DNA from: Candidatus Nanoarchaeia archaeon
Lineage (GTDB): Archaea > Nanobdellota > Nanobdellia > Woesearchaeales > WJIZ01
DNA: 64,000 nt
Assembly (NCBI GenBank): GCA_028279765.1
Contig: JANQND010000009.1
Location: 65,198-129,197 of the forward strand
Reading direction: 5' to 3'
In this document: positions 1 to 64,000 of the stretch, in pieces
How positions within the stretch are numbered: position 1 is the first letter of the stretch
Layout: each line of letters starts with the position of its first letter
Position numbers and translations under genes: made by a program
Notes under the pieces: model-generated
The model's database searches: none
The model's input: the letters and a program-made list of their open reading frames with translations, nothing else
Told to the model about the DNA's origin: nothing

Positions 1-616
1 TAGCTAGAGAAAGATTCTAGCTTTTGTTATGTAATGAGTTCTCAAAAAAGTATAGCTTTATAAATGAACGAAAAATAGTACTACTTTTAAGTAGAGATTA
101 ATTTCACAAATCAAAAAAATGTCACCTTCATGTTTTTTTACATCCTTTGTCATCAAACCCTGAATCTTGGTTTTTTGGCTTTTTGGCCCGAACTTGACTT
201 TTCAGCATTACGCTGAGAAGCACGGTGAACGTTGAAGATCCGCAAAAAGAAGTATTATCTCAAAATATGAACAGAGATGAAGATTTCGATTTTCAGGATT
301 TACTAGCGGAGGGCCATGAAAACACTTTTTTCAAGTGTTTTCAACAGCAGGAAAACAATGTTTTTTCTAGCTGCAGCTTTCTTCTTTTAATCTTATTCTT
401 TCTACATCTTTAAAATTATAGAAGGAATAAGTTGGAAATATGCGTCGCGAAATAAAAAGAACTAACGGGAGGCTCATAGTATGAACTAATGAATTCAAGT
501 AAGAGTAAGTAGTATTCTAGTTAGAAAGGTCAGTAGCTAAGACCTTTCACCTTTATCAGTTATGCAATGTAGCATAACATTAACCAGCGAAGTATTGGAA
601 ACGAAAGGAAACTATC

Positions 617-1969
617 ATGTCACAAGAAAAAATTATTACAAGGGGTCCAGAATTCTTCCCCAACATTCCAAGAATCAACTATGAAGGTTCGGACAGCAAA
701 AATCCTTTATCCTTCAAGTGGTACAACCCGGTTCAGAAGGTTGGCGGCAAAACCATGAAAGAACACCTGCGGTTTGCCATCTCCTATTGGCACACCATGC
801 AGGGAGAAGGCCGGGATATTTTTGGTAATCCCACGGTTGTGCGTCCTTGGAATACTGCATCTGATGCCAAGCAGCGTGCCGCAGATACTGCCAATGCCGC
901 TTTTGAATTCTTTACTAAAATTGATGCCGGATATTACTGCTTCCATGATGCGGATGTCATTGAAGAGGCAGGTAATCTGAGGGAATCCAATGAAAGAATT
1001 GATTTCATTGTTGGTATCTTGGAAGAACTGCAAACTGAAACCGGCATTAAATTGTTATGGAATACGACCAATCTTTTTTCAAACCCGCGATTCATGGCCG
1101 GTGCGGCGACCAATCCGGACGCCAGTGTCGTTGCTTACGCGGCAGCGAAAGTGAAAAAAATGCTCGAAGTCGGCAGCAAACTTGGCGCAGAAAATTATGT
1201 TTTCTGGGGTGGCCGCGAAGGCTACGAAACCCTGATGAACACCGATATGCAGCGCGAGCTTGACCACATGGCTAAGTTCCTCTTTGGTGCTGTTGATTAT
1301 GCAAAGAAGATTGGTTTCGATGCCCAGTTCCTGATTGAACCGAAAGCCATGGAGCCATCCAAGCATCAATATGACCACGATGCCGCGACCTGCTTAAATT
1401 TCCTGCGTGAGTATGGTCTGATGGATTATTTCAAACTGAACATCGAAGCGAACCACGCTACCTTGGCAGGCCACAGCTTTGAACATGAACTGACCGTCGC
1501 CTCCAATGCCGGTATGCTTGGCAGTGTCGATTCCAACCGCGGTGACGTTCTGCTCGGTTGGGACACCGATCAGTTTGCCATCGAATTTTATGATACCGCC
1601 CGTGCCATGATTGTCATCCTCAATCAGGGCGGCCTGGGCAGTGGTGGCTTGAACTTCGACGCGAAACTTCGCCGAGGTTCAACCGATTTGGAAGACCTGT
1701 TCATTGCCCACATCGGCAGTATGGATGCGTTTGCCGTGGGTCTTCTGGTTGCGGAAAAATATTTGGCCCGACACAAAGAAATCCTGGCTAACCGCTACAA
1801 TTCATTTGATAGCGGTATCGGCGAACAATTCGAATCCGACAATATTGATTTTGAAGCCTTTGAAAACCACGCACTGAATAATCCTGAACCTGTAACCATC
1901 AGCGGCAAGCAGGAATTGCTGGAAAATGAATTCAACGGTATCCTTAATGATGTGATGAAGGCAGCATAA
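617..1969 (+). CDS. xylA: Xylose isomerase (class II, ~450 aa)
   Basis: Full-length match to the xylose isomerase family, with FHD/WGGREG/EPKP-type conserved blocks (YYCFHDADV, FWGGREGY, LIEPKAMEP). The gene is visibly GC-richer than its neighbours. Confidence 0.9.
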   Translation: MSQEKIITRGPEFFPNIPRINYEGSDSKNPLSFKWYNPVQKVGGKTMKEHLRFAISYWHTMQGEGRDIFGNPTVVRPWNTASDAKQRAADTANAAFEFFTKIDAGYYCFHDADVIEEAGNLRESNERIDFIVGILEELQTETGIKLLWNTTNLFSNPRFMAGAATNPDASVVAYAAAKVKKMLEVGSKLGAENYVFWGGREGYETLMNTDMQRELDHMAKFLFGAVDYAKKIGFDAQFLIEPKAMEPSKHQYDHDAATCLNFLREYGLMDYFKLNIEANHATLAGHSFEHELTVASNAGMLGSVDSNRGDVLLGWDTDQFAIEFYDTARAMIVILNQGGLGSGGLNFDAKLRRGSTDLEDLFIAHIGSMDAFAVGLLVAEKYLARHKEILANRYNSFDSGIGEQFESDNIDFEAFENHALNNPEPVTISGKQELLENEFNGILNDVMKAA

Positions 1970-2054
1970 TGATCAAATGAATACAATAACACCACAAAGG
2001 GGAGGAAGCAATTCTTCTCCTTTTTTTCTTAAAAAACTCTAAACTAGCCATTAA

Positions 2055-2099
2055 GAAAACCCAAGCATTTTTTGTTTTGGGTTTTCTTTTTTTTCTTTA
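2055..2099 (+). terminator. Hairpin plus T-tract terminator downstream of xylA
   Basis: GAAAACCCAA...TTGGGTTTTC is a perfect 10-bp inverted repeat, followed by TTTTTTTTCTTT. Confidence 0.5.
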
Positions 2100-2177
2100 A
2101 TTAATTTCTATATAGAAAATATTTAACTAATAAATTAGTTCCTCCTCCAAAACCATTAAAAACCTCTCTCGTATACT

Positions 2178-4535
2178 TTGATCATGAAAGGGTTTATCGT
2201 CTATCCAACCTATCGCATTATTGATGGAAAAGCACAAGTGCTGTTATATGGCAGGCTGGAGAACGGAGAATCCTTTGTCACGATCAATGATTTCAAACCT
2301 TATTTCTGGATAAAACACACAGACAAAGTCAAAGCAGAAAAGATTCTCAAAGACCTACAAACACAAAATATTACTATTGAAGATGCAGACTTTAAGAACT
2401 TTGATCACGAACCCGTAAGCAAAGTAACCTTAACAATTCCTAAGGAAGTGCCGGAACTGCGAAAGCATTTTTTGGATAGTAACATTCCCTGCTATGAGGC
2501 AGATATTCGATTCTCTTATCGTTTCATGTTTGACCACGACATTCAAACCAGCATGAACATTGAAGGAGAATACACCAAGAGCTCTGATTTCTACGTTGAC
2601 AGGGTGTATGAAAACCCGGTACTCTCACCCGCCGAACTATGGCCGCAGCTCAAGATACTCTCATTCGATATTGAGACGGATCTGAAAAACAAAGAGCTCT
2701 ATAGTATTTCCCTCTATTCAGAGGATATTGAACTCGTTCTTCTCAAAAAAGAAGAGGGAGCGTACAACAAAGCAAGAATATTCAAAACAGAGAAAGAATT
2801 GTTGGAAGAATTCATCAATCAAATCAAATCTCTTGATCCTGATGTTATCATTGGATGGAATTGCATTGATTTCGATTTTAATTTTCTCAAAAAAAAGTGC
2901 AAAGAACACGATATTTTTTTCTCATTTGGCAGGACAAATCAGGAGTGTACACTGCGTTTAACCGATTCATTCTTTACTGATTCAAGCGCGAATGTTCCGG
3001 GAAGAGCTGTCATAGACGGCATCCATTTGATGAAAGTCTCCTTTGTCAGGCTGGAAGACTACAAGCTTAATACTGCTGCAAAAACCATTCTTGGAGAAGA
3101 AAAATTGCTGACTTCAACAGATCGGCATAAAGAAATCGAGGAGCTCTACCATGATGACCCCCAGAAGCTGGTTGACTACAATCTCAAAGATTCAGTATTA
3201 GTACGACAGCTTATTGATAAATCGAAAGTACTGGACTTATCGATCAGAAGAAGCCTGATCACCGGGATGCAGCTTGACCGTGTTAACGCAAGCATCGCAT
3301 CACTGGATTCTCTGTACCTGCGAAAACTCAAGGATAAAAAAATTGTAGCACCATCTGCAGCAAACAATGAGAGGGAAGAGCGTATCAAAGGAGGTTTTGT
3401 AATGGACTCCAAGCCAGGAGTCTATGATACCATTCTGGTTCTTGACTTTAAAAGCCTATACCCCAGTGTCATGAGAACCTTCAATATAGATCCCTATAGT
3501 TTTGTTCCCTATACCCGGTATAGGGATTTGCCAAAGCAGGACCAGGAAAAACTCATAATATCACCTAATCAGGCACACTTCAGAAATGAGCGCGGAATAC
3601 TGCCCCTTATCCTAGAAGAGCTGTCAGCAAAGCGCGATGAGGCAAAAAAACAAAAAGACGATTTAAGCAGCCAGGCAATAAAAATATTAATGAATTCTTT
3701 CTTTGGAGTTCTTGCCAATCCTAACTGCCGTTTTTACTCTGTGCAAATAGGAAATGCTATTACACAATTCGGACAATTTCTCAATAAGCTAACCGCAGAA
3801 AAAATACGGGAGCTAGGCCATGAAGTAATCTATGGAGATACCGATTCCATCTTCGTTCACATCGTCAATGATAAGGAAAAATATGAATCTATTGGAAAAG
3901 AGTTGCAGGATTATACCAATGAGTTCTATAAAGCTTACGTCAAAAAAAACTATCACAGAGAATCATTTCTGGAACTGGAGTTTGAAAAAACCTTCAGAAA
4001 ATTCCTCATGCCCAAAGTGAGGGGATCTGAAAAAGGAGCCAAGAAGCGATATGCAGGCATTCTCTCATCAAGCAAAAACGATGAGATTAGCGTTGTCGGG
4101 ATGGAAGTGGTAAGAAGAGACTGGACCGATGTTGCCAAGAAATTCCAGATGGAGCTGCTAAACATTATTTTTCACGATAAGCCGGTTGAAGAGTATGTAA
4201 AATCCTTTGTTACGGATTTGCAAAAAGGAAAAATGGATGATCTACTAGTTTATAAGAAAGCTATCAGAAAAGGTGTTTCCTCGTATACAAAAACAACACC
4301 TCCTCATGTCAAAGCCGCAAGAAAGCTGGGAAGGGAAGTTCCCGGCATTATTGAATATGTCATTACAACAGATGGCCCTGAACCGCTTGAAAAACAAACC
4401 GCAAAGCTGGACTATGACCACTATGTGGAAAAACAAATTAAGCCCATTGCAGACTCTATTCTCTCCTTTCAGGAAAAAAGCTTTGAGGACATTATAGCAA
4501 AGCAAAAACAAACTGATCTATTTAGCTTTGGTTAA
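2178..4535 (+). CDS. polB: Family B DNA polymerase
   Basis: Exo I FDIETD, Exo II DFDFNFL, Exo III YNLKDS, Pol motif A DFKSLYPSVM, Pol motif C YGDTDS. Confidence 0.9.
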   Translation: MIMKGFIVYPTYRIIDGKAQVLLYGRLENGESFVTINDFKPYFWIKHTDKVKAEKILKDLQTQNITIEDADFKNFDHEPVSKVTLTIPKEVPELRKHFLDSNIPCYEADIRFSYRFMFDHDIQTSMNIEGEYTKSSDFYVDRVYENPVLSPAELWPQLKILSFDIETDLKNKELYSISLYSEDIELVLLKKEEGAYNKARIFKTEKELLEEFINQIKSLDPDVIIGWNCIDFDFNFLKKKCKEHDIFFSFGRTNQECTLRLTDSFFTDSSANVPGRAVIDGIHLMKVSFVRLEDYKLNTAAKTILGEEKLLTSTDRHKEIEELYHDDPQKLVDYNLKDSVLVRQLIDKSKVLDLSIRRSLITGMQLDRVNASIASLDSLYLRKLKDKKIVAPSAANNEREERIKGGFVMDSKPGVYDTILVLDFKSLYPSVMRTFNIDPYSFVPYTRYRDLPKQDQEKLIISPNQAHFRNERGILPLILEELSAKRDEAKKQKDDLSSQAIKILMNSFFGVLANPNCRFYSVQIGNAITQFGQFLNKLTAEKIRELGHEVIYGDTDSIFVHIVNDKEKYESIGKELQDYTNEFYKAYVKKNYHRESFLELEFEKTFRKFLMPKVRGSEKGAKKRYAGILSSSKNDEISVVGMEVVRRDWTDVAKKFQMELLNIIFHDKPVEEYVKSFVTDLQKGKMDDLLVYKKAIRKGVSSYTKTTPPHVKAARKLGREVPGIIEYVITTDGPEPLEKQTAKLDYDHYVEKQIKPIADSILSFQEKSFEDIIAKQKQTDLFSFG

Positions 4536-5202
4536 GGATGATGACATTACCCTTGCTTTTCTTTATCTTGGTTATCATTTTCTTATGCTCTAGTTCAGTC
4601 AATACTAAACTTATCTTAGCCTCTGAAACCGGAAATTGCCTGCGAATCTCTTTTTGAGTAACCCTTCCTTCCTTTTCCTTGATGAAGGCTATAACCTCTG
4701 AACTCAGATCTTCTCCTATCTCCTCCTCAGTATTCACCACAGCCTTCTTATTCTTCTTTGTTGCAAGGACATGAAAAACAATAGCAATAACAAGCAATAT
4801 AATGAGGACATAAGGCCACCAAAGTATTGATCCGTTATCAAATTCAGGGATTTCAACATCAACTTGTTCAGTGAGCAAATCTTCCTCATCACTCAGATCT
4901 GCAGAGAGCAGAATATCAATCACAAACTCTCCCTCGCGCACTACGGTAATATTCTCTGAGGAAGAATAAGAATAATCCGCTTCATACACTGCGTTAATCT
5001 GATAAATGCCCAAAGGAACTTCAAAAGAAAATTCACCATTCTTTGCGACCATGGTTTGCTCCGGGACACTATTAATGGTTACTATAGCATTTCTGGCAAC
5101 AGAGAGATCAAGGTCATAGACTGTGCCATAGACCCGTGCAGCATACGAAATCGGAACAATGGATAATAAACAAAGAATAATGACTACGATACCTCTTTTC
5201 AT
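4522..5202 (-). CDS. Membrane-anchored regulator candidate: signal peptide, extracellular CarbopepD-regulatory-like beta-sandwich, one TM helix, cytoplasmic winged-HTH
   Basis: N-terminal hydrophobic signal sequence, a single hydrophobic TM segment (WWPYVLIILLVIAIVFHVLA), and a C-terminal block resembling a wHTH (VTQKEIRRQFPVSEAKISLVLTELEHKKMI). Confidence 0.4.
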   Translation of the reverse strand: MKRGIVVIILCLLSIVPISYAARVYGTVYDLDLSVARNAIVTINSVPEQTMVAKNGEFSFEVPLGIYQINAVYEADYSYSSSENITVVREGEFVIDILLSADLSDEEDLLTEQVDVEIPEFDNGSILWWPYVLIILLVIAIVFHVLATKKNKKAVVNTEEEIGEDLSSEVIAFIKEKEGRVTQKEIRRQFPVSEAKISLVLTELEHKKMITKIKKSKGNVIILNQS

Positions 5203-5386
5203 AGCAGGTACTTGAAGGGTATCATATAAAAAATTTGCTGTAGCTATAGGTTCTCCTTATTCTGGAAAATTAGGGAGAGATAAAGCACATGAAAGGATAA
5301 TTTGTTCTTATGTAAAGCCCAAAAAAAGCAGCTTTATAAAGGAAAATTTCGAATGAAAAGAAAAATCATATGTTGGAGGTTATACC

Positions 5387-6766
5387 ATGAAAAAAATAAT
5401 TTCATTATTGTTAATGAGTATCTTAGTCATGAGCCTTGTTCCTTTTGGGTTTGCTATGACTGATGAAGCAACAGATGCAGCAGCTACTGATTCTATACTG
5501 GATGCAGATCCGGTAGATGAGGGTACCAACACTGCAGAAAAAGACACCAGAGGAAAGCCTAAGATCCAGCCTAGAAAAGTTGTGAAGCGGGCAAGAACTG
5601 TCGCAAGGGATGTTCAGAAAGATGCAGCGTCTGACGATACAGTAGCGGATGGAGAAACAGACCGCAAGAAGCGTCCAGCAGTTAGAGCTGCGAAAACAAT
5701 TGACAAAAAAATGGACAAGCGGTCCGATTTGAGGAAAACGGTTGCTAAAAAAAGAACTATTGCAAAAGAGAGGCTTGAGAATGCCAGGGAGAGATTCAGC
5801 AACCTCAAAGAGCGAACCGCACAAGTAAAGGAAAGAGTAAAGCAAGCTCGTGAAAACTTTCAGGCTGCAAAAAGTCAATTGAGGGAGTGTGAATCAGACG
5901 AGTCTATTGATTGTGATGAAGTAAAGAGCAAGCTGCGGGATAATGCTAAAGAGCATATCATCAAAAGCGCAGAGCGCATGATTAATCATCTTGAGAAAAT
6001 AAAGGAAAAAACCTCTTCCTCTGAAAATGTTGAGGAGGATTGGGCAGATGAAATCGAATCAGATATTGATGGCATGATTTCAGACATCAATGGCATTATT
6101 GATGATGTAAATGCAGCAACAACAAAAGACGAGATCAAAGAAGCAGCAAAAGAACTACGGGAAATTTTCAAGAAGATCCAGCACAGGCACAAAGTACATG
6201 CAGCAAAAGTACTTGTAGGAAGATTTGAGCACGTTATCGGAAAACTATCAAATGTTGAAGAGCGGATTGAAACAGCTATTGATAATTTAGGCGATGATGT
6301 GGATACCTCTTCTGTAGAGAGCAAATTGAGTGAATTTTCTTCATTAGTTGATAGCGCTGGTGAAAAGGTTGAAGATGCAACAAATAAGCTCAAAGAAGCG
6401 CGCAATCTTGCAGGTGGAGACGATGCTGAGACCGTCAAGAGCCTGGTATCAGAAGCAAAAGAATTGCTTAGAGGAGCAAAAGGAGACATTAAAGATGCTC
6501 ATCAAAAACTTCGGGAAATCGTTAAGGAAATTCGGTCCTTGAACGGTTCCATCCCTCAGGAAGTAGAAACTGATGACACTGAAGAAGAATCTGATGGAAG
6601 TGAGTCAGAAGATGTAATTGAGGAGGAGGAAGAAGAGACTGAAGAAGAAGAGCAGCAAGATACTCAGCAAGAAGGAGAAGAGGAAGACACTGAGGAAGAA
6701 GAAGAACCTGAAGATGATGCAATTGAGGAAGAAGAGCTAGAAGGGGAAGATGTCGTGGAAGAGTAA
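5387..6766 (+). CDS. Secreted or anchored coiled-coil protein with a poly-acidic (E/D-rich) C-terminal tail
   Basis: N-terminal signal-like hydrophobic segment, long heptad-like charged helical region, terminal EEEEETEEEE runs. Confidence 0.4.
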   Translation: MKKIISLLLMSILVMSLVPFGFAMTDEATDAAATDSILDADPVDEGTNTAEKDTRGKPKIQPRKVVKRARTVARDVQKDAASDDTVADGETDRKKRPAVRAAKTIDKKMDKRSDLRKTVAKKRTIAKERLENARERFSNLKERTAQVKERVKQARENFQAAKSQLRECESDESIDCDEVKSKLRDNAKEHIIKSAERMINHLEKIKEKTSSSENVEEDWADEIESDIDGMISDINGIIDDVNAATTKDEIKEAAKELREIFKKIQHRHKVHAAKVLVGRFEHVIGKLSNVEERIETAIDNLGDDVDTSSVESKLSEFSSLVDSAGEKVEDATNKLKEARNLAGGDDAETVKSLVSEAKELLRGAKGDIKDAHQKLREIVKEIRSLNGSIPQEVETDDTEEESDGSESEDVIEEEEEETEEEEQQDTQQEGEEEDTEEEEEPEDDAIEEEELEGEDVVEE

Positions 6767-6849
6767 ATCCTTCCTTTTTTCTTTTATTCTTTGTGAGTGA
6801 AGTCAAAAGGTTTATATAGGAATTTCCTCTAGAAAATAACTGATAGAAA

Positions 6850-7119
6850 ATGAACACAAAAACAATCTTCATCGGAATATCTATTCTTCTTCTACTATTT
6901 ACAGGATGTGCAGGAAAACAGGGACAATCAACTGATACAGGAACTGCTGACCAACAGCCTGGTGCCTCGCAGCAACCAGCTGCAGACGCACAGGTAGATA
7001 AAGAAGAAGTCGTTGCAGAAGTAACCTCTGGAATTGATGATATTGATTCTCTTGATACTGATCTTGATGATTCAGAATTGGATTCCCTTGACGGTGAACT
7101 TGCAGAAATCGACTGGTAA
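6850..7119 (+). CDS. Small lipoprotein with acidic D/S/L repeat tail
   Basis: Signal peptide plus lipobox-like LFTGCAG. C-terminal DSLDTDLDDSELDSLDGE repeats. Confidence 0.35.
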   Translation: MNTKTIFIGISILLLLFTGCAGKQGQSTDTGTADQQPGASQQPAADAQVDKEEVVAEVTSGIDDIDSLDTDLDDSELDSLDGELAEIDW

Positions 7120-7145
7120 TCTCTTTTTTCTTATCCTTTTTTATC

Positions 7146-8129
7146 CTATTTCCAGGTAACTTCAATATCATCCGTTCTCTCATATGGTCGAACGTCTGAC
7201 TCCTCAAGAGCAGTGGTAACCCCGGTTTTATGCATGATAATTCCCAGCCAGGCAATCATTGCTGCATTATCTACATTGAATTGATTCTCTAAGATGTAGC
7301 ACTCTGCACCGCGCTCTTTGCACATTATTTTGCACATTTCCTGCAGTCTGCTATTACATGCAACGCCTCCTCCAAGCAATAATTCAGTTTTCCCTGTGTG
7401 TGCCATCGCCCGCTCGGTTGCCTCAACCAGCATCGCAAAAACGGTCTCCTGCAAACTGTAGCATAAATCTTCCTGGGAATATTTTCCTGACTGTAGTTTT
7501 TGTTTAGCGTTTGTAAGAATTCCTCCAAAGCTCGTATCCATTCCTTTTACTACATAGGGTAATTCGATATATTCCTTGCCTTTCTTTGCAAGTGCATCGA
7601 TCTTTGGACCGCCCGGAAAACCCAGTCCCATCTCACGGGCAAACGTATCCAGAAAATTTCCAATCCCTCCATCAAGAGTTTCTCCAAAGATTCGGTACTT
7701 TCCGCCATCATAGGCAATGATTTGAGTATTTGCCCCGGATGCGTATAACAAAACAGGATCTTTTGCCTTGGTACACATGCCGCCGATTTCCAGATGGGCA
7801 ATACAGTGATTAACACCTATGAGAGGAATATTGCCAAGAACAGAGAGCGACCGCGCTGCAAGCCCTCCAATCTTGAGGGTATGTCCAATTCCAGGACCCT
7901 GGGAGAATGAAATAAGATCGATATCAGATAGCTTTAACTTAGCTTCATCTAGTGCTTGCCTAATTACCCGATCAAAGCACTCCACATGGTGCTCTGCTGC
8001 CTGAGCTGGAACAATCCCTCCGGTTTCTGTCGTATAGACATCCCGCACATTTGCAAGCACTTTTTTCTTATCCGTTACAATTCCTACACCGAAAGTGTGG
8101 GCTGTTGATTCAATTCCTAGGCAGATCAT
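7146..8129 (-). CDS. kae1: KEOPS subunit Kae1 (tRNA t6A threonylcarbamoyltransferase)
   Basis: The N-terminus GIESTAHTFGVGIV and the overall length match archaeal and eukaryotic Kae1, not bacterial TsaD. Confidence 0.85.
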   Translation of the reverse strand: MICLGIESTAHTFGVGIVTDKKKVLANVRDVYTTETGGIVPAQAAEHHVECFDRVIRQALDEAKLKLSDIDLISFSQGPGIGHTLKIGGLAARSLSVLGNIPLIGVNHCIAHLEIGGMCTKAKDPVLLYASGANTQIIAYDGGKYRIFGETLDGGIGNFLDTFAREMGLGFPGGPKIDALAKKGKEYIELPYVVKGMDTSFGGILTNAKQKLQSGKYSQEDLCYSLQETVFAMLVEATERAMAHTGKTELLLGGGVACNSRLQEMCKIMCKERGAECYILENQFNVDNAAMIAWLGIIMHKTGVTTALEESDVRPYERTDDIEVTWK

Positions 8130-8148
8130 GTGCAGGTAGAATTAATAT

Positions 8149-9528
8149 TCATTTATAAATTCTGCTACATTCTGTAATAGTTGGCGCAAGGTTAGCAAAC
8201 TTTGCCTTATACTGATCAAATTTGTCCTTATCAATATTTACTCCAAATATCCAATAATTTTTCACCTTCTCAGCTCCTGTGAACATTCCTGCCTTATGCA
8301 GCTCGTTTCCTTTAAACGAATTCAAGAACTTCTCATAGAATTGAATGCTGGAGTTGTTATCTTCTGTTTTTGTTCGGCCCATGTACCCCTCAGGATAATC
8401 TAATGCTATTCGTTCCATTATTTGCGTTCCAAGACCGCTTCCTTGAATATCCGGATGGGTTGATAGTTTGCACATAATCTTAATACCATAAAAATCTCTC
8501 ATCACCGCACCGCTTGTCTTGCCCGCATCAACATAGATCTTATTAATTGGATGACTCTCATTTATACTATGACCTTTCCAATAATTCTCCATTAACTGTT
8601 CTCCTCTGTGTACAAATCCTTCATTGAAGAGGTTCGTAATATTTTCAATTCCATGATGCTTACTAAATGCCTCAGGTCTCGAATACGTTTGAATGATATA
8701 AGGCATTCGAATGATTGTACCTGCGCCATCTGTCAGCAGTTCTGCTACTAGGTTTTCAGCGGTAGTTATTTGAACGCTTCTTCCATATCCCATCTGTTCA
8801 AGTAATTGGTACGCTTCCAAGGCATTTAGTTTCATTCCGTCTTTAATGACGTTATCTGCAATAAGCTTATTTAGCGTTACTTTTGACCTAATTTCTGATA
8901 TTTTATCTCCTTTAGAATCTTTGATAGCAGTATCTCCAAGCAAAATAAGCTTATAGGCATCAAGGCTTTTTACCAAGTCAGCTGCAGCAGGTGTTGCATT
9001 AATATTATAGACTTGTCCCGTATTATCCTGACCTAAATGGCTAATAACGGGAACTTTCCCATCATGTATAGCATCAATGATTGGAGCGGTATCTACATGA
9101 AGAACATCGCCCACATAGCCAGTATTAATTCGCTCACCAGAGTCGTTTATTTCAACTCCGTGCGGAACGGTTCGAAAAACAGAAAAGGGCATGGCAACTG
9201 CTTCTATATTATTTTCTTGGAATGCATCTACAACATAATCCAGATTCTGCTTTGCTGCCGGGACCAATTCATCAAGTAAAGCCTCATTTGTAATTCTTAT
9301 TCCATTGACTTTTGATGAATTTTGAAAAGCAGGTAGTTTATCATATTGCGGTCCTCCTCCTATAACTAGTGGTAAAATGATATCATGCTCATTATCTAAC
9401 TCATTGAATCCTTCAACGATTGCAGATAGCCTATCTTGATTCACTAACTTTCCACTAGCTTTAACTACCCCTATCTGATGTGGTTCTGACTGATGAAATA
9501 AATTTTCCCAATAGGTATCAACTTTCAT
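8149..9528 (-). CDS. Amino-acid kinase domain fused to GNAT acetyltransferase (N-acetylglutamate synthase ArgA-like)
   Basis: AAK-family glycine-rich motif PLVIGGGPQ in the N-terminal half, GNAT-like C-terminal half. The start may be the M at residue 6. Confidence 0.45.
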   Translation of the reverse strand: MKVDTYWENLFHQSEPHQIGVVKASGKLVNQDRLSAIVEGFNELDNEHDIILPLVIGGGPQYDKLPAFQNSSKVNGIRITNEALLDELVPAAKQNLDYVVDAFQENNIEAVAMPFSVFRTVPHGVEINDSGERINTGYVGDVLHVDTAPIIDAIHDGKVPVISHLGQDNTGQVYNINATPAAADLVKSLDAYKLILLGDTAIKDSKGDKISEIRSKVTLNKLIADNVIKDGMKLNALEAYQLLEQMGYGRSVQITTAENLVAELLTDGAGTIIRMPYIIQTYSRPEAFSKHHGIENITNLFNEGFVHRGEQLMENYWKGHSINESHPINKIYVDAGKTSGAVMRDFYGIKIMCKLSTHPDIQGSGLGTQIMERIALDYPEGYMGRTKTEDNNSSIQFYEKFLNSFKGNELHKAGMFTGAEKVKNYWIFGVNIDKDKFDQYKAKFANLAPTITECSRIYK

Positions 9529-9612
9529 AAAAAAGAAAACCAATTTCTCTCTTTTAAGGCCTTGGACCTATATAAAACAAAAATAAACACCAATGTCCAA
9601 TATAGGACATTT

Positions 9613-10212
9613 CTAGAATATGATGATCTTTCCCTTGGGGCCGGGGTTAAAGACCAGACATCTTCCTACATTATCATCCTTACCAGCATTCTCGTGGATA
9701 TGACCGCAGAAACCGAATTCAACAGGATAATCCTTAACAAAGCGGGAAAATGATTTGCAGCCTACATGATCCCTATCGATCTCATCCAGTGCAGTATTGT
9801 GGAATGGTGCATGAACGATGAATAATTTTTTCTTATTGCCAAAAGATCGAAGTAAAGAATTGTTTTCTTTGGCCCAGGCCTCAAACTCCAAATCTTTCTG
9901 GGAGAATCCTCCACCTCCCCAACCCAATAACACAACCTCCTTGAACTCTCTAATCTTTCCATGCATGAATTCGACATTATCATAGTGCTCACAGAGATGA
10001 GCAACTTCTCTTTCATCTTCATGATTGCCATGTACTAAAAATACTCTTCCAAGCTTAGAAATCTCTTTCATCCATTTTTCTATGCGATCACCAAAAACAG
10101 TAAAATCCCCTGCACAAATAATAAAATCAGGTTTTTCTTTTTCCACCTTCTCTTTAAGGACATCCATAGCCTTTTTGTTCCCATGCAGGTCCACAAACGC
10201 TAAACATTTCAT
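9613..10212 (-). CDS. Calcineurin-like metallophosphoesterase
   Basis: DLHGN ... GDFTVFGD ... GNHEDE metallophosphatase motifs. Confidence 0.7.
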   Translation of the reverse strand: MKCLAFVDLHGNKKAMDVLKEKVEKEKPDFIICAGDFTVFGDRIEKWMKEISKLGRVFLVHGNHEDEREVAHLCEHYDNVEFMHGKIREFKEVVLLGWGGGGFSQKDLEFEAWAKENNSLLRSFGNKKKLFIVHAPFHNTALDEIDRDHVGCKSFSRFVKDYPVEFGFCGHIHENAGKDDNVGRCLVFNPGPKGKIIIF

Positions 10213-10247
10213 ACCATGACAGTTTATGGAGGTTATTTAAAGGTTTG

Positions 10248-11087
10248 TTAAAAAGAGAAGTTGCCAGATAGAGTAATACCATACACCGGTTTTGACTCAA
10301 AATCTTCATTGATTCCGATTTGATACTCGCTAAAGAGTTTTAGGTCCAACTCTCCAAGTTTTGTATCTACACTGATTTCTGGGGAGATATGTGAGAGTCC
10401 ACTTGCACCATAAAAGTTTTCCAGGTATGCTCCCTTTGCACCGAGGTTAATGTCAACAGTATGGTTATCTTCTGAGGGAAATGATACGGTTTTATTGATA
10501 GAACCGTGAATCATGATTCCCTCGTCAGCATCACTCCCTGGTGCAATGTAGCTAATGCTGGTATCGACTTCAACCTGTCCGCTGTAATGAATCCCTCCTT
10601 CTAAAATATAATCCATGGAATCTTTTGCGCCGGATTGAGGGAACAACCAAATCTGCGGACCAATTCTTCCACTAAGTGTTCCACCTAACAAATCTTCTGA
10701 GATTTGTTGGGAATAGGTAGCACCAATATCAACTTCGGTTATCTTGTCCATGGGCAAGTTATAGTTCTGCCAAATAAAAGCACTGAGGTTATCCTGTGAA
10801 ACACCTGCATTTATCTGAACTACTTCACCCTCTTGTGGAAAAAAACCCGGTCTGGGGCTATATCTGTTTGCATATGTTGCATTTAGCGAAGCATCCAGAC
10901 TTAAATCTGTCTGGACAGTTTCCTTTTGGGTCTCCTCAATATTTATAGATTCTGTCAGATGATTCAACCCTTCAGGAAGTGCGTAATTTTCCTGATCAAT
11001 CAAATTAGGATCACCTATTCCTAACCCCAAAAAATCACTTGGTGCTGCTCTTGTTTCTAATCGTTCTAATGTTAATGTTGATTTCAT
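10248..11087 (-). CDS. Hypothetical protein (279 aa), second gene of a two-gene operon
   Basis: ORF separated by 1 nt from the upstream ORF on the same strand. It ends in an aromatic GNFSF terminus and has no recognisable domain. Confidence 0.35.
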   Translation of the reverse strand: MKSTLTLERLETRAAPSDFLGLGIGDPNLIDQENYALPEGLNHLTESINIEETQKETVQTDLSLDASLNATYANRYSPRPGFFPQEGEVVQINAGVSQDNLSAFIWQNYNLPMDKITEVDIGATYSQQISEDLLGGTLSGRIGPQIWLFPQSGAKDSMDYILEGGIHYSGQVEVDTSISYIAPGSDADEGIMIHGSINKTVSFPSEDNHTVDINLGAKGAYLENFYGASGLSHISPEISVDTKLGELDLKLFSEYQIGINEDFESKPVYGITLSGNFSF

Positions 11088-11088
11088 C

Positions 11089-11970
11089 TTATATTACCTT
11101 CTTGCTTGATGCATATCCCATTAATTTTTGAGCACTTTCATAGTGGTTTTCCAACATTTGGTTAACATTGGAAACATACTCTCTCAGTCGATCAATAGAT
11201 GGCATTTTAAGGACACAGGGTTCGTTTCCAACCATGCTTAATCCTTCTATGAACTTCATGGGTGCAATCCTAATATGGTCACCTTCATATGGAATTTGCT
11301 CTTTCGCATTTGGAATAATAGCCTCGGTATACCTCATGCGTCCAAAGGGTAATTCAATTCGCATTTCTCTACCATCACTTAGTAGAATTATACCATAATT
11401 TGATTTATGTGTTGCTCCCGGTTTATCAACCGCTATGCGTTTCACAGTTTCCCCATCTGGCAATCGAATGCTATACTCCGTCTTCCCTCCCGTTGAACTA
11501 AATCCATAGATTTCTGAACCTAATGGAACATCTAGGCCTGAAAGAAACCTATCTGCTGCACTAGTTCCTGATTGTTTAAATATGCCGTCAAAGATCACTC
11601 TACTCTTCAGTGGAAGATTATCAATTTCATCATTAGTTGGATTGATTAGTGGTGTAGATACGACTTCCTGAAAAATAGCATCGTACTGAAAGCAGTAGGA
11701 GTAGCGAGTATGTTTATCTGATTCTCCGGTCACCTCAATAATGGCTTCCAGTGGAAAGCCCTTATAGTCAGCAAGTTCGTCAATCCTATTCTCAAAGAAA
11801 AAGCTATCTGAAGATCTGGGTCCTTCATCAGCTCTAATAAATGAATAGTCATCTTCCTCATGATACATGCCTTTAATTCTTATTACATCTCCTTTTTCAA
11901 AATGCGGTTCTTTTCCTTTTAAAGATCTGAATTTTTCAATCCAATCTATGATTTCTTTTGTTTCACCCAT
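11089..11970 (-). CDS. Hypothetical protein (293 aa), first gene of a two-gene operon divergent from trmB
   Basis: Long ORF with no motif I recognise. It shares the palindrome-rich intergenic region with the TrmB regulator gene. Confidence 0.35.
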   Translation of the reverse strand: MGETKEIIDWIEKFRSLKGKEPHFEKGDVIRIKGMYHEEDDYSFIRADEGPRSSDSFFFENRIDELADYKGFPLEAIIEVTGESDKHTRYSYCFQYDAIFQEVVSTPLINPTNDEIDNLPLKSRVIFDGIFKQSGTSAADRFLSGLDVPLGSEIYGFSSTGGKTEYSIRLPDGETVKRIAVDKPGATHKSNYGIILLSDGREMRIELPFGRMRYTEAIIPNAKEQIPYEGDHIRIAPMKFIEGLSMVGNEPCVLKMPSIDRLREYVSNVNQMLENHYESAQKLMGYASSKKVI

Positions 11971-12030
11971 TTTTCTTCACCTCCTCTATAGCTCTCGCTA
12001 GTTAGTATCATTTATTTTGTATGCAAATTA

Positions 12031-12129
12031 TAACCACTTAAAAGTGGTTAAGATAATGCTTAGTAACTGCCAACCACTATTTAAACTATTGTGGTGGTAT
12101 TTACCACCAAAATAAGCAAGTTTTATATA
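12031..12129. promoter_or_regulatory. Candidate operator and promoter region: three ACCAC/GTGGT palindromes and a TATA-like box upstream of trmB
   Basis: TAACCACTTAAAAGTGGTTA (12031-12050, perfect), ACCAC-N13-GTGGT (about 12073-12095), TGGTGGTATTTACCACCA (12092-12109, perfect). TTTTATATA lies at 12121-12129, 23-31 nt before the ATG at 12152. Confidence 0.4.
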
Positions 12130-12151
12130 CAAAACAACCAAAAAACCGAAT

Positions 12152-12892
12152 ATGCACGAAGAAACACTCAGAGAAATCGGCCTGAGCCCAAATGAAGCAA
12201 GAGTATACGAAGCTCTATTGCAAACAGGAGAAGCATCCGTACAATCGATTTCCATAAAATCCAAAGTGCATCGAAGAAACGTATACGATTCATTAAGCAA
12301 ATTAAACGAAAAAGGACTCGTATCAGAAGTCTTCATCAAGGGAGAAAAGCACTTTAAGGCAATGAATCCCAGAAGGCTGCTCGAATTAGTAAAAGAAAAG
12401 GAAGAAAAAGTTAACTTAGCTATTCCTCAGATGCAATCGTTATACGAAGCAGTTGAACAGCCAGAACAGGCATACTTTTACCGAGGAATAGAAGGAGTAA
12501 AAAACTATTTGCAGGATATATTAAAAACCAGAGAAACCGTCTATTTCATTGGAGCAAAAGCAATGTGGTTAGACCCGCGGTTAAAGCATTTCCTGCCAAG
12601 ATTCCAACGCGAAAGAAAAAAACTGGGCATAAAATTCAAGCATATCTTTGATGCAGAAGTAAAAGAAAAAAAACCAGAAATTTTGAAGTTTGTAGGAAAA
12701 CCCTACAAGTTTTTACCTAAAAAATACTCAAGTCCAACCATGGTAGATATTTTCGGAGACTATGTTGTTACATTTGTTGGCGTAAGTCCAGGACAATTAT
12801 ACGAGGAGCCTATTCAATTTGTCATGAAAAGCAAACAACTCGCAGACGGATATAGGAAATTCTTTCAGTTTATGTGGGACCATTGTGAATAG
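12152..12892 (+). CDS. TrmB-family transcriptional regulator
   Basis: N-terminal TrmB-type wHTH (LSPNEARVYEALLQTGEASVQSISIKSKVHRRNVYDSLSKLNEKGLV) plus a C-terminal effector domain. Confidence 0.7.
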   Translation: MHEETLREIGLSPNEARVYEALLQTGEASVQSISIKSKVHRRNVYDSLSKLNEKGLVSEVFIKGEKHFKAMNPRRLLELVKEKEEKVNLAIPQMQSLYEAVEQPEQAYFYRGIEGVKNYLQDILKTRETVYFIGAKAMWLDPRLKHFLPRFQRERKKLGIKFKHIFDAEVKEKKPEILKFVGKPYKFLPKKYSSPTMVDIFGDYVVTFVGVSPGQLYEEPIQFVMKSKQLADGYRKFFQFMWDHCE

Positions 12893-14089
12893 CTATCGAA
12901 CACTATAATAATCCTCAAGCACAATCATATCCAGATCCTCGGTCTCAGAAATAAGATACAATCTACCCTCTCCAATCTCAACCACTTTCTGCGCAAATTC
13001 TTTGGCAGTCTTATCCAGGTTAATTCCAATCAAAGAAACCGTGATACCTGCAGCGTGAATCTTGGAGATCTCCTCGAAGGTTTCTTTCTGCGGATCCTTT
13101 CCTACGGTTGGCATCGCATCAGTAAGCAAAATCAAATGCTTGGTGAAATCTCCAGAGGGAAACACCTCTAATGATTTACGAAGCATAGCTTTGAAATTCG
13201 TCTGCTTGGAAGCCTTTATCCGGGTAATCTCTTTAAGCAGCAAAGAAAAATCATCCGTAGGTATGATCTCCTCCTTAATGTCTGTTCCAAACACGATTAG
13301 CCCAACCTTATCCTTGGATTCTATCGCTTTGTATGCAAGCGCAATGCCTGCTTTCTTGCTCATCTCAATTTTCCTGCCCTTCATGCTGCCAGAAGCATCA
13401 AGAGCATATACCACATATACCTGGCCCTTACTTTCTCGCTGCGACGTTTTCAGATCGGCCTCAGTAAGTGTTGAATGACCACGGCGAAGAGCTAATTTAA
13501 CGCTATCCTTGAGGGCAATATCACGATAACGATCCCCTCGCTTATACTTATGCGCCTCACCGCGCTCGCCGTAATGCGCCGCTTTCTTATGAATTTTCTC
13601 ACCAAAAACACCTTTCGGATTAATACGGTCCAGCTCTTCAATATACGTAACAAATCCTGCCAGCTTCAGCCCATCATCAGAAACAGCGTAATCGCGGGTA
13701 AGCAATTTCTCCTCTTTGAGCTCTTCGGTCTTCTCCATCAGCTTTTTCTTCAGCTCACGCTTAAACTCGGGGATGTTAATATTTTTCTTTATGTACTCCG
13801 GATTATAGCCAGACATCAATCGAATAAGTGTCTCGCCATAAATCTTCTTTGCCATCGAATAATTCTTCGTAATATTCTCAAACATAATATCCGGATTAAA
13901 AGAACTCATGCCCTGATTAATGGATTCTGCAATCAGTTTTCCATCGTCAGCTTTTTTTTCCTTCTGCTCAACCGAGCGCAACAACTTATCTTCTATATCA
14001 TCCTGTGAGAGGCTGCCATCCACTTCCTTGATTTCATCTATCTCATCAATTTCAACGTCGTGGTCACTACCCCTCATCATCTCTTTCAT
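12893..14089 (-). CDS. von Willebrand factor A (VWA) domain protein
   Basis: MIDAS motif DASGSM in VYVVYALDASGSMKG. The gene overlaps the end of the upstream AAA+ gene. Confidence 0.7.
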   Translation of the reverse strand: MKEMMRGSDHDVEIDEIDEIKEVDGSLSQDDIEDKLLRSVEQKEKKADDGKLIAESINQGMSSFNPDIMFENITKNYSMAKKIYGETLIRLMSGYNPEYIKKNINIPEFKRELKKKLMEKTEELKEEKLLTRDYAVSDDGLKLAGFVTYIEELDRINPKGVFGEKIHKKAAHYGERGEAHKYKRGDRYRDIALKDSVKLALRRGHSTLTEADLKTSQRESKGQVYVVYALDASGSMKGRKIEMSKKAGIALAYKAIESKDKVGLIVFGTDIKEEIIPTDDFSLLLKEITRIKASKQTNFKAMLRKSLEVFPSGDFTKHLILLTDAMPTVGKDPQKETFEEISKIHAAGITVSLIGINLDKTAKEFAQKVVEIGEGRLYLISETEDLDMIVLEDYYSVR

Positions 14090-14987
14090 TCAGCAATTCA
14101 TCCAAGTCTAGCTGCTTGAACTGCTTCTCTATATATTCCACAGGGCTCTGTGTGTATTTCAGTGAAGGTTTTAATTTAATACGATGACTGAGAACTGAAA
14201 CGATAGCGCTTTTCACATCTTCTGCACTCACTGTATTACGTCCATCCAAAAGAGCATTCGCCTGGGAGCGCTCATATAACCCCAGCGTTGCACGAACAGA
14301 CGGTTTCTTTTCAATATCCTTGCTCTCGCGAAGTTTCCGAACAAAAGTAACCATTACCCGAAGTGCCCCAGCAGGAACATCGCACAGCTTTTTTCCCTTC
14401 AGGCTAACGATTTCTTCTTCAATGCGCTGTTTATCAGGATAATCCATATAGATTACATCAAATCGATCCAGCAGCACATCACTGAGCTTCTCTGTAGAAC
14501 TGTCCTCAGGATTCATCGTTCCAATAAAAATAAAATCAAGATCAAAATCAACGTCGTATGATCCGATGGTGGTCTTCCTCTCTTCAAGAACCTGAAGAAG
14601 TGCGTTTTGTAATTTCTCAGGGCACCGATTCAGTTCATCAAAGAACAGGATACCCTTATCTGCCTTGAATATCTTTCCTTTTTGAAACGCCTCCAGAGAC
14701 AGGGGGCCGAATTTCAATGCCTTGATAGGGTCAATATCACCGAGGATGTCCTCAACAGTCAGATCCGGGCTTCCTTGGATACGAACTACTTGCTTTGCTC
14801 CAATATCCAGTGATGCAAGATTTTTCACTAGGGTAGTCTTACCAATACCAGGAGGGCCAACGATAATAATATTCCTTCGCGCAAGAAGGGCAGATTTCAG
14901 CTCCCTCTTAACCATTTCCTGTCCCAGAATATCATTAAAAGGATCCTTATTCGAAAGAAGTACTTTTTGTAATTTTTCAGCTGTCAT
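14067..14987 (-). CDS. MoxR-like AAA+ ATPase
   Basis: Walker A GPPGIGKTT, Walker B ILFFDELN, MoxR-like length and C-terminal helical region. Confidence 0.75.
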   Translation of the reverse strand: MTAEKLQKVLLSNKDPFNDILGQEMVKRELKSALLARRNIIIVGPPGIGKTTLVKNLASLDIGAKQVVRIQGSPDLTVEDILGDIDPIKALKFGPLSLEAFQKGKIFKADKGILFFDELNRCPEKLQNALLQVLEERKTTIGSYDVDFDLDFIFIGTMNPEDSSTEKLSDVLLDRFDVIYMDYPDKQRIEEEIVSLKGKKLCDVPAGALRVMVTFVRKLRESKDIEKKPSVRATLGLYERSQANALLDGRNTVSAEDVKSAIVSVLSHRIKLKPSLKYTQSPVEYIEKQFKQLDLDELLNERDDEG

Positions 14988-15026
14988 AGAATTTTGCGAG
15001 AAGGCAGGGTGGTATATAAACTTATC

Positions 15027-15623
15027 TTATAGGCCAAATATCCTCATCAACCAGATAACCGCACCAGCACTTAACGGAACAACCAGATTATCATCAAGCT
15101 TCTCAAGGCCAATGCGAAGGTCTATCCCCTCAACAATAAGGGCGACAGTGGAAGCAATGAGTGCTTCATACCAGGAAACAAAGATGCTTGCCGCAAGAAA
15201 TGAAATGAAAATTCCTGCAAATGTTCCCTCTAAAAACTTTTTTCTGGAGAAAGGGTGCCTGATCTTTCGAAAATCCATCCCAACGAAATTAGGGATGCTA
15301 TCACCAAACGCTAAAATAAGAATGCAGGCAAGGGCAACTTCCTTCTCAAAGAACAGCAAGCTAAACTCACAACCAAGCAGATAAAACAAGGATCCTTTGC
15401 CCGGAAAGCTCTTTCGTACTCCCGGCCGCTCAAGCTTTTCCAGGATCCATTCAGCAGGGGGAATATGAATTTTCTTGGAGAGCCAAAAGAACAAAAAGGC
15501 AATAATGGAAAAAGCCCCAAGTGAGTAGATATTTAAAAAATCATAATAGATCAGAAAAACGAGTGCTACGCCAAAGAACAAATGAAATAACTTCCGTTTG
15601 ATCTCCAGGCTTCTGTTGCTCAT
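15027..15623 (-). CDS. Polytopic membrane protein (possibly dolichol/polyprenol kinase or CDP-alcohol-like)
   Basis: Multiple hydrophobic helices. Weak resemblance only. Confidence 0.25.
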   Translation of the reverse strand: MSNRSLEIKRKLFHLFFGVALVFLIYYDFLNIYSLGAFSIIAFLFFWLSKKIHIPPAEWILEKLERPGVRKSFPGKGSLFYLLGCEFSLLFFEKEVALACILILAFGDSIPNFVGMDFRKIRHPFSRKKFLEGTFAGIFISFLAASIFVSWYEALIASTVALIVEGIDLRIGLEKLDDNLVVPLSAGAVIWLMRIFGL

Positions 15624-16492
15624 CGTGCTATCCTCTTCACTATCATTACCAGGCCGATTCCTATCACAAAAAACATGAGCAGGCCCCCTATATGCATTAA
15701 CCCCTCTGTATTGGATTGAAGATAAATCCTTTTAAGAGGAATGCTCAAGCACCCGACAACCAGCCCAAGCAACACATACAGGGTCCTGTTTTTATGCTTA
15801 TCAAACAGATAACTAACAATACGGGAAATACTAAACGCACCTAATCCTGCTCCAATCAGAAAGACAAAAAAATAAGTCAGCTTATCTGTAATATGATGCA
15901 GCACATCTAACATAAATTCGTAAATCCCTAAAATCAACAAAATAAATGATCCCGAAATGCCCGGAAGAAACATGGCGCTGATAGCTAAGAACCCTCCTGC
16001 AAAGAGGTACCATAAACTTGGCTGAACCTGGGATGGTATGATAAAGGCAAGCCCGATCCCAAAAAGAAATCCTCCAAGTCCGAAAAGCTGCTCCTTAAGT
16101 GCATGATTCTCAATATGGTCATAAATAATCTTTGAAGAGGCAACAATTAATCCGACAAAAAACGACATAGTAAAAGCAAAATACTGCTCAATCAAGAACT
16201 CCATCACTCTGGACCCTAATAATAACGCACTTCCGATCCCTGCACCAAGGGTAATGAGAAAAATGATATCTATTTTCTGAAAGCTCCTGCGAAATGCAGA
16301 GATTGTTTTCTTATTAGCATTAAAGGCCATAGAAAAAAAATCCCGAAGCAATACAAAAGAAAACCCTTTCACAGCACGTATCAATCGCTCATAAATACCG
16401 GTGATAAACGCAATAGTTCCCCCGGAAATTCCGGGAACTAAATCACAGATCCCCATGAGAACTCCTTTCAAAAAAAGCAGCACATAATTCAC
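15620..16492 (-). CDS. Polytopic membrane protein with internal duplication (DUF368-like)
   Basis: Two GISGG/GISGS-containing halves. Overlaps its neighbours by 4 nt. Confidence 0.35.
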   Translation of the reverse strand: MNYVLLFLKGVLMGICDLVPGISGGTIAFITGIYERLIRAVKGFSFVLLRDFFSMAFNANKKTISAFRRSFQKIDIIFLITLGAGIGSALLLGSRVMEFLIEQYFAFTMSFFVGLIVASSKIIYDHIENHALKEQLFGLGGFLFGIGLAFIIPSQVQPSLWYLFAGGFLAISAMFLPGISGSFILLILGIYEFMLDVLHHITDKLTYFFVFLIGAGLGAFSISRIVSYLFDKHKNRTLYVLLGLVVGCLSIPLKRIYLQSNTEGLMHIGGLLMFFVIGIGLVMIVKRIAR

Positions 16493-17526
16493 TTTACAAT
16501 ACCCTTGAGGTCTTTTTTAGTTTTCTTGACCTTCGGCCAGACCAATGTCCCGGGGCGAATCGTCACATCCTTTAAGGTACAATTATCCCCAATTGCCGCA
16601 CCGAAGTTTTCAATAGTGATAGTCTTTCCATTTAATTCAACATCAACATTTCCTGTGGTCTGTATGGTACCGGAAAAAGTAACATTATCCCCAATAACAG
16701 AATCTTCAATCAAAGACCCAGCCAGGATAGTGACATTATCCCCAATAACGCAATTCTTTACGTCCCCTTCTATCACACAGTTCTTCCCTATAGAGCAATT
16801 CACCACTTTTCCTTTGATCGAACTATTCTGGCCAATAGCAGCATCCTGATCCCGGATAACCTGATCTGCATCAAGAAGGTTCCAGACATATCCCACAGGA
16901 AGCCACATCATTGCCTCAACACAGAAAATATCATTCTTCTTTGCAAGCTCAGAGAGGGCATCAGTTAATTCCAACTCTCCACGAGGAGACTTCTTAATCT
17001 TTTTCAAGCTCTCAAAAATCTTCTCAGTAAACACATAAAATGCAGCATTGGCAAGATCTGACACGAACTCCTGCGGTTTCTCCACAAGATCAAACACTTT
17101 ATCTCCTTTCTTGGTAAATACACCAAAATTCCCATAATCTTCGACACGCTTTGCCAGCACTGCAAGATCGTAACGCAGGCATTTACGAATATCGCCCCTG
17201 AAGTACAAATCATCGGCCATCATTACGATGAAACGCTCGTCTTTAATGAACTTCTCTGCTTGCTGTACTGCATGACCGGTCCCCAACTGCTGCTTTTGCT
17301 CCACGTACTTAATTTTGATGCGCTGAAAAGAATTTCCCAGGTGTTTTTTAATCATGGATCCCTTGTAGCCTATTACAATAATTACCTCATCAACTAAATC
17401 CACCAATTGCGTCAAGTTATGCTCAATAAGTGTTATATTTGAAACCTTTAGAAGGGGCTTTGGCTTTGTAAGCGTTAAAGGGTACGTTCTGGTACTCTTT
17501 CCCGCTGCTAAGATGACTGCTTTCAT
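16489..17526 (-). CDS. Sugar-1-phosphate nucleotidyltransferase with C-terminal left-handed beta-helix (hexapeptide repeats)
   Basis: AVILAAGKSTRTYPLTLTKPKPLL NTP-transferase signature. C-terminal repeats of [LIV]G.N... hexapeptides. Confidence 0.7.
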   Translation of the reverse strand: MKAVILAAGKSTRTYPLTLTKPKPLLKVSNITLIEHNLTQLVDLVDEVIIVIGYKGSMIKKHLGNSFQRIKIKYVEQKQQLGTGHAVQQAEKFIKDERFIVMMADDLYFRGDIRKCLRYDLAVLAKRVEDYGNFGVFTKKGDKVFDLVEKPQEFVSDLANAAFYVFTEKIFESLKKIKKSPRGELELTDALSELAKKNDIFCVEAMMWLPVGYVWNLLDADQVIRDQDAAIGQNSSIKGKVVNCSIGKNCVIEGDVKNCVIGDNVTILAGSLIEDSVIGDNVTFSGTIQTTGNVDVELNGKTITIENFGAAIGDNCTLKDVTIRPGTLVWPKVKKTKKDLKGIVK

Positions 17527-17544
17527 TTTTTTGCCTTAACCTTA

Positions 17545-18786
17545 TTACTTTATTTTCTCTATGGATATTTTTTTTGCGCGCTCTTTAATATAGTTATCCC
17601 TTGCAAGAGATGCAAACAGCGCGTCAGGAGTCCTGTAGGCTCTTTTCTCCCTCGCATAAAGAATTTCTTTTTTCTCAAAGACATCCTTATGCTTTTTCCT
17701 GAAATCATCAGCAAAAGACTTTCGTTTGGCAGGCGGACCGCTAACAACTCTTTCTTCATCCAGCTCTTTACCATCTACCGTAAAGTATAGCAACGCATCA
17801 TCTATCCACTCCCACTGAGCATCAATCACATCGAACTCATATTCCTGCAGCCTCTGAAGTATGTGGTGATAACATTTTACCAGTTTACACCCGATAATAT
17901 CTCCCTTGCCTGCAAGCGGGGTTAATCGAACCATGAACAAATGATTGTTTTTCGCTTTTTTTGTAAGCTCTTTCACATCAATAGGCCTATCATCAAAAAA
18001 ATCTTCCGAGGGCTTCTTAACAAATGCTTTGGCATAAGAAACAATCGCTGCAAACTTCTCCTCACTTACTGCAGCAGCAGCATTTCTGCTCTCCTGAATC
18101 GGATCAATCACAATAAGGGGGCCGGTAGATTTTGCCTTATTCAACTCAAAGAGCACATTCTTCCCCTTATAGAATTGCTCAGTATCAATAACCACTTTGG
18201 GTTTCCACTTTGCAACCGCGCTCACCAATTCAGAAAAACCCTTGTAATGAATCGTAAGTACCTCACAGATATACCCTGAAAACCCGGCAATGTACGATTC
18301 AGCACCATACACTTTCGCTGCCTTGAAAAACTGTTTAGTGAGCCGAATTTCGTCTGCATACTGTTTGTGCTTTTTCACCCATTGCGCATGCAGTGGAGAA
18401 GCATCGGTAATATTAAACGCCTTGTCTGCTTTGCTGATCTTAATGATCGGCACGATCTCAAACGTATATCCTTCGTGCGTTGTCTGAAAATAATCTCGCG
18501 ATCCATGCAGGCGCTCAACAGTAAATAATTTCTGAAGTTTTTTTTCCAAAATATCAGAAATATTTTTCTCTTTATACTCCGCAGCAGGAAACTGCACAAA
18601 AATATCAAAATCATGCGCTTCCCGAAGCCAGGTGCCTTTCTGGCCTGAGCCGCCAAGAATCACCTTGCATTGCGGAAGAGATTTTTGGATCTTCTCGATA
18701 AATCCTTTCGTCTTGCCGACGATTTCCTTCTCTTCTTGGGCAGACGGCTTAATACGCGCAAGAACCTCATCAAGCAATGATTTCAT
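17545..18786 (-). CDS. cca: Archaeal class I CCA-adding enzyme (tRNA nucleotidyltransferase)
   Basis: VILGGSGQKGTWLREAHDFDIFVQFP Pol-beta NTase motif. Length and layout match the archaeal CCA enzyme. Confidence 0.8.
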   Translation of the reverse strand: MKSLLDEVLARIKPSAQEEKEIVGKTKGFIEKIQKSLPQCKVILGGSGQKGTWLREAHDFDIFVQFPAAEYKEKNISDILEKKLQKLFTVERLHGSRDYFQTTHEGYTFEIVPIIKISKADKAFNITDASPLHAQWVKKHKQYADEIRLTKQFFKAAKVYGAESYIAGFSGYICEVLTIHYKGFSELVSAVAKWKPKVVIDTEQFYKGKNVLFELNKAKSTGPLIVIDPIQESRNAAAAVSEEKFAAIVSYAKAFVKKPSEDFFDDRPIDVKELTKKAKNNHLFMVRLTPLAGKGDIIGCKLVKCYHHILQRLQEYEFDVIDAQWEWIDDALLYFTVDGKELDEERVVSGPPAKRKSFADDFRKKHKDVFEKKEILYAREKRAYRTPDALFASLARDNYIKERAKKISIEKIK

Positions 18787-18860
18787 AACTTAGATAGGCG
18801 CTAATTCGTTTAAAAACTTTTGTATGGAGGAATTAGTACAGCAGGGGTCTTTCTAGTAAG

Positions 18861-18947
18861 CAACAACAATGGCGCTGGCAAGCTTAGTCTCTAAGCTTGA
18901 GATTTTGCTTTAGCAAAATCGGTCAGCCTGCCATTATTGTTGTTGTT
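18861..18947. repeat. Structured double-hairpin repeat element, copy 1
   Basis: AACAATGGCGC ... CAAGCTTAG TCT CTAAGCTTG ... GATTTTGC TTTA GCAAAATC ... GCCTGCC..TGTTGTTG. The second copy lies at 63805-63888. Confidence 0.55.
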
Positions 18948-18974
18948 ATCATCATAAACAGGTTAACAAATTAC

Positions 18975-20927
18975 TTACTCTCCCTTAAACACCCGCCTAT
19001 AGAACGCAGCCTCTTTGGTCAGCGCATCAATATTATTCTCTTTCGTTCGAAATCCATGAGCCTCTCCTTCATATTCGATATATTCATGCAGAATCCCTTT
19101 TTCTTTGAGAATCAAGGCCATTTCCCGCGAACAGTCAGGCGTTACGATCTTATCTTCTGATCCCTGCAATATAATCATCGGAGCTTTTAATTTATCAAGA
19201 TGATTAATCGGAGAGCGATCTTTATATTCCTGCTCACTCTCAGACAACCGGGGACCGACAAGGTTTTCTATGTATCTGGCCTCAAACTTGTGTGTCTGCT
19301 CTACCAGCGTAATCAGGTTTCCGATGCCAAAGTAGGATGCACCAACAGCAAAGAGATCAGGATACTCAGTGAGTTCGCGCTGCACCATATATCCGCCTGC
19401 ACTTCCTCCCCGAATAGCGACCTGTGAACCATTGACTAGACCTTTCTCAGCCAAATGGGTGACCGCATCAGCAACATCCTGCGCATCAATAAGGCCCCAC
19501 TTTGCTAGCAAAGCATCTCGGTATGCGCGCCCATATCCCGTGCTTCCCCGATAATCAACATCCATGATCGCATACCCCGATGAAGTCCAGAATTGTTTTA
19601 TCAGGGAAAACGCCCCTGAGGTATTGCTTGTGGGGCCACCGTGAGCGAGCACTAATAGCGGAGGCTTTTCTTCAGCGGGAGCAGTATAAAAACTATTTTT
19701 TGGAAGAGATAAATATCCATATGCCTTTTCACCATCTTTCGTCGGATACGAAACCAGCTCTGCCCTACTCATTTCTTTAACAGTAATAGAACTATTCTTC
19801 CTGATAACCTCCACTTTCTGGTCAGCTAAATCTATGCGAATAACACTCGGGCCTTTTTCAGCACTGCTTCCGATACAGATAACGTCTCCAACAGCAGTCA
19901 CCTGAACGTATGCGAAGTGATCGTACCCTATATCAACAACCCGGGCCTTTTTGCTTTGCGGGTCAATAACTATCAATTCATCTGACCCTTTATTCTTTTT
20001 TGTAGCAACAAGGGTATTATCAGCGAAAAAACTATACGAAGACTGGCCAAAGACCCAATGAGGAGCCCCATATTCTGCTAAATCAGAGGTAACCGGTTGG
20101 ACAGTATTGTTATCGTAGCAGTAGATATTCCACCAGTTCTTCGGGTCTGCCTCTTCTTTCCCTGCCTCATCCATCACAAAATAAAGAACACCGTCAGCAT
20201 CAAATTTAGGATGGCAAACAGAAATCCCCTCTCCTCCGGCAATGATTTTTTTGCTTGAAACCGTAATACCATCAACCTGCGCCGAAACAAGCTCGGTGCT
20301 ATCCCAGGGCATATGAGGATGATTCCACTCTAACCAGGCAAGCTTTTCACTCTTATAAAAAATAGGGTCAGCATAGAAATCACGGCCTGAAGCAATAATG
20401 GTTGGCTCTCTAACTGAGCTATCACTCAAATCAAGAGCTCCGATAAAATTCTCATTTTCTTTCTCTGCATGCTCTTTTTCATACACAAAGACCAGTGTCT
20501 TTCCATCTTCGCTCACGCAAAGCGAGGCATACTTTCCCAAAGAACCATCTTTATTTTTTTCCGGCGTTAAAGCAATAACTTCGGATCCGTGCTGCTTGTA
20601 GAGGCGCTGATCCTCGAAATTGACAAAATAAACAATTCCTTCATGGACAGTATACACACCGCCACCATACTCATGAACTCTGCTGCGAACAGTATAGCCT
20701 GGAGGGGTGATGTCTATCATTTCCCCTCTCTCATCGCGCTTCACGATTACGTACCTGCCTTTATCTGCGATTCGCAGCTCTACCCAATATACAGTGTTAC
20801 CATCAACAACAATCTCGCTGAGCCCGACAACATCAGAAAATACCTGCTCGGCACTAACAAGTGGCTTCCAGTCCAGAAAGGATGCTTGCGGCATTTTATC
20901 GCTGTACGAACTCCTTGTCTGTCTCAA
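18975..20927 (-). CDS. S9-family serine peptidase (acylaminoacyl/prolyl oligopeptidase-like) with N-terminal beta-propeller
   Basis: Catalytic GGSAGG nucleophile elbow, C-terminal alpha/beta-hydrolase region with a His. The start may be the internal M (about 20894). Confidence 0.75.
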   Translation of the reverse strand: MRQTRSSYSDKMPQASFLDWKPLVSAEQVFSDVVGLSEIVVDGNTVYWVELRIADKGRYVIVKRDERGEMIDITPPGYTVRSRVHEYGGGVYTVHEGIVYFVNFEDQRLYKQHGSEVIALTPEKNKDGSLGKYASLCVSEDGKTLVFVYEKEHAEKENENFIGALDLSDSSVREPTIIASGRDFYADPIFYKSEKLAWLEWNHPHMPWDSTELVSAQVDGITVSSKKIIAGGEGISVCHPKFDADGVLYFVMDEAGKEEADPKNWWNIYCYDNNTVQPVTSDLAEYGAPHWVFGQSSYSFFADNTLVATKKNKGSDELIVIDPQSKKARVVDIGYDHFAYVQVTAVGDVICIGSSAEKGPSVIRIDLADQKVEVIRKNSSITVKEMSRAELVSYPTKDGEKAYGYLSLPKNSFYTAPAEEKPPLLVLAHGGPTSNTSGAFSLIKQFWTSSGYAIMDVDYRGSTGYGRAYRDALLAKWGLIDAQDVADAVTHLAEKGLVNGSQVAIRGGSAGGYMVQRELTEYPDLFAVGASYFGIGNLITLVEQTHKFEARYIENLVGPRLSESEQEYKDRSPINHLDKLKAPMIILQGSEDKIVTPDCSREMALILKEKGILHEYIEYEGEAHGFRTKENNIDALTKEAAFYRRVFKGE

Positions 20928-21213
20928 TACAGTGCTTAGCCCGTACTAACTCAGCAGAAATATATCCCATGTGTTCAGGGGTTAATGAATAGCGCTTTGC
21001 AATCTCTTTGATGATATTATAGGGGTTTTCTCCCCGAAATTCTGCAACCATTTTGTGATTGACTAAAAAACCACATTGAATCTCATTTCCTTCAACCTTA
21101 ACCAGAAAATATCCTGCCTTATCCTCATTCCAGGGGAATGCTAAAGAGTCGGTATGAATTATCTCTCTGTCTTGCGGGATGTCCATCTTGTGAAATGTTC
21201 CTTGTTTTTCCAT
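20896..21213 (-). CDS. Small hypothetical protein (105 aa)
   Basis: ORF only. Lies immediately upstream of the peptidase on the same strand. Confidence 0.3.
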   Translation of the reverse strand: MEKQGTFHKMDIPQDREIIHTDSLAFPWNEDKAGYFLVKVEGNEIQCGFLVNHKMVAEFRGENPYNIIKEIAKRYSLTPEHMGYISAELVRAKHCIETDKEFVQR

Positions 21214-21296
21214 ATCTTTCGTGTACGCACCATATTTTTAAAGATTGTGAGTATCTATCACATTATTTATATACCATCACTCGCGTTTCTCTGACC

Positions 21297-21686
21297 ATGC
21301 AAAAAATAATCCTTGATACGAACTTTTTACTCCTTCCCTCAGAGTTCAAAGTAGACATCTTTGCGCAAATCAGGGAAGTCATGAATGACCCCTATAAGCT
21401 CTATATTATTGACAAGACTCTTGAGGAGCTGGATTCCATTATCAAGAACCAGAGAGGAAAGCACAAAAAAGCAGCACAATTTGCTCTTGAACTGATTAAG
21501 AAGCACGATATTAGTTCTATTGATACTTCCTCAGACCATCATGTAGACGATCAAATCCTCAATCTCATAGAAAAAGAGCCCTATATCATTGCAACACAGG
21601 ACAGGGAGCTTAAACAGAGAATTAAGGAAAAATCAGGAAAATTACTCGTTCTACGCCAAAAAAAGTACCTGCAACTACAAGAGTGA
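21297..21686 (+). CDS. PIN-domain protein (Fcf1/Nob1-like)
   Basis: ILDTNFLL acidic PIN start. Conserved position directly upstream of rpoE as in many archaea. A TATA-like TTATTTATATA sits about 26-33 nt upstream. The ORF-track start at 21138 is rejected. Confidence 0.5.
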   Translation: MQKIILDTNFLLLPSEFKVDIFAQIREVMNDPYKLYIIDKTLEELDSIIKNQRGKHKKAAQFALELIKKHDISSIDTSSDHHVDDQILNLIEKEPYIIATQDRELKQRIKEKSGKLLVLRQKKYLQLQE

Positions 21687-21751
21687 GCATACGTTAACTT
21701 TATAAATGCAATCCTTATCCCATCCCTTAATTGTACTAGAGGGAAAACTAC

Positions 21752-22333
21752 ATGTTTTACAGAACAGAATTAAAAGATCACATCCGGGTTCCGCCAAATA
21801 TCTTTGATGTACCGCTTGAAGAAGCAATTGTTCAGCGGGTAAAAAAGAAATACGAAGGATATATTTCAAAGGATTTCGGAATTGTCATTGACGTACTCAG
21901 CATCGATAACATTGGAGAAGGGATTATTATTCCAGGTGACGGCGCACCATATTATAAGATTGATTTTGAACTTCTTACCTACAAGCCTGAAATGCAGGAA
22001 GTAGTCTTGGGCAAGATCAAGGATATCGCTGATTTCGGTGCATTTATCAATTTAGGCCCTATCGACGGTATGATTCATGTATCCCAAACTATGGATGATT
22101 TTGTGTCCTTCTCAAAAGAGAAAGTGCTTACCGGAAAAGAATCAAAGCGTGTTCTCAAAGTGGGAGACAGCTGCCGGGCAAGAATTATCGCCGTATCTTT
22201 CAAGGACCTGCAAAATCCTAAAATCGGACTTACGATGAGGCAGACAGGCTTAGGTAAGCTCGAGTGGGTTGAAGAGGACCAGGCTCCTAAGGAAGCTGCC
22301 AAACCAGCTGCAAAAAAGAAAGGAAAGAAGTAA
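21752..22333 (+). CDS. rpoE: DNA-directed RNA polymerase subunit E' (Rpo7) with S1 domain
   Basis: MFYRTELKDHIRVPPNIF N-terminus and S1 fold region. Its stop TAA abuts the ATG of the next gene. Confidence 0.85.
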   Translation: MFYRTELKDHIRVPPNIFDVPLEEAIVQRVKKKYEGYISKDFGIVIDVLSIDNIGEGIIIPGDGAPYYKIDFELLTYKPEMQEVVLGKIKDIADFGAFINLGPIDGMIHVSQTMDDFVSFSKEKVLTGKESKRVLKVGDSCRARIIAVSFKDLQNPKIGLTMRQTGLGKLEWVEEDQAPKEAAKPAAKKKGKK

Positions 22334-22528
22334 ATGGCAAAAAAACTCGCATCAAAACAGACAAAGGAATTACTCACTGATGTAGAAATCAGAGAAAAGA
22401 AACTTCGAAAAGAAGACTTCACGCCTACCTGGCAGGGAAGAGTGTTCATTCTTGATACTGAAAAGTCCCATATTGCTCAGCAAATGGATATCAAATCAAA
22501 AGGGGAATATGCAATAAAGATTAGGTGA
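22334..22528 (+). CDS. spt4: Spt4 / RpoE''-like elongation factor, cysteine-free variant
   Basis: Conserved position after rpoE. C-terminal W.GRVFILDTEKSHIAQ..DIKSKGEYAIKI matches the Spt4 core (W.G...I..PEKSEIAK...I..G.YAL.V). The four Zn-ribbon cysteines are absent. Confidence 0.55.
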   Translation: MAKKLASKQTKELLTDVEIREKKLRKEDFTPTWQGRVFILDTEKSHIAQQMDIKSKGEYAIKIR

Positions 22529-23125
22529 TTGTTCTTGACTATTGAAATAAAAGATAAAAAGGAGAATATTCTGCTGTCAAGAGAAGAGATTTCAGCAGAA
22601 TTATCCTTCGACAAAAAAGCAACTCCATCAACAGAGCAAGTAAGAGAACTGCTTGCAAAAGAGCTGGGGGCTGACAAAGATTTAGTAGTAGTAAAAGAAA
22701 TAGATACTTCTTACGGCGATACTTCAGCAAAAGTATTTGCTTATCGGTATATTAGTAAGGATGAGCTTCTAAAGCTCGAGCCAATCTTTGCTAAGAAAGA
22801 AGCAGCAGCGCAGGCTGAAGCAGCAAAGAAAGCAGAAGAAGAGAAGAAAAAAGCAGAGGAAGAAAAAGCTAAGCAGGAAGCAGAAAAGAAAGAAGAAGCT
22901 TCTGCGGAAGAGAAAAAGGAAGAAGAAAAGCCAGCAGAAGAGCCGAAGGATGAACAAGTAGCAGAAGAAAAGAAAGAGGAGCCTAAGCCTAAGGAAGAAG
23001 CAAAGGCAGAGTCTAAACCTGAGGAGAAGAAGGAAGAGCCTGCTCCGGCTGATACGAAAGAAGAAAAGAAATCCGAAGATACTCCTAAAGATACTGATGA
23101 TAAAAAAGAAGAAAAGAGTGAATAA
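22529..23125 (+). CDS. rps24e: Ribosomal protein S24e with about 110-aa lysine/glutamate-rich C-terminal extension
   Basis: [31 protein letters not shown]...DLVVV...SAKVFAYRY matches S24e. TTG start directly after the spt4 stop. Long KEEKKAEEEK low-complexity tail. Confidence 0.8.
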
Positions 23126-23130
23126 ATAAA

Positions 23131-23331
23131 ATGGCAGCAAAGAAAAAAGATTCCAAAGGCAAGAAAGAAAAAGTAAAAAAGCCATTCAATCGTTATAAAA
23201 TGTATTCTGTTTCCGGTGATAAGGTAGAAAGAAAGAACAAACTCTGCCCGAAATGTGACTCCTATCTTGCAGCTCACAAAGACCGCATGACCTGCGGTAA
23301 ATGCGGGTATGTCGAGATGAAGTCTAAATAA
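23131..23331 (+). CDS. rps27ae: Ribosomal protein S27ae (C4 zinc ribbon)
   Basis: CPKCDSY...CGKCGY zinc ribbon. Conserved position after S24e. Confidence 0.8.
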
Positions 23332-23337
23332 CTCAAA

Positions 23338-24306
23338 TTAATTTATTTTTTCTGGGAAAAAATCTATTCCATAGTCATCAAGAATCTGTGCAATCTCATA
23401 ATTTTGAATAATGCTGAACTTATTTCTCATATCGATGATAAATTGTTGAAGCTCTCTGGCATCTTTGACATGGATCTCAATATCTAGATCCCACTCCCCC
23501 ATTAGTTTTACCGTATCAAATATTCCCGCAACAGATTTCAGATAATTGAGCAATTCGGCTTCTTGATCGATATAAGCTGTATTATATCTGATAAATATCT
23601 TATACGATAATTTAGACAAATGGTTGAAGTTTACAATACATTTGTATCCACAAATAATTCTTTTCTTTTCCATCTTTTGGATTCGGTGCTTCACTGCATT
23701 TCTTGTTAAGCCAACAGTTCTGGCAATTTCTTCTGTCTTTATTCTTGAATTATATTTGATTAATGTGAGAACTTTTCTGTCAGTCTTGTCTAAAACGATA
23801 TCCTCTTTCTCTTTGAGCATCTGATTTCCCTCTCGAATACTCTTGTTTTCTATGAAGTATCCATAAGTATAGAAATCAATGTGAAGCATTCGCAGAGATT
23901 CGTAGCTTTCAACAATGGCCTTATTCTTCTTCACTATATCGGTAATCATTGAAACAAAATGGTTAGAATCTTTTGCAAAGATGTCAATGATAAGGTCAAA
24001 GGAACCCGAGATATAACCCACCCAGAATGTGGGGTAGTTGACAAAAAGTTTTTCTGCAAACTCTTTTTGTGTCTTCTTATTGATATTCTTTAATCGCATA
24101 TGGATCCTATAGGAAGAGAAGCCAAGCTTTGCAGCGTCAATTAAGGTATAAAACGAGTATATGGTGTTTTGTTTCAATAATCTATTTATTCGATAGTCTA
24201 CCACTTGCGGACTTAATCTCACTTCTTTTCCAAGCTGAGATAAGGAGATATTTGGGTCTCTATCTAGAACACCCAGAATTCTCTTATCTTTGAGAGTTAT
24301 CTTCAT
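23338..24306 (-). CDS. Tandem-duplicated Lrp/AsnC-family regulator (two HTH plus RAM-like modules in one chain)
   Basis: Two AsnC-type HTH segments (KDKRILGVLDRDPNISLSQLGKEVRLSPQVVDYRINRL and LDKTDRKVLTLIKYNSRIKTEEIARTVGLTRNAVKHRIQKM), each followed by an ACT/RAM-like region. Confidence 0.6.
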   Translation of the reverse strand: MKITLKDKRILGVLDRDPNISLSQLGKEVRLSPQVVDYRINRLLKQNTIYSFYTLIDAAKLGFSSYRIHMRLKNINKKTQKEFAEKLFVNYPTFWVGYISGSFDLIIDIFAKDSNHFVSMITDIVKKNKAIVESYESLRMLHIDFYTYGYFIENKSIREGNQMLKEKEDIVLDKTDRKVLTLIKYNSRIKTEEIARTVGLTRNAVKHRIQKMEKKRIICGYKCIVNFNHLSKLSYKIFIRYNTAYIDQEAELLNYLKSVAGIFDTVKLMGEWDLDIEIHVKDARELQQFIIDMRNKFSIIQNYEIAQILDDYGIDFFPEKIN

Positions 24307-24399
24307 TTTATGAATTAAGTCAGTATTTATTAATAAATATTGCTATTTTTCAAAATTATAAGTAAGAAATTTTATTAATTTAGCTGAATCCCTAATTCC

Positions 24400-24843
24400 A
24401 TGGGTCCAAAAGAACTCCGTCAAAGGCATGACTTAGCCGCGCAAACGATAGTTGATACCTTTGGAAATAATCTTGATAAGATTTTGATCTATACAACATG
24501 TGATCTTGATGACGAATATGGAATTGTAGATGATGTGGAAATTTTAGTAAAGAATAAGGAGAAACTTCGTAGCAATGTGAGAACTTTTATCACTAGATTA
24601 TTTGATGAAGACTCTCTAGTAAACAAGATTTCTAATTCATTCATTGAATACATAGGAAAGGCCCTTGTACCAAAACCGAATGATCTCATGTATAGTTTCG
24701 GACTCACACATATTATTTCAGAATTGCCCGAATATATTGCCTTAGAGAAAGGAGTTTCGAAACAGAAATTATTATCATATTTCGAAATCCCTCTTGTTCA
24801 AGAAAATCGTGGATCCTATTTCATCCAAGGATCATTATCATAG
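24400..24843 (+). CDS. Hypothetical protein (147 aa)
   Basis: ORF only. Possible minimal nucleotidyltransferase-like acidic cluster, unconfirmed. Confidence 0.3.
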   Translation: MGPKELRQRHDLAAQTIVDTFGNNLDKILIYTTCDLDDEYGIVDDVEILVKNKEKLRSNVRTFITRLFDEDSLVNKISNSFIEYIGKALVPKPNDLMYSFGLTHIISELPEYIALEKGVSKQKLLSYFEIPLVQENRGSYFIQGSLS

Positions 24844-24853
24844 AACCAAAATA

Positions 24854-25402
24854 TTACTTCTTAGTTTTCTTCTTTTTCGATTTCTTCGCAGCTTTTTTCT
24901 GTGCAAGCGACCTTCTAACTTTAGGCCAGTGATCTTCATCAACAATATAGCCTATACACCGGGACGTTCCACATCGGCAGGGGTGGTCCTGATAATCCTC
25001 GAAATCATAATTATAATTATACGATAGCTCTTCCCCTTTCTTAATATCTCGAAGCGCAATAATCCAGATATGCCCTTTTATGATGTCCACTTCACAATTA
25101 GGATCGCAGGAATGATTGATGTATTTTGCAGTGTTATAGGGTACATTCCCATCAATATCATATCGCTTGTTGAGCTCAAAAATATACACGGCACCATTAT
25201 CCGAGTTCTCAGAATGATTATCCAGGTCACGATCTGCACGCTTGTCAGATTCTGCCTTAGTGACTTTTTCCCCCACGTATTCGATGATGCGCGCACCTTT
25301 AGGAATATCTTTTTTTGCAAAAATGCCGTTATTATGTATCTTTGATTTCTTTTGAAGAACATATGGTGATGTTGTTTTTCTCATCACCAAAATTGAAAAC
25401 AA
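24854..25402 (-). CDS. SET-domain protein lysine methyltransferase with post-SET Cys cluster and poly-lysine tail
   Basis: GVFAKKDIPKGARIIEY, YIFEL, NHSCDPNC, ELSYNY, CRCGTSRC, and a C-terminal KKAAKKSKKKKTKK. Confidence 0.75.
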   Translation of the reverse strand: MFSILVMRKTTSPYVLQKKSKIHNNGIFAKKDIPKGARIIEYVGEKVTKAESDKRADRDLDNHSENSDNGAVYIFELNKRYDIDGNVPYNTAKYINHSCDPNCEVDIIKGHIWIIALRDIKKGEELSYNYNYDFEDYQDHPCRCGTSRCIGYIVDEDHWPKVRRSLAQKKAAKKSKKKKTKK

Positions 25403-25494
25403 GCGCCTTATAAGCTTTTCTTTTTTACTGTTCTTCCACTGGACAGTCCAGTGCCAGCGTCACGTATAAAAACTCATTCTACTGGAAAATAAGC

Positions 25495-26256
25495 ATGATC
25501 CAAAGCACCTTTCAAATCCTTGAGCGCGTTGCAGGTCAGAAAGAGAAAAGCCTCTGGAAAGCGGGCATCTTCGATTGGGACACTTTTATGCGAAAAGACT
25601 CTATTAAAGGCATTGCAAAACAAAAGAAATCCTATTTTGATAGACAATTGGTTCATGCAAAAAAAGCTCTTCACAATCAGTTGTCCTCCTACTTCATTGA
25701 CAAAATTCCCTCAACAGAGACCTGGCGGCTCTATGATTCCTTCAGGGAGGATGCTGTTTTTCTCGACATTGAAACAGAAGGAGTTGGAGCACAAGCGGAC
25801 ATTACGGTCATGGGGCTTTATGACGGGCTGAATACCAAAACCATGATTAAAGGAGTGAACATGGACTATCAAGCACTAAAGCAAGAATTAGCAAATTACA
25901 AGCTCATCATCACTTTTAATGGGTCCAGTTTCGACATTCCATTCATCCAGAAGCGATATAACATCCTTCCTCAGATACCTCACATCGATCTAAGGCATTG
26001 CTGTGCACGGCTAGGACTAACCGGAGGATTAAAAGAAATCGAAAAACAATTTGGGATTAAAAGAAACCCCATCATAGAAAAGCTCTATGGTGGAGACGTA
26101 CTAACTCTCTGGAAAATGTACAAAGGATCAGGTGATCGCCATTATCTTGATCTTCTGGTTGAATATAACGAAGAGGATGTGATTAATCTGAAAAAAATAA
26201 TGAATTACTGCTATGAAAAACTAGGGGAGGGAATCAAAAATGAAATTGCAGCTTAA
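25495..26256 (+). CDS. RNase H-like fold 3'-5' exonuclease (YprB/PF13482-like)
   Basis: FLDIETEG, FNGSSFDIPFI, HIDL, YNEEDV acidic motifs in the usual order. Confidence 0.5.
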   Translation: MIQSTFQILERVAGQKEKSLWKAGIFDWDTFMRKDSIKGIAKQKKSYFDRQLVHAKKALHNQLSSYFIDKIPSTETWRLYDSFREDAVFLDIETEGVGAQADITVMGLYDGLNTKTMIKGVNMDYQALKQELANYKLIITFNGSSFDIPFIQKRYNILPQIPHIDLRHCCARLGLTGGLKEIEKQFGIKRNPIIEKLYGGDVLTLWKMYKGSGDRHYLDLLVEYNEEDVINLKKIMNYCYEKLGEGIKNEIAA

Positions 26257-26602
26257 CAAAGCATTTTTTGGAAAGAATAACTGTTTCAAGCTTATTCTCA
26301 ATACTCAGAATGAATGTTACTTTCATTTTGGTGTGCAGCAGGATAATGTCTATCAATGGAAAAAAGTAAAAATAAATGATATGGAACTGGGAGAAATCGT
26401 TCAGGTATTAAGAAAAGACAAACCCTCAGTAAGTTTCTTCCACAAATATAATGGGACAGATACACAAATCTGGGTGAATAGAAAAGACAAGTTCTTCTTC
26501 ATTAAAGTAAAAGAACTCTCCAAGTCCTTTTCAGAGGGAGAGCAGGAAGTGCTGCGGGTATTGCTTGAACAATCCATTTGGAAGATGAATGCAGTAGCAT
26601 AA
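26240..26602 (+). CDS. Hypothetical protein (120 aa), overlaps the upstream exonuclease gene by 17 nt
   Basis: ORF only. Confidence 0.3.
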   Translation: MKLQLNKAFFGKNNCFKLILNTQNECYFHFGVQQDNVYQWKKVKINDMELGEIVQVLRKDKPSVSFFHKYNGTDTQIWVNRKDKFFFIKVKELSKSFSEGEQEVLRVLLEQSIWKMNAVA

Positions 26603-26667
26603 GGCAGGAAATCCTATTCCAAAACATTAATAAAAGAGAACGACCATCCTATTGAGAGTAAAAAAAC

Positions 26668-27177
26668 ATGAAAATCGCAATTCTGGCAGCAGACGGCTAT
26701 GAAGATCAGGAATTGTGGTATCCTAGGTTCAGACTTCTTGAAGAAGGATATGCAGTGATCGTTGCCGCTGCAGATACAAACAACAAAATCAGCAAGTATG
26801 GTTATCCAACTAAAGTAGACCAACTCACTTCTGATCTCAATGCAGATGATTTTGATGCAGTCGTTATCCCCGGTGGAATTAAGGGTGCGGAGAGTCTGCG
26901 CATGGATCCGCAGGTTACGGGGTTCGTAAAGCAGATGTACGAACAGAAGAAACCGGTTGCCTCTATCTGTCATGGGGCATGGGTGTTGATCTCTGCAATT
27001 CCTATCAAAGGTAAAAAAATAACCTGCTATAAAGGTATGAAGGATGATCTTATTGTTGGAGGGGCTGATTACGTAGATGAAAAAGTCGTGGTAGACGGGA
27101 ATCTTATCACTTCACGAATGCCTACGGATCTTCCCGCTTTTATGAAAGAACTACTCAAACAATTGATAAGCAACTGA
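26668..27177 (+). CDS. DJ-1/PfpI-family intracellular protease or glyoxalase
   Basis: MKIAIL..DGYEDQE...ICHGAWVL nucleophile elbow, about 170 aa. Confidence 0.8.
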   Translation: MKIAILAADGYEDQELWYPRFRLLEEGYAVIVAAADTNNKISKYGYPTKVDQLTSDLNADDFDAVVIPGGIKGAESLRMDPQVTGFVKQMYEQKKPVASICHGAWVLISAIPIKGKKITCYKGMKDDLIVGGADYVDEKVVVDGNLITSRMPTDLPAFMKELLKQLISN

Positions 27178-27189
27178 GGTGAACAAGCA

Positions 27190-27495
27190 ATGCTAAGTAA
27201 AATTAAATGTACGGGAGATTTTTCCAGAGTGCTTGATGAGGAAAAAGATCTCATTAATGAAAAATTACAGAAGTTTACGGAAAAACATTCTATTGATTTT
27301 TCTGAAATGCATTTGAGTCTGGATTGCCATATCGATAAAGAGACTTCAAGAGGAAGGACCGGCTACACCGTGAGAATTAATATCGACTCCGATAACGGCA
27401 GATTCCATGCAGACGGTAAAGATTTCGGTGCTGAAAAAACCATCTCCGGTGTTCTAAAGAAACTGGACACACAGATACAGAAGCATAGGGGATGA
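27190..27495 (+). CDS. Ribosome hibernation factor-like protein (HPF/RaiA/YfiA fold, short form)
   Basis: C-terminal YTVRINIDSDNGRFHADGKDFGAEKTISGVLKKLDTQIQKHRG resembles the HPF consensus (atl.v...g.ihAsa.g.D.YaAID.liDKLeRQL.KHK). Confidence 0.5.
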   Translation: MLSKIKCTGDFSRVLDEEKDLINEKLQKFTEKHSIDFSEMHLSLDCHIDKETSRGRTGYTVRINIDSDNGRFHADGKDFGAEKTISGVLKKLDTQIQKHRG

Positions 27496-27547
27496 GAGTT
27501 ATTACTGTTTTTTTTCTTATCATTCTTTCATAAGTTATTTATAGGGT

Positions 27548-28366
27548 TTGATTTATGATTATATCATGGACCTTAAGTCTCAAATTGGGCCGTTCCAGCA
27601 AATCTGCGATAAGATTTTGCAAGTTTATCGCATTAGGCTGTTGTGCCTGCAAAGGCGAGAAAGGGTATTAGCTAAATTCTCTAATACTACCGCTTTAGGC
27701 GCGATGCAGGCTAAGGATAAGAATGTTTTCTTAAGCTGTATAGCTAAGGAAGAGAAGATTCTTGAAATAATTCATCGAGAGGGAGGCAAAGGGGAGACTA
27801 TACTTAAGCATACAGGGAAAGCATTAAAAAAGGCATATGCAAGCACAAAGAATAAAAAAGGAGAAAATAAAGTAGAATTTTGGCTGATCAATTACGGGGA
27901 TCCTCAGATTCGGACTTTTATTAAGAGTGTAGCACTGTTCTTTGAATTGCTCTCTAAAGAAATCAAACCTATTAAAAAGAGGCTTGAATATGAAAAAAAA
28001 GCGCTAGAGTCTCGTCAGCAGGATCATATTGTAGCTTTCCTTACTCAATGGAAAAAAGAAGTAGAGACTAATCGTGAAATCGCAGAGGAGTATCTCCAAC
28101 TTCTCAACTCACATCAAGAAGTGATGAATCGACTTCTCATGCTTGACAGCAAAAAAAAAGACTTTGGCTTAGGACTTGCCACTGCAGCCAGTCCTTACAT
28201 TGCTCCAACCGTTATGGCAGGAGCGGTATTCGTGGGTATCGGTGCAGTTCTTATCGTAGCACGAAGGTTTCTCATAGGTATGCAGCCACTTATGCAGTTT
28301 GAATTAAAGGGGTATCAAAAGGATAAAGATCTTTTCCATTCTCTTAAGAAAAAAGGGCTAACCTGA
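27548..28366 (+). CDS. Hypothetical protein with C-terminal TM helix
   Basis: ORF plus a hydrophobic segment AGAVFVGIGAVLIVA. Confidence 0.3.
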   Translation: MIYDYIMDLKSQIGPFQQICDKILQVYRIRLLCLQRRERVLAKFSNTTALGAMQAKDKNVFLSCIAKEEKILEIIHREGGKGETILKHTGKALKKAYASTKNKKGENKVEFWLINYGDPQIRTFIKSVALFFELLSKEIKPIKKRLEYEKKALESRQQDHIVAFLTQWKKEVETNREIAEEYLQLLNSHQEVMNRLLMLDSKKKDFGLGLATAASPYIAPTVMAGAVFVGIGAVLIVARRFLIGMQPLMQFELKGYQKDKDLFHSLKKKGLT

Positions 28367-28475
28367 AGGAAATCTGCAGAGTACTGGAAGATTTTCATTG
28401 GATCTCATACTTCAGTAACAAAGTATATTCCTCCAAACACAAACATTAATATACTCACCGCTCTGCTCAAAAAAA

Positions 28476-29396
28476 ATGAAAAATAAGCCAATGGTTGGTG
28501 GACAGGCAGTCATGGAAGGCGTGATGATGCGCTCGCCTAACTATTATGCCACTTCTGTTAGAACGGAAAAGGGAAAAATAGTCTCTGAGCTGCACAAAAT
28601 CAAAAAGCGGCCGAAATGGACACAATTCCCTTTCTTTCGTGGTGTCATTAATCTCTTTGAGATGATGATTATCGGGATTAAGTCCTTAACCTGGTCTGCA
28701 GATCAGCTTGCAGAAGACCCTTCAGAGAAACTGACGAAAACACAATTGTTTTTTACTCTATTAATCTCCATCAGTTTCTCATTATTATTGTTCTTAGTAC
28801 TTCCTTATGTGCTCACAGTACTCCTAGGAATCCATGAGGAACAGCGGCCTATTCTGTTTAATATTGTAGATGGCATCATCAAGATTGCTATTCTCATCAT
28901 TTATCTGTACGCCATATCCTTGATGAGCGACATCAAGAGATTATTTGAATATCATGGTGCAGAGCACAAGGCAGTACATTGTTTTGAAGCGAATCTGAAG
29001 CTCACGCCAAAGAATGCACAGAAATTCTCGCGGCTGCATCCACGCTGCGGAACCAGCTTCCTCTTCCTGGTCATGTTTATTAGTATATTCATTTTTTCGA
29101 TTATCCCATCGCTTGCGAACCTGCTCATTAGCTCATTCCACTTATTACCTTTCATGGCAAGAAAGTCAATACTTTTCTTCATCAGGTTGCTTTTCGTTCC
29201 CGTAGTTGCAGGAGTATCTTATGAATTTCTACGCCTAACCGCGAAATACGAAGACAATGCCTTTCTCAAGGCCTTTGCCTGGCCGGGAATGATGCTCCAA
29301 TATATTACGACCAGTGAACCTAACCTCAAGCAATTAGAGGTAGCGATTGATTCCATGAAGAAGGTTTTAAAGAAAGATAAGATCGCGTTTAGTTAG
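28476..29396 (+). CDS. DUF1385-family membrane protein
   Basis: GGQAVMEGVMMRS N-terminal signature and multiple TM helices. Confidence 0.55.
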   Translation: MKNKPMVGGQAVMEGVMMRSPNYYATSVRTEKGKIVSELHKIKKRPKWTQFPFFRGVINLFEMMIIGIKSLTWSADQLAEDPSEKLTKTQLFFTLLISISFSLLLFLVLPYVLTVLLGIHEEQRPILFNIVDGIIKIAILIIYLYAISLMSDIKRLFEYHGAEHKAVHCFEANLKLTPKNAQKFSRLHPRCGTSFLFLVMFISIFIFSIIPSLANLLISSFHLLPFMARKSILFFIRLLFVPVVAGVSYEFLRLTAKYEDNAFLKAFAWPGMMLQYITTSEPNLKQLEVAIDSMKKVLKKDKIAFS

Positions 29397-29470
29397 CAAA
29401 CCCTACAAAGAGCCAAAACCTATATAAAACCAATTCTATTCTTATGCCTAAACAACAGGGGGTATGAACC

Positions 29471-29872
29471 ATGAAATGCATAACACTTATAGCACTACTT
29501 TGTGCGATGCTTGTTATCGGCTGTACGCAGCCAGTCCAAGCTCCGCAGGAAGACGTAGCAGAAAGCACCAAGCCAGCCCAGATAGCGGAACCAGAAGAAG
29601 TTGTAGAAGAGCAAGTCCAGACACAGAACGATGTGCGCTTAACCGCTAAGGGATTTGATGTTGAAGAAGTAACAGTGAATCTTGGAGAATCAGTCACCAT
29701 CTTTGTCAATGATGATATGGTTGAAGATCATTATCTAAGTATGGACGGGGCAAGGATCTCTGAACAGCCATTAACAAAGGGCGGCCGCATTTCTGTTTCC
29801 TTCACTGAAGAAGGCGCCCATGAGATCACCGACGATACCGGTAAATTTGCCTTAACGGTCTACGTCAATTAA
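29471..29872 (+). CDS. Lipoprotein with cupredoxin-like beta-sandwich (no obvious copper ligands)
   Basis: Signal peptide plus lipobox LVIGCTQ. VTVNLGESVTIFVND...ITDDTGKFALTVYV strands. Confidence 0.3.
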   Translation: MKCITLIALLCAMLVIGCTQPVQAPQEDVAESTKPAQIAEPEEVVEEQVQTQNDVRLTAKGFDVEEVTVNLGESVTIFVNDDMVEDHYLSMDGARISEQPLTKGGRISVSFTEEGAHEITDDTGKFALTVYVN

Positions 29873-29960
29873 TTTTTTTCTTTCCATTCTTTTTCTTTCT
29901 TCTTTCATTATGCTTCAATCATAACAAAAGCTTAAGACAATGTATAGGTAGTTCAACTGG

Positions 29961-30653
29961 ATGTCCAAATTTGATACTTTGTTGAGATTCAATGCGGATA
30001 AAGCAGACATAAGTCAGGCAAATTTCCTGAACAGGTGGTTACTTGACGAACCGGAACTCTTTGGCAGACCTGATGTCAATCGGTCAATTAAGATCTCCAA
30101 TACCATCGATAAAATAATTGGGGCCCACTGGGAAGCAATCGATACTGAAAACTATGGGTTAGTAATTAATCAAAGCATCTCCTTAATCGATACGGTATCA
30201 GAAAAGCTGCAAGGGTATCAAAGAATCGATGTGCTTATTACTCTCTATCGGAGAATTTCAGATTATGCAATTAACTTTGTGGATAATTCCTGTGAAAGTA
30301 GTTCTACAACAAAAAAATATAGATACGTATTTGTCGTATCAAGATACTTTGAAAATAGACTCTCAGAAACAGATCAGAATACTTCTCATAAATATCTGGC
30401 AAATATTTACCACAATCTACACAATTTAACTACGGTATTACTGGACGTTGACTCAGATATTCAGTTGAAACAAAAAAGCTACCATTATGCTCTGAGAGCG
30501 GGAGATTGTTATCTCCATGAGCTTCAGTTTGAAAATGCAAATGATCTCTACGAGAGCGCAATACATATAGCAAGAGATGGCTTACAGCGAGACTTGGCGC
30601 AAAAGGCTCAACAAAAAATGAATCAGACTAAAGCAGAATTATCAAAAAAATAA
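29961..30653 (+). CDS. Hypothetical protein (230 aa)
   Basis: ORF only. Confidence 0.3.
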   Translation: MSKFDTLLRFNADKADISQANFLNRWLLDEPELFGRPDVNRSIKISNTIDKIIGAHWEAIDTENYGLVINQSISLIDTVSEKLQGYQRIDVLITLYRRISDYAINFVDNSCESSSTTKKYRYVFVVSRYFENRLSETDQNTSHKYLANIYHNLHNLTTVLLDVDSDIQLKQKSYHYALRAGDCYLHELQFENANDLYESAIHIARDGLQRDLAQKAQQKMNQTKAELSKK

Positions 30654-30675
30654 AGAAAAAAAAATAATAGGGAAT

Positions 30676-30990
30676 TTATCTCTTCTTCTTTTTCTTAGCG
30701 GCTTTTTTCTTTTTCTTCTTAGCAGCCTTCTTCTTGGTTGCTTTTTTCTTCTTCTTCTTCTTTTTACCGCCGCGAGACATTACAGCACAAGAAATATCGC
30801 CTGCCTTATCGATAAAGTACAGCATGCCAGCTTCTTTCTTTACGCCGACCTTGGCAACTACTTCCACTTTTCCTTTGCCTTTCTTTTTGCCTCTTGCCAT
30901 TTTAGCACGGGCAACGTTTCCCTTCTTATCTACAAAATATAGATATCCGGACTCTTTTTTTACGCCTACCTTTTCTACTTTTTTTGCCAT
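30676..30990 (-). CDS. Small highly basic protein with an internal tandem duplication and poly-lysine tail (candidate nucleic-acid-binding or chromatin protein)
   Basis: Two approximately 40-aa repeats VGVKKE[SA]G[YM]LYF[VI]DK[KA]G[ND]...M[AS]RG, followed by about 35 residues of K/A. Confidence 0.45.
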   Translation of the reverse strand: MAKKVEKVGVKKESGYLYFVDKKGNVARAKMARGKKKGKGKVEVVAKVGVKKEAGMLYFIDKAGDISCAVMSRGGKKKKKKKKATKKKAAKKKKKKAAKKKKKR

Positions 30991-31157
30991 GTATTATCTC
31001 CTCTTTATCTTTTTTTAGACGAGAGTTAGACTCGTTAAATCTTTTCCGAGGACAGCAAATATATAAACCTTTTGTTTTAATAGACGAGACCTCGTGGAGA
31101 AAACAGTGGTTTTTTGAATTTGAATAGCAGCACAAGTCAAAATCCTGGATCAAGAAC

Positions 31158-32417
31158 TCACATAAAGTCCCCTAAACCTCTTTGGGCAACCTGCAACGGC
31201 TGCTTGTTCGTCTCCACATGATCGACAATCTGCGGAACGCCATACTCTCCATCATAACCAGGAACCACATTAATTTTTCCTTCTCTATTTTTGAGAATAA
31301 TATCAGCAATACGCTCATTAGTCAGGCTTTTCAGTTCATCAAAAGAAGTTTTGCGCAGGATGTCATACTCTGATCTCCCGCTAGAAACTAACTTATAATA
31401 CTCATTCCAGACCGTTTTTGTTGCGACAGCTTTCTGAAGAACAACCGACAAAATGTCAGACAAGGGAATTAATGATCGAAACGGAACCTCATTCTCTTTT
31501 GCCTTCTCCACGGATCGGTCAGCTAAAGCTTCCACCCGTTGCTCCACGCCAACGGTTAAGGGCTTCTTGCAGACCGGGCAGATATTATTCACCTTCAAAG
31601 CCTCAGTAGGACTCAAATTTACTTTACAATTACGGTGTCCGGTCCAGTGATATTTTCCGAAAGCAGGATCTACCTCAATCGTTTCCGTAAACCCTTCCCG
31701 CGTTTTCATGGCCTTAATGATATTTGCATAGCTCAGCTCTTTCAATTCGAATACATTTGCTTCCCTGCCCATCCTCCAGGGCCAAAAACTATGCAGATCA
31801 GAATTGCTCACCAGAGTAAACCGATCCAGTTCAGACACACGCCGGTTCATAGGAGGATCAGAACTCAATCCTGTCTCCAATGCAAAAATATGCTTGAGAG
31901 TATCTTCAAAACAGTCCTTGAGTGAGTCATACCCAGAATTCGCACCGAACACGGAAAACCAGGGTGTCCAGATATGGGCAGGAATGATTTCAATGCGCTC
32001 ATCAATGGATTTCAGCTTCTCCACAAACTCGGTGGAAAGAATCCCAAAGATAGGCCTTCCGTCATAATCCACTCTCCCCCTTGTTTTCAGCCATTCGGTA
32101 ATCTTTGAAACAGCATCAAGGTCAGGTGCGTACACTAAATGATGCACCTTTCTTCCCTTTCCTTTGTCAGTATAAATCAAAGAAATTTCTGTTTGCAGCA
32201 TGAACGGAAAGCCTGACTTAGAATATAGGATCCCGGAACCATTATCTGTAAGGTTACTCTTGATCTCTTCAATCCAAACCGGATGAGTAAAATCACCGGT
32301 TCCAAGAAGGTTAACACCTTTGACTCTGGCCCATTTCTCCAGGTTTTCCAGATTGAGGTCTTTTCCTGTCGCCTGACTGTGTTTAGAATGAATGTGTAAA
32401 TCAGCGATGATTTCCAT
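31158..32417 (-). CDS. PHP-domain nuclease with C-terminal zinc ribbon (Endonuclease Q-like)
   Basis: DLHIHSKHS PHP motif and further His/Asp metal ligands. C-terminal CPVCKKPL...C Zn finger. Length about 420 aa, as for archaeal EndoQ. Confidence 0.5.
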   Translation of the reverse strand: MEIIADLHIHSKHSQATGKDLNLENLEKWARVKGVNLLGTGDFTHPVWIEEIKSNLTDNGSGILYSKSGFPFMLQTEISLIYTDKGKGRKVHHLVYAPDLDAVSKITEWLKTRGRVDYDGRPIFGILSTEFVEKLKSIDERIEIIPAHIWTPWFSVFGANSGYDSLKDCFEDTLKHIFALETGLSSDPPMNRRVSELDRFTLVSNSDLHSFWPWRMGREANVFELKELSYANIIKAMKTREGFTETIEVDPAFGKYHWTGHRNCKVNLSPTEALKVNNICPVCKKPLTVGVEQRVEALADRSVEKAKENEVPFRSLIPLSDILSVVLQKAVATKTVWNEYYKLVSSGRSEYDILRKTSFDELKSLTNERIADIILKNREGKINVVPGYDGEYGVPQIVDHVETNKQPLQVAQRGLGDFM

Positions 32418-32506
32418 GAAGAAAAACAATCATAGAATGTTTATAATGGTTTTCAAAATCATTAAAAATAATAACCTTTAAATCTAACCATTCTCACAAA
32501 AACCCT

Positions 32507-33124
32507 ATGTCCACCGTATTAGAGCGAGAAATAAAGGAAATAGCAAGAATACTTGCAGGAATCGAGCGTCACGCGCACGAAAACGATCCTGCTTTGGATA
32601 AGCAACTGGACATGGTACAGGAAATCTTTACTGATTTTAACAAAAAGTACCCTCTTGTTTCTTTCAAAATCGAGAAATCCATTGATCACATAGAACTGAA
32701 GATTCTCATCAGCGCAGAGTCTGTAAAAAGTGTTTTTGATGCAACTGCATCAAAGATCAAAGGATTCAACGCGATTGGAGCAAGAAGCTTCAATGAGGCA
32801 TCAGTGCAACAGTCTGAGGAATTCAACCGCATTATCGCATCACTCTCCGACGCTGCTTATCTAACCTACACGACAGATTCTGGAAGAGAAACATTGGTTC
32901 TCCTATGGAACGAGCAGGAAAAAAAGGTTGAGCTTAACTATGAGATAAAATCACTGGCAAACCCTCTAGCTCCCCAGTTCCAGCTTCTGCAGACCTATGC
33001 ACAAAAACAAGCAGGAGATCAAATAGATCTTCTGAGCAAATGCTACCAGCTCGGATTTACTGACATTGAGGATGCTGCTCTCTTTGAATGGGAAGACGAA
33101 TTCTACCCCAAAATGCTGGAGTAA
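32507..33124 (+). CDS. Hypothetical protein (205 aa)
   Basis: ORF only. Confidence 0.3.
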   Translation: MSTVLEREIKEIARILAGIERHAHENDPALDKQLDMVQEIFTDFNKKYPLVSFKIEKSIDHIELKILISAESVKSVFDATASKIKGFNAIGARSFNEASVQQSEEFNRIIASLSDAAYLTYTTDSGRETLVLLWNEQEKKVELNYEIKSLANPLAPQFQLLQTYAQKQAGDQIDLLSKCYQLGFTDIEDAALFEWEDEFYPKMLE

Positions 33125-33192
33125 TGAAAGTACTTATATCCTCTAATCTATATAGGAAAAGTATATAAAGCAAATTCGCGAAAAAGAGGATA

Positions 33193-33888
33193 ATGCTAAA
33201 AAAGGGGGATCGAATCCACAAAAAAGCCCAGGAAATGATAATGGGCAGTATAGTCCTCATCATTTTCCTTATGTTTCTTGTCCCCTTTATCATTGCTCCT
33301 CTTCTTCATGAAGAAGACCAGGAAGATACCCTTGAAGAACTTGCTAAGGAATCTGAAAGAGTAGGAGAGGCTCTTACCAGCCCCCCTTATCCGGAAAATT
33401 GGGATGGCAGCTCAGAGGAGATAGTTCAAGTAGGTCTGCTGCAAAATGGGATCATTGATAGCTCCATCTTAGAAAGCTACAGTGAACTGGATTATTCAAG
33501 AACCAAACTCCTGATGGGCACCAGTGACGAATACTTATTCTTTTTTGAAGATAAAAATGGATTGTTAGAGTTTACAGAAGGAGGAGTACACCGCGAGTAC
33601 TTTGGCTGGAACGGAAATAACAGCAAGAATGGCGGTAGTAATCTCAAAGCAGCAGAGAATTATTTGCTCTCCTCAGCAAATAGTTTGGCAAAGGATGAAC
33701 GCTTCATTGTCATGGAACATAATGGAGAAAAAAAGGAAGTAAAGATGATAACCTATGTGTGGGACTTTGCAGATGGAATGGTTGACCTCAATCAGGTCAT
33801 TTTCTCTATCGATTACTTGTTTTCATCATTTTTACTGACTACCAAGGATAATTATGCAATTGGAGAAGAAGTATACTTAACAGGGTGA
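33193..33888 (+). CDS. Membrane-anchored or secreted hypothetical protein
   Basis: N-terminal TM or signal anchor IVLIIFLMFLVPFIIAPLL. Confidence 0.3.
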   Translation: MLKKGDRIHKKAQEMIMGSIVLIIFLMFLVPFIIAPLLHEEDQEDTLEELAKESERVGEALTSPPYPENWDGSSEEIVQVGLLQNGIIDSSILESYSELDYSRTKLLMGTSDEYLFFFEDKNGLLEFTEGGVHREYFGWNGNNSKNGGSNLKAAENYLLSSANSLAKDERFIVMEHNGEKKEVKMITYVWDFADGMVDLNQVIFSIDYLFSSFLLTTKDNYAIGEEVYLTG

Positions 33889-33892
33889 TGAG

Positions 33893-34342
33893 ATGAAAAA
33901 AATACTGGTTATGACTCTTTTGCTTGCCGCTTTCCTAGTGGGGTGCAGTGAGCCTACTAAGGAAATGAAGTCTGATTATGAACTGTCCGAATTTATTGCG
34001 GTTTTGGAATCCTATCCTGACTATGCTGACTACAAAGCAGATTTTTTGAAGGCAACAGGTAAGGATTTTGACCCTGTTATTGCAAGAAAAGGCTCATTGA
34101 CACAAGAATACCAGCAGTCAAGGATAGATCAATTAGAGAGTATTAATTTTCACCCCCAGGCGAATGTCTACCGCGAAGTTCCCATCGGCGATGGCATCTG
34201 GGACATAGAACTCAAGGACTCCGAAGTCTCCAATCGCGGGATTTGGGTGATCTTTGATATGAACAACAAGCAAGTCCTCAAGTTTTTTGGACTTCTTCAC
34301 GCTCAGCAAAAGGGTACCTTTGACCCTCTCGCTCAGAACTAA
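33893..34342 (+). CDS. Lipoprotein (149 aa)
   Basis: Signal peptide plus lipobox FLVGCSEP. Confidence 0.35.
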   Translation: MKKILVMTLLLAAFLVGCSEPTKEMKSDYELSEFIAVLESYPDYADYKADFLKATGKDFDPVIARKGSLTQEYQQSRIDQLESINFHPQANVYREVPIGDGIWDIELKDSEVSNRGIWVIFDMNNKQVLKFFGLLHAQQKGTFDPLAQN

Positions 34343-34375
34343 AGAAAACAACAACAACAAATACTCAACTATGAG

Positions 34376-34870
34376 GTGGAAAACAAAATGAAAAAACTAT
34401 TGGTGTTAATTCCTGCACTGGCGTTATTAGTCACGATCGCCTATGCAGACTACACAACGTTCGTGACACTGGAAGTAACTGAAATGGATTGTATAGCATG
34501 CACTGGTGATTTAACCGGGATTGTGGGAAAGGATGATTCCATTGCGACAAAAATTTCAACTAATGGTGAATGCAACCAGAACATACAAGGATCTTTTTCT
34601 CCAAAAGCAAACACCATCGCAGAAGGAGTTATTTTTACAACTAATGCAGTTACCTTAACCGAAGGATCCCCATACTTTTTTTGCCTGGAGTTGGAAGAAA
34701 GAAGTATTCCCTCTAACAAATACGACCTAAATACTTGTACTGATTTACATGGTGGAGGTCCTGCCTTTACTCTTGGTGGTACAGCTCAATGTAATAGCAT
34801 TGGCTTTGGCTATATCGGAAGCGATAGCAATACTGATACCATAAAACTAGCCTTCCCATTCCAAGCATAA
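34376..34870 (+). CDS. Secreted hypothetical protein (164 aa)
   Basis: N-terminal signal peptide LLVLIPALALLVTIAYA. Confidence 0.35.
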   Translation: MENKMKKLLVLIPALALLVTIAYADYTTFVTLEVTEMDCIACTGDLTGIVGKDDSIATKISTNGECNQNIQGSFSPKANTIAEGVIFTTNAVTLTEGSPYFFCLELEERSIPSNKYDLNTCTDLHGGGPAFTLGGTAQCNSIGFGYIGSDSNTDTIKLAFPFQA

Positions 34871-34874
34871 AAGA

Positions 34875-37800
34875 ATGCATGGGACTCCCTTGAAGGGATG
34901 GCGTAAACGAGCTTCCATCGCTAGGGCTGCCGTACTCTGCTTAGCGCTAGCTTTGATCACGAGCGCGCAAGCATTTTCTACGCTACCAGGAGTAATTTCT
35001 GATGCGGCTTCCAATGGAATTCATGTGTACAGTCGAATAGGAATACCCATTCAAGGATTAGAAGTAGGGTCTTCTAGCAACGGATTATTCGGGAGAGGAT
35101 TTGTCGTCAGTAATAATCAGGGCGAAGGTGTCGGAGCATCTTCGAGCGGCATACTCGTTAGGGCAAAGGTAAAAACCATAAATGCACTGAAACCGATATC
35201 AGCCGCATCCTCGAATGGGATTTCAGTCAGGGGTTCTATTCAAGTAATTTCGAATTCTGAACCCGGAACAGGTGCAAGCGCAAATGGAATTCTGGTCAGA
35301 GGAACTCTTTTGACCATGGATAAGAAAATGCCAAAGAGTGGCGCACTATCGAATGGAATCTATGCAGTGGGATCCATTGCAAATACAGCAACCCTCTCTC
35401 CAAGAACTGCCTCTTCGTCTAATGGAATTAATGTAGTAGGTAGGTTTAACTTAGGTATTAATGATCCGCCAATTGTATCCGCCTCAAGTAACGGAATTAA
35501 TACCCGGGCAAAAACCTATCTTCGTGATGCATTGATGCCTATTACTGGAGCAGGATCTAACGGATTATCAGTAATAGCTGATATCGGAACTCATGGAGGA
35601 TCTTCGACCACCAACGGTATAAAGGTTTTAGGAGTAGTAAGAAAAACCGCTGATCCTGCGGAATTTGATGGAGACACAGGTGCTGCATCTAATGGTCTCT
35701 TTGTCCTCGGAACACTAGACAAGGGAAACATCCAGCAATCGGGAGCATCCTCCAACGGAATCCATGTGCAGGGATTAATCAACACTGATTCGACAGGAGA
35801 GGAGGGAACGGTCATCGGTATTGAAGTATCAAGTGGTGCAACGAGCAATGGTATTAGCGTAAACGGCACTCTGAGTACTGGCAGCATGATAAATCCACTA
35901 ACTGGCGCCTCCTCAAATGGGTTATTCGTGCAGGGAATTATCAGAGCAGTTGACGAGTTATATCCAGCGACTGCTGCAAGCTCAAACGGAATAGCGGCTA
36001 GTGGAACAATGATTGATTTATCCAACTCAGACGATTCCGGAGCATCAACAAACGGAATCGTTATATCTGGAACGCTCGTAACCGATCAACCTTCGCTCTG
36101 CGAAGAATTTGGCTTGCATGTACTCTTCGGTGAAGTCTCATGCTTCTGTGGTGATGGTCGATTAGATGATGATGAGCAATGCGATGACGGCAACGATAAC
36201 AATAATGATGCCTGTACGAACACTTGTCAGTTGGCAACATGCGGTGACGGATATCTTCAAGGATCCGAGCAATGTGATTTCGGATCAAATAATAACGATG
36301 CAGGAGCCTGTACTACGTCCTGTGAATGGGGACCTCAGTGCAGCGTAAATGAATTCTATAAGCTCATTCCTGAACATACGCTGGCAACGGACATAGAAAT
36401 GAGAGAATGCGGATACATACTCGCTGCAGAAAATTCCATTGACCCCATGTTTTCAGAATTTGATCATAAAGGAGAATTCATCCAGTCAAAAATAATTGAA
36501 ACCGCCGGGAATTCCAATTGGTATCATCCCCTGCAAAAAAGCATTAAAACATCTGATGGCGGCTATTTAGTGCTGGGTATTTCACATTATTATCAAATAT
36601 TTATAGCAAAACTGGATCAAAATTACGTGTTGCAGTGGGAACAATCCATCGATACCTCCGACGATCAAATTACCTTGGTGGATGTCATTGAAGATCATGA
36701 GGGGAATTTTGTTGCATCGGGAACAAATAATAACTATAATGATTTCCTGCTCTATAAGTTCTCATCTGACGGATCCTTGATATGGAGAAAAACTCTCTCT
36801 GCTCTTGGTGGAGGAGATGGAATTGGTTACTCCATTGAGCAGGATGAAGACCACAATTATGTTGTAGTCGGAGTAAAACAGCATGATATAGCCATAGATG
36901 CCCACGGAATCTATGTAGGGAAATTTGACATGAATGGGAACCAGATCATCAGCAAATATCTCTATGATGATCCATTAAAACGATATGTAGCACGAGATTT
37001 CATCATCAACGAAGACTCTTCTATCACCATCGCAGGCTACGTAAGAGAAAATAGTATATCAAACCCAACAGACTCTCTTCTTATCACGAAGTTCGATACG
37101 AACTATGATCCGGTGTGGTCAAGGACCATTGAAACTCAGCAAGGATTCAAGAACTTTTTTGCAACCTCTATTACTCATGCACATCAGGGAGGGTATGTAG
37201 TAGTCGGAGGATTAAGCGGAGCAGATGATGTACTGCCTTATCATCACTTTGATAGTCTGCAAAATGGCCAGAAGCTTATCACCGCAGTCTTTGATGAAAG
37301 CGGAAACCTACAGCACTCGTACACTACCTTAAACGAATTCACCGTAGCAAATGATATTGAGCAGCACCCTATGGGAGGGTATGCAATTGCAGGCCAGGCA
37401 CAAACTGGTGCTTTATTGGTAAGGACAAACAATCTGGGCAATGTGACCTTCTGCAACGATTGGGTTGATCTCTCTCTTTCATCAAATTCCATTACTCTTT
37501 CAAGCATAAATCCCATTGCCTCTCAGGACGATACTCTCAGCTTAATAATAACCGTAGATGGAACTCCTATTACTGATCATAGCATCACCAGCGATACTTT
37601 CATTTGCTACATCGAACCCAACATCTGCGGTAATGGGTTCCATGAACCTACAAACGGGGAGCAATGCGATGATGGAAACAATATTGACGATGATAGCTGC
37701 TCAAATACCTGCGTGGCACAATGCGTTCTCTCATCAGCACAATGGATCTATGCGGATAATTCTATGGTAACCAGCCCGGTTCAGGGATGGGAAGCAGGCA

Positions 37801-39308
37801 GAGATAACACCCTAAGCCAAACCGTCTACATGGAGGCAATAGGAAATCATTGCGCAGGTGAAGACATTAATTACACGATTTACGAGGATGATGTATTCTT
37901 TGATGACTTCGTTGATAGCCTCTTAGCAGTGTACAATACCTATCCTGTTTGGCAGCCTCCTTGGTATAACGATGCATTATTTCCTCTCATCTTTACAGAA
38001 AATCCACAGTATTACTTCGTTGCAGAAGATCCTCTTGGGAACCAATTGCAATCCCAAACTCTTGAAATTACTCGGCCACCAGAACTGGTTGGATCACTTT
38101 GCGGGAATGGTATCCTCGACTTTGGAGAAGAATGCGATGAGGCAGGACTAAATACCGATACTGCATGTACTCCAGATATTGGAGAGCAGTGCCACTACTG
38201 TAACACCACCTGCTATAACATCACGCTTGGGACTATTGAATGCCATCTCTTTGATGTAGAAATCTCTCTAAACCCAGCCAACGACAACAATTTCAACGGT
38301 CTTGCTGATGAAGGAGATATCATCACCATTAATGCAACAATTAACCCGAATTGTCAGGATGCAGACCGAATCCTTGTGGAAGCATCCTCGATAGACAATT
38401 CCTGCACAATAATACCGGGAGCATCAGCAATCATTGATGCCATGAACGAAACCATTACTATTACTCAGGGAGATTCCTCAGCCATAACAGAATGGACAGT
38501 GCCGTCCATACCTGCAGAATGCCAGGGAAAAACAGTGAATGCGCAAAGCGCGGCGCTCTATAGCGACACCAGTCAGGCACCGGTAGGGTCAACACTCAGC
38601 ACCCCGTCCGGTTCATTCACCTTTGCAGGCGCTGTTTGCGGCAATGGCCTTCCGAATTCAGGTGAACAATGCGATGACGCAAATTCGAACAATAGTGATT
38701 CCTGCATCATTGACCCTCTGAACGGATATGAATGCAAGGATGCGTTTTGTGGTGATAACTATACCCGTTCAGGATTCGAACAATGTGATGATGGAAACGC
38801 CATTGATACAGATTCCTGTACCAGCTCCTGCCAGATTGCATTCTGTGGTGATTCAATTATTCAAAGTGGAGTAGAAGAGTGTGACGACGGAAATATTCAA
38901 AGCGGTGATCGCTGCTCAAGCACTTGCCAGTATGAGGCGAGCTTTATCTGGAATGAGAAGAATGAACAAAGAGAAGCGGTGCTGATATTAGGATTAGAAA
39001 AGGATATTAGTGGTGACTGGCAGGATTATCTCATCGTCTTTAACAGCTCAAGCGACATCTCCTCTCTGATTACCTTTGAGGATAAAACCACCATTGCAGA
39101 CGATGCACCGGTGGATCTCAGCCAATTTGAATCCTATGAGAGCAGTTATCATTTACTGAGCTATTACTGGAACCATACGGGATGGACTCCGCAGCCCGGA
39201 GATGAGGGAACCTACCGGGCATTCCTGGAACTGCGCGACAACATTAACGAAGTCATCGAAATTCAGGGCAGTGATAGAATCTATTCAAACAGTTTCACCG
39301 TCTCATAA
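34875..39308 (+). CDS. Giant secreted surface protein (1477 aa). Domains: N-terminal 'ASSNGI' tandem repeats, Myxococcus-type cysteine-rich repeats, and a beta-propeller-like middle
   Basis: Signal peptide. About 18 periodic repeats with x[AS]SSNGI.V.G spacing of about 20-25 aa (DNA about 35010-36075). At least 7 C-G[DN]G......E[QE]CDDGN......C...C units, as in the Myxococcus cysteine-rich repeat. Recurrent G.Y.VVG strands. Confidence 0.6.
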   Translation: MHGTPLKGWRKRASIARAAVLCLALALITSAQAFSTLPGVISDAASNGIHVYSRIGIPIQGLEVGSSSNGLFGRGFVVSNNQGEGVGASSSGILVRAKVKTINALKPISAASSNGISVRGSIQVISNSEPGTGASANGILVRGTLLTMDKKMPKSGALSNGIYAVGSIANTATLSPRTASSSNGINVVGRFNLGINDPPIVSASSNGINTRAKTYLRDALMPITGAGSNGLSVIADIGTHGGSSTTNGIKVLGVVRKTADPAEFDGDTGAASNGLFVLGTLDKGNIQQSGASSNGIHVQGLINTDSTGEEGTVIGIEVSSGATSNGISVNGTLSTGSMINPLTGASSNGLFVQGIIRAVDELYPATAASSNGIAASGTMIDLSNSDDSGASTNGIVISGTLVTDQPSLCEEFGLHVLFGEVSCFCGDGRLDDDEQCDDGNDNNNDACTNTCQLATCGDGYLQGSEQCDFGSNNNDAGACTTSCEWGPQCSVNEFYKLIPEHTLATDIEMRECGYILAAENSIDPMFSEFDHKGEFIQSKIIETAGNSNWYHPLQKSIKTSDGGYLVLGISHYYQIFIAKLDQNYVLQWEQSIDTSDDQITLVDVIEDHEGNFVASGTNNNYNDFLLYKFSSDGSLIWRKTLSALGGGDGIGYSIEQDEDHNYVVVGVKQHDIAIDAHGIYVGKFDMNGNQIISKYLYDDPLKRYVARDFIINEDSSITIAGYVRENSISNPTDSLLITKFDTNYDPVWSRTIETQQGFKNFFATSITHAHQGGYVVVGGLSGADDVLPYHHFDSLQNGQKLITAVFDESGNLQHSYTTLNEFTVANDIEQHPMGGYAIAGQAQTGALLVRTNNLGNVTFCNDWVDLSLSSNSITLSSINPIASQDDTLSLIITVDGTPITDHSITSDTFICYIEPNICGNGFHEPTNGEQCDDGNNIDDDSCSNTCVAQCVLSSAQWIYADNSMVTSPVQGWEAGRDNTLSQTVYMEAIGNHCAGEDINYTIYEDDVFFDDFVDSLLAVYNTYPVWQPPWYNDALFPLIFTENPQYYFVAEDPLGNQLQSQTLEITRPPELVGSLCGNGILDFGEECDEAGLNTDTACTPDIGEQCHYCNTTCYNITLGTIECHLFDVEISLNPANDNNFNGLADEGDIITINATINPNCQDADRILVEASSIDNSCTIIPGASAIIDAMNETITITQGDSSAITEWTVPSIPAECQGKTVNAQSAALYSDTSQAPVGSTLSTPSGSFTFAGAVCGNGLPNSGEQCDDANSNNSDSCIIDPLNGYECKDAFCGDNYTRSGFEQCDDGNAIDTDSCTSSCQIAFCGDSIIQSGVEECDDGNIQSGDRCSSTCQYEASFIWNEKNEQREAVLILGLEKDISGDWQDYLIVFNSSSDISSLITFEDKTTIADDAPVDLSQFESYESSYHLLSYYWNHTGWTPQPGDEGTYRAFLELRDNINEVIEIQGSDRIYSNSFTVS

Positions 39309-39310
39309 TC

Positions 39311-39937
39311 TTATTTTCTGAATAAGTGAATAAACCCTGAGAAACATCGAAGAATAAGCTCTCCGCAGACTATCAAGATAAAGTAATAGGCCGCATTTTT
39401 CCATAGTGAAAGAAACTGCTCTATGATAATCCCTACATCGAAAAGAGTAATGAGCTTCACATCAATAATAAAGATGCCCAGAAGAGCAAAAGGAATCATC
39501 TTTGCAATATCTTTAGACAAATCTTCATTATAATAGGCACAAATTCTCGTAGTTGCAATCAAAGCCATGGAGGCAAGCAAAATCTGATCAAAAGACCGTG
39601 TTGAAATTAACGAAATCAGCACCACAATCACTAAAAACCAGAAAAAAACAAACAGAGGAAAGATAATCAAATACTCCAGAACATAAAAAATAGCAGCAAA
39701 AAAACCATAAAAGAAAGGATGTTTCGACTCATTATACTTATTCAGGTCCAGTTTAAAAATATCCCGACGCGCAAGAGCCCGATAGAACTTAAAGATAAAT
39801 ACTGAATACACGATCATCCCGGCAACCAGTATCAATAGGGGCTCTAAAGTAGACGTAGCCTCAGCAAGCGAAAATTCCGTGCCACTGACATTGATGGACG
39901 CCATGAAAGCCTTTACAAGTTTAGTGTATTTAAGCAT
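39311..39937 (-). CDS. Polytopic membrane protein (hypothetical)
   Basis: Several hydrophobic helices. Confidence 0.35.
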   Translation of the reverse strand: MLKYTKLVKAFMASINVSGTEFSLAEATSTLEPLLILVAGMIVYSVFIFKFYRALARRDIFKLDLNKYNESKHPFFYGFFAAIFYVLEYLIIFPLFVFFWFLVIVVLISLISTRSFDQILLASMALIATTRICAYYNEDLSKDIAKMIPFALLGIFIIDVKLITLFDVGIIIEQFLSLWKNAAYYFILIVCGELILRCFSGFIHLFRK

Positions 39938-39998
39938 ATCGAATTGCTAGTTCTATGATTTCTCCGAATAATTTATATTCTACTGTTCATTCTTTGTT

Positions 39999-40562
39999 GT
40001 GATGAGCCAAGAAATAGCAGCTGAGCATACAAGACATCAGGGGCTAATCCACTCTTCTGCCTATTCAGAGAAATTGCTATATTTGGTGGGAAATTCTAGT
40101 TTAGCCCAATCTGAGTTAGCAGATGGCATATTTCCTAATGTTTTTGGAGCAATAACTTACGTAATAGGGCAAAACGAAAAAATCAAATCCTTATGGACGG
40201 AAAAAGGAAAACCGCTAGATGAATATACCGATGCATTAGGTGATTTTGTTTGTATCCCCAACGACGATTTACCTGGTTACGTTGGCGAAGAGCCGATGAA
40301 CGTCTTGCTACAGGGTCTGTCACAAACCGCACTAGCTCCAGACAGAATTATTGCATTCTATTGGGAGAATAATAGAACAGAGGCAAATGGCTTTAGACTA
40401 AGGCATTCCGGTTTATATTTGGGGAAACAGTCAGGAGAGGATATATTTTTTCATCAAGATGGAATTGGTGGTAGATATGCTATTTCCAGCATTGATGATT
40501 ATAAATCTGACTTATTGCCAAGCTCCACAGAAACTCTCGAGTTAAAAGTATTTGCTCCTTAA
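39999..40562 (+). CDS. Hypothetical protein (187 aa)
   Basis: ORF only. Confidence 0.3.
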   Translation: MMSQEIAAEHTRHQGLIHSSAYSEKLLYLVGNSSLAQSELADGIFPNVFGAITYVIGQNEKIKSLWTEKGKPLDEYTDALGDFVCIPNDDLPGYVGEEPMNVLLQGLSQTALAPDRIIAFYWENNRTEANGFRLRHSGLYLGKQSGEDIFFHQDGIGGRYAISSIDDYKSDLLPSSTETLELKVFAP

Positions 40563-40569
40563 TTATAAT

Positions 40570-41928
40570 TCACATCCCAAAGCCTTTGGGCATCTTACCT
40601 TTCATCTTCTTCATCATTTTGTTCATATCGGTTGAGCCTTTCATCATCTTCATCATTTTCTTGCTCTGCCGATACTGTTTAATCAATTCACGCACTTCCC
40701 GCGCATTCAGCCCCGATCCCCGGCAAACCCGGTCAATGCGATCGGAATCAATCATCTCAGGCTCTTCAAGCTCCTCTTGTGTCATGCTTTGCATCGCGAT
40801 CTTCCATTTCTCTAATTTGCCCTCCTGCGTCTGCAGAACCTCTTTAGGCATTTTTAATTGTCCGAACCCGGGAATCATCTCTGCAACTTTAGTAAGGGGT
40901 CCCATCTTTTTCATTGCAGCCATTTGCTCATACAAGTCCAGTAAGCTAAAATCGCCTTTCAAAAAGCGCTTGCCCAGATCCTCTGCATCTTCTTCAGAAA
41001 TAGCCTCTTTTGCTTTCTCCAAAAGGGTCTCTAAATCACCCATTCCAAGCAACCTGCCAACAAAATTCTTCGGTTTAAACTCTTCCAGGTCATCACTTTT
41101 TTCCCCTACACCGATAAACTTAATTGGCGCCTGAGTCGTTGCACATGCAGACAACGCTCCTCCTGCTTTAGCGGTTCCATCCATTTTGGTCGCAATAACT
41201 CCGGTGATATGGCAACTCTCATGGAACTGCTCTGCCTGTTTTTGGGCAGTTTGCCCAATATCTGCAGAAATAACAAGCAATCGCTCTTCAGGTTTAGCAA
41301 GAGAATTAAGGGATTCGATCTCTTCAATAAGGTCCTCACTCAAAGCGTCCCTTCCCGCCGTATCCATGATAACAATATCAAACTGCTCAAGCTCCTTCTC
41401 GAAGTGCTTATAAATAGCATTCACATCTTTCTCATCGCGCTTTACAAACACCGGAACATTCACCTGTGCTCCAATTTGTTCAATTTGATCAATAGCAGCA
41501 GGTCGATGTACATCCAGTCCTATTAAACAGACCTTATGCCCGCGCTTGATAAAAAATTTAGCAAGTTTGCCTGAAGTAGTGGTTTTACCTGAGCCAAACA
41601 AGCCTACCAGCATGATCTTGAAGGGTTTCTGAGAAATCTCGATCTTGTGGCCCTCACCACCCAGAAATTCGGTTAATTCTTCATAGACGATATTGATCAG
41701 GTACTCTCTTTTGGTTAGCCCAGCAGGAGCATCTTCCTTTAGTGCCCGCTCCTTGATCTTCTTCGTAAACTCGAAAACCAGCTTCACATTCACATCTGCC
41801 TGGATCAGAGCCCGCTGAATATCTTTAATGAGCTCATTAATCAGTTTCTCATCAACAAATACCGCTTTGGCTATCTTATTGAGGGTGTTTTTCAGTGAAC
41901 TGCCCAGTTTTTCTAAAACCATAAGCAT
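40570..41928 (-). CDS. srp54: Signal recognition particle protein SRP54
   Basis: N domain, G domain GLFGSGKTTTSGKLA / DTAGR, Met-rich M domain (MMKMMKG). Confidence 0.85.
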   Translation of the reverse strand: MLMVLEKLGSSLKNTLNKIAKAVFVDEKLINELIKDIQRALIQADVNVKLVFEFTKKIKERALKEDAPAGLTKREYLINIVYEELTEFLGGEGHKIEISQKPFKIMLVGLFGSGKTTTSGKLAKFFIKRGHKVCLIGLDVHRPAAIDQIEQIGAQVNVPVFVKRDEKDVNAIYKHFEKELEQFDIVIMDTAGRDALSEDLIEEIESLNSLAKPEERLLVISADIGQTAQKQAEQFHESCHITGVIATKMDGTAKAGGALSACATTQAPIKFIGVGEKSDDLEEFKPKNFVGRLLGMGDLETLLEKAKEAISEEDAEDLGKRFLKGDFSLLDLYEQMAAMKKMGPLTKVAEMIPGFGQLKMPKEVLQTQEGKLEKWKIAMQSMTQEELEEPEMIDSDRIDRVCRGSGLNAREVRELIKQYRQSKKMMKMMKGSTDMNKMMKKMKGKMPKGFGM

Positions 41929-42084
41929 AAGAAAATAGTTTAAGCTTTATAAAGATTAACTAAATCACTCTTCTCTATAAACACATAATACAAAAAATAT
42001 TTTCACTACCCAAAAAGTTTAAATATAAGTGAGTATTGTAAAATGATAAAAATAAAGAAACCTATAGAAGGGTAATCGAGTGGG

Positions 42085-43428
42085 GTGTACTTAATGAACA
42101 AAAAACTATTGCTAATCAGCCTATGTATAACCGTATTTCTCATTTCTGCATGCGAACAGCAAGCGGCGACAAATGACGTTGCGTTTGTTCCTATTGATCA
42201 AATCCAGGTGGAAGAAGATCAGCAGACAGAATATATTTCTACAGAGCAGGATGCAGGCCAAATGGATTCTGAAAAAGAAGAGGGAATGAAAGAAGATTCC
42301 ATGGAAGGCCATATGATGGACGATGCAGGCATGGAAAAGGAAGATGCCATGCAGGATTCCGGAACCGAAATCATTGTTGAAGACGGTATAATCATTGAAG
42401 ACACCCCCTTAGAAGGCGGGCAGGAAGATATTACCAATGACGGAATTGTTATAGAAGATACTCAGATTGCGCAGGCTGTCGAGAGCGGCGATACCGAAAC
42501 GATTGATCTCACCACTATTCCTGTGGAAGAGGACGCAGCTGAGGATGACCATGACCATTCAGCCGATCATGTGCATGATGAAGAGGATCATATGGACGAT
42601 ACAACCATCGCAGTCGTTGAAGAAACAGAGCCAGCACCACGGGAAATCGTCCTCATTGTGCAGGAAACTGACTTGGTAAACGTTCAGCCTGTCGCTAATG
42701 ATCCTGACCAGGACAAGCTGGAATTCACCTACAGTAGTCCTTTGAACAGCCAGGGAAAATGGCAAACGACCTATGGTGACCAGGGTGAGTATACTATCAC
42801 TATTACTGCATCCGACAGTGAATTAACAACTTCGCGTGATGCTCTGCTCATCGTAAACAAGAAAGAAGAGCTTCCGGTGATCTCCATCCTTGCTCCGGTA
42901 GGAGAGATGGCACAGGAGATCAACGAGAACTCCGACCTGCAGTTCACTATTAAAGCATCTGACCTAAATAAGGATCCGCTCACTTATATGTGGAAACTTG
43001 ATGGGGAAGTGGTCTCTGTTGACGAAAACTACAAATACGAAGCAGATTATAATAGCGCAGGATCACATACGATAAAAGTGGATGTATCAGACGGCACCTC
43101 TACGGTCTCTGAACTATGGGCAATTACGGTCAACAATGTTGACCGCCCGCCAGTGCTCAAGGTGATCCCTGATGTCACAGTAAAAGAGACGGAAACAGTA
43201 GTGATCACCCCTGCAGCAACCGATCCTGATGGGGATGAAATCACCTACACTATCTCTGATCCGGTTGGTGATTCAGGAATCTGGGAGACGACCTATGATA
43301 GCGCAGGAGTGTATACGGTGACTGTTGCAGCATCTGATGGTGAACTGGACGATAGCCAGCAGGTCAAAGTAACGGTTATTAATGTGAACCGTGCTCCGAT
43401 CATCGAAGATATTATCCAGGTGCAATAA
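42085..43428 (+). CDS. Secreted protein: acidic repetitive N-terminal region plus about four cadherin-like/Ig-like beta-sandwich repeats
   Basis: Signal peptide plus lipobox-like LISAC. Repeats with DPD[QG]D.L.[FY]TY......G.W.TTYD..G.YT..V.ASDG, ending in VN[NK]VDRPP / VNRAPI. Confidence 0.5.
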   Translation: MYLMNKKLLLISLCITVFLISACEQQAATNDVAFVPIDQIQVEEDQQTEYISTEQDAGQMDSEKEEGMKEDSMEGHMMDDAGMEKEDAMQDSGTEIIVEDGIIIEDTPLEGGQEDITNDGIVIEDTQIAQAVESGDTETIDLTTIPVEEDAAEDDHDHSADHVHDEEDHMDDTTIAVVEETEPAPREIVLIVQETDLVNVQPVANDPDQDKLEFTYSSPLNSQGKWQTTYGDQGEYTITITASDSELTTSRDALLIVNKKEELPVISILAPVGEMAQEINENSDLQFTIKASDLNKDPLTYMWKLDGEVVSVDENYKYEADYNSAGSHTIKVDVSDGTSTVSELWAITVNNVDRPPVLKVIPDVTVKETETVVITPAATDPDGDEITYTISDPVGDSGIWETTYDSAGVYTVTVAASDGELDDSQQVKVTVINVNRAPIIEDIIQVQ

Positions 43429-43458
43429 GCTTCCTGCATCTGGTGTGGGGGAGAGCGC

Positions 43459-45393
43459 ATGAAAAGATACATGCTTTTCATTTTTTTTTCTTTATTATTC
43501 TCTGTTATTGCTAGCTCTGCAACCATCCTGGAGTTTGAGGAAACTGACTATATCAATCTGCGGCCAAAAGCAGTTGATCAGGATAATGATTCCCTGAGCT
43601 ATTATTTTGACCGCCCGCTGACCACTGAGGGAACCTGGCAGACAACCTACGGGGATGAAGGCGTATACAACACTAAGGTATCAGTAACTGACGGCAGGCT
43701 GGTGACTCAAAAGAACATTACCCTTATCGTAAATAAGAAAGAGGAGTCACCGCAGATCAGCATTCTGGCCCCGCAGGGAGAACACATCTACATAGAAGAG
43801 TCAAAATCAATCTTTTTTAATATTCAGGCATCAGACCTTAATAAAGACGATTTGAGCACCGAATGGTTCCTTGACGGTGAAAAAGTATCAGAAGGAAATT
43901 ATTTCACCTATGCCTCTGATTTCTATAGCCAGGGAAACCACACTATTGCAGTTGAAGTACATGACGGAGTAAATACCGTTGCTCAGAGCTGGGAAGTAGA
44001 GGTGCAGGATGTTGACCGCACTCTTTTGCTTGACGAATTCAAAAGCATGACGGTTAACGAAACCGATATTGTTGTACTCAGCCTGCCTGACTTTGCAGCA
44101 TTTGACCTGTTCTATAATATCAGTTCTCCATTTGAGAGCGAAAACAAATGGGAAACAACCTATGATGACGCAGGAGTATACACTATTGCGGTAACTATCT
44201 GGGATAACAGGGAATTCAAGGCAGTAAAAACCTTCAAGATACTGGTAGAAAATGTTGACCGGCCTGCAAATCCTTTATCGGAGAATACCTATTGGATATC
44301 TGAAAACGAGCAGCTCATTATTTCTCTCAATTATACAGACCCTGATGGTGATGCAGTAAAAACTGAAGTGGGCGGCCTGCCACGCGGAGCGAAAATAGAG
44401 AGGGACGAGCTCATATGGACACCCTCTTATGAATACGTAACTAAAGAAAATTTCATTGATGATATTGCCAAGAATTTTCATGCCATGAGCAGAACACTCT
44501 CTGTTCAGGTAAACGCTACCTCCAGTAATCTGCGGTTAACCCAGCCACTTCATATCCGGGTATTTGACTCTAATCTACCTCCGGTATTAGAGCCAATTAA
44601 TGATATAACAGTTACGGAAGGGGAGGCTGTGTACTTCAATCTCTCTTCCTTTGATCCGGATAATGACACCATCTCCTATTCCTTTGACGGTATTATCAAT
44701 AAAGACGGCTATCAAACAGCACAGGGAGATGCAGGAACATACTATGTTACTGTCTGGGCAAATGATGGGTTTCTGAAAACCCAAAAACGTGCAAAAATAA
44801 CCGTTCTTGCTGCCAACTCTCCTCCTGTTATAGATGCTATTGAGGACCACCAGGTAAACGAAGGAGAAGTGCTTGAAATTTCACTGCGCGTGCAGGATAC
44901 AGAGAACGATAAGATTTCCTATTCCACAAATCCTGTTCTTGACGGGTCCTATTTCCAGGGAAGCACATTTATCTGGAAGCCAAGCCATGAGGTGGCATCA
45001 CAGGATAATCCGAAAATCATTGATCTGGAATTCTTCGCAAAAGACGATGCAGGGTCAACATCCCAGAAAACATCAATAACCGTGAATGACGTAAAGCGCC
45101 CTTTCTCACTTACTCTCTCGAGCCAGATTGATGGTGAAACCTTTTACGTAGGAGACGAAATTCCTCTTTTTGTAGAGGTATTTAACCCTGACAATCTTGA
45201 GCTTACTTACCGATGGAAAATTTCCTTGTTTAATTCCATAGAAGCAAACAATTCGTTGATCGTAGTCTACGACAAACCGGGAAAAAAGAAAGTCTCGGTG
45301 CTAGTCTCTGATGGGGAGCAAACACTCGATAGAGAGTGGGAATTCAGGCTTGAAAAGCGGCCTGAAGTAGAACTGGCAGGCCTCAATACATAG
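43459..45393 (+). CDS. Secreted protein with about six cadherin-like/Ig-like beta-sandwich repeats, paralogous to the preceding gene
   Basis: Signal peptide. The same DxDxD / TTYGDEGVY / VDRP repeat grammar. Confidence 0.5.
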   Translation: MKRYMLFIFFSLLFSVIASSATILEFEETDYINLRPKAVDQDNDSLSYYFDRPLTTEGTWQTTYGDEGVYNTKVSVTDGRLVTQKNITLIVNKKEESPQISILAPQGEHIYIEESKSIFFNIQASDLNKDDLSTEWFLDGEKVSEGNYFTYASDFYSQGNHTIAVEVHDGVNTVAQSWEVEVQDVDRTLLLDEFKSMTVNETDIVVLSLPDFAAFDLFYNISSPFESENKWETTYDDAGVYTIAVTIWDNREFKAVKTFKILVENVDRPANPLSENTYWISENEQLIISLNYTDPDGDAVKTEVGGLPRGAKIERDELIWTPSYEYVTKENFIDDIAKNFHAMSRTLSVQVNATSSNLRLTQPLHIRVFDSNLPPVLEPINDITVTEGEAVYFNLSSFDPDNDTISYSFDGIINKDGYQTAQGDAGTYYVTVWANDGFLKTQKRAKITVLAANSPPVIDAIEDHQVNEGEVLEISLRVQDTENDKISYSTNPVLDGSYFQGSTFIWKPSHEVASQDNPKIIDLEFFAKDDAGSTSQKTSITVNDVKRPFSLTLSSQIDGETFYVGDEIPLFVEVFNPDNLELTYRWKISLFNSIEANNSLIVVYDKPGKKKVSVLVSDGEQTLDREWEFRLEKRPEVELAGLNT

Positions 45394-45409
45394 GCTTATA
45401 AATCTTCTT

Positions 45410-46981
45410 TTGTTATCTGCATGTATGAAAATACCGCAGCAGTATTCTGACCCTACTTTAAATCTTGCGCTGGATACTCTTGCCTCTAAGAAGCAGGCAA
45501 TCGTTTTTGTCAATACGAAAAACTCTGCAGAAAAGACTGCAGAAGAAATCGCAAAAAAAGTTAAAGAAAAAACTCATGTCGTCCTTGCAGAAAAAGCCCT
45601 GCATTCTCTCTCAAGCCCCACAAAACAATGCCAGCGTTTAGCAAAGTGCCTGGAAAAAGGAATTGCTTTTCATCATGCAGGATTAACTTCTCAGCAAAAA
45701 GAGCTTATAGAGGATAGTTTTCGAAACAAGGAGATCAAAGTCATTGCCGCAACACCCACGCTTGCAGCAGGGTTAGATCTCCCAGCGTATCGTGTTATAC
45801 TAAAAGATCTGCGTAGATTCGGAAGGAGGGGCCTGCAGTATATCCCGGTTCTCGAATACCTGCAAATGGCGGGACGAGCAGGGCGGCCAAAGTATGATAC
45901 GAAAGGGCAGGCAATCACCGTAAGCTCTTCAGAAGATCAAAAAGAAGAATTAACGAACAGGTATCTTCACGGAGAGCCGGAATCTATCTATTCGAAACTT
46001 GCTGTTGAGCCGGTACTCAGGACCTATGTATTATCTTTGATCGCATCAAAATTTGCAACTTCTAAGAAGTCTCTTTTCGACTTTTTTTCCCAGACCTTCT
46101 GGGCGCACCAGTTTGGTGATACCCAGAAGTTATTTGGAATTATCGAAAAAACTCTCCAGTTATTAGAGGAGTGGGAGTTCATAATCGGATCAGATACCTC
46201 TGAGCAGCATGCAGAGTTCACTTCTGCATCAGACTTGCTCAAGGAGGATACCAAGTATAAAGCAACGATATTGGGTAGCAGAGTAGCACAGCTCTATATT
46301 GACCCTTACACTGCACATTATTTTGTAGAAGCGCTGCAGAGGGGAGCGCAGCGATCCATTGCTCCCTTTTCTATTCTTCACATTGTCTCCTCTACTTTGG
46401 AAATCAGGCCGCAGCTGAAGGCAAAGACAAAAGAATTTGAAAAAATCCAGGAGGCTCTGCTCACCTATGGAGATGATCTTCTGGACAAGGAGCCCTCTAT
46501 CTATGATGAAGACTACGAGCAGTTTCAGAACGCCATCAAAACTGCACTGTTCTTTCAGGACTGGATTGATGAAAAAGGCGAAGAATTCTTATTGGAGGAA
46601 TACGCTATCAGGCCGGGTGAAATTAAGGCAAAGCTTGACATCGCAGACTGGCTGATCTACTGCATGGATGAGATGGCTCGAATACTCTCTTTTAAGGATT
46701 TGATTGCAGAACTCAAGAAATTACGAGTCCGCCTGCAATATGGAGTCAAAGAAGAGATCATTACTTTGCTTAAGCTCAAGAATATTGGTCGTGTTCGTGC
46801 ACGAAATTTGTATAAGAATGGTATCAAAGATATTGCTGCGGTGAAAGCTGCAGACTTTATGAAACTCTCCCAAATACTCGGAAAGAATATTGCAATCGAC
46901 GTCAAAGAGCAGGTAGGGCAAAAGGTCGAACAGGTAAAGGAAAATAAAAGGAAAGGACAAATTAGTTTGAAGGATTATTGA
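45410..46981 (+). pseudogene. Hel308/Ski2-like helicase lacking the N-terminal RecA1 ATPase domain (C-terminal 523 aa only)
   Basis: Motif IV VFVNTKNSAE, motif V ATPTLAAGLDLPA, motif VI QMAGRAGRP, and WH, ratchet and HhH (LKNIGRVRARNLYKNGIKD) domains are present. No Walker A/B region is present. The ORF begins 17 nt after an unrelated surface-protein gene. Confidence 0.55.
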
Positions 46982-47021
46982 TCAAAACTTTTATAAGTAA
47001 GAAAGTATTACTTTCCTACAG

Positions 47022-47297
47022 GTGATAAGTATGTCAGAGGTCGAAATAACAACAACATCAATAAAAGGACAAGTAGTTATACCACAGAGCATACGGGATG
47101 AGCTTAATATTCAACCGGGAACAAAATTTGCAGCCTTTGGTAAGAAAGATATTGTTATTCTCAAGAAGATGAGTACTCCTTCTATACAGGATTTTGAAAA
47201 TCTGGTTGATTATGGAACACGCTTTGCAAGAGAGAAAGGAATAAAATCAGAAAAAGACGTTCAGAGAATACTGCGAGATTCAGGTAAGAATAAATGA
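47022..47297 (+). CDS. AbrB/SpoVT-type antitoxin (VapB-like)
   Basis: GQVVIPQSIRDELNIQPGTKF swapped-hairpin motif. 4-nt overlap with the downstream PIN gene. Confidence 0.6.
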   Translation: MISMSEVEITTTSIKGQVVIPQSIRDELNIQPGTKFAAFGKKDIVILKKMSTPSIQDFENLVDYGTRFAREKGIKSEKDVQRILRDSGKNK

Positions 47298-47689
47298 ATG
47301 TTGTTCTGGATACAAATATTCTTATTTCTGCGCTTTTTTGGAGAGGAACTCCTTATAGGGTGGTTCTTAGTGCTCTTCAGGGGAAGTATTCTCTTTGTCT
47401 TTCCAGAAGTATATTGCTTGAGCTAGAGGAAAAACTCAAGTTGAAATTTAAATTTCCGCAAAGCAAGATAAAAGATCTCTTGACAATTTTAAGCTCTTAT
47501 TCCATTATTGTGAAACCTTCAAAAAAACTGCATGTTATTACAGAAGATCCAGATGACAATAAAATCCTCGAGTGTGCAATTGCTTGCAAAGCAAAGTATA
47601 TTATTTCAGGAGATCGTCATCTTTTACACTTAAAACAATACAAAGGAATAAGAATCATTTCAGCAAATGAGTTTCTAAAACTACTATGA
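47294..47689 (+). CDS. PIN-domain toxin (VapC-like)
   Basis: VVLDTNILISALF ... D ... ECA ... GD acidic residues typical of PIN. Confidence 0.7.
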   Translation: MNVVLDTNILISALFWRGTPYRVVLSALQGKYSLCLSRSILLELEEKLKLKFKFPQSKIKDLLTILSSYSIIVKPSKKLHVITEDPDDNKILECAIACKAKYIISGDRHLLHLKQYKGIRIISANEFLKLL

Positions 47690-48150
47690 AAAAACTATTT
47701 CTTGCATTAATGTATCATGGAAAAGGGTCTCTTGATAATTCACTCTCTCTTCTTCAGAAACACTTCGGCCCTATTCAATCTCAATCAGAGCCCTTTGATT
47801 TTAATTTTACTAATTATTATGAGGAAGAATTTGGAAAAGACCTGAAGAAGGTTTTTTTAGTATTTGAAAAGGAAATTTCTAAGGGAGATTTAGTCAACAT
47901 AAGAGCACAAACTGCAGAGATTGAAGAAGAATTATCTGCTAATGGAAAAAGAACCGTAAACCTTGATCCAGGCTATCTTTCCGAAACTGAATTGGTGTTA
48001 GCGACAAAAAAATACCAATCCTTCAAAGAGGATTTAGGTAATGGCGTTTATGCCCATAAAGTGTTAGAGTTTAAAGATGATGAAGTGATTACGTTTTCAC
48101 ATACTTTTGCTGATTATAGAAAGAATAAAGAATTTTTTGAGAATAGCTAG
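47686..48150 (+). CDS. Hypothetical protein (154 aa), third gene of an overlapped operon
   Basis: ATGA overlap with the vapC stop. No domain recognised. Confidence 0.3.
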   Translation: MKKLFLALMYHGKGSLDNSLSLLQKHFGPIQSQSEPFDFNFTNYYEEEFGKDLKKVFLVFEKEISKGDLVNIRAQTAEIEEELSANGKRTVNLDPGYLSETELVLATKKYQSFKEDLGNGVYAHKVLEFKDDEVITFSHTFADYRKNKEFFENS

Positions 48151-48944
48151 TGACTTGAATACACTTCTAACGGGTTTTTTACTTCATCTGCAATTTGTAT
48201 TTGCATATGATAAGCAGTTTTTAAAGCTCTTTCAGCTACGATTTTAGCAATTTGTAGCCCTTCACGACCTGAAAGTCCGGGTAAATAGAGTAGGAACTCA
48301 TCACCTGCAGAATCGTTAACTCTATGGGCAACAATATCTGACACTTCAGTCCGCACTCTTCGATCTTGCCCTGTTCGAGCTTCATTTTCTGCAAACATCA
48401 TATCTTCATTCTCTCTTCGATCATATCCAGACCGTACAGATCTACAAATTCCATCAATAGCGGCTCTAAGAATTCCTTCTCCAGAAGCTTCCAAATATCG
48501 ATCAACTAAAGTGTATCCTTTAATTGCATTATGATCGTGCATGCTATTGCCATCTAAGAGAACAAAATATCCTTCATTTTGACCTAGCTCATCTAATTCA
48601 AGCCGCTTGGTTTCGTATCCAAGCTTGTTAAAAAGTCCTGTCTTAGAATCAATTGACAATCGTTCTTGCGCAGCAATTAAATCTTCGCTGGCATTTGTTT
48701 CTCTAAGATAATTTAATACTTGCATAAAGTACTGAGCATTAGATTGATTTTGAATAGGGCTATCTTGAAGAGGTTCACCTTGATAAATATTGATATTCAT
48801 GAGGTCTTCTCGATTTCCTTTTTCCTTAGCTTCCATTAACGCCTGTGATGCTTCCTCAAAAGATGTACCAATACCTACTGAAAACTTAATAATTTCATTT
48901 TCCAGGCTTTTCGGTGTATTATGAGTAACCATACCACTATTCAA
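48147..48944 (-). CDS. GGDEF-like nucleotide cyclase-fold protein (degenerate AGDEF signature) with N-terminal domain of unknown function
   Basis: DSKTGLFNK (DxLTGLxNR-like), VLLDGNSMHDHNAIKG (lDiDhFK.iND..G-like), GEGILRAAIDGI, RVNDSAGDEFLLYLPG (RyGGDEFavlLp-like). Confidence 0.45.
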   Translation of the reverse strand: MNSGMVTHNTPKSLENEIIKFSVGIGTSFEEASQALMEAKEKGNREDLMNINIYQGEPLQDSPIQNQSNAQYFMQVLNYLRETNASEDLIAAQERLSIDSKTGLFNKLGYETKRLELDELGQNEGYFVLLDGNSMHDHNAIKGYTLVDRYLEASGEGILRAAIDGICRSVRSGYDRRENEDMMFAENEARTGQDRRVRTEVSDIVAHRVNDSAGDEFLLYLPGLSGREGLQIAKIVAERALKTAYHMQIQIADEVKNPLEVYSSH

Positions 48945-49052
48945 TCCCTTCTCCTATATAAAGCTTTCTATATTTGTCACTAAAAAGTAACAAAAATAAT
49001 GGAAAAAATCAGGGGAAACTATTTAAAAAGCCTGTCATTAGCAAATACTCAA

Positions 49053-49143
49053 GCCCGAGTAGTATAATGGATAGAATACCTGGTTGCGGAATACTATTCA
49101 ATGCAAAATCCAGGAGATCGGAGTTCAATTCTTCGCTCGGGCA
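49053..49143 (+). tRNA. Intron-containing tRNA, anticodon tentatively GCG (Arg)
   Basis: 7-bp acceptor stem GCCCGAG/CTCGGGC, D arm GTAT-AATGGATAGA-ATAC, anticodon stem CCTGG/CCAGG enclosing a 26-nt loop (TTGCGG plus about 19-nt insertion at 37/38), T arm CGGAG-TTCAATT-CTTCG, discriminator A. No encoded CCA. Confidence 0.55.
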
Positions 49144-49295
49144 TTATACGTGCGGCTTTATGCCGCACCCTTTCCCGAGGCTTTTGAAAAGGCTCCTTGC
49201 TGTTCGATTCTCGGCACGATATAATTATCATGAATTGCATATGATTCGCCTTATAGGGAGCAGAGGTATAGATTTTTAAGTGAGAGAAGGATTCT

Positions 49296-49913
49296 TTGCA
49301 CATGGGTGGGAACGAGATTGAAGAAGTCATAGATTCATTATTTGTCAATGTGCCAGACTTTCCATTAGCTGGACACAATTACCCTAATGTTAGCAGTATT
49401 CTTTATACAAATCCAGAGATTTTGCAAAATATGGTGCAGGATTGCATTGATCATGTTGAACAGCACAAGCCAGAAAAGATTGCCTGCATAGAAACTTGTG
49501 GTTCCTATTTAGGAGCACCAGCTGCTTATTCTCTTCGTTTAGGTCTTGTTCCATTGAAGTCTAGAGGTAAATTAGCTGGGGAGGTTGTAAGCGAGAAGTA
49601 TGATATAGTCTATGCATCAGGCAGGGAAATGCAAATGCAAACAGCTGCTGTTAATCCGAATGAGAGGATATTCATTGTTGATGATTATCTAGCAACAGGG
49701 GGCTCCTTTTTTGCAGCGAAGAAGCTTATTGAAAGCCAGGGTGGCGCTGTAGTAGGAGCTTATTTCGGTATAATTGAGCCTTCATTACATGGATATTCTA
49801 AAGCCATGCATTCTGGAGTTCCAATCAGGTATACCTTTTCTCTTGATTTTCATCAGCAACATAAGGAATGGAGGGTTTCCAATAAAACTTTGCTAGTCAA
49901 TAACTGGCAGTAA
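49296..49913 (+). CDS. Type I phosphoribosyltransferase (adenine/purine PRTase-like)
   Basis: PRPP-binding motif IFIVDDYLATGGS. Confidence 0.65.
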   Translation: MHMGGNEIEEVIDSLFVNVPDFPLAGHNYPNVSSILYTNPEILQNMVQDCIDHVEQHKPEKIACIETCGSYLGAPAAYSLRLGLVPLKSRGKLAGEVVSEKYDIVYASGREMQMQTAAVNPNERIFIVDDYLATGGSFFAAKKLIESQGGAVVGAYFGIIEPSLHGYSKAMHSGVPIRYTFSLDFHQQHKEWRVSNKTLLVNNWQ

Positions 49914-49927
49914 ACAAGTCCTGAATC

Positions 49928-50902
49928 TCAATCCTTCACATACTTGCTCACATCAAAACGAACAGCTAAATACTTGATGGGCTTACCGTCAGCACCCAAA
50001 ACAGGCGTAATCGCCGACTCCACCCAATAGAACCGTCCGGATTTCGCTTTATTCTTAATCATCCCGATCCAGGTTTTACCTGAGGAAATCGTCGTCCACA
50101 TTTTTCTAAAGAAAGATGCCGGATGATGACCAGAATTAATAATCGAGTGATCCTTGCCTAATAGCTCCTTTCGGGAGTATCCCGAAATTTCCACAAACTT
50201 ATCATTCACATAGGTAATCTTCCCTTTCACATCAGTCTCTGCAACGATTGCGGACTTATTCAATGCTTCTCTTTCTGCCTCAAGCAGCCGCTTCTGCCTC
50301 ATCACTTCCTCTTGCGCCCGAACTCTCTCTGTTATATCTTCAATACTCAATACCACAGACAATCTCTCATCAGGGTTAATCAGCTTCGAGCCACGAATGC
50401 TCAGGGTACGAAACCTGCTATCAACTAAGGTCATCTCACAAGTATCAGCAATACCATCAATGATTCGGGTGATTTTGCGCAGCTTCACAGGATTATCCAA
50501 TCCTAACACTGCCTCATAAAATCGCTGGCCTTCCCGATGCCCGTACCAATCAACAAGCCTGCTGCTCATAAAGAGAATAGTATAGCTTGAATCAATGACT
50601 GCAAGACCGTTGGGAAGGGTGGACACAATGTCTGAGAGAACTTTTTCTGTGAATGTTTTATGCTCAGTGTTAGCAGAATCCATGAGGGTTTGAATGGGTG
50701 CCTTATTGATGAACCACAGCTTTGCTTTGCCCACAGCTTTATGCCGCAGAAGTCCATTTGCTTCCATAAATGAGAGATACTTAGAGACCGTATGCCGCTC
50801 AAAGGACATCTTTTTTTCAATTTCAGTAATCGTTGCACCACTAGCTCCAATATCAGAGACAATGGAGAGAATTTGTTTTTCAATCTTCTTTTTGACAATC
50901 AT
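49928..50902 (-). CDS. Winged-HTH transcription regulator with two PAS sensor domains
   Basis: N-terminal wHTH (GATITEIEKKMSFERHTVSKYLSFMEANGLL) followed by two PAS-like segments. Divergent from the nrd locus. Confidence 0.55.
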   Translation of the reverse strand: MIVKKKIEKQILSIVSDIGASGATITEIEKKMSFERHTVSKYLSFMEANGLLRHKAVGKAKLWFINKAPIQTLMDSANTEHKTFTEKVLSDIVSTLPNGLAVIDSSYTILFMSSRLVDWYGHREGQRFYEAVLGLDNPVKLRKITRIIDGIADTCEMTLVDSRFRTLSIRGSKLINPDERLSVVLSIEDITERVRAQEEVMRQKRLLEAEREALNKSAIVAETDVKGKITYVNDKFVEISGYSRKELLGKDHSIINSGHHPASFFRKMWTTISSGKTWIGMIKNKAKSGRFYWVESAITPVLGADGKPIKYLAVRFDVSKYVKD

Positions 50903-51093
50903 ACTCTAAGCAAACCTTGCCAATATATAAACATTTCTTATGGTTTCCATTAATGGTAACCAAAAAGCAGCAAATTTATATACTGAAATTCCCTTATAAA
51001 TTCAGTTTGAGAGCAAGGCAGGGAGCACTTCTTACGACGATAAAGAAAGAATAATCTACCTGCCGGAATCTAACAACGCTAGTAAAAAGAGGG

Positions 51094-51273
51094 ATGAAAA
51101 TGTGCAATTGCAGGCAATGCAATAACGAGATAGCAGGGGATGGTAATACGACCATTGTCCTTTGTTCCTTTAAGCAGGGTCCGGTTCATTTGGGCTGTTG
51201 CCTAAATACATGCAGCTGGGATCAAAGACCCTGCGAGCATTCAAGGGGCATCTTCGAGAAGATCGGTGATTAA
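51094..51273 (+). CDS. Small Cys-rich ORF (59 aa, 8 Cys), possible Zn-binding protein preceding nrdD
   Basis: MKMCNCRQCNNEIAGDGNTTIVLCSFKQGPVHLGCCLNTCSWDQRPCEHSRGIFEKIGD. Stop TAA lies 3 nt before the nrdD ATG. Below the 60-aa cutoff of the ORF track. Confidence 0.3.
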   Translation: MKMCNCRQCNNEIAGDGNTTIVLCSFKQGPVHLGCCLNTCSWDQRPCEHSRGIFEKIGD

Positions 51274-51276
51274 GAG

Positions 51277-53280
51277 ATGGAATTGAAAAGAATACGAAAA
51301 CGTGACGCAAGAATAGTAGAGTTCGATCAACAAAAAATTACGAGCGCTATATTTAAGGCTGCAAAATCCGTTGGCGGAACAGATGAGAGTATAGCAAAAA
51401 CCCTCTCTGATAAAGTAGTTGCTGTACTCGAATACATGTACGGCGCAAAGGAAATCCCTACCGTTGAAGAAGTCCAGGATGTCGTGGAAAAAATTCTTAT
51501 CAAGTCAGGCCACGCAAGTACCGCAAAAGCATACATCCTCCATCGAAAGCAGCACGAAAAAATGCGCTCCATGAAAGGATCCTTTCTGGAAGTGCGCAAT
51601 GCTGTCGATGAATACCTTAAAAAAACAGACTGGCGTGTCTATGAGAACAGCAATGCAGATTACTCGTTTTCAGGCCTTATGTCACACACCGCAAGCAAAA
51701 TACTGGCAAACTACACGCTCACTGAAATCTATTCAGATGAGATCGCCCGCGCACACAAAAACGCGGACATCCATATCCATGATCTAGGATACGGAGTTAT
51801 TGGCTATTGTTCTGGTTGGTCACTAAAAAGTCTGCTTATGAGCGGATTTGGCGGGGTTTCCAAAAAAATCCGATCAAAACCACCTAAACACCTAGATGTT
51901 GCATGCGTTCAGATGGTAAATTTTCTCGGAACCATGCAGATGGAGCATGCAGGGGCCCAGGCGTTTTCCTCCATAGATACCCTGCTTGCTCCTTTTATTC
52001 GCATAGATAACCTCCCTTACGAACAGGTAAAACAATGCATGCAGATGCTTGTTTTCTCTTTGAATGTGCCAAGCAGATGGGGATGCCAGGCACCCTTTAC
52101 TAACTTCACTTTTGACTGGACAGTACCAAAAGATATGGAGAAAGAGCCAGCAATAATTGGTGGAGAACTCATGGATTTCACTTACGGAGACTGCCAAAAC
52201 GAAATGGACCTGATTAACCAGGCATTTATTGAAGTCATGCTTGAAGGAGATGCAGACGGCAGAACATTCTTCTATCCTATCCCTACCTATAATGTCACGA
52301 AAGACTTCAACTGGGATTCTTATAACGCGAAACTGCTTTTTGAAATGACCGCTAAGTACGGGACCCCTTATTTTCAGAACTTCATTAATAGCTCATTAAC
52401 TCCTTCAGATGTTCGCAGTATGTGTTGTAGATTACAGCTCGATCTCAAGCAACTAAGAAATAAGATGGGAGGATTATTCGGCGCCGGTGACCAAACCGGG
52501 AGTATTGGTGTAGTAACCATCAATCTTCCACGAATCGGATACCTTGCAAAAGATGAAAAGGAATTTTTCCAATATCTAGATCAAGTGATGGAAATAGCAA
52601 GAGATTCCTTGGAAACAAAGCGATCAATCATTGAAAAAAATCTCAAAGCAGGCTTAATGCCCTTCACCAGGAAATTTTTGGGTTCCTATCGCAATCATTT
52701 TTCAACTATCGGACTAAATGGAATGCATGAAGCGCTGCTCAACCTTATCGGTAAGGGAATAGAAACACAAGAGGGAAGAGAACTGGCAGTAAAGGCACTC
52801 CAATTCATGCGCGATAAGCTCACTGAGTATCAGGAAAGCACAGGCAACCTCTACAACCTTGAAGCAGTGCCTTGTGAGTCTGCAACATACCGATTCGCAA
52901 AGCAGGACAAAGAGAATTATCCTGATATTATCTCTGCAGGAACAAAGGAAAAACCCTACTACACGAACTCAACACACTTACCGGTAAACCACACCGACGA
53001 TGTCTTTGATGCCCTGGAACATCAGGATGAGTTACAGACACTCTATACCGGTGGCACAGTCCTGCATTGCTTTTTGGGAGAGAGGCTGGACAATTGGCGC
53101 AGTACGATGAAGCTAGTCAAAACTATTGCCAATAACTTCTCTCTCCCATATTTTACCCTGACACCCACTTTCAGTATTTGCCCCGAGCATGGATACATTA
53201 AAGGAGAACATTTCACTTGTCCCTGTCACATAGAAGAAGAAAAAGTACAAATAAAGGAGGTAGAAACATATGAAATGTGA
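51277..53280 (+). CDS. nrdD: Anaerobic ribonucleoside-triphosphate reductase, large polypeptide (ATP-cone, catalytic barrel, Zn site) without the glycyl-radical segment
   Basis: N-terminal ATP cone (RIRKRDARIVEFDQQKITSAIFKAA), class III RNR body, C-terminal CPEH...CPCH Zn motif. The ORF ends 13 codons before the position where the RxxGY motif would be expected. Confidence 0.8.
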   Translation: MELKRIRKRDARIVEFDQQKITSAIFKAAKSVGGTDESIAKTLSDKVVAVLEYMYGAKEIPTVEEVQDVVEKILIKSGHASTAKAYILHRKQHEKMRSMKGSFLEVRNAVDEYLKKTDWRVYENSNADYSFSGLMSHTASKILANYTLTEIYSDEIARAHKNADIHIHDLGYGVIGYCSGWSLKSLLMSGFGGVSKKIRSKPPKHLDVACVQMVNFLGTMQMEHAGAQAFSSIDTLLAPFIRIDNLPYEQVKQCMQMLVFSLNVPSRWGCQAPFTNFTFDWTVPKDMEKEPAIIGGELMDFTYGDCQNEMDLINQAFIEVMLEGDADGRTFFYPIPTYNVTKDFNWDSYNAKLLFEMTAKYGTPYFQNFINSSLTPSDVRSMCCRLQLDLKQLRNKMGGLFGAGDQTGSIGVVTINLPRIGYLAKDEKEFFQYLDQVMEIARDSLETKRSIIEKNLKAGLMPFTRKFLGSYRNHFSTIGLNGMHEALLNLIGKGIETQEGRELAVKALQFMRDKLTEYQESTGNLYNLEAVPCESATYRFAKQDKENYPDIISAGTKEKPYYTNSTHLPVNHTDDVFDALEHQDELQTLYTGGTVLHCFLGERLDNWRSTMKLVKTIANNFSLPYFTLTPTFSICPEHGYIKGEHFTCPCHIEEEKVQIKEVETYEM

Positions 53281-53434
53281 GAGAAAAACAGAAGTATATA
53301 GCCGAATCGTGGGTTATTTTCGACCCATACAAAATTGGAACATTGGAAAACAGCAGGAATTCAAAGATAGGCAGGAGTATTCTGGGAAAATGGAAGGCGC
53401 TATTACCGTGCCTTGCACACCAAAGCAAAAATGA
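53270..53434 (+). CDS. Separate 54-aa ORF encoding the NrdD glycyl-radical segment
   Basis: MKCERKTEVYSRIVGYFRPIQNWNIGKQQEFKDRQEY contains the class III RNR glycyl-radical motif (RIVGYFRP). AGGAGG lies at 53255-53260, 9 nt before the ATG. The ATG overlaps the nrdD stop (ATGAAATGTGA), and its own stop overlaps the nrdG ATG (ATGA). Confidence 0.5.
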   Translation: MKCERKTEVYSRIVGYFRPIQNWNIGKQQEFKDRQEYSGKMEGAITVPCTPKQK

Positions 53435-54165
53435 TTCCTATCCCTATTAAGGGACTGCAGAAAACAACACTTATCGACTACCCAGGCAAACTTGCCTGCA
53501 CAATTTTTATTGGAGGGTGCAACCTTCGATGCGGTTACTGCTACAACTCCTCTCTTGTCTTCAACAAAGGAGACACTATTCCTCTGCAGGATATCTTCGA
53601 CTTCTTGAGCAGCAGAAAAAAACACCTGGAAGGAGTCTGTATTACCGGAGGAGAGCCAACACTATACCCTCAGATAATCCATTTGTGCCAATTGATTAAA
53701 GAGATGGGATACCTTGTCAAGCTTGACACAAACGGAACTAATCCAGAATTACTTGAACAATTGCTTCAAAAGCAACTGATCGATTACTGCGCAATGGACG
53801 TCAAATGCCCCATAACAGACTACGATAAGGTTGTGCAGGTCTGGACAAATAAGAAAAGATTGAGAAAAAGCGTTCGCCTGCTCCTTAACTCAAGCATTGA
53901 ATACGAATTTCGAACCACTCTGCTTCCTGACATGAGCAGTGAAAAGGCAATCCTGCAAATAGCCCAGAGCATCAAAGGAGCAAAGCGCTATTACCTACAG
54001 CAGTTCAGGCCAACCTCAACTTGTATTGATGAAAAATACTGTTCTATAACTCCCCTTAGTGAAGAAAAAATACTGGAGCTCAAGCATCTCGTCGAGCCCT
54101 TTGTAGAGCATGTAGAAGTGAGGGGGCTGGACACTCTGGAAGTTGCTTCTTGGACTTCTATGTGA
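53431..54165 (+). CDS. nrdG: Anaerobic RNR activating enzyme (radical SAM)
   Basis: CNLRCGYCYN radical-SAM cluster motif. ATG start at 53431 preferred over the TTG at 53413. Confidence 0.8.
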   Translation: MIPIPIKGLQKTTLIDYPGKLACTIFIGGCNLRCGYCYNSSLVFNKGDTIPLQDIFDFLSSRKKHLEGVCITGGEPTLYPQIIHLCQLIKEMGYLVKLDTNGTNPELLEQLLQKQLIDYCAMDVKCPITDYDKVVQVWTNKKRLRKSVRLLLNSSIEYEFRTTLLPDMSSEKAILQIAQSIKGAKRYYLQQFRPTSTCIDEKYCSITPLSEEKILELKHLVEPFVEHVEVRGLDTLEVASWTSM

Positions 54166-54222
54166 AATATTTTTCCATCAGCGTCAGAAAAACTTTATAT
54201 ATCGGTGTAAAATCCATGCCTT

Positions 54223-55314
54223 ATGGTTAAAAAAGTACTTTTTCTGTACAACGGAGGAACTATTGGGCAGGTTGTGGAGAAAAGAGGGGATCAAACAGTA
54301 CTTGTTCCACCTAAAGATTCTAAAATATTCCAGCAGGCATGCGAGCCAATTATCGAGAAACTCAGTGCAGATTCAAAAATTACCTTCGAGTTCATAACTT
54401 CGAAGGATAGTTCTAACATGACTCCTAATGATTGGGAGAAATTAATTTTTCGTATCAAAAAAGCACAGGACGAAGAGAAATATGATGCTGTGGCAATTGC
54501 ACACGGAACTGATACGCTGGCTTATACTGCAACTGCTCTTGCTCTGGCCTTGCATGGAAAAAATCCAGGAAAAAGCGGCCTGCGAATTCCTATCTGCATT
54601 ACGGGATCTCAAACTCCTGTATATGAGCCTGGCGGGGATGGACAATTCAATTTGGAAAATCTCTTCAGAACAATCAACAAGGCAATTGAATTAGAGGTTG
54701 CAGATGTTATGGTTAATTTTTGGGATAAAGTTTTCTTAGGCAGTAGAATTATTAAAACAAGTGAGAAGGATTTTGATGCCTTTGCAACTCCTGGATTTCC
54801 CACTGTAGGCCAAATTGATGCTCAAGGAGTAAATTTAAACCTCTTTCACTTAAAATTAAAGAAGGACACACAAGAAAAATTGAGTATTGCACCGAAATTC
54901 GGAAGAGGAGTGGTTAGCTTTGAATTAACGCCCGGGACGGATCCAAACGTGGTACTGGGCTTCATTACCGGTGGAGGAATATCTGCAATGATTTTAAAAT
55001 CCTTAGGAGAAGGAAATGTCTGCGCAGAGGGTCAGTATAATCTTATACCTGTAATCAAACAATCTTCATCCGATTATATGGTACCAATTTTCATCACAAC
55101 TAAATTTGTTGGTGGAACTGCTGGCGGAGCACATTATGAAATTGGTCTGCAAGCCATTGAAGAAGGAGGTATTCCTTGCTATAATCACACTGACATAGCT
55201 GTAGATGTGAAAGTGAGATGGCTCATTGGTAATGGTATTTGCTCAAGTATCGATGATTTCAAAAAAGCCATGAAAACAAGTTATGCAGGTGAGGTAAATC
55301 CTCCTAAAGAATAG
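54223..55314 (+). CDS. L-asparaginase (type I family)
   Basis: YNGGTIGQ threonine motif, HGTDTLAYTA, about 360 aa. Confidence 0.7.
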   Translation: MVKKVLFLYNGGTIGQVVEKRGDQTVLVPPKDSKIFQQACEPIIEKLSADSKITFEFITSKDSSNMTPNDWEKLIFRIKKAQDEEKYDAVAIAHGTDTLAYTATALALALHGKNPGKSGLRIPICITGSQTPVYEPGGDGQFNLENLFRTINKAIELEVADVMVNFWDKVFLGSRIIKTSEKDFDAFATPGFPTVGQIDAQGVNLNLFHLKLKKDTQEKLSIAPKFGRGVVSFELTPGTDPNVVLGFITGGGISAMILKSLGEGNVCAEGQYNLIPVIKQSSSDYMVPIFITTKFVGGTAGGAHYEIGLQAIEEGGIPCYNHTDIAVDVKVRWLIGNGICSSIDDFKKAMKTSYAGEVNPPKE

Positions 55315-55365
55315 TCTTTTTCTAAAACCCAAACCATTAAATAACGACCTCACTCAATCAAAACC

Positions 55366-55686
55366 ATGCACGAGACCATCATCTCCGATAATATCATCAA
55401 GGAAGCCCAAAAGCACGGCAACGTCGAACAAATTTCTCTTGAAGTCGGTGAGCTTGCCCATATTCCCATGGATGAGCTTCTGGAATGCCTGAAAGGACTC
55501 GTAGACTGGAAAATAGATGCAACAGAAAAGCCATCAAAAGTGAAATGCATTTGTGGTTTCGAGGGACACCCAACGATACTGGAGCGAGGTCACGATTCTT
55601 TCCTGATTGAATGCCCCAAATGCAAAAGCGTTCCCCAGGTGATCGATGGAACCGACATAAAACTTCTCAGTGTGCAGGTAAAATAA
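55366..55686 (+). CDS. hypA: Hydrogenase nickel-insertion protein HypA
   Basis: MHE start. C-terminal CxxC...CxxC (CICG...CPKC) zinc site. Confidence 0.8.
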   Translation: MHETIISDNIIKEAQKHGNVEQISLEVGELAHIPMDELLECLKGLVDWKIDATEKPSKVKCICGFEGHPTILERGHDSFLIECPKCKSVPQVIDGTDIKLLSVQVK

Positions 55687-55691
55687 GGTAA

Positions 55692-56417
55692 TTAGTGCAA
55701 AGCATTAATTGCTGAAATCGTCTTGAGGGTATACTTCTGCAGATTATTTGCTTGCTCCTGAGTGAGTTTCACACACGCAAATCCCCAGTGCAGGGCAACT
55801 CTATCACCCTCGGTTATATCGGGAAAGAGTTTTCTCCTGCAAACCACAATCTTACTTTCCGGCTCACTAAGGGATAATTTCCTGTTACTCTCCTTGAGGG
55901 TTTGAGATAGCACGAGTAATTTCTCCGGAAGTACCTCTACAACTTTGCCCCAGGAAATTCGTGCATTGTCCATGTTTTGAAGACTCGCTTCATAGGAGCC
56001 AGCAAAACCTGGTGATCTCAGAAACAAAGCATGAAAAGAATGATGCGGAAAACAACCGGTAGGTATCTGTTTACTCAATTCATCTGCATCGGACAAATCA
56101 TTTCTTTTCTTAACTAATTCCTCCGCCAGAATAACCATATCAGGTTGTGTAAAACTATCAAGCAAAGAGTTTCCAATCCAATACGCCTCGACCACTGAAG
56201 GGTCAAATACCGGTTTTCCGCTCTTCTTAGCGATAGCATGTAGGGAGGTAAGCAACCCAGGATACGAGCAAAGCAATTTTTCAATCCCATCAGAGTTTTG
56301 TTTAGTAACCAGAAAATCCATAAATACGCTGCCGATCTTAGGAGATCCCCAAAAGCCCAGCGCATTCGTAATATACGAAAACCGCACCGCAAGCTCACGC
56401 CCATCCATTACAAGCAA
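55692..56417 (-). CDS. Hypothetical protein (241 aa) between hypA and the hydrogenase maturation protease
   Basis: ORF only. Overlaps the upstream protease gene by 10 nt. Confidence 0.3.
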   Translation of the reverse strand: MLVMDGRELAVRFSYITNALGFWGSPKIGSVFMDFLVTKQNSDGIEKLLCSYPGLLTSLHAIAKKSGKPVFDPSVVEAYWIGNSLLDSFTQPDMVILAEELVKKRNDLSDADELSKQIPTGCFPHHSFHALFLRSPGFAGSYEASLQNMDNARISWGKVVEVLPEKLLVLSQTLKESNRKLSLSEPESKIVVCRRKLFPDITEGDRVALHWGFACVKLTQEQANNLQKYTLKTISAINALH

Positions 56418-56767
56418 CGCTCCACATCAGTAATAATCTGTTTCTTATTTCCTTCTTGTGGTATGCCAATTACTTTAATAGTTTTCTCCAGGCCGAGTGC
56501 GCTCATAAGATTCAAGAAAAACCCCACATCAAAATCATGCATGCTCAGCAGTCGTCGGGTTTTAATCTGCTCAGGATCGGCAATAACGATCGTTTTATCA
56601 ATTCCTTTGACGACATCAAGCATGACGATTTCATCACTTTCTTCATCCAATACTTCATCGGGCGATCTGCAGTGAATAACCTCAACTCCTTTCAGCTCCT
56701 GTGCAACTACTCTCGCAAGAGAATCCTGCGCAAGATACTCATTTCCAAAAACGTACAGCCTTTTCAT
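56408..56767 (-). CDS. Hydrogenase maturation endopeptidase (HycI/FrhD-like)
   Basis: Size about 120 aa. VFGNEYLAQDSLA...D motif pattern of HyaD/HycI-type proteases. Confidence 0.65.
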   Translation of the reverse strand: MKRLYVFGNEYLAQDSLARVVAQELKGVEVIHCRSPDEVLDEESDEIVMLDVVKGIDKTIVIADPEQIKTRRLLSMHDFDVGFFLNLMSALGLEKTIKVIGIPQEGNKKQIITDVERCL

Positions 56768-56933
56768 TGCCCTTCATATCTGTAACTTGCGTAAGTGCCT
56801 GTTGTTTCAACCAATATACTACATAAAAAACAAACCCAGTGAATAAGATAAGCCCCAGCAGGCAAACCCAGCTCGTTAGTAATCCATCAGATGTATGCAT
56901 TGTTTCTTCCTCCAGTGTTCCTGTTTATACTAA

Positions 56934-58226
56934 TTACACCCACTTCACTTCTAAAAAATGCGCAGAGCATGAAAAGCAGGGATCATAGGATCGAATAAGC
57001 TTCTCAATATCCATAATAATGTCTTCTTTTTTCTTCTTCAAAACACTGGGAACGAACTCTCGAATATCTTCCTGCATATTGAGCAAGTTCTGTGCTGTAG
57101 GAGTAATAATATTTGCATTCGTGATCGTTCCCAGATCATCAAGCGTGTATTCGTGCCAGAGCGTTCCCCTGGGAACCTCAACAGCTCCAACACCTGTTCC
57201 TGAGCGCGGCTGAATCTTCTGCACCTCTTCAGGAACTATTTTGAGGTTTTTGCAGATCTCGATGGCATGATCCAGGCTGTGCATCATATCAATAGCCTGT
57301 GCAATGACATTATGGTAAGGGTTATAAGAGGGCAGCTTCAACCCGGATTCTTTGAGCATTTTCTTTGCATTCACACTTAATTGCTTATGACTGTTGTTCA
57401 GCCGTGACAATGCACCGACCGTATACCGATGATTCTCGCGTACGACAAAATTAGCGCTTGAATACAGCTCATGATATTCTGAAATAAACTTTCGATATTC
57501 TGACTTCTCAAACGAATTATCCTTGGAAGAAAACTTACCGTCAAGTACAGCATATTCTTTCTCATCAACTAAGGAAAACCACTCTCCTTTACTTTCAAAA
57601 TCAGGGTATTTCAAAGAAGAAAAGAGCTTGCATGCCTCACGTGCGTCCTTGCGAATAGACTCTAATTGAACTCTCATCTCATCAACTTGCTGCTGAGTTG
57701 GCAGTTTCAGCCATCCACCAATCGTTGCAGATACGGGATGAAGATCACGCGCAGCAAGCGTTTTAATAACCGCGTTTCCAACTTTCATTAAATTAAGGGC
57801 ATTTTTCAGCTGCGGCTTGTACTTCGGCGCCATGGCAAGTGCTGATTCATACCCCACATAATCCGGAAGCGCTAAAAAATACAGATGCGTAGCATGGGAT
57901 CGTATCCGCTCTCCTAATGTCATCAGAACACGAAGTGTTTTGGTTTGTTCCGTAGGATTATATCCTAAGGCATTCTCAATCGCACTGATGGCCGCAATAA
58001 CATGCGCACAGCTGCACACACCGCAAATGCGTGATGTCATCTCATGCGCCTCATAGTATTTTCTTCCGCGCACCAATCCTTCAAAATACCGGGAGCCTTC
58101 TACAGCAGAGAGCTTGCAGGTCTTCACTTTTCCTTTGTCAATACCTAGCTCAAGCTTTGCATGCCCCTCGATTTTCGTGATATGATTCAGCGTTATTGTC
58201 TTACCCATAATAGATCTTCTCTCCAT
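56934..58226 (-). CDS. [NiFe]-hydrogenase large (alpha) subunit, group 3 type
   Basis: N-terminal RICGVCSCAH and C-terminal DPCFSCSAH nickel-binding motifs. Confidence 0.85.
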   Translation of the reverse strand: MERRSIMGKTITLNHITKIEGHAKLELGIDKGKVKTCKLSAVEGSRYFEGLVRGRKYYEAHEMTSRICGVCSCAHVIAAISAIENALGYNPTEQTKTLRVLMTLGERIRSHATHLYFLALPDYVGYESALAMAPKYKPQLKNALNLMKVGNAVIKTLAARDLHPVSATIGGWLKLPTQQQVDEMRVQLESIRKDAREACKLFSSLKYPDFESKGEWFSLVDEKEYAVLDGKFSSKDNSFEKSEYRKFISEYHELYSSANFVVRENHRYTVGALSRLNNSHKQLSVNAKKMLKESGLKLPSYNPYHNVIAQAIDMMHSLDHAIEICKNLKIVPEEVQKIQPRSGTGVGAVEVPRGTLWHEYTLDDLGTITNANIITPTAQNLLNMQEDIREFVPSVLKKKKEDIIMDIEKLIRSYDPCFSCSAHFLEVKWV

Positions 58227-59043
58227 AGAATTGTGTTTGTAGCTTATCGGGCTTTTCTCCAGGTTTCATTACTTTTTCAAGCATAGGCAGCTTGAGCCCG
58301 ACAAAAGTCCTCATCCGATCCTGTATGAACTTATCATCGAATCCACGATCACGCAGCATTTTAATCATCAAATCAAGATTCATATCTTTGGTTGGTCCTC
58401 TGCATCCCCAGCACTCAAAGCCGCCGTTAATGCAGACCGAATCACAGCCACCAGTAGTAATAGGCCCAAGGCAGGGCTTTCCGGAGTCCAGCAGGCATGT
58501 ATTACCGTTTCTGCGGCACTCCACGCACACCGGACTCTGATAAGGCCGGGGAACAATTCCCTTTGCTACACTTTTAATAAACGTAATAATTTCTTTTTTA
58601 TCCGGCGGGCAGCCGGGAATATAATAATCTACCTGGACATGCTCATCAATAGGAGTGGGGTCAACATCCTCGATTTCTTCCATTTTTTTGTATAATAAAT
58701 GCTCATAATTTTCTTTGAGGGTGAAGTGCCTATATGCAGGAACGCAGCCAGTACATGCGCAGGCACCCAGGCTGACAAGCATCTTGGTATTTTTCCGCAA
58801 TTTCTTCACGGTTTCAAGATCGCCTTTATCGGCAACAAGTCCTTCAAGAATAACGCAGTCAAACTGCTCATCAATATTGACCTCTTTGATAAAAGGAAAC
58901 GCCTTGAGATTAACCAGGTTCACGACATCGAGAATCTCGTCTTCATTGAAGATAAGCGAAAGCTGGCAGCCGGCACAACCGGTGATTCCATACACTCCTA
59001 CATTAAGTTTCTCGCTCTTAGCACTCGTATTCTTTTTACTCAT
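58201..59043 (-). CDS. [NiFe]-hydrogenase small (delta) subunit
   Basis: GCAGCQLS proximal-cluster motif and additional Cys clusters. NuoB-like fold. Confidence 0.8.
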   Translation of the reverse strand: MSKKNTSAKSEKLNVGVYGITGCAGCQLSLIFNEDEILDVVNLVNLKAFPFIKEVNIDEQFDCVILEGLVADKGDLETVKKLRKNTKMLVSLGACACTGCVPAYRHFTLKENYEHLLYKKMEEIEDVDPTPIDEHVQVDYYIPGCPPDKKEIITFIKSVAKGIVPRPYQSPVCVECRRNGNTCLLDSGKPCLGPITTGGCDSVCINGGFECWGCRGPTKDMNLDLMIKMLRDRGFDDKFIQDRMRTFVGLKLPMLEKVMKPGEKPDKLQTQFYGEKIYYG

Positions 59044-59863
59044 CGCTCAGCTCCTTCATCTCATCATATCTGAATACCGGGCCGTCTACGCATGTGAACT
59101 TTCCTTTAATCATGCAATGGCAGCACACGCCCATGGCGCAATACATTAATCGCTCTGCACTCAAAAAAATCTGCTTATCATTGAATCCCTTTTCTTTGAG
59201 CACTTCAATCACATACTTCATCATAATAGGCGGTCCGCATACAAACACAATCTTATTTTCGTTGTTGATAGGAGTTGACCGCAAAACATCAGTCACAAAA
59301 CCATGCTTTGCATCATAGCACATCTCCCCATGCGCCTCTTCATCGACCGTGACCTGCAGATGATACTTATTGCGCCACTCTTCTAACTCCCGCTTAAAGA
59401 GAACATCATTAGGTGAGCGATACCCTAAGAAGAGCATCACTTCCTTAAAATCATCGCGATGGTTCTCGACATAATCAATGATTCCTTTCAGCGGTGCAAC
59501 ACCGCATCCACCACCAATAATCAGCACATTATTCCCAGTCAGGTACTGCATAGGATATCCTCTGCCATACGGGCCACGAACAAGCAGGGTATCTCCTTTT
59601 TTGAGGTTGCCGAGCGCCTTGGTTACGGTTCCAACCTCGCGAATATTGAGTTTGATATATTCTTCGGAATCAGAACAAATAGAAATCGGTGCTTCACCAA
59701 AGCCGGGAAGCGAGAGCTGCACAAACTGTCCGGGATCATGCTTTACTTTCATATTGATCGTGATAGTGAAATTATCATCGGTCTCCCGGTAATACTCCAG
59801 CACTTTGTAGGGCTTGGGAATATAGGGGTTCTCAGTTTTTGCTTTCTGTTTCTTCTTTGCCAT
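59036..59863 (-). CDS. Hydrogenase gamma subunit (FAD/NAD(P)-binding oxidoreductase with C-terminal [2Fe-2S])
   Basis: FNR-like fold. GGGCGVAPL nucleotide-binding motif. C-terminal CAMGVCCHCMIKGKFTCVDGP cluster. Start set to MAKKKQ (59863), rejecting the overlapping extension. Confidence 0.7.
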   Translation of the reverse strand: MAKKKQKAKTENPYIPKPYKVLEYYRETDDNFTITINMKVKHDPGQFVQLSLPGFGEAPISICSDSEEYIKLNIREVGTVTKALGNLKKGDTLLVRGPYGRGYPMQYLTGNNVLIIGGGCGVAPLKGIIDYVENHRDDFKEVMLFLGYRSPNDVLFKRELEEWRNKYHLQVTVDEEAHGEMCYDAKHGFVTDVLRSTPINNENKIVFVCGPPIMMKYVIEVLKEKGFNDKQIFLSAERLMYCAMGVCCHCMIKGKFTCVDGPVFRYDEMKELSDE

Positions 59864-60830
59864 GTTCCATCTTATTAATAATGTCCACGAAATCAATTCG
59901 TGTCGGGCAGCCATCAATACATCTGCCGCACCCAACACACATCTGCACGCCATATTTCTCCTTAAAATATTCTAACTGATGATAGATGCGGTGCTTGAAT
60001 CGCTCTTCCCTGTCTTCACGGAAAACATGATCTCCTGCCACTCTCGTAAACTCCTGCAGTTGGCACGAACTCCAGGATCGTTTTCGCTCACCCTTATTGA
60101 CATTTTCAGCTTTCACTTCATCGTGAATCTCAAAGCAGTAGCAGGTAGGGCAAAGCGCAGTACAGGCACCGCAGGAGAGACAAATATCCGCTCCTTTTTT
60201 CCAGTCCTTATGGTCATAAAACGCAGAAATATCCTTCTTATCTAACCGATCAGCTCCGGGTATCACCTTATCTGCCTGGGTCATCAGGCGTGTTGAAGGA
60301 CTAAAAAGCTTCCCATATTTTTCTGCAAGCTTCTTTCCTTTCTCCGATCCTACCTCAACGAGAAAATGATCTTCCTTATCATAAAACATCAAATCAAAAA
60401 AATCAATCAAGTCCAGGGAGCCGCAAAAGCAGTACGGTGATGGTGCGCTAGGGCAATGGTAACCTAGCAGTAAGCTATTTTTTCGCTGTGCAATATAATA
60501 CGGATCCTGCGTATCCTTCATGAATACGATATCCTGATGATGAATTGCGTTCAGGTCGCACTTTCTGATCCCAAAGAACGCACGTTTAGGCGAAGAAAGC
60601 GTTGTCTCCTGGATCTTATTTCCGGTGAACGTAAATAGCACTTCCTCTTTTTTGAAGAAATATTCCTTGAGCGGAAAATACGCATTCTTTTCCAGATGGA
60701 TCGTTTCTGGATTCTTCACACGCTCAAAACGCACTACATCGGTTTTGACAGGAGCAATCAGTTCATAGCTCTTGCTAAGCTGGAGCAAAAACTCATTCAA
60801 CCTCTTTTTTTCCATATGCAGAACCTGCAT
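59832..60830 (-). CDS. Hydrogenase beta subunit (4Fe-4S ferredoxin-like)
   Basis: CLSCGACTALCPTCYC and CVGCGRCIDGCP ferredoxin motifs. First gene of the beta-gamma-delta-alpha operon, as in Pyrococcus hydBGDA. Confidence 0.75.
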   Translation of the reverse strand: MQVLHMEKKRLNEFLLQLSKSYELIAPVKTDVVRFERVKNPETIHLEKNAYFPLKEYFFKKEEVLFTFTGNKIQETTLSSPKRAFFGIRKCDLNAIHHQDIVFMKDTQDPYYIAQRKNSLLLGYHCPSAPSPYCFCGSLDLIDFFDLMFYDKEDHFLVEVGSEKGKKLAEKYGKLFSPSTRLMTQADKVIPGADRLDKKDISAFYDHKDWKKGADICLSCGACTALCPTCYCFEIHDEVKAENVNKGERKRSWSSCQLQEFTRVAGDHVFREDREERFKHRIYHQLEYFKEKYGVQMCVGCGRCIDGCPTRIDFVDIINKMEHGKEETESKN

Positions 60831-60941
60831 AAGAGAAATGAAGAATTACACATATATAAATAATTGGATAACGATTGTTAAGCTTATCGGGGAGAACAGA
60901 ACCTGGAAACTTTTTTATACCATCAATGGTAATTTTGCCGT

Positions 60942-61250
60942 ATGAAACACATCATTTTTGTCCTTGCTTTACTTTTTCTTCTTTCAGGGTGTGTTATACA
61001 AGAGGAGACTCTCTCTTTAGATCCTCCTCAACCAAAATCAAAACAGCCGCAAGAAACCTTCGATTGTACCGACAAACAAAGAGAAGCAAAATCCTGCATA
61101 GAAATCCATGAGCCGGTATGCGGCTGGTTCGATGCGGAAAAGATCAAATGCGTTACGCATCCCTGCGCGCAGACATTTACCAACACTTGCTTTGCCTGCA
61201 AAGATCCTAATGTGTTATACTGGACACCGCATGAATGTCCTGAAAAGTGA
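60942..61250 (+). CDS. Cys-rich lipoprotein with Kazal-like motif
   Basis: Signal peptide plus lipobox LLSGCV. C..7..C, PVCG, TFTNTCFAC (TY.N.C..C-like). 8 Cys in about 60 aa. Confidence 0.35.
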   Translation: MKHIIFVLALLFLLSGCVIQEETLSLDPPQPKSKQPQETFDCTDKQREAKSCIEIHEPVCGWFDAEKIKCVTHPCAQTFTNTCFACKDPNVLYWTPHECPEK

Positions 61251-61251
61251 G

Positions 61252-61608
61252 TTATTTAGGAGAAATTTTGTTCACAATATCGATAACCCGTCTATCTACA
61301 TATAATCTTTGAGGCTCTCTGTTCTGTGTCAGAATCATTCCATACAATGGTTCATCAAATTTTCGCTCTGCGTACTTATCTCCATTGGCATGTTGAACAT
61401 CAAATCCATCCTTATACACTCTTGAAACAATGTATGGAATTACAAAAGGCAAGCGGTGACTGGTAAACTGAGGGTCAGGAGGGGCTTCATCCTTCTTGAA
61501 ATGGAATATACGTTCTGGCACAATTCCTTCTACCGGGAGATCACCTGTATCCCAATACAAGTCTCCCACATGTACATCACTTGGATCCAATAAAGCAATC
61601 TCTAACAT
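61252..61608 (-). CDS. Hypothetical protein (118 aa)
   Basis: ORF only. Confidence 0.3.
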   Translation of the reverse strand: MLEIALLDPSDVHVGDLYWDTGDLPVEGIVPERIFHFKKDEAPPDPQFTSHRLPFVIPYIVSRVYKDGFDVQHANGDKYAERKFDEPLYGMILTQNREPQRLYVDRRVIDIVNKISPK

Positions 61609-61653
61609 ATCCAGAAAGAATGAATTATGATTTATAAATTGGTAGGAGTTTAC

Positions 61654-62187
61654 TTACTCTCCCATGATAGAACTAAATCTTCCCTGATTGATAATCTTCA
61701 TAACCTCATCAGGAGTAAATACTCTTCCATTCATACATAAATACACTCCCGGCTGAAGATAGTTTAATTCAGAAATAGAATAACCCAGATTGAATCCACC
61801 ATCAGACATCGTAAATTCTGAGATGGGTAGCATACTGGCAGTAATGACAACTATTTGGTCTTTTCGCTTTAGGTTTGCCTTCAGGTACCGAGCAGAATCA
61901 GGAGCCGTATAAGTTCCATGGGTTATGATAATGTGCTTGCAGGAACTTTTTTCAACTTTATCAAGCACTTTCTTCAGATCAGTTCGAGTCAAATGTCTGC
62001 TATCTTTCATACAAATCTCAGAAAACTTAACTTTACTATACAGTTTTAATCCCTTAATATATCGGGGAATAATAGAATGTTCATTGGGAACAACCGTATC
62101 CTTTGATCCATCATAATAAGAATCAATCGTCCCTCCAGTCATAATAAAATGGATTTCTTTCTTTCTTTCTTTCTTTCTTTCTACCAT
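61654..62187 (-). CDS. Short asparaginase N-domain-like protein (about 177 aa)
   Basis: IHFIMTGGTIDS and ITHGTYT match the asparaginase N-terminal threonine motifs. Start set to MVERKKERKKE (62187). The track's longer ORF would run into the msrA promoter. Confidence 0.45.
   Translation of the reverse strand: MVERKKERKKEIHFIMTGGTIDSYYDGSKDTVVPNEHSIIPRYIKGLKLYSKVKFSEICMKDSRHLTRTDLKKVLDKVEKSSCKHIIITHGTYTAPDSARYLKANLKRKDQIVVITASMLPISEFTMSDGGFNLGYSISELNYLQPGVYLCMNGRVFTPDEVMKIINQGRFSSIMGE
62154..62181. repeat. Tetranucleotide microsatellite (TTTC)7 (= (GAAA)7 on the coding strand)
   Basis: Seven perfect tandem TTTC units. In-frame they encode ERKKERKKE at codons 3-11 of the preceding gene. Confidence 0.9.
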
Positions 62188-62282
62188 TACTGAACTAACT
62201 ATCCAATGATTATATAAGCATTTCGATCCATAAATAAACTCCATATAACAACCTTTATATTCCTTCTCTCTATACGACAAAC

Positions 62283-62750
62283 ATGGTAGAAAAAGCAATC
62301 TTTGCAGCAGGGTGTTTTTGGGGTGTTCAAACCACATTCGACAAGATCAATGGTGTCATCGAAACCAAAGTAGGCTATACTGGTGGAGATATTGAGAACC
62401 CTACCTATGAGCAGGTATGCAGCAAAACAACTGGACATGCAGAGGCAATTGAGATTACGTATGATCCCGATAAGGTATCCTATGATGAGCTCCTGGATAT
62501 GTTTTGGCGATCCCATGATCCTACCACAGTAAATCGACAAGGGCCTGACATTGGCACACAATACCGCTCAGCAATATTCTTTACGACAAAAGAGCAGGAA
62601 ACAATAGCCAAAAAATCCAAAGAAGAACATCAAAAAATCATTCACAAGCCTATTGTAACCGAAATTGCTTCTGCAAGCACTTTCTATGAAGCAGAAGAAT
62701 ACCATCAGAAATATCTGGAAAAACGAGGAAGAGCAAGCTGTCACATCTAA
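62283..62750 (+). CDS. msrA: Peptide methionine sulfoxide reductase A
   Basis: GCFWG catalytic motif ([12 protein letters not shown]). Confidence 0.85.
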
Positions 62751-62759
62751 TCTTAGACT

Positions 62760-63788
62760 ATGGAACCAAAAGCCTGTTGTCATTGCGCGCCAAAACCCTG
62801 GTATAGGGAAAAACTGTTCTATATTGTAGTCCTTACCATAGCCCTTCTCGTTCTCTCTTACAATGTCACCCTTCTCCACCCTTTCTTTGACACTTTCATG
62901 GATTATCTTAAAATCATCTGGTGGGCAATCCTCCTAGGAATTCTTGTTAGTGGTATCATCGAACACTATATTCCTCAGGAATACATCATGAAATACCTCT
63001 CTCAACACAAAAAACGAACGATTCTCCATGCCACACTGTTTGGATTCTTAATGACGGTATGCTCCCACGGCGTTCTTGCTATTGCTATTCAACTCTATAA
63101 GAAAGGAGCATCCATTCCTGCAGTCGTAGCATTCTTGCTCGCATCACCCTGGGCAAATTTTACCATGACTATACTATTGTTTGGTTTCTTTGGTCTCAAG
63201 GCACTCCTTATTATCTTCTCAGCAATTATCATAGCAATCATTACCGGACTAATCTACCAACTGCTGGAAAAAAAGAAACTCATTGAACAAAGCAAGCCAG
63301 TAACGATGAGCAATAATTTCTCTATTCGAGCAGACCTCAAAAAACGCTACAAGAACTACCGCTTTACCCTGGAAGCAGTGCAAAAAGATGTAAAGGGAAT
63401 TTTAAGAGGATCAAAAGACATCTCTAAAATGATCTTATGGTGGATACTCATAGGAATGATCCTCGCATCAGCAGCCGGGGCTTTCATTCCGGTGCACATC
63501 TTTCATCAGTACATGGGCCCCACAATCATCGGATTACTTATTACCCTAGCAATCGCAACCGTGATCGAAGTGTGCTCAGAAGGGTCATCGCCGCTTGCCT
63601 TTGAAATCTATCGGCAAACCGGCGCTTTGGGAAATTCTTTCACCTTCTTAATGGCAGGAGTGGCAACAGATTATACGGAAATAGGCCTTCTCTGGTCAAA
63701 TATTGGAAAGAAAACAGCATTATGGCTTCCGATTATCACCGTACCGCAGATACTGGTTTTTGCGGTTGTATTTAACGTGGTTTTCTAG
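62760..63788 (+). CDS. Predicted permease (COG0701/DUF318-like; Cys-rich N-terminus)
   Basis: 8-10 TM helices in two halves. N-terminal CCHC. Confidence 0.5.
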   Translation: MEPKACCHCAPKPWYREKLFYIVVLTIALLVLSYNVTLLHPFFDTFMDYLKIIWWAILLGILVSGIIEHYIPQEYIMKYLSQHKKRTILHATLFGFLMTVCSHGVLAIAIQLYKKGASIPAVVAFLLASPWANFTMTILLFGFFGLKALLIIFSAIIIAIITGLIYQLLEKKKLIEQSKPVTMSNNFSIRADLKKRYKNYRFTLEAVQKDVKGILRGSKDISKMILWWILIGMILASAAGAFIPVHIFHQYMGPTIIGLLITLAIATVIEVCSEGSSPLAFEIYRQTGALGNSFTFLMAGVATDYTEIGLLWSNIGKKTALWLPIITVPQILVFAVVFNVVF

Positions 63789-63804
63789 TGCTATTTAACT
63801 AGGC

Positions 63805-63888
63805 AAAAACAATGGCGCAGACGAGCTTAGCCTCTAAGCTCGAGATTTTCTGAAAGAAAATCGCTCTGCCTGCCCCTGTTGTTGTTGC
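63805..63888. repeat. Structured double-hairpin repeat element, copy 2
   Basis: AACAATGGCGC ... CGAGCTTAG CCT CTAAGCTCG ... GATTTTCT GAA AGAAAATC ... GCCTGCC..TGTTGTTGTTG. Both stems differ from copy 1 by paired, compensatory substitutions. Confidence 0.55.
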
Positions 63889-64000
63889 CGACAAGAGCTA
63901 CTAACCTTCATTTTCTCCCTTATAAATATCTTCTAAAGATTTATATACTATAACTTCAGAGTAGTACAAAACAAGCAATGGAGGTAATACTCATGAAAAA

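Follow-up and report, generated by a model that had tools for sequence, protein, structure and literature searches.

The window, by which we mean the whole 64-kb stretch of DNA that was analysed, is chromosomal DNA of a DPANN archaeon. Its class I CCA-adding enzyme has its best homologues, at only 60% identity, in entries named Woesearchaeota/Nanoarchaeota, and other genes of the window code for SRP54, Rpb7, S24e, a family B DNA polymerase, NrdD and a hydrogenase. Genes for a transposase, an integrase or a reverse transcriptase are absent from the 64 kb. The stretches 34875-39308 and 42085-45393 encode a 1477-aa DUF4215-repeat protein and two PKD/Ig-domain proteins, which are likely surface proteins of a kind that is common in DPANN genomes.

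Two intergenic spacers of the window carry copies of one structured element, designated c1 and c2 (Table 1). The first lies between the genes of an archaeal CCA-adding enzyme and an S9 prolyl-oligopeptidase-family protein and is antisense to both, with a TTTAAAAA box at 18811-18818, between the start of the CCA-enzyme gene and the element. The second follows an ArsP-type permease gene in sense orientation and stands 95 nt before the next gene (start 63984).

Table 1. Positions of the element, its parts and the neighbouring genes; numbering is that of the window unless a contig is named.
Feature	Position	Strand	Details
Archaeal CCA-adding enzyme gene	17545..18786	-	start 72 nt from c1
Copy 1 (c1), entire element, 89 nt	18859..18947	+	covariance model and MFE
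c1 closing stem, 5' strand	18859..18878	+	pairs with 18923-18947 (MFE and consensus structures)
c1 5'-strand segments	P1 18859-18870; P1b GGC 18871-18873; P1c 18874-18878	+	
c1 hairpin P2, CAAGCUUAG-UCU-CUAAGCUUG	18879..18899	+	fold
c1 hairpin P3, GAUUUUGC-UUUA-GCAAAAUC	18901..18920	+	fold
c1 junction GG and closing stem, 3' strand	18921..18947	+	fold; GG = 18921-22
c1 3'-strand segments	P1c 18923-27; CU 18928-29; P1b GCC 18930-32; 3-nt bulge 18933-35; P1 18936-47	+	
S9 prolyl-oligopeptidase-family gene	18975..20927	-	stop codon 28 nt from c1
tRNA-Phe(GAA)	49053-49143		~22-nt insertion near anticodon loop, consistent with an archaeal intron
ArsP-type permease gene	62760..63788	+	stop 13 nt upstream of c2, same strand
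Copy 2 (c2), entire element, 88 nt	63802..63889	+	covariance model and MFE
c2 closing stem	63802-63821 / 63865-63889	+	CU bulge 63870-71; 3-nt bulge 63875-77
c2 hairpins	P2 63822-63842; P3 63844-63862	+	
L124 copy (c3)	L124 776-692	-	arm scan; closing stem near-identical
L134 copy (c4)	L134 8-146		139 nt in covariance-model alignment

An earlier note on this DNA, made from the sequence alone, had placed the two copies at 18861-18947 and 63805-63888 and described each as shared flanks around two adjacent hairpins. Both copies, their flanks and their hairpins are indeed present, and the hairpin arms had been quoted exactly, every difference within an arm being matched on the opposite arm. The limits had to be revised to those in Table 1, and the flanks are not merely flanks. 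The flank AGCAACAACAATGGCGCTGG base-pairs with the flank TCAGCCTGCCATTATTGTTGTTGTT, so that each copy forms a closed three-way junction with two hairpins, rather than two free hairpins. Read along the + strand, a 12-bp helix (P1; in c1, AGCAACAACAAU / AUUGUUGUUGUU) is followed by a 3-nt bulge, a GGC/GCC helix, a CU bulge and a 5-6-bp helix leading into the junction, where 0, 1 (A) and 2 (G-N) bases are unpaired. The closing stem as a whole comprises ~20 bp and carries two conserved bulges, both on the 3' strand. In c1 and c2, hairpin P2 has 9 bp and the loop YCU, and hairpin P3 has 8 bp and a loop of 3-4 nt; in c1 the two are separated by a single A (18900). The element is 85-140 nt long, with a G+C content of 43-50%.

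A covariance model (R1) built from c1 and c2 scored these copies at 107.1 bits (E 6e-29) and 103.4 bits (E 7e-28), respectively. With filters off, no score above 14 bits was obtained in the rest of the 64-kb window, and no third copy was found there by nhmmer. The two copies are 89% identical across the 89 element columns and 82% identical over a wider 130-nt alignment. Their minimum free energies are -41.6 kcal/mol (c1, z -7.4) and -39.1 kcal/mol (c2, z -5.9), and for both strands the folding z-scores against dinucleotide shuffles lie between -5.8 and -7.8. When 100-nt windows were folded along both strands of the 64 kb (~12,800 in all), the element windows ranked first and third in stability, at -41.6 and -40.9 kcal/mol versus a mean of -17.7 (sd 5.6), and c1 was the lowest-energy window of the entire stretch. 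The observation of two copies is real, and chance is excluded. Another very stable fold in the window, at 51151-51250, is accounted for by a ~59-codon Cys-rich ORF (MKMCNCRQCNNE...) at ~51100-51275, directly upstream of nrdD.

Further members, which the earlier note had proposed to look for, were found in other samples. A stringent exact-pattern scan of 241 million JGI metagenome records matched the conserved arms in one metagenome contig, L124; a contig from another sample, L134, represents the same locus with nearly identical flanks. The closing stem of the L124 copy (c3) is 85-89% identical to those of c1 and c2, and its hairpins differ from theirs in sequence yet pair (CGGUUUUA/UAAAGCCG and GCUUUCC/GGAAAGC). 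The L134 copy (c4) shares its arms and P3 with c3, and its P2 is enlarged by 53 nt of inserted sequence forming two extra hairpins; the 138-nt stretch folds at -63.9 kcal/mol (z -9.2). Altogether, the family comprises 4 sequences from 3 independent loci, which show the pattern of covariation and are too few for a formal test of the R-scape type.

In the four-sequence alignment, 99.3% of the pair cells are paired and 8 pairs are changed on both sides. The covariation score was reached by none of 500 shuffles, and only 36-59% pairing was obtained in controls in which the partner was slid. RNAalifold independently recovered the same structure with 9 compensated pairs. A comparison of c1 with c2 shows 5 pairs in which both partners differ: two in P3, one in P2, one in the inner closing helix and the terminal pair. 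There are also 3 G-U/G-C or G-U/A-U switches and 1 mismatch, and whatever else differs is confined to loops, bulges and the junction. Within the closing stem of these two copies, the compensations replace U-A by A-U at columns 18/67 and the terminal G-C by A-U. Across the family, 4 of the 9 pairs of P2 are altered on both sides, the CU bulge is invariant in 4/4 sequences, and the junction A and G are also invariant in this alignment. Compensatory changes show that the fold of the element is kept by selection. The earlier claim of selection for secondary structure, made from two copies, is thereby borne out in a larger alignment, and neither of the two sequence-level outcomes that the earlier note had named as speaking against it was observed: more copies exist, covariation is present, and no Rfam family and no described terminator or MITE family is matched.

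Identity between the copies is distributed as a mosaic. The arms and the interior agree at 36/47 and 34/42 positions between c1 and c2, at 40/47 and 21/42 between c1 and c3, and at 42/47 and 24/42 between c2 and c3. The arms are accordingly 77-89% identical between loci and the interior is 50-57% identical when c1 or c2 is compared with c3, which argues that the closing stem is constrained in sequence and the hairpins are constrained only to pair.

At the metagenomic locus, in both L124 and L134, the element lies between the GluRS gene and a gene for a 61-aa histone-fold-like protein with a TATA box; it is in sense orientation, ~190 nt past the GluRS gene. At all three loci the element is situated between a stop codon and the TATA region of the next gene (28, 13 and ~190 nt from the stop). 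Its orientation is independent of the neighbouring genes, c1 being antisense and c2 and the L124 copy sense. Gene callers and ORF finders produced a spurious 37-aa partial call across the element (L134 1-111, - strand) and a spurious 88-aa ORF abutting its 3' edge (L124 423-689, - strand; the same 88-aa version is recorded as P0136, on a 29.9-kb JGI contig). A second conserved structure, distinct from the element, was observed downstream of GluRS in two related organisms (L124 ~800-850, - strand, and L133 420-462), where the stem GTCCGCCT/AGGCGGAC is kept and a 20-24-nt loop differs.

Comparison with relatives revealed a patchy distribution. Beside the CCA-enzyme gene, the element is absent in three relatives (L117, L118 and L123), in which the spacer measures just 64 nt. 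In these relatives the 64-nt spacer separates the CCA-enzyme gene from a divergent AP-endonuclease-family gene, at the place where the window has the S9 gene and c1, which suggests that the S9 peptidase gene is also a lineage-specific arrival there. At the GluRS locus, the element is absent in L133, whose 61-aa protein is 85% identical, and in L125 and L132 (82%). In L133 its place is taken by an unrelated stable hairpin with a T7 run behind it, and a 101-aa ORF is found at this locus in L125; relatives whose 61-aa protein is 65% identical have a 51-nt spacer without the element. This patchy presence indicates that the element sits in lineage-specific extra DNA and that its gains or losses are recent on an evolutionary scale. 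A clean pair of filled and empty sites was not found amongst these loci: where the element is missing, its place is taken by unrelated sequence, and the spacer of L124 is too diverged from those of L133 and L125.

Broader searches returned few candidates. Two copies were found in the 64 kb plus ~7 kb of extensions, and by this count and the single matching JGI contig the copy number appears to be low. In ~190 kb of DPANN DNA, the four-sequence model found no further copy save a weak match at L117 509-648 (17 bits, E 0.014). This candidate combines a 16-bp A/U-rich closing stem with two hairpins, has a folding energy of -52.5 kcal/mol versus -42.5 on the other strand, and is possibly a distant relative of the element. 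It is surrounded by ~430 nt of intergenic DNA of a Nanoarchaeota MAG (L117 380-810) made up of nested palindromes (-151 kcal/mol, z -13), including a 42-nt direct repeat at 421-462 / 732-773 and a 31-nt inverted repeat at 470-500 / 682-712. About 1 kb from this palindrome region lies an IS that encodes a DDE_Tnp_1_6 transposase; its 34-nt terminal repeats are unrelated to the ends of the element. A loose pattern, CAATGGCGCN{40,65}GCCTGCCN{2,6}TGTTG, gave at least 113 chance matches in the genome collection, nearly all bacterial, and none of the matches listed fits the HMM of the element. Amongst viral contigs, 120 matches to a 16-mer all lacked the 3' arm, so no real copy was found, and blastn against plasmids and phages returned no match to the element.

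The element was also compared with described RNA families. Across the whole window, tRNA was the only Rfam 15 family at the gathering threshold, and a permissive Rfam scan of both loci reached at best 16.8 bits versus a threshold of 57, with all E-values above 0.8. The element is not a tRNA, as ARAGORN and the Rfam tRNA model find just the tRNA-Phe in the window; a hairpin, GTGCGGC..GCCGCAC, lies just downstream of this tRNA gene. A literature search that included literal sequence strings retrieved nothing matching the element and no described MITE or terminator family. On these sequence comparisons, c1 and c2 are members of a small, lineage-restricted and undescribed family of Y-shaped intergenic elements of Woesearchaeota-type (DPANN) archaea.

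Several known classes of element were considered and rejected. The REP/REPIN-RAYT type does not fit an element of this length and base composition with a three-way junction, and no IS200-like gene occurs in the window. A palindromic element derived from IS200/IS605 was set aside because the sequences of P2 and P3 show no relationship and the element has long inverted termini. The copies are not attL and attR of an island, as the 45 kb between them holds housekeeping genes and their identity over the wider alignment is too low. A box C/D sRNA was rejected because the AUGAUGA beside c1 is missing from c2, a K-turn because there are no tandem G.A pairs, a bulge-helix-bulge splice site because both bulges are on one strand, a hammerhead or other ribozyme core because of the near-absence of unpaired junction bases, and a DGR template/variable repeat pair because the differences are not adenine-specific.

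Signals of transcription were suggestive: by sequence they fit some copies and are inconsistent across the family. Upstream of c2, TATTTAAC begins 34 nt from the 5' end, a spacing like that of the window tRNA-Phe, where TATTTAAAAA begins 32 nt upstream, and TTTATT is found at -25 in the L124 and L134 copies. No TATA-like box at a suitable distance and no downstream T-run were seen for c1, and the promoter-like boxes look convincing only for c2. T-runs are a terminator signal in archaea. A T11 (L124) or T8 (L134) run starts 12 nt after the metagenomic copies, and c2 has only a T4, 22 nt downstream, and no adjacent T-run. Within the element, P2 is followed by AGAUUUU, and a consensus terminator scan flagged this internal P2+UUUU site. 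Elsewhere in the window, two tandem hairpins at 1995-2030 and 2053-2095 follow the gene 617..1969, each succeeded by a T-run (GGAGGAAG..CTTCTCC+T7 and GAAAACCCAA..TTGGGTTTTC+T8), and this archaeon appears to place hairpin/T-run signals of bacterial style at some gene 3' ends.

The strand on which the element might act was assessed from its asymmetry. In + orientation, the extra, bulged bases are always on the 3' arm. The folding energy is lower on the + strand by 4.6 kcal/mol in c3, 3.2 in c4 and 9.4 in the L117 candidate, and 8 pairs of the + strand are broken on the - strand versus 3 in the reverse case. Judged by G-U pairs and energies, this preference is weak: c2 leans the opposite way, and both strands fold almost equally well.

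The three explanations on the shortlist of the earlier note, namely a small non-coding RNA, a terminator or processing module and a MITE- or REP-like element, are still the right ones, and in the forms discussed below they are not mutually exclusive. Our tentative preference is for a non-autonomous structured element of insertion type, with a selected single-strand fold and a closing stem that would be a putative protein recognition site. According to this explanation, the element would be mobile or ectopically copied DNA landing in intergenic spacers. The target of selection would be the fold of its single strand, most probably in the form of RNA once the spacer is transcribed. The bulged, conserved closing stem may then be the recognition platform of a putative protein that moves, processes or binds the element, and the hairpins may be structural filler that stabilises the junction.

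The sporadic presence of the element in otherwise syntenic spacers and in either orientation argues for insertion, as do its conserved inverted termini, with GGCAACAACAATGGCGCAGA of the 5' arm paired to TCTGCCTGCCATTATTGTTGTTGCC of the 3' arm, the occurrence of two copies in 64 kb, and the nesting of the L117 match in further inverted repeats. The insertion in P2 at the GluRS locus is a clean two-hairpin indel between two strains. Against this explanation, no target-site duplication is present at the three loci (flanks TAGTA|...|ATCAT, AACTA|...|GACAA and TATGA|...|GAATG), no transposase is encoded in the window, the apparent copy number is low (1 contig in 241 million JGI records), and a clean empty site was not found. 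A host ncRNA, too, would be expected to show strong purifying selection in all helices and invariant bases at the junction; taken with the invariant bulge, the low apparent copy number and the lack of target duplications, these features suit a host RNA better. Additionally, the TATA-like box of c2 is spaced as it is before tRNA-Phe, and the independent loci number only three.

Among the closest described counterparts of the element are MITEs, of which Neisseria Correia/NEMIS and the Sulfolobus SM-type elements are examples. The resemblance includes a size of ~90-140 bp, intergenic location, conserved arms resembling terminal inverted repeats, a variable interior, sporadic occurrence in either orientation, and the long stem that a transcript would be expected to form. 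The element differs in its lack of target-site duplications and of a cognate transposase and in its apparently low copy number, as well as in its asymmetric arms, bulged on one strand, and in an interior of two hairpins kept by compensatory change. Structured interspersed repeats with covariation at the RNA level are known from bcr1 of the Bacillus cereus group and from ERIC/REP sequences. These share with the present family multiple intergenic copies, compensatory substitutions that preserve a fold, and a status between mobile DNA and functional RNA; they differ in being bacterial and unrelated in sequence. REPs are single hairpins of 20-40 nt associated with RAYT transposases, bcr1 is flanked by TTTAT target duplications, and we know of no repeat of this type with such a three-way junction in archaea.

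Nearly as likely as an insertion-type element is a family of stand-alone small-RNA genes, which we regard as a serious though still doubtful alternative. Each copy would encode an RNA of ~90-140 nt transcribed from its own archaeal promoter, in which the closing stem would bind a protein and the hairpins would stabilise the junction, by analogy with the binding of Y RNA to Ro or of the phi29 pRNA helix to its ATPase. Covariation in every helix and the invariance of the CU bulge and of the junction A and G are consistent with such a gene. It also accords with the rarity and low copy number of the element, unlike prolific MITEs, with its independence from the orientation of neighbouring genes, with the TATTTAAC box of c2, with the T-runs and TTTATT of the metagenomic copies, and with the slight leaning of the fold towards the + strand. 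However, close relatives lack the element in the corresponding spacers, c1 has neither a TATA-like box nor a T-run, c2 has only its T4, the weak strand preference is reversed in c2, and there is no Rfam relative. The tiny, unconserved loops make target pairing unlikely and count against this explanation too.

The analogy can be extended to a class of archaeal element that has not been described before, in which the closing helix would be bound by a dedicated protein and the distal arms would be exchangeable and expandable modules; we consider this unlikely, though it deserves mention. Such a class could be a scaffold of the Y-RNA or pRNA kind, or a mobile element that moves by way of a folded single strand and leaves no target-site duplications. 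Y RNA with Ro and the phi29 pRNA are protein-binding RNAs with a bulged terminal helix and variable arms. As an analogy, the element likewise has paired 5' and 3' ends with conserved bulges, exchangeable distal arms and a compact, stable junction. It differs in that Rfam gave no Y_RNA match and its 3-4-nt loops lack interaction motifs, and no gene for Ro or a packaging ATPase was seen in the window.

Rather improbable, in our assessment, is a cis-acting module of mRNA 3' ends that would be co-transcribed with the upstream gene and would block 3'-to-5' decay or aid termination before the next promoter. The location of all three loci between a stop codon and the next TATA region suggests this role, as does the T-run after the L124 and L134 copies, with L133 substituting another hairpin and T7; hairpin and T-run pairs also follow the window gene 617..1969. 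As both strands fold almost equally, such a module could work in either orientation. The same placement, however, is expected of any element between co-directional genes, c1 and c2 lack an adjacent T-run, and a plain hairpin would be enough, which leaves the bulged conserved stem, the invariant junction and the second hairpin unexplained. Compared with an ordinary terminator of hairpin and T-run, the element is alike in its stop-to-promoter placement and in the T-runs of the metagenomic copies, and different in that c1 and c2 have none and in an architecture far beyond the needs of termination.

Nanoarchaeota/DPANN genomes are reported to contain integrons and attC sites (PMC9668308). A solitary recombination site of the attC type, acting as a folded single strand, is already disfavoured and seems very improbable. 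The element resembles attC sites in its conserved ends, which contain AAC...GTT, its variable centre that keeps the fold, its extra bases on one strand, its variable or branched distal structure and its similar size, and the general design and length are alike. It differs at the core sites RYYYAAC / GTTRRRY, where AGGCAAC and GTTGCCG fail at 2 and 3 of 4 degenerate positions, and in having an uninterrupted 12-bp helix where attC has an R box, an unpaired central spacer and an L box; the copies lie 45 kb apart among housekeeping genes, with no cassette array and no integrase in the window. A tiny leaderless ORF starting at the conserved ATG of CAACAATGGCG is hardly credible: ATGGCG stands at the same place in all copies, but the reading frames are just 14, 13, 7 and 22 codons long and encode unrelated peptides, and the substitutions track base pairing, not codon position.

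To our knowledge, DPANN archaea have small genomes, have hardly been studied by experimental genetics, and have yielded very few descriptions of non-coding elements. The covariance model of the element is ready for census work. If the element were an ordinary MITE-like repeat, its value would be modest, and its recognition would prevent spacers from being miscalled as ORFs or terminators. The element may also offer a tractable entry into archaeal RNA-protein biology, or into a way in which DNA moves without duplicating its target.

Follow-up and report, generated by a model that had tools for sequence, protein, structure and literature searches.

What kind of protein is encoded by the large gene at 34875-39308 in the genome of a Candidatus Nanoarchaeia archaeon, and how might the tandem repeat that fills its N-terminal part be folded? 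The gene lies on the forward strand of the window, that is, the whole 64,000-nucleotide stretch of contig JANQND010000009.1 that was analyzed, and the open reading frame of 1477 residues reported in a first-pass annotation was recovered exactly as described. The public gene call for this protein (P0001) begins instead with a TTG at codon 6 and gives a product of 1472 residues; the signal peptide is retained with either start. This signal peptide, which the annotation had also reported, was present on re-analysis by inspection and by hydropathy, the latter expressed as the 19-residue Kyte-Doolittle mean (KD19). It comprises residues 1-33 (34875-34973, + strand; MHGTPLKGWRKRASIARAAVLCLALALITSAQA, followed by F), with an n-region of net charge +5, a 13-residue hydrophobic core at residues 18-30, and AQA occupying positions -3 to -1. 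The peptide is also the sole hydrophobic segment of the protein, containing the only window with KD19 above 1.6. From these features, the protein is predicted to be exported by the Sec pathway, with cleavage between AQA and F. No C-terminal transmembrane anchor was found, the maximum KD19 over the last 100 residues being 0.57. Cys22 falls within the sequence VLC and not within a lipobox, and no NCBIfam model for a sorting signal, such as PGF-CTERM, matched the protein.

The tandem array proved to be real, with its limits and copy number revised: in place of roughly 18 repeats at 35010-36075, we found 16 units plus a 9-residue fragment within unit 12, together spanning residues 41-409 (34995-36101, + strand). 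The units are 18-31 residues in length, with a mode of 23, and follow the consensus xxGASSNGIxVxGxIxxxxxxxP. Gly8 and a residue that is either Ile or Leu at position 9 are found in 16/16 units, Asn7 in 15/16, and V11 in 11/16. Hydrophobic residues recur at the fixed positions 9, 11, and 15, and a Pro ends the unit. The observed motif count was reached by none of 10,000 shuffled sequences, a periodic DNA pattern for the array gave three matches where zero were expected, and eight double units each scored 47-65 bits against the repeat HMM. The array is composed of 14.6% Ser, 14.9% Gly, 7.9% Asn, and 7.6% Thr, which together make up 45% of its residues, a composition with which it may be partially disordered.

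No match to the array was found in Pfam, NCBIfam, PHROGs, or the PDB sequences, and when the repeat profile was searched against 1.84 billion representative proteins, only its own protein was matched. At the level of sequence, the ASSNGI repeat is an orphan that lies outside the described families in the libraries searched, in agreement with the first impression that it could not be assigned to a known family. The protein as a whole is likewise a singleton for which orthologues were not found.

The array had further been proposed as a likely hotspot for length variation, and this proposal did not hold at the DNA level. Tandem Repeats Finder returned nothing from the array at a score of 30 or above, the mean identity between units is 43-50% (63% for the best pair), and the longest exact word common to the units is 10 nt, findings that together speak against a DNA-level tandem repeat or contingency locus. 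Identity between units is flat with the distance separating them, and the conserved residues are specified by many synonymous codons, Ser being encoded by both TCN and AGY. A DNA identity of approximately 45% combined with such codon usage indicates an array that is old and not prone to slippage, while the diversity of synonymous codons and the lack of any trend with distance show that it is maintained by selection on the encoded protein.

The sole lead to the fold of the array was a marginal profile-profile likeness to the repeats of PbH1-type right-handed beta-helices. The Pfam HMMs for Beta_helix (PF13229) and NosD (PF05048) did not match the array even at E <= 10, and a PbH1 HMM built for this study scored -29.5 bits on it, below the scores of shuffled sequences. 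The repeat profile was then compared by hhalign with PbH1 double units taken from confirmed Beta_helix/NosD proteins, giving scores of 18.8-25.7 (P = 4.6e-4 to 6e-6) with 33-36 columns in register, against 6.5-11.5 for the controls (8.5-10 for other 23-residue NG[IL] repeats and 6.5 +/- 1.5 for column-shuffled profiles). The corresponding hhalign probability was 85% (P = 6e-6) when the units were selected by motif; iterated units gave 41% (P = 2.8e-4), and the standard tool gave 33% (P = 4.6e-4). Both kinds of repeat occur in large exported proteins and have a 23-residue period, and in the first half of the unit both place small residues before [N/D]-G-I-x-[V/L]-x-small, as is evident when a unit of the PbH1 protein L054, VTGAGANGIDVSGS, is set beside one from the array, GTGASANGILVRGT. 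The register of the ASSNGI units is that of confirmed Beta_helix proteins, in which the strand start G-I-x-[VL] returns with a period of 22-23 residues. The second halves differ, however, in that PbH1 units have V17, I19, and N22, a hydrophobic-x-hydrophobic pair followed by a conserved Asn (I-x-x-N), whereas ASSNGI units have G13, [ILV]15, and P23 and are without a conserved Asn.

Structure prediction was of low confidence. Two AlphaFold runs on the array gave pLDDT values of 44.8 and 36.2, and in both of them positions 9-16 of the unit are predicted to hold a single beta strand of 7-10 residues, with the array free of helix. The best nominal Foldseek matches to the array model were the beta-helices 6n2b and 4rt6, which were non-significant at E > 3. 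Of the two folds suggested at the outset for a stalk, a beta-helix is plausible in view of the marginal PbH1 likeness and the low-confidence, all-beta predicted secondary structure. A beta-roll of the RTX type is not supported, as the 23-residue unit contains neither GGxGxD nor a conserved Asp and had no Pfam match.

The region described earlier as propeller-like could be assigned with greater assurance. By sequence comparison, residues 490 to approximately 860 are confirmed as a beta-propeller of the seven-bladed delta-60/DUF5122 type, encoded together with a short, unassigned tail to residue 917 at 36342-37625 (+ strand). Blade motifs are located near residues 512, 561, 609, 659, 714, 771, and 833 and carry the delta-60 family pattern D-G-G-Y-x-[IV]-x-G ... 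K-[LF]-D ... G ... W. There are 266 homologues at E <= 1e-3 (best 3.3e-27), most of which carry PF17164 and two of which are named delta-60 repeat proteins; the family alignment consists of seven repeats of approximately 51 residues in which invariant Gly, Asp, Lys, and Trp residues recur at shared positions. For a family profile that included the query, the match to the propeller chains of CylK (PDB 7fh6 and 7ron) was at 1.5e-39 and that to designed Bagel propellers at 4.6e-9. The query alone scored only 11.3 bits against PF17164, under the cut-off of 27 (E = 0.44), and TIGR02608 had no match on the protein at E <= 1. Nothing in the propeller points to catalysis of the CylK kind. Identity to the delta-60/DUF5122 relatives is only 22-30%, and these are mostly stand-alone bacterial proteins of approximately 450 residues, some with T9SS tails, whereas here the propeller is embedded in an archaeal mosaic of 1477 residues.

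The cysteine-rich modules likened in the annotation to those of Myxococcus, and counted there as at least seven, were found to number seven. They start at residues 425, 456, 918, 1076, 1255, 1292, and 1324, and all share the pattern C-G-[DN]-x ... E-x-C-D-x-[GA]-N ... C ... C. Over the whole protein, TIGR02232 (myxo_disulf_rpt) scored 106.7 bits against a cut-off of 20.8 (six stretches, 3.6e-31) and PF13948 (DUF4215) scored 73.8 bits against a cut-off of 27 (five stretches, 1.3e-20). The module regions are strongly acidic and contain 12-16% Cys. Modules 1 and 2 (residues 425-455 and 456-489) form a Cys-rich acidic region at 36102-36341, for which tblastn gave matches at 15 loci of other genomes. 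Module 3 (residues 918-950, 37626-37724) was recognized by its motif and by both HMMs, and module 4 (residues 1076-1113, 38100-38213) by its motif. Modules 5-7 (residues 1255-1352, 38637-38930), which include the best HMM stretches, are 50% identical by tblastn to a locus of a Proteobacteria MAG (L001). Between and beyond these modules, all on the + strand, are an acidic domain, dA (residues 951-1075, 37725-38099), a Ser/Thr-rich domain, dB (residues 1114-1254, 38214-38636), and a C-terminal domain, dC (residues 1353-1477, 38931-39308 with the stop codon). Neither dA nor dB had a Pfam or PHROGs match or a homologue, and dC had no family match, homologue, transmembrane segment, or sorting signal.

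The modules are 40-60% identical to those in Myxococcota, Proteobacteria, Planctomycetes, and one Pacearchaeota MAG, and the loci that share them have no other part of the large protein in common. In contrast to the Myxococcus-type Cys-repeat proteins, the modules here space unrelated domains in an archaeal protein. The module is also present in diatom adhesive trail proteins (bioRxiv 10.1101/2023.03.06.531300). The Pacearchaeota surface protein (L014), an example of a large modular DPANN surface protein, is exported as well, with its DUF4215 module adjoining a C-terminal transmembrane anchor, but has neither the ASSNGI array nor the propeller. We regard the large protein, in which the orphan array is joined to two known kinds of extracellular module, as a lineage-specific variant of a common modular type of secreted protein.

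Directly upstream are three co-oriented genes (33193-33888, 33893-34342, and 34376-34870, + strand), each encoding an N-terminal export or anchor signal and none matching Pfam. The spacings around these genes are 68, 4, 33, and 4 nt, the large gene starting 4 nt past the preceding stop codon, and on the basis of this spacing the four probably form one operon. Downstream are two genes for PKD-domain proteins with signal peptides. The window itself proved to be of archaeal origin.

The explanation we favor, with a probability of about 0.5, is a modular extracellular protein in which a folded solenoid rod is joined to an acidic distal part and which has a binding role at the cell surface or in its surroundings. 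The 16 diverged 23-residue units would most likely stack as an elongated beta-solenoid, nearest to a right-handed PbH1-type beta-helix, with approximately one coil per unit; at approximately 4.8 A per coil, the rod would measure roughly 8 nm. Near neutral itself, the rod would bear a strongly acidic distal part made up of the propeller and domains dA, dB, and dC, which the seven disulfide-rich DUF4215 modules would space and stiffen. The protein may then act as an adhesin-type or ligand-capture binding protein. The solenoid, its rod geometry, the role in binding, and any host link are inferences, and it is the architecture that suggests the adhesin or host-interaction role put forward in the first-pass annotation. 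The location of the gene among others for exported proteins, both upstream and downstream, counts in favor of an extracellular protein, as does the DUF4215 module of the Pacearchaeota surface protein. Counting against the explanation, the lack of a transmembrane segment, sorting signal, or lipobox leaves retention at the surface unaccounted for.

Apparent secretion without an anchor would suit a protein that binds or processes extracellular polysaccharide for nutrition, with the array as a CASH-type beta-helix that binds or cleaves carbohydrate, and with the propeller and remaining domains as accessory carbohydrate-binding modules. This is the alternative that survives best, and we consider it unlikely. 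The only detectable likeness of the array is to the Beta_helix/NosD (CASH-type) repeats, a family of mostly carbohydrate-active proteins, and the window encodes sugar metabolism, including a xylose isomerase (8e-194). No glycoside-hydrolase, lyase, or CBM family was matched anywhere in the protein, however, the PbH1 likeness is marginal, and catalytic residues could not be assigned.

A strict 23-residue period, an invariant Gly, a near-invariant Asn, and phase-locked hydrophobic residues, all kept in the face of saturated synonymous divergence, are traits of a folded repeat. They speak against the less probable proposal in which the array, rich in Ser, Gly, and Asn and possibly glycosylated, is for the most part unstructured and serves as a flexible spacer tethering the C-terminal modules, which are folded. 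The richness of the array in Ser, Gly, Asn, and Thr, the failure to find a structural homologue, and the very low confidence of both AlphaFold runs are in keeping with such a spacer, but low pLDDT is to be expected because the sequence has no homologues. Just as doubtful is that the ASSNGI units form a new, lineage-restricted beta-solenoid or other repeat fold that has converged on the N-G-I turn and strand of PbH1 and serves as the host-attachment stalk or contact surface of an episymbiotic archaeon. Least likely is an S-layer or S-layer-associated envelope component that is held non-covalently, possibly via the small upstream-encoded proteins, and is not a specific adhesin, for while the protein is large, acidic, exported, and without its own anchor, and its gene is tightly coupled in an apparent operon to three encoding small exported or anchored proteins, no S-layer family was matched, the protein is a singleton, whereas relatives of the main proteins of an envelope are usually present in sister lineages, and its mosaic architecture better fits an accessory surface protein.

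Among the large exported proteins of uncultured archaea are many with repeats that are not recognized by the databases, and these proteins are obvious candidates for contact with a host, a surface, or a polymer. The favored modular extracellular binding protein would be one such candidate, of modest practical value as one protein from one population. Its array illustrates that a repeat at the protein level is not automatically a hypervariable locus. Should the array turn out to be a divergent PbH1 beta-helix, the range of sequences known for this fold would widen and a new family model could be built from it; otherwise, the array would represent a new repeat fold.

The open reading frame at 34875..39308 on the + strand runs without interruption and, in agreement with the first-pass annotation, encodes a large protein of 1477 aa. 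The public gene call, P0001, is 1472 aa and begins with TTG at about codon 6, and the signal peptide is identical with either start. The predicted signal peptide was retained on re-analysis, residues 1-33 having five positive charges, a 13-residue hydrophobic core, and AQA/F. This is the sole hydrophobic segment of the large protein, and a search of its sequence for an anchor of its own found none. The reading we favor, to which we assign a probability of about one half, is that the large protein is an exported modular binding protein made up of a solenoid rod and a propeller assembly.

Residues 41-409 (DNA 34995-36101) consist of 16 units and one 9-aa fragment. The repeats had initially been counted as about 18 within 35010-36075; those coordinates were essentially right, and the count is 16-17. 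The units vary from 18 to 31 aa in length, with a mode of 23, and have the consensus xxGASSNGIxVxGxIxxxxxxxP. Gly8 is invariant (16/16), as is the choice of Ile or Leu at position 9 (16/16), while Asn7 is found in 15/16 units, Ala4 and Ser6 each in 13/16, Gly13 in 12/16, and Pro23 in eight of the 11 units of sufficient length. The observed number of ASSNGI motifs was reached in 0 of 10,000 shuffles. An antisense ORF of 144 aa at 35591-36025 (-) lies entirely within the array and most likely reflects the repetitive coding sequence opposite, as a shadow ORF, rather than a gene.

The repeat had been described as assignable to no known family, and this was borne out by every search made. Pfam with the array alone (E <= 10) and PHROGs with the array (E <= 1) returned only noise, as did NCBIfam for the array when the whole protein was searched at E <= 1. 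A word-indexed search of residues 1-409 against 5.8 billion clusters revealed no homologue; this search also omits the large protein's own entry, though that entry is present in the collection. PDB sequences compared with the array and with a repeat profile, built from alignment A2 of non-overlapping double units, gave only E > 1. An exhaustive hmmsearch with the double-unit profile against 1.84e9 representatives returned only the large protein (435 bits) and one other protein, P0002 (48 bits), with the 45-position profile needing about 45 bits for significance in the 1.84-billion library, and arrays that are short or highly diverged would go undetected. P0002 was rejected as a relative, being an Ig-like protein with an 82-aa period and a chance SLSNGL. 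No paralogues of the repeat were found within the window, GTDB genomes searched at the DNA level matched only the cysteine-rich modules discussed below, and no close relative was found in metagenome contigs. The latter were scanned for sets of four N-G-[ILF] motifs spaced exactly 23 codons apart, which yielded at least 120 loci; among the matches listed for the repeat HMM on these loci, none was related. The 90% cluster of the large protein is a singleton, found on one NCBI contig (132 kb) and in one SRA run.

The array had also been proposed as a hotspot for length variation, and this proposal was rejected. Tandem Repeats Finder reported nothing on the array. DNA identity between units is 43-50%, with 63% for the best pair, and shows no trend between lags 1 and 8; the longest exact word common to units is 10 nt. 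The conserved Ser, Asn, Gly, and Ile residues are encoded by many synonymous codons, Ser by both TCN and AGY. The low, flat DNA identity and the diversity of synonymous codons indicate that the array is ancient and maintained by selection at the protein level, and the low identity and short shared words leave slippage and homologous recombination nothing to act on. Logan SRR20820735, the sole independent contig, matches the window with 100% identity over 33900-41766.

The Myxococcus-type cysteine-rich modules, of which at least seven had been anticipated, number seven, with first residues 425, 456, 918, 1076, 1255, 1292, and 1324. The large protein scored 106.7 bits with TIGR02232 (myxo_disulf_rpt; cut-off 20.8) and 73.8 bits with PF13948 (DUF4215; cut-off 27). 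The modules are 40-60% identical to those of Myxococcota, Proteobacteria, Planctomycetes, and one Pacearchaeota MAG, and in the GTDB genomes the loci sharing them lack the remainder of the large protein. The function of DUF4215 is stated as unknown, and the domain occurs too in a diatom adhesive-trail protein (bioRxiv 10.1101/2023.03.06.531300). The Pacearchaeota locus (PFCY01000081.1, 2073-4607, +) encodes a protein of 844 aa that begins with a hydrophobic segment and has one DUF4215 module, 'CGDDTLDDDEQCDDGNIVNGDGCSSTC', placed immediately N-terminal to a C-terminal transmembrane helix and basic tail, an architecture indicating that the "Myxococcus" module is in use in DPANN surface proteins.

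The propeller-like region reported at first pass was likewise supported by sequence comparison. Region 490-917 has 266 homologues (best E = 3.3e-27), mostly with PF17164/DUF5122, and some of these are named delta-60 repeat proteins. In the alignment of the family a unit of about 51 aa recurs seven times, and the large protein shares the invariant positions; the family profile matches the solved CylK beta-propeller at 1.5e-39. The large protein alone scores 11.3 bits with PF17164, below the cut-off of 27; it is a divergent member of the family. Domains dA (residues 951-1075), dB (1114-1254), and dC (1353-1477), which were joined into one concatenated query for the homologue search, have no family match and no homologue. 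That the large protein binds or processes polysaccharide is a less probable alternative to the modular binding protein, and we regard it as doubtful.

As to the fold of the array, several matches from the N-G-[ILF] scan are long proteins with classic right-handed parallel beta-helix (PbH1) repeats, identified by Pfam as Beta_helix/NosD with E values from 1e-111 to 1e-169. Over the first half of the unit, their sequence very closely resembles the ASSNGI repeat ('VTGAGANGIDVSGS' versus 'GTGASANGILVRGT'). An ORF of more than 2474 aa on TARA_R110002126_G_scaffold279836_1 (2990-10411, +), which is truncated where the locus stops, contains over 60 PbH1 units with a near-perfect 23-aa period and served as the PbH1 reference; visual inspection suggests a resemblance between its N-terminus and the secretion domain of two-partner-secretion exoproteins. 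Profile-profile comparison of ASSNGI with PbH1 gave a score of 25.7 (P = 6e-6, 85% probability) with motif-chosen units, 19.4 (P = 2.8e-4, 41%) with iterated, less biased units, and 18.8 (P = 4.6e-4, 33%) with a standard tool, all three alignments being in register over 33-36 columns. Controls drawn from the same DNA pattern (LRR and two other 23-aa repeats) scored 8.5-10, and column-shuffled profiles 6.5 +/- 1.5 with a maximum of 11.5.

The beta-helix suggested at first pass finds marginal support in scores above the controls, but the Pfam Beta_helix/NosD HMMs have no match on the array, our own PbH1 HMM scores it under shuffles, and the second-half signature of PbH1 (V17, I19, N22) is missing from the ASSNGI units. 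Nor was a confident model obtained: AlphaFold reached pLDDT 44.8 with the single sequence and 36.2 when four blocks of four units each were given as an internal pseudo-alignment, and Foldseek with the single-sequence model gave no significant match. In both low-confidence runs, a single strand of 7-10 residues falls at positions 9-16 of the unit, and helix is predicted nowhere in the array. That the array is a flexible spacer without a fold we consider unlikely. Of the possible structures we place a PbH1-like beta-solenoid first, with about an even chance of being right; the array cannot be shown to belong to the PbH1 family.

The gene for the large protein closes a run of tightly spaced genes on the same strand, the successive gaps measuring 68, 4, 33, and 4 nt. 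Its three immediate upstream neighbors encode small proteins with predicted export or anchor signals. The first (33193-33888, +; 231 aa) has no Pfam match and has the N-terminus MLKKGDRIHKKAQEMIMGSIVLIIFLMFLVPFIIAPLL, in which a long hydrophobic stretch follows K-K-A-Q (K-A/Q) and which resembles the class III (type IV pilin-like) signals of archaea. The second (33893-34342, +) has an L-V-G-C lipobox within a lipoprotein-like signal peptide, LLLAAFLVGC, and the third (34376-34870, +) a classical signal peptide and six Cys. That the large protein is a structural protein of the envelope, held by these upstream gene products, is improbable. Two PKD-domain proteins with signal peptides lie 3-4 kb downstream, a PKD/Big_9 protein (42085-43428, +) with the lipoprotein-like VFLISAC and a further PKD protein (43459-45393). 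The lipoprotein-like signals at 33893-34342 and 42085-43428, together with the latter PKD protein, mark the region as rich in exported proteins.

The window is archaeal, as indicated by an archaeal CCA-adding enzyme that scores above its curated cut-off, together with a Hel308-type helicase, a family-B polymerase, and a 91-nt tRNA-Phe (GAA) at 49053-49143 (+). A standard tRNA is some 15-20 nt shorter, and tRNA introns are common in archaea; the length suggests that this tRNA contains one. The helicase, a 523-aa ORF with a TTG start (45410-46981, +), matches Hel308-type models only from about model position 223, and its N-terminal ~220 residues appear to be missing or encoded elsewhere. Xylose isomerase (617-1969; 8e-194), an anaerobic ribonucleotide reductase, NrdD (51277-53280, +), and the large subunit of a sulfhydrogenase-type [NiFe] hydrogenase (56934-58226) point to a probable anaerobic, sugar-fermenting lifestyle, and such content is worth weighing against the assumption of a minimal DPANN episymbiont. 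NrdD is 667 aa in the Logan assembly, identical to the product of the window, versus 665 aa on the NCBI contig; both versions fall in one 90% cluster, and the two assemblies of the population therefore differ slightly here.

In the exported modular binding protein that we favor, the array would form a rod-like solenoid, near-neutral and about 8 nm long, bearing an acidic, disulfide-stiffened assembly of the propeller and the three unassigned domains. The first-pass interpretation is partly supported: the orphan status of the repeat and the identity of the known modules hold up, a beta-helix is plausible for the array, and a role as a DPANN adhesin is putative. The large protein represents a lineage-specific version of a protein type that is very common.

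What the first reader, a model, noticed from the sequence alone, without database searches (positions are those of the whole stretch)
48147..48944. GGDEF-like (AGDEF) nucleotide-cyclase-fold protein in an archaeal genome, adjacent to a TA operon and a tRNA
The C-terminal 160 aa follow the GGDEF domain order (DxxTGLxN … LLDxN…N..G … G.GILR..IDGI … R.NDSAGDEFLLYLPG). Diguanylate cyclases are essentially unreported as functional signalling enzymes in archaea. The site reads AGDEF with an about 30-aa insertion before it, so the protein could be a divergent cyclase (c-di-GMP or another cyclic nucleotide) or an inactive receptor domain. It sits convergent to a vapB-vapC-unknown three-gene overlapped operon and about 100 nt from a tRNA gene, a typical landing site for horizontally acquired DNA. 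A nucleotide-signal-producing module with a defence-like role is conceivable.
Basis: partly seen in the sequence, partly recalled or inferred. Interest (0 to 1): 0.65.

Follow-up and report, generated by a model that had tools for sequence, protein, structure and literature searches.

The report
Circularly permuted GGDEF cyclase in DPANN archaea
This gene encodes a stand-alone GGDEF-type nucleotide cyclase domain whose last third has moved to the front of the protein; it belongs to a small family carried on archaeal (Woesearchaeota-like) contigs, a domain of life where such enzymes are thought to be almost absent.

Summary
Pfam GGDEF does not hit the protein itself. Its family (about 80 clusters at 50% identity among 1.84 billion proteins) is clearly GGDEF. 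27 of 40 members hit PF00990, the family profile hits only GGDEF and mCpol chains in the PDB, and the top 28 Foldseek hits of a confident AF2 model (pLDDT 85.7) are all GGDEF domains.

The C-terminal part stops after helix alpha3. The missing beta4-alpha4-beta5 unit, with the SxGxG and AxxAxxxAK motifs, sits at the N-terminus. Reordering the sequence in silico gives one colinear profile alignment across the whole GGDEF domain.

Catalytic residues are invariant or nearly so in 66 representatives (D131, N139, R208, G214, D215, E216, K40), so an active cyclase is likely, probably GTP-specific.

The family lies on archaeal contigs, two of them named Woesearchaeota. It shows conserved synteny next to a truncated Hel308 gene. 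The VapBC pair is an insertion found only in this window, and there are no att repeats and no defence-model hits. The horizontal-transfer and defence reading is therefore not supported. Enzyme activity and product remain untested.

The parts
48147..48944 (-). Whole ORF (265 aa, P0001): a stand-alone, circularly permuted GGDEF-like protein. The probable true start is the ATG at 48932, which would give 261 aa.
48771..48911 (-). N-terminal module, aa 12-58. It holds strand 21-26 (FSVGIG), helix 29-42 (EASQALMEAKEKG) and strand 50-53. This is the equivalent of GGDEF beta4-alpha4-beta5, with K40 matching PleD K442.
   Evidence: This module matches mCpol profile positions 82-109 of 114. It aligns to the C-terminal part of canonical GGDEF with hhalign E 1.1e-4. 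pLDDT is 89-97.
48651..48770 (-). Connector, aa 59-98, with two helices (70-82, 87-95). It joins the relocated unit to alpha0 and is a possible dimerisation or stalk element (inference).
   Evidence: secondary structure, pLDDT 80-97; N69, A70, V76 and L80 conserved in close homologs
48177..48650 (-). Core, aa 99-256, equivalent to GGDEF alpha0-beta1-alpha1-alpha2-beta2-beta3-alpha3. It contains D99xxTGL, D131 (metal), H136, N139 and D148 (guanine), R208, and A213-G-D-E-F217.
48339..48431 (-). Arg-rich insertion of about 31 aa (aa 172-202: SGYDRR...QDRRVRTEVS), predicted disordered. It lies between R171 and D203, which align with the R and D of the canonical RxxD inhibitory site.
   Evidence: pLDDT is 49-52 here. 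The alignment is from hhalign. R171 is kept in 62/66 and D203 in 60/61. Canonical-order relatives P0064, P0069 and P0079 carry the same insertion.
48294..48308 (-). AGDEF motif (aa 213-217).
   Evidence: Located. Family counts are G214 64/66, D215 65/66, E216 66/66, and position 213 A 33 / G 14.
48956..48963 (-). TTTATATA, a candidate archaeal TATA box about 25 nt upstream of the ATG at 48932. It suggests a leaderless transcript (inference).
   Evidence: sequence read
49053..49143 (+). tRNA-Phe(GAA), 91 nt, probably with an intron. It is divergent from the gene and is not part of its function.
47686..48150 (+). DUF4416 gene, convergent with the GGDEF gene and overlapping its stop. It is the ancestral downstream partner of the helicase gene and is not a toxin-antitoxin component.
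47022..47689 (+). VapBC-like pair (MazE/AbrB-type antitoxin plus PIN_3 toxin). It is inserted between the helicase and DUF4416 genes only in this genome.
45410..46981 (+). Hel308-type helicase lacking the first RecA domain. It is the syntenic marker next to the family in six loci.

Best explanation
The gene encodes a stand-alone GGDEF-family nucleotide cyclase domain that is circularly permuted. The usual last unit (strand beta4, helix alpha4 with the phosphate-binding Lys, strand beta5) is encoded first, at aa 12-58. A two-helix connector follows (aa 59-98). Then comes the rest of the domain, alpha0 to alpha3 (aa 99-256), with the metal-binding Asp, the base-recognition Asn and Asp, and an AGDEF hairpin.

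In the folded protein the N-terminal unit completes the palm sheet. This is shown only at the level of predicted secondary-structure order and model confidence. It has not been checked in coordinates.

By analogy with PleD and WspR, two copies would each bind one GTP with Mg2+ and join them into c-di-GMP or a close relative. All of the following steps are inferred:
- The metal is held through D131, D215 and E216.
- The guanine is read by N139 and D148.
- The phosphates are held by K40 and H136.

There is no sensor domain. Control would have to come from expression, from dimerisation through the connector helices (or by exchanging the N-terminal unit between subunits), and from the Arg-rich loop that splits the RxxD product-inhibition site.

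The gene is a vertically inherited resident of Woesearchaeota-like DPANN archaea. It is not an island cargo gene.
For: Homology to GGDEF.
- 27 of 40 family members hit Pfam GGDEF, best E 1.9e-11.
- P0014, P0019, P0020 and P0031 score 32-43 bits against a cut-off of 23.8, but only over profile positions 2-94 of 161.
- The family profile hits 48 PDB chains. Almost all are GGDEF-domain proteins and two are mCpol chains; none is from an unrelated fold family (best 5.4e-8).
- hhalign against 10 canonical GGDEF domains gives E 1.1e-21.

Permutation.
- The N-terminus (aa 5-45) matches the C-terminal end of the mCpol profile (positions 80-110 of 114) and of the GdpP-GGDEF profile (75-104 of 126).
- HMMER aligns profile columns 20-48 to residues 143-167 of 5m3c, the same chain whose residues 4-109 align to columns 88-212.
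- hhalign of the N-terminal module alone gives E 1.1e-4 to template columns 131-168.
- The de-permuted alignment gives one colinear hit of 152 columns (template 4-168), score 157.1, against 140.8 for the native order.
- The AF2 model from 66 sequences has pLDDT 85.7 and pTM 0.82. Its element order is b-a-b | a-a | a-b-a-a-b-b-a, with no beta4 after alpha3.
- The 28 best Foldseek PDB hits are all GGDEF domains, at probability 0.66-1.00 (0.93 or higher for 26 of them).
- At least 55 of 66 representatives have GxG at residues 10-36 and GDEF at 159-243.

Activity.
- D131, N139, R208 and E216 are kept in 66/66; D215 in 65, G214 in 64, K40 in 54/63 and D148 in 39/66.
- These map onto the PleD active residues D327, N335, E370, K442 and D344 listed in PMC6629876.
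- An AGDEF enzyme, VCA0965, makes c-di-GMP (PMC3974145).

Archaeal and vertical inheritance.
Against: - Pfam GGDEF does not reach E 10 on this protein itself.
- The Foldseek E-values are only about 1e-3 and TM-scores are at most 0.49. This is expected for a sequential aligner on a permuted fold, but it is weak.
- I could not inspect model coordinates, so the docking of the N-terminal unit into the sheet is inferred.
- The gain from de-permutation is modest: hhalign rises by 16 score units, Pfam by 4-5 bits in three of four GGDEF-hitting members (P0014, P0020, P0031), and P0019 does not improve.
- The hairpin carries three extra residues (R-V-N-D-S-A-G-D-E-F) and the first Gly is Ala.
- The PleD K332 equivalent is His, and R446 has no exact equivalent.
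- No receptor, phosphodiesterase or riboswitch for c-di-GMP was seen in the window.
- c-di-GMP has never been detected in an archaeon (PMC10249747).
Confidence: 0.6

Rival explanations
1. It is a non-catalytic GGDEF-like domain. It would bind GTP, c-di-GMP or a partner protein as a receptor or scaffold, as in LapD, GdpP or NbdA-type degenerate domains.
For: - The motif is AGDEF rather than GGDEF. NbdA's AGDEF domain is described as degenerate.
- The hairpin has a 3-residue insertion and there is an Arg-rich loop in the inhibitory-site position.
- There is no direct Pfam hit.
- No c-di-GMP machinery was seen nearby.
Against: Degenerate GGDEF domains normally lose the metal and base residues. 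Here D131, N139 and E216 are kept in 66/66, D215 in 65/66 and K40 in 54/63, across sequences only 22-50% identical to P0001. An AGDEF enzyme can be active (PMC3974145).
Confidence: 0.15
2. It is an active palm-domain enzyme with a different product. Candidates are cGAMP or c-di-AMP (as with Hypr GGDEF), a cyclic oligoadenylate (as with mCpol or Cas10), or linear pppGpG.
For: - Position 148, the Hypr-determining position, is T, S or N in 26 of 66 family members.
- The N-terminal module scores against mCpol models.
- The altered hairpin could change the chemistry.
Against: - In this protein and its close subfamily, N139 and D148 sit at exactly the PleD N335 and D344 spacing (D+8, D+17). That arrangement specifies guanine.
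- The mCpol match covers only the last 30 or so profile positions and is below its cut-off (15.1 against 26.4 bits). The core matches GGDEF far better (1.9e-11 against 2.5e-4).
- No CARF, SAVED or 2TM effector is nearby.
Confidence: 0.17
3. It is a horizontally acquired signalling or defence cargo gene, integrated at the tRNA and working with the adjacent toxin-antitoxin operon.
For: A tRNA lies 108 nt away. A VapBC-like pair lies within 500 nt. Local G+C is 0.34-0.36, against about 0.41 for the window.
Against: - The same helicase / (DUF4416) / permuted-GGDEF arrangement occurs in six independent loci whose proteins are 39-49% identical to P0001. These include two Woesearchaeota MAGs that lack the toxin-antitoxin pair.
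- Where a tRNA is present in a relative (L010), it is a different one (tRNA-Arg).
- No att-like repeats were found.
- The gene lies 5' of the tRNA.
- PADLOC finds nothing for the protein or for two distant relatives.
- Other parts of the window are equally AT-rich.
Confidence: 0.03
4. It is a C-terminally truncated ordinary GGDEF domain fused to an unrelated N-terminal domain, with no permutation.
For: The N-terminal match is short (about 30 residues) and is sub-threshold against each single library model.
Against: - A GGDEF palm without beta4 and alpha4 would lack one sheet strand and the phosphate-binding Lys.
- The N-terminal unit has exactly the missing strand-helix-strand, with the SxGxG...AxxAxxxAK signature (G26 62/63, A39 55/62, K40 54/63).
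- It aligns to the right columns in four independent comparisons.
- It is modelled at pLDDT 89-97, with pTM 0.82 for the whole chain.
Confidence: 0.05

Closest known systems
Canonical GGDEF diguanylate cyclases (Pfam PF00990; PleD, WspR, DgcZ)
   Same: Same palm fold elements. Same metal-binding Asp and G-D-E-F hairpin. Same Asn and Asp guanine readers at identical spacing. Same AxxAxxxAK helix with the phosphate-binding Lys, and the same DxxTGLxN start. These structures are the best fold matches.
   Different: - The order of elements is rotated, with beta4-alpha4-beta5 first.
- There is no sensor or receiver domain.
- The first Gly of the motif is Ala.
- The hairpin has three extra residues.
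- The RxxD inhibitory site is split by an Arg-rich loop of about 31 aa.
- The hosts are archaeal rather than bacterial.
Canonical-order GGDEF proteins with the same Arg-rich insertion (P0064, P0069, P0079)
   Same: They share the RSGxDRR...RR...D insertion at the same place and the same core motifs. They are also short stand-alone proteins of 223-264 aa. P0079 lies next to a DUF357 gene; that this family is archaeal is from my own knowledge.
   Different: They keep the SxGxA...ADxALYxAKxxGKN unit at the C-terminus, so they are not permuted. They are probably the stock from which the permuted family arose (inference).
AGDEF diguanylate cyclase VCA0965 of Vibrio cholerae (PMC3974145)
   Same: It has an AGDEF motif and demonstrated c-di-GMP synthesis. 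This shows that Ala at the first position is compatible with activity.
   Different: It is bacterial, has the canonical domain order, and has no insertion.
mCpol / Panoptes OptS minimal CRISPR polymerase (PF18182; PDB 9mnr, 9nwn)
   Same: It is a small stand-alone palm domain of the same superfamily. The C-terminal strand-helix motif matches the N-terminal module here.
   Different: Only that motif matches, and it is below threshold. The core is GGDEF-like rather than Cas10-like. There is no partner effector gene and no defence context.

Membership tests
GGDEF domain (PF00990) | Protein scores above the Pfam gathering threshold (23.8 bits) | tested here: not met
   There is no hit for P0001 even at E 10. 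Relatives P0014, P0019, P0020 and P0031 score 32-43 bits, and 27 of 40 members hit at E <= 1. Membership therefore rests on transitive and profile evidence (hhalign E 1e-21).
GGDEF domain (PF00990) | Palm fold with elements in the order alpha0-beta1-alpha1-alpha2-beta2-beta3-alpha3-beta4-alpha4-beta5 | tested here: not met
   All elements are predicted, but in the order beta4-alpha4-beta5-(2 helices)-alpha0...alpha3. Foldseek's best 28 hits are GGDEF domains, with TM-scores of at most 0.49. A colinear alignment is obtained only after in-silico de-permutation.
Active diguanylate cyclase | Metal-binding Asp on beta1 and acidic pair in GG[DE]EF (PleD D327, E370, E371) | tested here: met
   D131, D215 and E216 are kept in 66/66, 65/66 and 66/66 of the family. 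The mapping comes from hhalign, and the residue list from PMC6629876.
Active diguanylate cyclase | Guanine-recognising Asn and Asp (PleD N335, D344) | tested here: met
   N139 is at D131+8 and D148 at D131+17, the same spacing as in PleD. N139 is kept in 66/66. Position 148 is D in 39, T in 15, S in 6 and N in 5.
Active diguanylate cyclase | Phosphate-binding Lys and Arg (PleD K332, K442, R446) | tested here: inconclusive
   K40 matches K442 (54/63). H136 matches K332 (H 43, K 23). R446 has no exact equivalent: P0001 has R45 at K+5, while most members have Lys at K+3.
Active diguanylate cyclase | Both glycines of GG[DE]EF | tested here: not met
   The motif reads A213-G214. In the family, position 213 is A in 33 and G in 14. 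The AGDEF enzyme VCA0965 is active (PMC3974145).
Active diguanylate cyclase | RxxD inhibitory site five residues before the motif | tested here: inconclusive
   R171 and D203 align with the R and D of the canonical RxxD but are separated by an insertion of about 31 aa. Both are nearly invariant.
Active diguanylate cyclase | Converts 2 GTP to c-di-GMP as a dimer | not testable with these tools
   This needs enzyme assays.
mCpol (PF18182 / NF033576), Panoptes | Full-length match above threshold, plus an adjacent membrane or CARF effector gene | tested here: not met
   Scores are 15.1 bits against 26.4, and 20.8 against 40, covering only the last 30 or so profile positions. Neighbours are DUF4416, VapBC, a tRNA and a PRTase. 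There is no PADLOC hit.
tRNA-targeted genomic island / defence island cargo | Flanking att repeats, an integrase, variable presence among relatives, defence neighbours | tested here: not met
   No tRNA-derived repeats were found. No integrase is found among the six flanking proteins scanned, 47022-50902. Synteny is conserved in six loci. PADLOC is negative.

The most novel reading that the evidence does not exclude
DPANN archaea of the Woesearchaeota type carry a vertically inherited, catalytically competent, circularly permuted diguanylate cyclase. That would make c-di-GMP, or a closely related cyclic dinucleotide, a genuine archaeal second messenger in these episymbionts. The permutation and the split inhibitory site would give a new way of controlling a sensor-less cyclase, for example dimerisation by exchanging the N-terminal unit.
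Probability: 0.35. Interest if true: 0.85.

Novelty: new variant of a known kind. Interest (0 to 1): 0.68.

Why it matters
Reviews state that GGDEF enzymes and c-di-GMP are essentially absent from archaea. One GGDEF domain was known in 2018 (PMC5847659). Later reviews speak of 'almost complete absence' (PMC10086821) and note that c-di-GMP has not been detected in any archaeon (PMC10249747).

Here a GGDEF-derived family with intact catalytic residues sits on many independent archaeal contigs in conserved synteny. That argues against contamination and against recent transfer. It also gives a concrete, small (about 260 aa), sensor-less protein with which to test for cyclic dinucleotide synthesis in archaea.

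I found no report of a circularly permuted GGDEF domain in the searchable literature. Such a permutation explains why domain models miss these proteins. Censuses of signalling proteins may therefore undercount them.

Tried and rejected
- Ribosomal protein S3Ae. A single-sequence PDB search gave S3Ae at E 9e-5. The family profile hits no S3Ae chain at all, so this was a chance match.
- First AF2 model. With only four sequences it was poor (pLDDT 62.7), and its Foldseek list was uninformative. It was replaced by the 66-sequence model.
- Genome scans. The first genome-contig scan, with the four-sequence alignment, found nothing. The 40-sequence alignment was too diverse to scan with. The 13-sequence alignment found two Woesearchaeota MAGs.
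- Conserved operon partner. Clustering all neighbours in 25 loci gave only the helicase, PKD-repeat proteins and DUF4416 (lineage synteny), plus local pairs such as cupredoxin with a flavoprotein, and membrane proteins.
- REC-like gene. A REC-like gene follows the homolog in L002 but occurs nowhere else.
- Integration scars. None were found.
- Defence models. PADLOC gave no hit for the protein. The helicase, PRTase and HTH hits are generic domain similarities.
- c-di-GMP machinery. Motif scans of the window for EAL, HD-GYP, PilZ and DAC signatures found only a lone GRGYP with no accompanying HD-GYP-type His/Asp motif, in ORF 59036..59953, which I did not annotate. Rfam found no riboswitch. This covers only 64 kb and so is not informative about the whole genome.
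- Origin of canonical-order relatives. The contigs of P0064 and P0079 are too short to place.
Full report
**1. What is in the sequence**

The ORF at 48147..48944 (-) encodes 265 aa.

An in-frame ATG at 48932 lies about 25 nt downstream of a TTTATATA box at 48956..48963. It also matches the N-termini of homologs better. I therefore think the real product is 261 aa, made from a leaderless transcript. This is an inference.

The neighbours are as described:
- Three overlapping + strand genes: a MazE/AbrB-type antitoxin, a PIN_3 toxin and a third gene.
It is convergent with the ORF and overlaps its stop codon.
- A 91-nt tRNA-Phe lies 108 nt upstream and is divergent from the gene.

**2. Is it GGDEF?**

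Not by a direct test. Pfam and NCBIfam give no GGDEF hit for this protein. They give only a weak match of residues 13-45 to the last 30 or so positions of the mCpol models.

The word-indexed database holds only three other close relatives. A profile built from these four sequences was searched against 1.84 billion representatives. It found 80 clusters, 44 of them below E 1e-10. Nearly all are 200-280 aa proteins matched from end to end.

Evidence at the family level:
- Of 40 members, 27 hit Pfam GGDEF (best 1.9e-11) and 24 hit mCpol.
- Of five members scored singly, four (P0014, P0019, P0020, P0031) exceed the GGDEF gathering score, but only over profile positions 2-94 of 161; P0001 itself does not hit.
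- The family profile hits 48 PDB sequences. Almost all are GGDEF-domain proteins and two are mCpol chains (best 5.4e-8).
- The ribosomal S3Ae match seen with the single sequence disappears with the profile, so it was chance.
- An AF2 model made with 66 sequences is confident (pLDDT 85.7, pTM 0.82).
- Its 28 best Foldseek hits in the PDB are all GGDEF domains (WspR, DgcB, LapD, DosC and others), at probability 0.66-1.00, 0.93 or higher for 26 of them.

**3. The domain is circularly permuted**

The C-terminal part of the protein covers alpha0 (107-119), beta1 (125-132), alpha1, alpha2, beta2 (205-208), beta3 (216-222) and alpha3 (226-256). The chain then ends.

A GGDEF palm also needs three further elements:
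- beta4 (SxGxA);
- alpha4 (ADxALYxAKxxGRN, with the phosphate-binding Lys);
- beta5.

Exactly such a strand-helix-strand is found at the N-terminus, modelled at pLDDT 89-97: FSVGIG (21-26), EASQALMEAKEKG (29-42) and NINI (50-53).

Independent comparisons place this unit on the C-terminal end of GGDEF-type domains:
- mCpol profile positions 80-110 of 114.
- GdpP-GGDEF profile positions 75-104 of 126.
- Residues 143-167 of 5m3c, the same chain whose residues 4-109 align to the core.
- Residues 96-123 of Panoptes OptS.

I also ran hhalign against ten canonical GGDEF domains taken from the weak hits:
- The native order gives a core hit (score 140.8, template columns 10-117) plus a separate hit of columns 11-38 to template 131-168.
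- The N-terminal module alone gives E 1.1e-4 to those same columns.
- Moving the module behind the core gives one colinear alignment of 152 columns (template 4-168), score 157.1.

In at least 55 of 66 representatives the GxG motif lies at residues 10-36 and GDEF at 159-243. The arrangement is therefore a family trait and not an assembly artefact.

Limits of this evidence:
- I could not read model coordinates or run a permutation-aware superposition.
- The docking of the N-terminal unit into the sheet is therefore inferred from element order and model confidence.
- Pfam scores rise only 4-5 bits on de-permutation in three of the four GGDEF-hitting members; P0019 falls slightly (42.8 to 41.9 bits).

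**4. Active site**

The PleD residues used in the literature to judge activity are D327, K332, N335, D344, E370, K442 and R446 (PMC6629876). The hhalign alignment and family counts give this mapping:

| PleD residue | Residue here | Family conservation |
|---|---|---|
| D327 | D131 | 66/66 |
| K332 | H136 | H 43, K 23 |
| N335 | N139 | 66/66 |
| D344 | D148 | D 39, T 15, S 6, N 5 |
| E370, E371 | D215, E216 | 65/66, 66/66 |
| K442 | K40 | 54/63 |
| R446 | no exact equivalent (R45 is one position off) | - |

Other features of the site:
- The first Gly of the motif is Ala (A 33, G 14 in the family). An AGDEF enzyme, VCA0965, makes c-di-GMP (PMC3974145).
- The hairpin has three extra residues (R-V-N-D-S-A-G-D-E-F).
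- R171 and D203 are both nearly invariant and align with the R and D of the RxxD product-inhibition site. They are separated by an Arg-rich loop of about 31 aa, predicted disordered.
- The same loop occurs in a few canonical-order GGDEFs (P0064, P0069, P0079). These are probably the ancestral stock (inference).

Such strict conservation of catalytic residues, across sequences only 22-50% identical to P0001, argues for an enzyme rather than a degenerate receptor. N139 and D148 at the PleD spacing argue for GTP.

**5. Organism and context**

The window encodes an archaeal CCA-adding enzyme (above its equivalog cut-off), a family B polymerase, SRP54 and a Hel308-type helicase.

Two homologous loci come from MAGs titled Candidatus Woesearchaeota. 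Other loci carry archaeal markers:
- PolD DP2 and a diphthamide synthase (L001).
- An L18e-L13-S9 ribosomal protein cluster (L020).
- CDC48-type ATPases (L016 and L023).

Synteny:
- In six independent loci the gene is convergent with the same truncated Hel308 gene: the window/L004, L002, L005, L006, L009 and L010.
- DUF4416 lies between the two genes in three of these loci.
- PKD-repeat genes lie beyond the helicase.
- The VapBC pair occurs only in the window. There it splits the helicase-DUF4416 pair, whose genes overlap in L002 and L005.

Tests of the island and defence idea:
- No att-like repeats flank the region.
- The only tRNA next to a relative is a different one (tRNA-Arg in L010).
- PADLOC has no hit for the protein.
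- No partner gene is conserved across the family.

The gene is thus a resident, vertically inherited gene of these DPANN archaea. It is not cargo at a tRNA, and nothing ties it to defence.

**6. Mechanism proposed**

Shown at the level of sequence and predicted fold: this is a complete but rotated GGDEF palm with an intact half-site.

Inferred:
- Two copies each bind GTP with Mg2+ and form c-di-GMP.
- Because there is no sensor domain, the control points would be expression and dimerisation. Dimerisation could go through helices 70-95, which sit where the stalk helix of canonical cyclases enters alpha0. It could also go by exchange of the N-terminal unit between subunits.
- The Arg-rich loop at the inhibitory site is a further possible control point.

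Rivals are a non-catalytic receptor, a different nucleotide product, and a truncated domain with an unrelated N-terminus. They are weighed in the fields above.

**7. Comparison and novelty**

The protein works like a GGDEF diguanylate cyclase. It fails two formal membership tests: the Pfam threshold and the canonical element order. It differs further in the AGDEF hairpin, the split RxxD site and its archaeal hosts.

On novelty:
- One homolog is labelled 'GGDEF domain-containing protein' by IMG, so the superfamily link is not new.
- Full-text searches for permuted GGDEF domains and for GGDEF in Woesearchaeota found nothing relevant.
- Reviews describe GGDEF and c-di-GMP as essentially absent from archaea.

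I rate it a new variant of a known kind. Its interest is fairly high because it gives a direct handle on whether any archaeon makes c-di-GMP. Activity and product remain untested.

Noticed in passing
window 45410..46981 (+); also L002 1652..3211, L005 1321..2928, L009 8737..10302, L010 8741..10300: The Hel308-type helicase is only 519-535 aa. It matches positions 223-715 of the 739-position NCBIfam model, so the first RecA (DEAD) domain is missing. The upstream gene is a PKD-repeat protein, so this is not a local frameshift. The truncated form is conserved in five loci, which suggests a split or N-terminally reduced Hel308 in these DPANN archaea.
   Followed up: partly
window 47022..47689 (+): The VapBC-like pair (MazE/AbrB antitoxin just below the Pfam cut-off, PIN_3 toxin) is inserted between the helicase and DUF4416 genes. 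Those two genes overlap each other directly in L002 and L005. This is a clean example of a toxin-antitoxin pair inserting into an operon.
   Followed up: partly
window 47686..48150 (+): DUF4416 (E 4.9e-41) is co-transcribed with the helicase in relatives. Its function is unknown.
   Followed up: no
window 49053..49143 (+): tRNA-Phe(GAA) is 91 nt long but covers the full 71-position Rfam tRNA model. It probably contains an intron of about 18-20 nt.
   Followed up: no
window 51277..53280 (+) and the small ORF just after it (L004 5511..5675): The anaerobic ribonucleotide reductase NrdD (667 aa) is followed by a separate 54-aa ORF that also hits the NRDD family. The C-terminal glycyl-radical piece may be encoded separately.
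   Followed up: no
window 617..1969 (+): A xylose isomerase scores 644 bits, above its equivalog cut-off, in a DPANN-like genome. It may be a bacterial acquisition.
   Followed up: no
P0064, P0069, P0079; L026 82..372: These are canonical-order stand-alone GGDEF proteins with the same Arg-rich insertion (RSGxDRR...RR...D) in the inhibitory-site loop. P0079 lies next to a DUF357 gene. They may be non-permuted archaeal relatives.
   Followed up: partly
L002 834..1202 (+): In one relative a 122-aa receiver-like (REC, weak Pfam hit) gene directly follows the permuted GGDEF gene on the same strand. It was not found in any other locus or in the window.
   Followed up: yes
window 49928..50902 (-): A winged-HTH plus PAS protein of 324 aa, with the confident PAS match at residues 218-319. 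It is a one-component-type sensor about 1 kb from the GGDEF gene. No link between the two was established.
   Followed up: no

Follow-up and report, generated by a model that had tools for sequence, protein, structure and literature searches.

Among glycyl-radical enzymes, class III ribonucleotide reductase (RNR) is the archetype, and it is a candidate ancestor of the ribonucleotide reductases. In the single-chain systems of T4, E. coli, T. maritima and P. copri, NrdD carries an ATP-cone, a ten-stranded catalytic barrel with a Cys-Cys finger loop, a C-x2-H-x9-C-x2-C zinc-ribbon pattern and the RxxGY motif on one uninterrupted polypeptide, next to an NrdG2-type radical-SAM activase, and every NrdD characterised so far is described as an alpha2 homodimer whose catalytic chain bears the glycine (PMC5704485). 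The archaeal locus analyzed here has all of these parts, but the break appears to fall in the last zinc knuckle, with the fourth ligand and the glycine on a separate chain of 54 aa.

Two kinds of described systems come closest to this arrangement. The first is GrcA (YfiD), together with Y06I of phage T4, the "spare part" for pyruvate formate-lyase (PFL), likewise a small stand-alone copy of a C-terminal glycyl-radical loop that partners a loop-less body and, as is presumed for the peptide here, is activated by the large enzyme's own activase. However, GrcA backs up a full-length PFL with a radical glycine on its own chain, whose oxygen-cleaved C-terminus it replaces, whereas the body described here never carries one and the peptide would therefore be obligatory; no second RxxGY motif was seen in the few intact loci viewed in full. 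GrcA is also longer (127 aa), and it has a PFL-type Gly_radical domain (PF01228) to which our peptide is unrelated, its sole Pfam match being PF13597, while anchoring of the peptide via a shared zinc site is proposed below. A 2026 review names the formate-lyases as the only class of glycyl-radical enzymes with such stand-alone proteins (PMC13450708). The second kind comprises NrdJa and NrdJb of Pseudomonas aeruginosa and the class Ia NrdA of phage Aeh1, RNR catalytic subunits that are likewise specified by a pair of adjacent genes and reassemble from the two products. In class II NrdJa+b the part placed on a separate gene is the C-terminal Cys-rich zinc-finger domain (PMC5704485; PMC9669993), and in Aeh1 the MobE homing endonuclease interrupts NrdA, which has gained C- and N-terminal extensions that help the halves to assemble (10.1101/2022.08.31.505936, PMC5704485). 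Both differ from the present locus in RNR class and radical chemistry, in that the separated piece has no radical-storing residue, and in that the break divides no metal site. The Aeh1 split is moreover due to an inserted homing-endonuclease gene, whereas none lies between the halves here, which overlap, and in close relatives the halves are separated by 43–103-nt spacers without an ORF. A description of a split class III RNR was not found in the searchable literature, in agreement with an earlier sequence-only reading of this DNA, which knew of no class III RNR organised in this way.

Layout of the locus and identity of its parts

The window, i.e. the whole 64,000-nt stretch of DNA that was analyzed, contains the nrdD body, a small ORF and nrdG in tandem (Table 1). 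The body ends in KEVETYEM, followed by TGA at 53278–53280, and has no RxxGY glycyl-radical motif on its own chain; the motif is encoded in the +1-frame ORF, which translates as MKCERKTEVYSRIVGYFRPIQNWNIGKQQEFKDRQEYSGKMEGAITVPCTPKQK. The last codons of nrdD contain the ATG of the small ORF (ATGAAATGTGA), giving an overlap of 11 nt, and the TGA of the small ORF (53432–53434) in turn overlaps the nrdG ATG (ATGA). Taken mechanically, the nrdG ORF would begin upstream at an in-frame TTG (53413), but the ATG at 53431 is favored by the gene caller in an independent assembly and by the NrdG2 model. Every sequence feature that the sequence-only reading had listed, including the ORFs, the spacing of AGGAGG, both overlaps and an upstream ORF with eight cysteines, is present. 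A scan for promoters and terminators inside the operon gave nothing above shuffle expectation.

Table 1. Features of the nrdD–nrdG locus, with positions counted from the first nucleotide of the window.
Feature	Position	Strand	Remarks
59-aa ORF with 8 Cys	51094-51273		ends 3 nt before nrdD ATG
nrdD body	51277..53280	+	667 aa; ATP-cone (residues 5-94) and class III RNR barrel
Codons Cys383-Cys384	52423..52428	+	finger loop SMCCRLQL; presumed thiyl-radical site, receiver of the glycine's radical
Body half of zinc ribbon	53179..53220	+	Cys635 (53179-81), His638 (53188-90), Cys648 (53218-20)
Pro649 and body C-terminal tail	53221..53277	+	18 non-conserved residues after Pro649, CHIEEEKVQIKEVETYEM
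Shine-Dalgarno-like AGGAGG	53255..53260	+	exactly 9 nt (tagaaacat) 5' of ATG at 53270
Small glycyl-radical subunit gene (putative)	53270..53434	+	54 aa; +1 frame relative to nrdD
Peptide Cys3	53276-78	+	fourth Zn ligand by alignment
Peptide Gly15	53312-14	+	predicted radical site, within SRIVGYFRP
nrdG	53431..54165	+	244 aa; radical-SAM activase

Both ORFs match the NRDD profile far beyond chance. On Pfam PF13597, which has 562 positions, the body covers positions 1–532 (E 1.3e-179) and the peptide positions 526–562 (E 5e-11), and NCBIfam NF006126 gives the same picture, with the body on positions 3–659 of 684 (1047 bits against a cut-off of 548) and the peptide on positions 646–682. The two ORFs thus jointly span one complete NrdD. 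PF03477 also matches the body, and nrdG matches PF04055, PF13353 and TIGR02495 (NrdG2), the last with 206.9 bits against a cut-off of 131. Residues M382, C383, C384, R385 and L386 of the finger loop are invariant in both of our alignments (A1 and A2), and the thiyl-radical role of the finger-loop Cys is inferred from class III RNR structures (PMC9669993, PMC4493059). An AlphaFold2 model of the two chains fused into one was a confident class III RNR fold, with low confidence only at the body tail and junction (about residues 650–669), and its best fold matches were all class III RNR structures, including 8p2s, 4coj and 1h7b. The locus is a variant class III RNR architecture and not a canonical member, the radical motif being off the barrel chain.

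The zinc of T. maritima NrdD is bound by CxxxHx6CxxC (PMC4493059), and body residues C635, H638 and C648, within the motif C-P-E-H-G-Y-x8-C-P, align with that ribbon and are, with P649, invariant among 27 sequences. When intact homologues are aligned with it, peptide Cys3 falls in a nearly invariant column (C670), and it lies five residues before EVYSR, which is the spacing of the fourth ligand in intact CPxC-xxxT-EVYSR. By this alignment, the break in the window's clade is within the zinc ribbon, with Cys-His-Cys in the body and the fourth Cys at residue 3 of the peptide, and not in a linker between the zinc site and the glycine loop, the location that the sequence-only reading had suggested checking. 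Directly after Cys648-Pro649 the body has Cys650-His651, which are not conserved in relatives and could in principle be alternative zinc ligands in this protein.

The upstream ORF with eight cysteines, which the sequence-only reading had listed with the split locus, was considered as a component of the system and was rejected. Searches with tblastn found it in none of about 90 related nrdD loci, and a syntenic relative (L087) has only a 178-nt gap where it would be. Its homologues are found elsewhere, adjoining CorA or a transposase, which are unrelated contexts. It is a real small protein family but not part of this RNR system; a Foldseek search with its model returned only PHD/RING-like matches, none significant.

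Conservation and recurrence of the two-gene form

All of the 53 closest homologues (65–77% identity) end shortly after CP, without RxxGY. Many relatives were classed as split by protein sequence alone, and 23 split loci were examined at the DNA level. The small ORF was present, behind a Shine-Dalgarno-like site, in all seven related loci with DNA, namely L081, L082, L085–L088 and a more distant locus from Margulisiibacteriota, L001. In the six close relatives it starts with M-K/N-C-x3-T-E-V-Y-S-R, and in L001 it starts with MAKKEAVAC-GKA-TEVYSR, in which the Cys has the same position relative to EVYSR. Frame and distance are not fixed: in these seven loci the small ORF is in frame +1 or +2 and lies -74, -11, -4, +43, +58 or +103 nt from the body stop, and among the 23 split loci frames 0, +1 and +2 all occur, with spacing from -74 to +167 nt. 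Nearly all of the 23 have a Shine-Dalgarno-like GGAGG, GAGGTGA or AAGGAG 5–10 nt 5' of the peptide ATG, although the site is weak in three (L083, L050 and L017). Among relatives neither the length nor the sequence of the body tail is constant, and some tails continue out of frame through the peptide gene. Relatives keep the order nrdD, peptide gene, nrdG, with nrdG adjacent in L085–L088, but the overlaps at both junctions, read earlier as translational coupling, are present here and peculiar to this genome, the relatives having spacers. In one relative (L085) a class I/II RNR adjoins the locus. Stand-alone small homologues numbered 45, of 37–89 aa, and all had PF13597.

The split also occurs well beyond this clade. 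Fifteen of 80 GTDB species loci of the subfamily were split, and one more (L041) had no motif in range. Split versions occur in isolates including Treponema sp. OMZ 840, T. lecithinolyticum ATCC 700332 and Microbulbifer harenosus, and other break points were found in Treponema isolates, Microbulbifer, Desulfuromonadales, Lentisphaerae and viral contigs. Across loci the break lies before, inside or after the zinc ribbon. In spirochaetes both of the new termini bear helical extensions, and on viral contigs the two genes are 1.4–2 kb apart with unrelated genes between them. Fitch reconstruction on a neighbour-joining tree gave about 16 changes between split and intact, which is a rough count. Overall, many unrelated microbes have kept the same two-piece arrangement under selection.

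Error, decay or rejoining of the frames

An alternative explanation could be a frameshift pseudogene or a sequencing or assembly error, with the anaerobic RNR broken and the small ORF a remnant. A one-base indel would suffice for the +1 frame change in a single genome, and the window stems from a metagenome-type assembly. However, over 8,004 nt the sequence agrees at 100% identity with a Logan assembly of run SRR20820735, which has the same three genes called, of 667, 54 and 244 aa, and because the split is common to a whole clade of about 60 closest relatives, a private lesion is impossible. The explanation would also not account for the absence of accumulated stop codons from body, peptide gene and nrdG, for the conserved start codon and Shine-Dalgarno site, or for split versions in cultured isolates, whose genomes are finished or in draft form. 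Purifying selection acts on the small ORF, with pN of 0.08–0.15 against synonymous sites that are saturated at about 0.8–1, and nrdG is likewise intact and under such selection. We consider a pseudogene or error extremely improbable, and the split is neither sequencing error nor decay. The comparison of related loci, dozens of which have conserved the split together with the start codon and the Shine-Dalgarno-like site, supports the earlier preference for a deliberately split enzyme with a separately initiated peptide.

A second alternative is that the frames are joined into a full-length NrdD, be it by a programmed +1 frameshift, by bypassing ribosomes or by splicing of the RNA; the splicing variants considered were an archaeal bulge-helix-bulge intron and a group I intron, as in T4 nrdD. 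The window itself offers some encouragement for this, as the frame overlap is just 11 nt, removal of 49 nt would restore a perfect CP-K-C knuckle, and the minimum-free-energy fold pairs ACAUUUCA (53208-15) with UGAAAUGU (53271-78). In prfB and dnaX, moreover, a Shine-Dalgarno-like element 5' of the shift site is a stimulator of frameshifting. The only permissive shift zone, 53264–53277 (GAA ACA TAT GAA ATG), has no slippery motif, however, and AGGAGG is too distant from it for stimulation of the prfB type, which, with no conserved frame and no fixed spacing among relatives, led us to reject a prfB/dnaX-type frameshift. The junction fold is not significant (z = -0.79, with 38 of 200 shuffles folding equally well), comparable pairing was not conserved in 12 relatives, where duplex energies were within the shuffle range, and Rfam gave no match to an intron or other RNA family at the junction. 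The 8-bp complementarity of the E-H-F and M-K-C codons was considered as an RNA intron or structure but is not of bulge-helix-bulge shape, and the same split is found in bacteria, which are without the archaeal splicing endonuclease. A split intein was also rejected, since the 18-aa body tail and the two residues before Cys3 leave no space for intein halves.

The relatives also speak against rejoining. Because frame (0, +1, +2) and spacing vary among them, an indel, a programmed frameshift and decay are all excluded, and because 12 of the 23 split loci have a stop codon in the peptide frame 3' of the body stop, and the viral halves are up to 2 kb apart, there is no route for recoding. Nor would a fused product need a conserved ATG two codons before the Cys or a Shine-Dalgarno site 5–10 nt upstream of it. 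Rejoining into one chain is thus very improbable.

A probable two-chain enzyme and its possible significance

The best explanation, to which we assign a probability of about 0.85, is that this locus specifies a functional class III RNR, split by nature into two polypeptides, plus its activase. The body would provide the ATP-cone, the barrel with its finger loop and three of the four zinc ligands, and the peptide, made from its own Shine-Dalgarno site and ATG, would provide the fourth ligand and the glycyl-radical loop. The sequences show the two-gene architecture and its conservation, selection on the small ORF, separate initiation signals, and where the break lies relative to the zinc ligands. 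From them we infer assembly of the chains through zinc, activation of the peptide by NrdG, and activity of the complex. First, the peptide would dock on the body, completing the Zn(Cys3His) ribbon while the glycine loop enters the barrel. Secondly, NrdG, translation of which starts at the peptide stop codon, would abstract the C-alpha hydrogen of Gly15 using S-adenosylmethionine. The glycyl radical would then generate a thiyl radical on the finger-loop Cys, with NTP reduction proceeding as in single-chain NrdD.

It is possible that such a split is functional but selectively neutral, an instance of "genes in pieces" with no benefit for repair or regulation, in which the junction tolerates fission since the pieces bind tightly and which may have been seeded by mobile-element insertions. 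Aeh1 NrdA and NrdJa+b are precedents, and the heterogeneous break points, the helical extensions in spirochaetes and the unrelated genes between the viral halves are all consistent with it. Against it, no homing endonuclease was found in the window or close relatives, and so many split/intact transitions in one subfamily, with retention down to 65% identity, are unusual, albeit not excluding. Oxygen-induced chain cleavage at the radical glycine, which is known, moreover gives an obvious selective rationale (PMC8683613, PMC13450708). We regard neutrality as a serious possibility, at somewhat less than even odds.

A plausible, if speculative, benefit of the two-chain enzyme is that oxygen, which cleaves the chain at the glycyl radical, would cost the cell no more than a cheap, replaceable 6-kDa peptide. 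Activases accept short Gly peptides. Taken further, the peptide may be a renewable, exchangeable radical cofactor, activated by NrdG (perhaps off the enzyme), plugged in via the zinc site and swapped after cleavage by oxygen or loss of the radical, with the many fissions reflecting selection for repairability under transient oxygen. This extension is tentative and, in our judgment, less likely than not. If true, an otherwise suicide-prone 76-kDa enzyme becomes repairable, and with the peptide the glycyl-radical enzyme superfamily would have its first obligate "radical subunit" and, outside the formate-lyases, its first counterpart of GrcA.

Natural enzymes of this widespread type, in which a peptide of about 6 kDa bears the glycine, would offer a two-component system ready for use. 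Several long-standing questions could be approached with it: by what movement the glycyl-radical domain gets out of the barrel and to the activase, whether radical domains exchange between enzyme molecules, what purpose the zinc ribbon serves, and whether oxygen-damaged class III RNR is repaired in the way that GrcA repairs pyruvate formate-lyase. In annotation, truncated NrdD genes should not be treated as pseudogenes, be they from DPANN archaea, Margulisbacteria, spirochaetes (including oral Treponema), Desulfuromonadales or others, and the small ORFs call for a dedicated family model, which neither NCBIfam nor Pfam has. Metabolic reconstructions that infer missing anaerobic dNTP synthesis from such "fragments" would be wrong.

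Gene organization at the window locus

The arrangement of nrdD in the window is best read as a functional class III RNR made of two chains, to which we assign a probability of about 0.85 from comparative sequence analysis. The nrdD stop, the +1-frame ORF, the AGGAGG and the overlap of the ORF's stop with the nrdG ATG, all described in the sequence-only reading, are present in the window. Profile models divide between the two products: the Pfam NRDD model (562 positions) aligns over positions 1-532 on the body and 526-562 on the small ORF (E 5e-11), and NCBIfam NF006126 (684 positions) over 3-659 and 646-682, respectively. The window nrdG scores 207 bits on the NrdG2 model (cut-off 131), an unambiguous assignment, and nrdD, peptide gene and nrdG follow one another in this order in relatives too. 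Additional elements were seen at related loci: in one close relative (L086, 5142-6038) the small-subunit gene is separated from nrdG by a radical-SAM gene of 298 aa, and at L083 (2361-5450) the split NrdD body contains an intein of ~330 aa, sited exactly between both finger-loop cysteines (SM/C...THN/CRLRL).

Features of the split locus and its surroundings in the window
Feature	Length	Position	Strand	Remark
tRNA-Phe(GAA)	91 nt	49053-49143	+	Rfam model positions 1-71
8-Cys ORF	59 aa	51094-51273	+	ends 3 nt before nrdD
nrdD body	667 aa	51277-53280	+	stop TGA 53278-80 after ...KEVETYEM
ACATTTCA	8 nt	53208-53215		Glu-His-Phe codons
AGGAGG		53255-60	+	9 nt 5' of small-ORF ATG
Small ORF	54 aa	53270-53434	+	+1 frame; encodes MKCERKTEVYSRIVGYFRPIQNWNIGKQQEFKDRQEY...
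TGAAATGT	8 nt	53271-53278		spans small-ORF start codon
nrdG ATG		53431	+	overlapped by small-ORF stop codon

A sequencing error or a lesion private to this genome could produce such a break, but both are ruled out by an identical independent assembly and by bodies without the motif in all of the closest homologues. Over 8,004 nt the window and the Logan assembly of run SRR20820735 show no difference, and the gene caller of that assembly gives the same genes of 667, 54 and 244 aa. Among 5.8 billion proteins searched, the nearest NrdD homologues are 53 sequences of 65-77% identity, which, where named, come from Nanoarchaeia or DPANN archaea, Margulisbacteria and Termititenax. Every one of them stops within a few residues of the conserved ...CPEHGYIKGEHFxCP, with no RxxGY, and in several the body frame continues, out of frame, through the Gly motif. 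Intact relatives, with the sequence CPxC-xxxT-EVYSRIVGYFRP, are first met at ~65% identity and below. The sequence-only reading had preferred a deliberate split to a random frameshift and had proposed comparing related loci; the preference is borne out by these data, and the comparison returned a body lacking the radical motif in all 53.

At the DNA level, too, the small gene behaves as a separate conserved gene, both in six close relatives (L081, L082, L085-L088) and at a Margulisiibacteriota locus (L001). The peptide N-terminus is M-K/N-C-x3-T-E-V-Y-S-R in 6/6 close relatives and MAKKEAVAC-GKA-TEVYSR in L001, and in all seven GGAGG, GAGGTGA or AAGGAGG stands 5-10 nt 5' of the peptide ATG, with the peptide frame +1 or +2 relative to the body. 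Conservation of both the AGGAGG and the overlaps had been raised as a question; the Shine-Dalgarno-like site is kept, but the overlap with the body is variable, the ATG lying at -74, -74, -11 (window), -4, +43, +43, +58 and +103 nt from the body stop. Over 37 codons of the small ORF non-synonymous divergence is 0.08-0.15 with synonymous sites saturated, and the 54-aa peptide as query retrieved 45 proteins that stand alone, 37-89 aa long and each with PF13597. A peptide-frame stop codon occurs 3' of the body stop in 12 of 23 split loci, so that fusion by a single frameshift is impossible there.

Joining of the two products by programmed frameshift, bypass or splicing is excluded by this diversity of frame and spacing together with the conserved ATG and Shine-Dalgarno site. 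There was no slippery motif in the window's sole permissive zone (14 nt), and at the junction neither a significant (z = -0.79) or conserved RNA structure nor a match to an Rfam family. Split inteins do not fit with a body tail of 18 aa and a peptide leader of 2 aa. The perfect 8-nt inverted complementarity between ACATTTCA and TGAAATGT is probably a by-product of two conserved peptide motifs, because it does not stand out from shuffled sequences and relatives do not keep it.

The upstream 8-Cys ORF and window surroundings

The sequence-only reading had counted the 8-Cys ORF into the locus, but it is a neighbour and was rejected as an RNR component, since no related nrdD locus has it and the homologues adjoin CorA or transposase rather than nrdD. 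An AGAGGG 5' of an ATG pair suggests that the second ATG (51100) may be its true start. The family (20 cluster representatives, E down to 4e-13; proteins of 51-110 aa) has a model in neither Pfam nor NCBIfam; C6, C9, C24, H32, C35, C36, C40, S41 and C47 are invariant, H49 nearly so, and the conserved residues are predicted ligands sufficient for two zinc sites. An AlphaFold2 model (pLDDT 86) gave PHD/RING-like fold matches, all non-significant. The window is archaeal, with a family-B DNA polymerase, Hel308 and an archaeal CCA-adding enzyme, consistent with which the tRNA-Phe(GAA) probably contains an intron; a group-3b-type hydrogenase with HypA is also encoded.

Split loci in other lineages

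Among 80 GTDB species loci of this subfamily, 64 are intact and 15 confirmed split, and one further (L041) has a spirochaete-type body tail with the Gly motif absent within the fetched locus. In Lentisphaeria and Victivallaceae the body ends CPLE... and the small subunit begins MAKC... or MSKC...TEVYSRVCGYFRP; in Margulisiibacteriota a body without CxxC accompanies a small subunit MAKKEAVACGKATEVYSR...; and in the complete genome of Microbulbifer harenosus CPLC is kept in the body and the small subunit is METKTITLRDEERTPCEVWSRVMGYHRP. In Desulfuromonadales and Trichloromonas (L026, L052, L062) the body also lacks CxxC, and Gly-Phe replaces the usual Gly-Tyr in the small subunit's radical motif, RVCGFFRP. 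Split spirochaete loci (L008, L012, L014, L015, L031, L051, L057, L066) include the isolates Treponema sp. OMZ 840 and T. lecithinolyticum ATCC 700332. Here the body keeps CPxC and continues into a charged helical tail of ~30 residues (e.g. KAEKEKELRLKLRNLEEERQ), and the second chain (~165-190 aa in complete ORFs) has an N-terminal extension of similar helical character (e.g. IAEIDADIAHIQKELAEV), after which come the Gly motif and, at the C-terminus, a thioredoxin-like domain (CPNCPP). Judging by their sequences, the two helical termini may pair as a heterodimeric coiled coil, and they recall the extensions of the split phage Aeh1 NrdA. Two homologous small proteins of 84-89 aa (P0151, P0160) have their own complete CxxC...CxxC ribbon N-terminal to the Gly motif, a predicted third break point 5' of the zinc ribbon.

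In a neighbour-joining tree built from 205 bodies, the window falls inside one all-split block of ~60 sequences; the whole tree requires, as a rough estimate, ~16 split/intact changes. Four of 80 IMG/VR contigs are split, and on two viral ones (L146, L156) the body and small-subunit genes are 1.4-2 kb apart, separated by small, unrelated, phage-like ORFs, lysozyme-like and RuvC-like ones being judged by eye.

Break point, zinc ribbon and possible rationale

The ribbon of T. maritima NrdD, placed after the last barrel strand and ahead of the Gly loop, binds Zn with the motif CxxxHx6CxxC (PMC4493059); the window's subfamily reads C-x2-H-x9-C-P-x-C. Bodies of the window clade retain C635, H638 and C648-P649, all invariant, and the nearly invariant Cys3 of the peptide lies five residues ahead of EVYSR, the spacing of the fourth ligand in intact proteins. 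By alignment, the gene is thus cut within the last zinc knuckle, not in a linker between the Zn site and the Gly loop, the place that the sequence-only reading had proposed to check. Beyond CP the body tail is variable in sequence as well as in length. Body and peptide, concatenated and modelled with AlphaFold2, adopt the class III RNR fold (pLDDT 82.5, pTM 0.78), with low confidence only at ~residues 650-669, i.e. the body tail and peptide start. Many small subunits have Cys pairs (CxxC, CC or CxC) C-terminal to the Gly motif (homologues P0123, P0127, P0129, P0131, P0136, P0144; loci L082, L085, L087, L017), a feature reminiscent of the C-terminal tails that act as redox shuttles in class I and II RNRs; the window peptide has a single Cys there (C49).

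Searches of the full-text literature available without subscription found no split class III RNR, in agreement with the earlier statement that none so organized was described. There are precedents in other classes: class II NrdJa+b has its Zn-finger domain on its own gene (PMC5704485; PMC9669993), and NrdA of phage Aeh1 is split by MobE, according to the citation in 10.1101/2022.08.31.505936. Among GRE classes, a June 2026 review places small spare-part proteins in formate-lyases only (PMC13450708), and Andorfer et al. speculated that further ones might exist (PMC8683613). It is somewhat probable that body and peptide dock via a zinc bridge. More tentatively, and perhaps doubtfully, the rationale for the split would be a radical cofactor that can be repaired.
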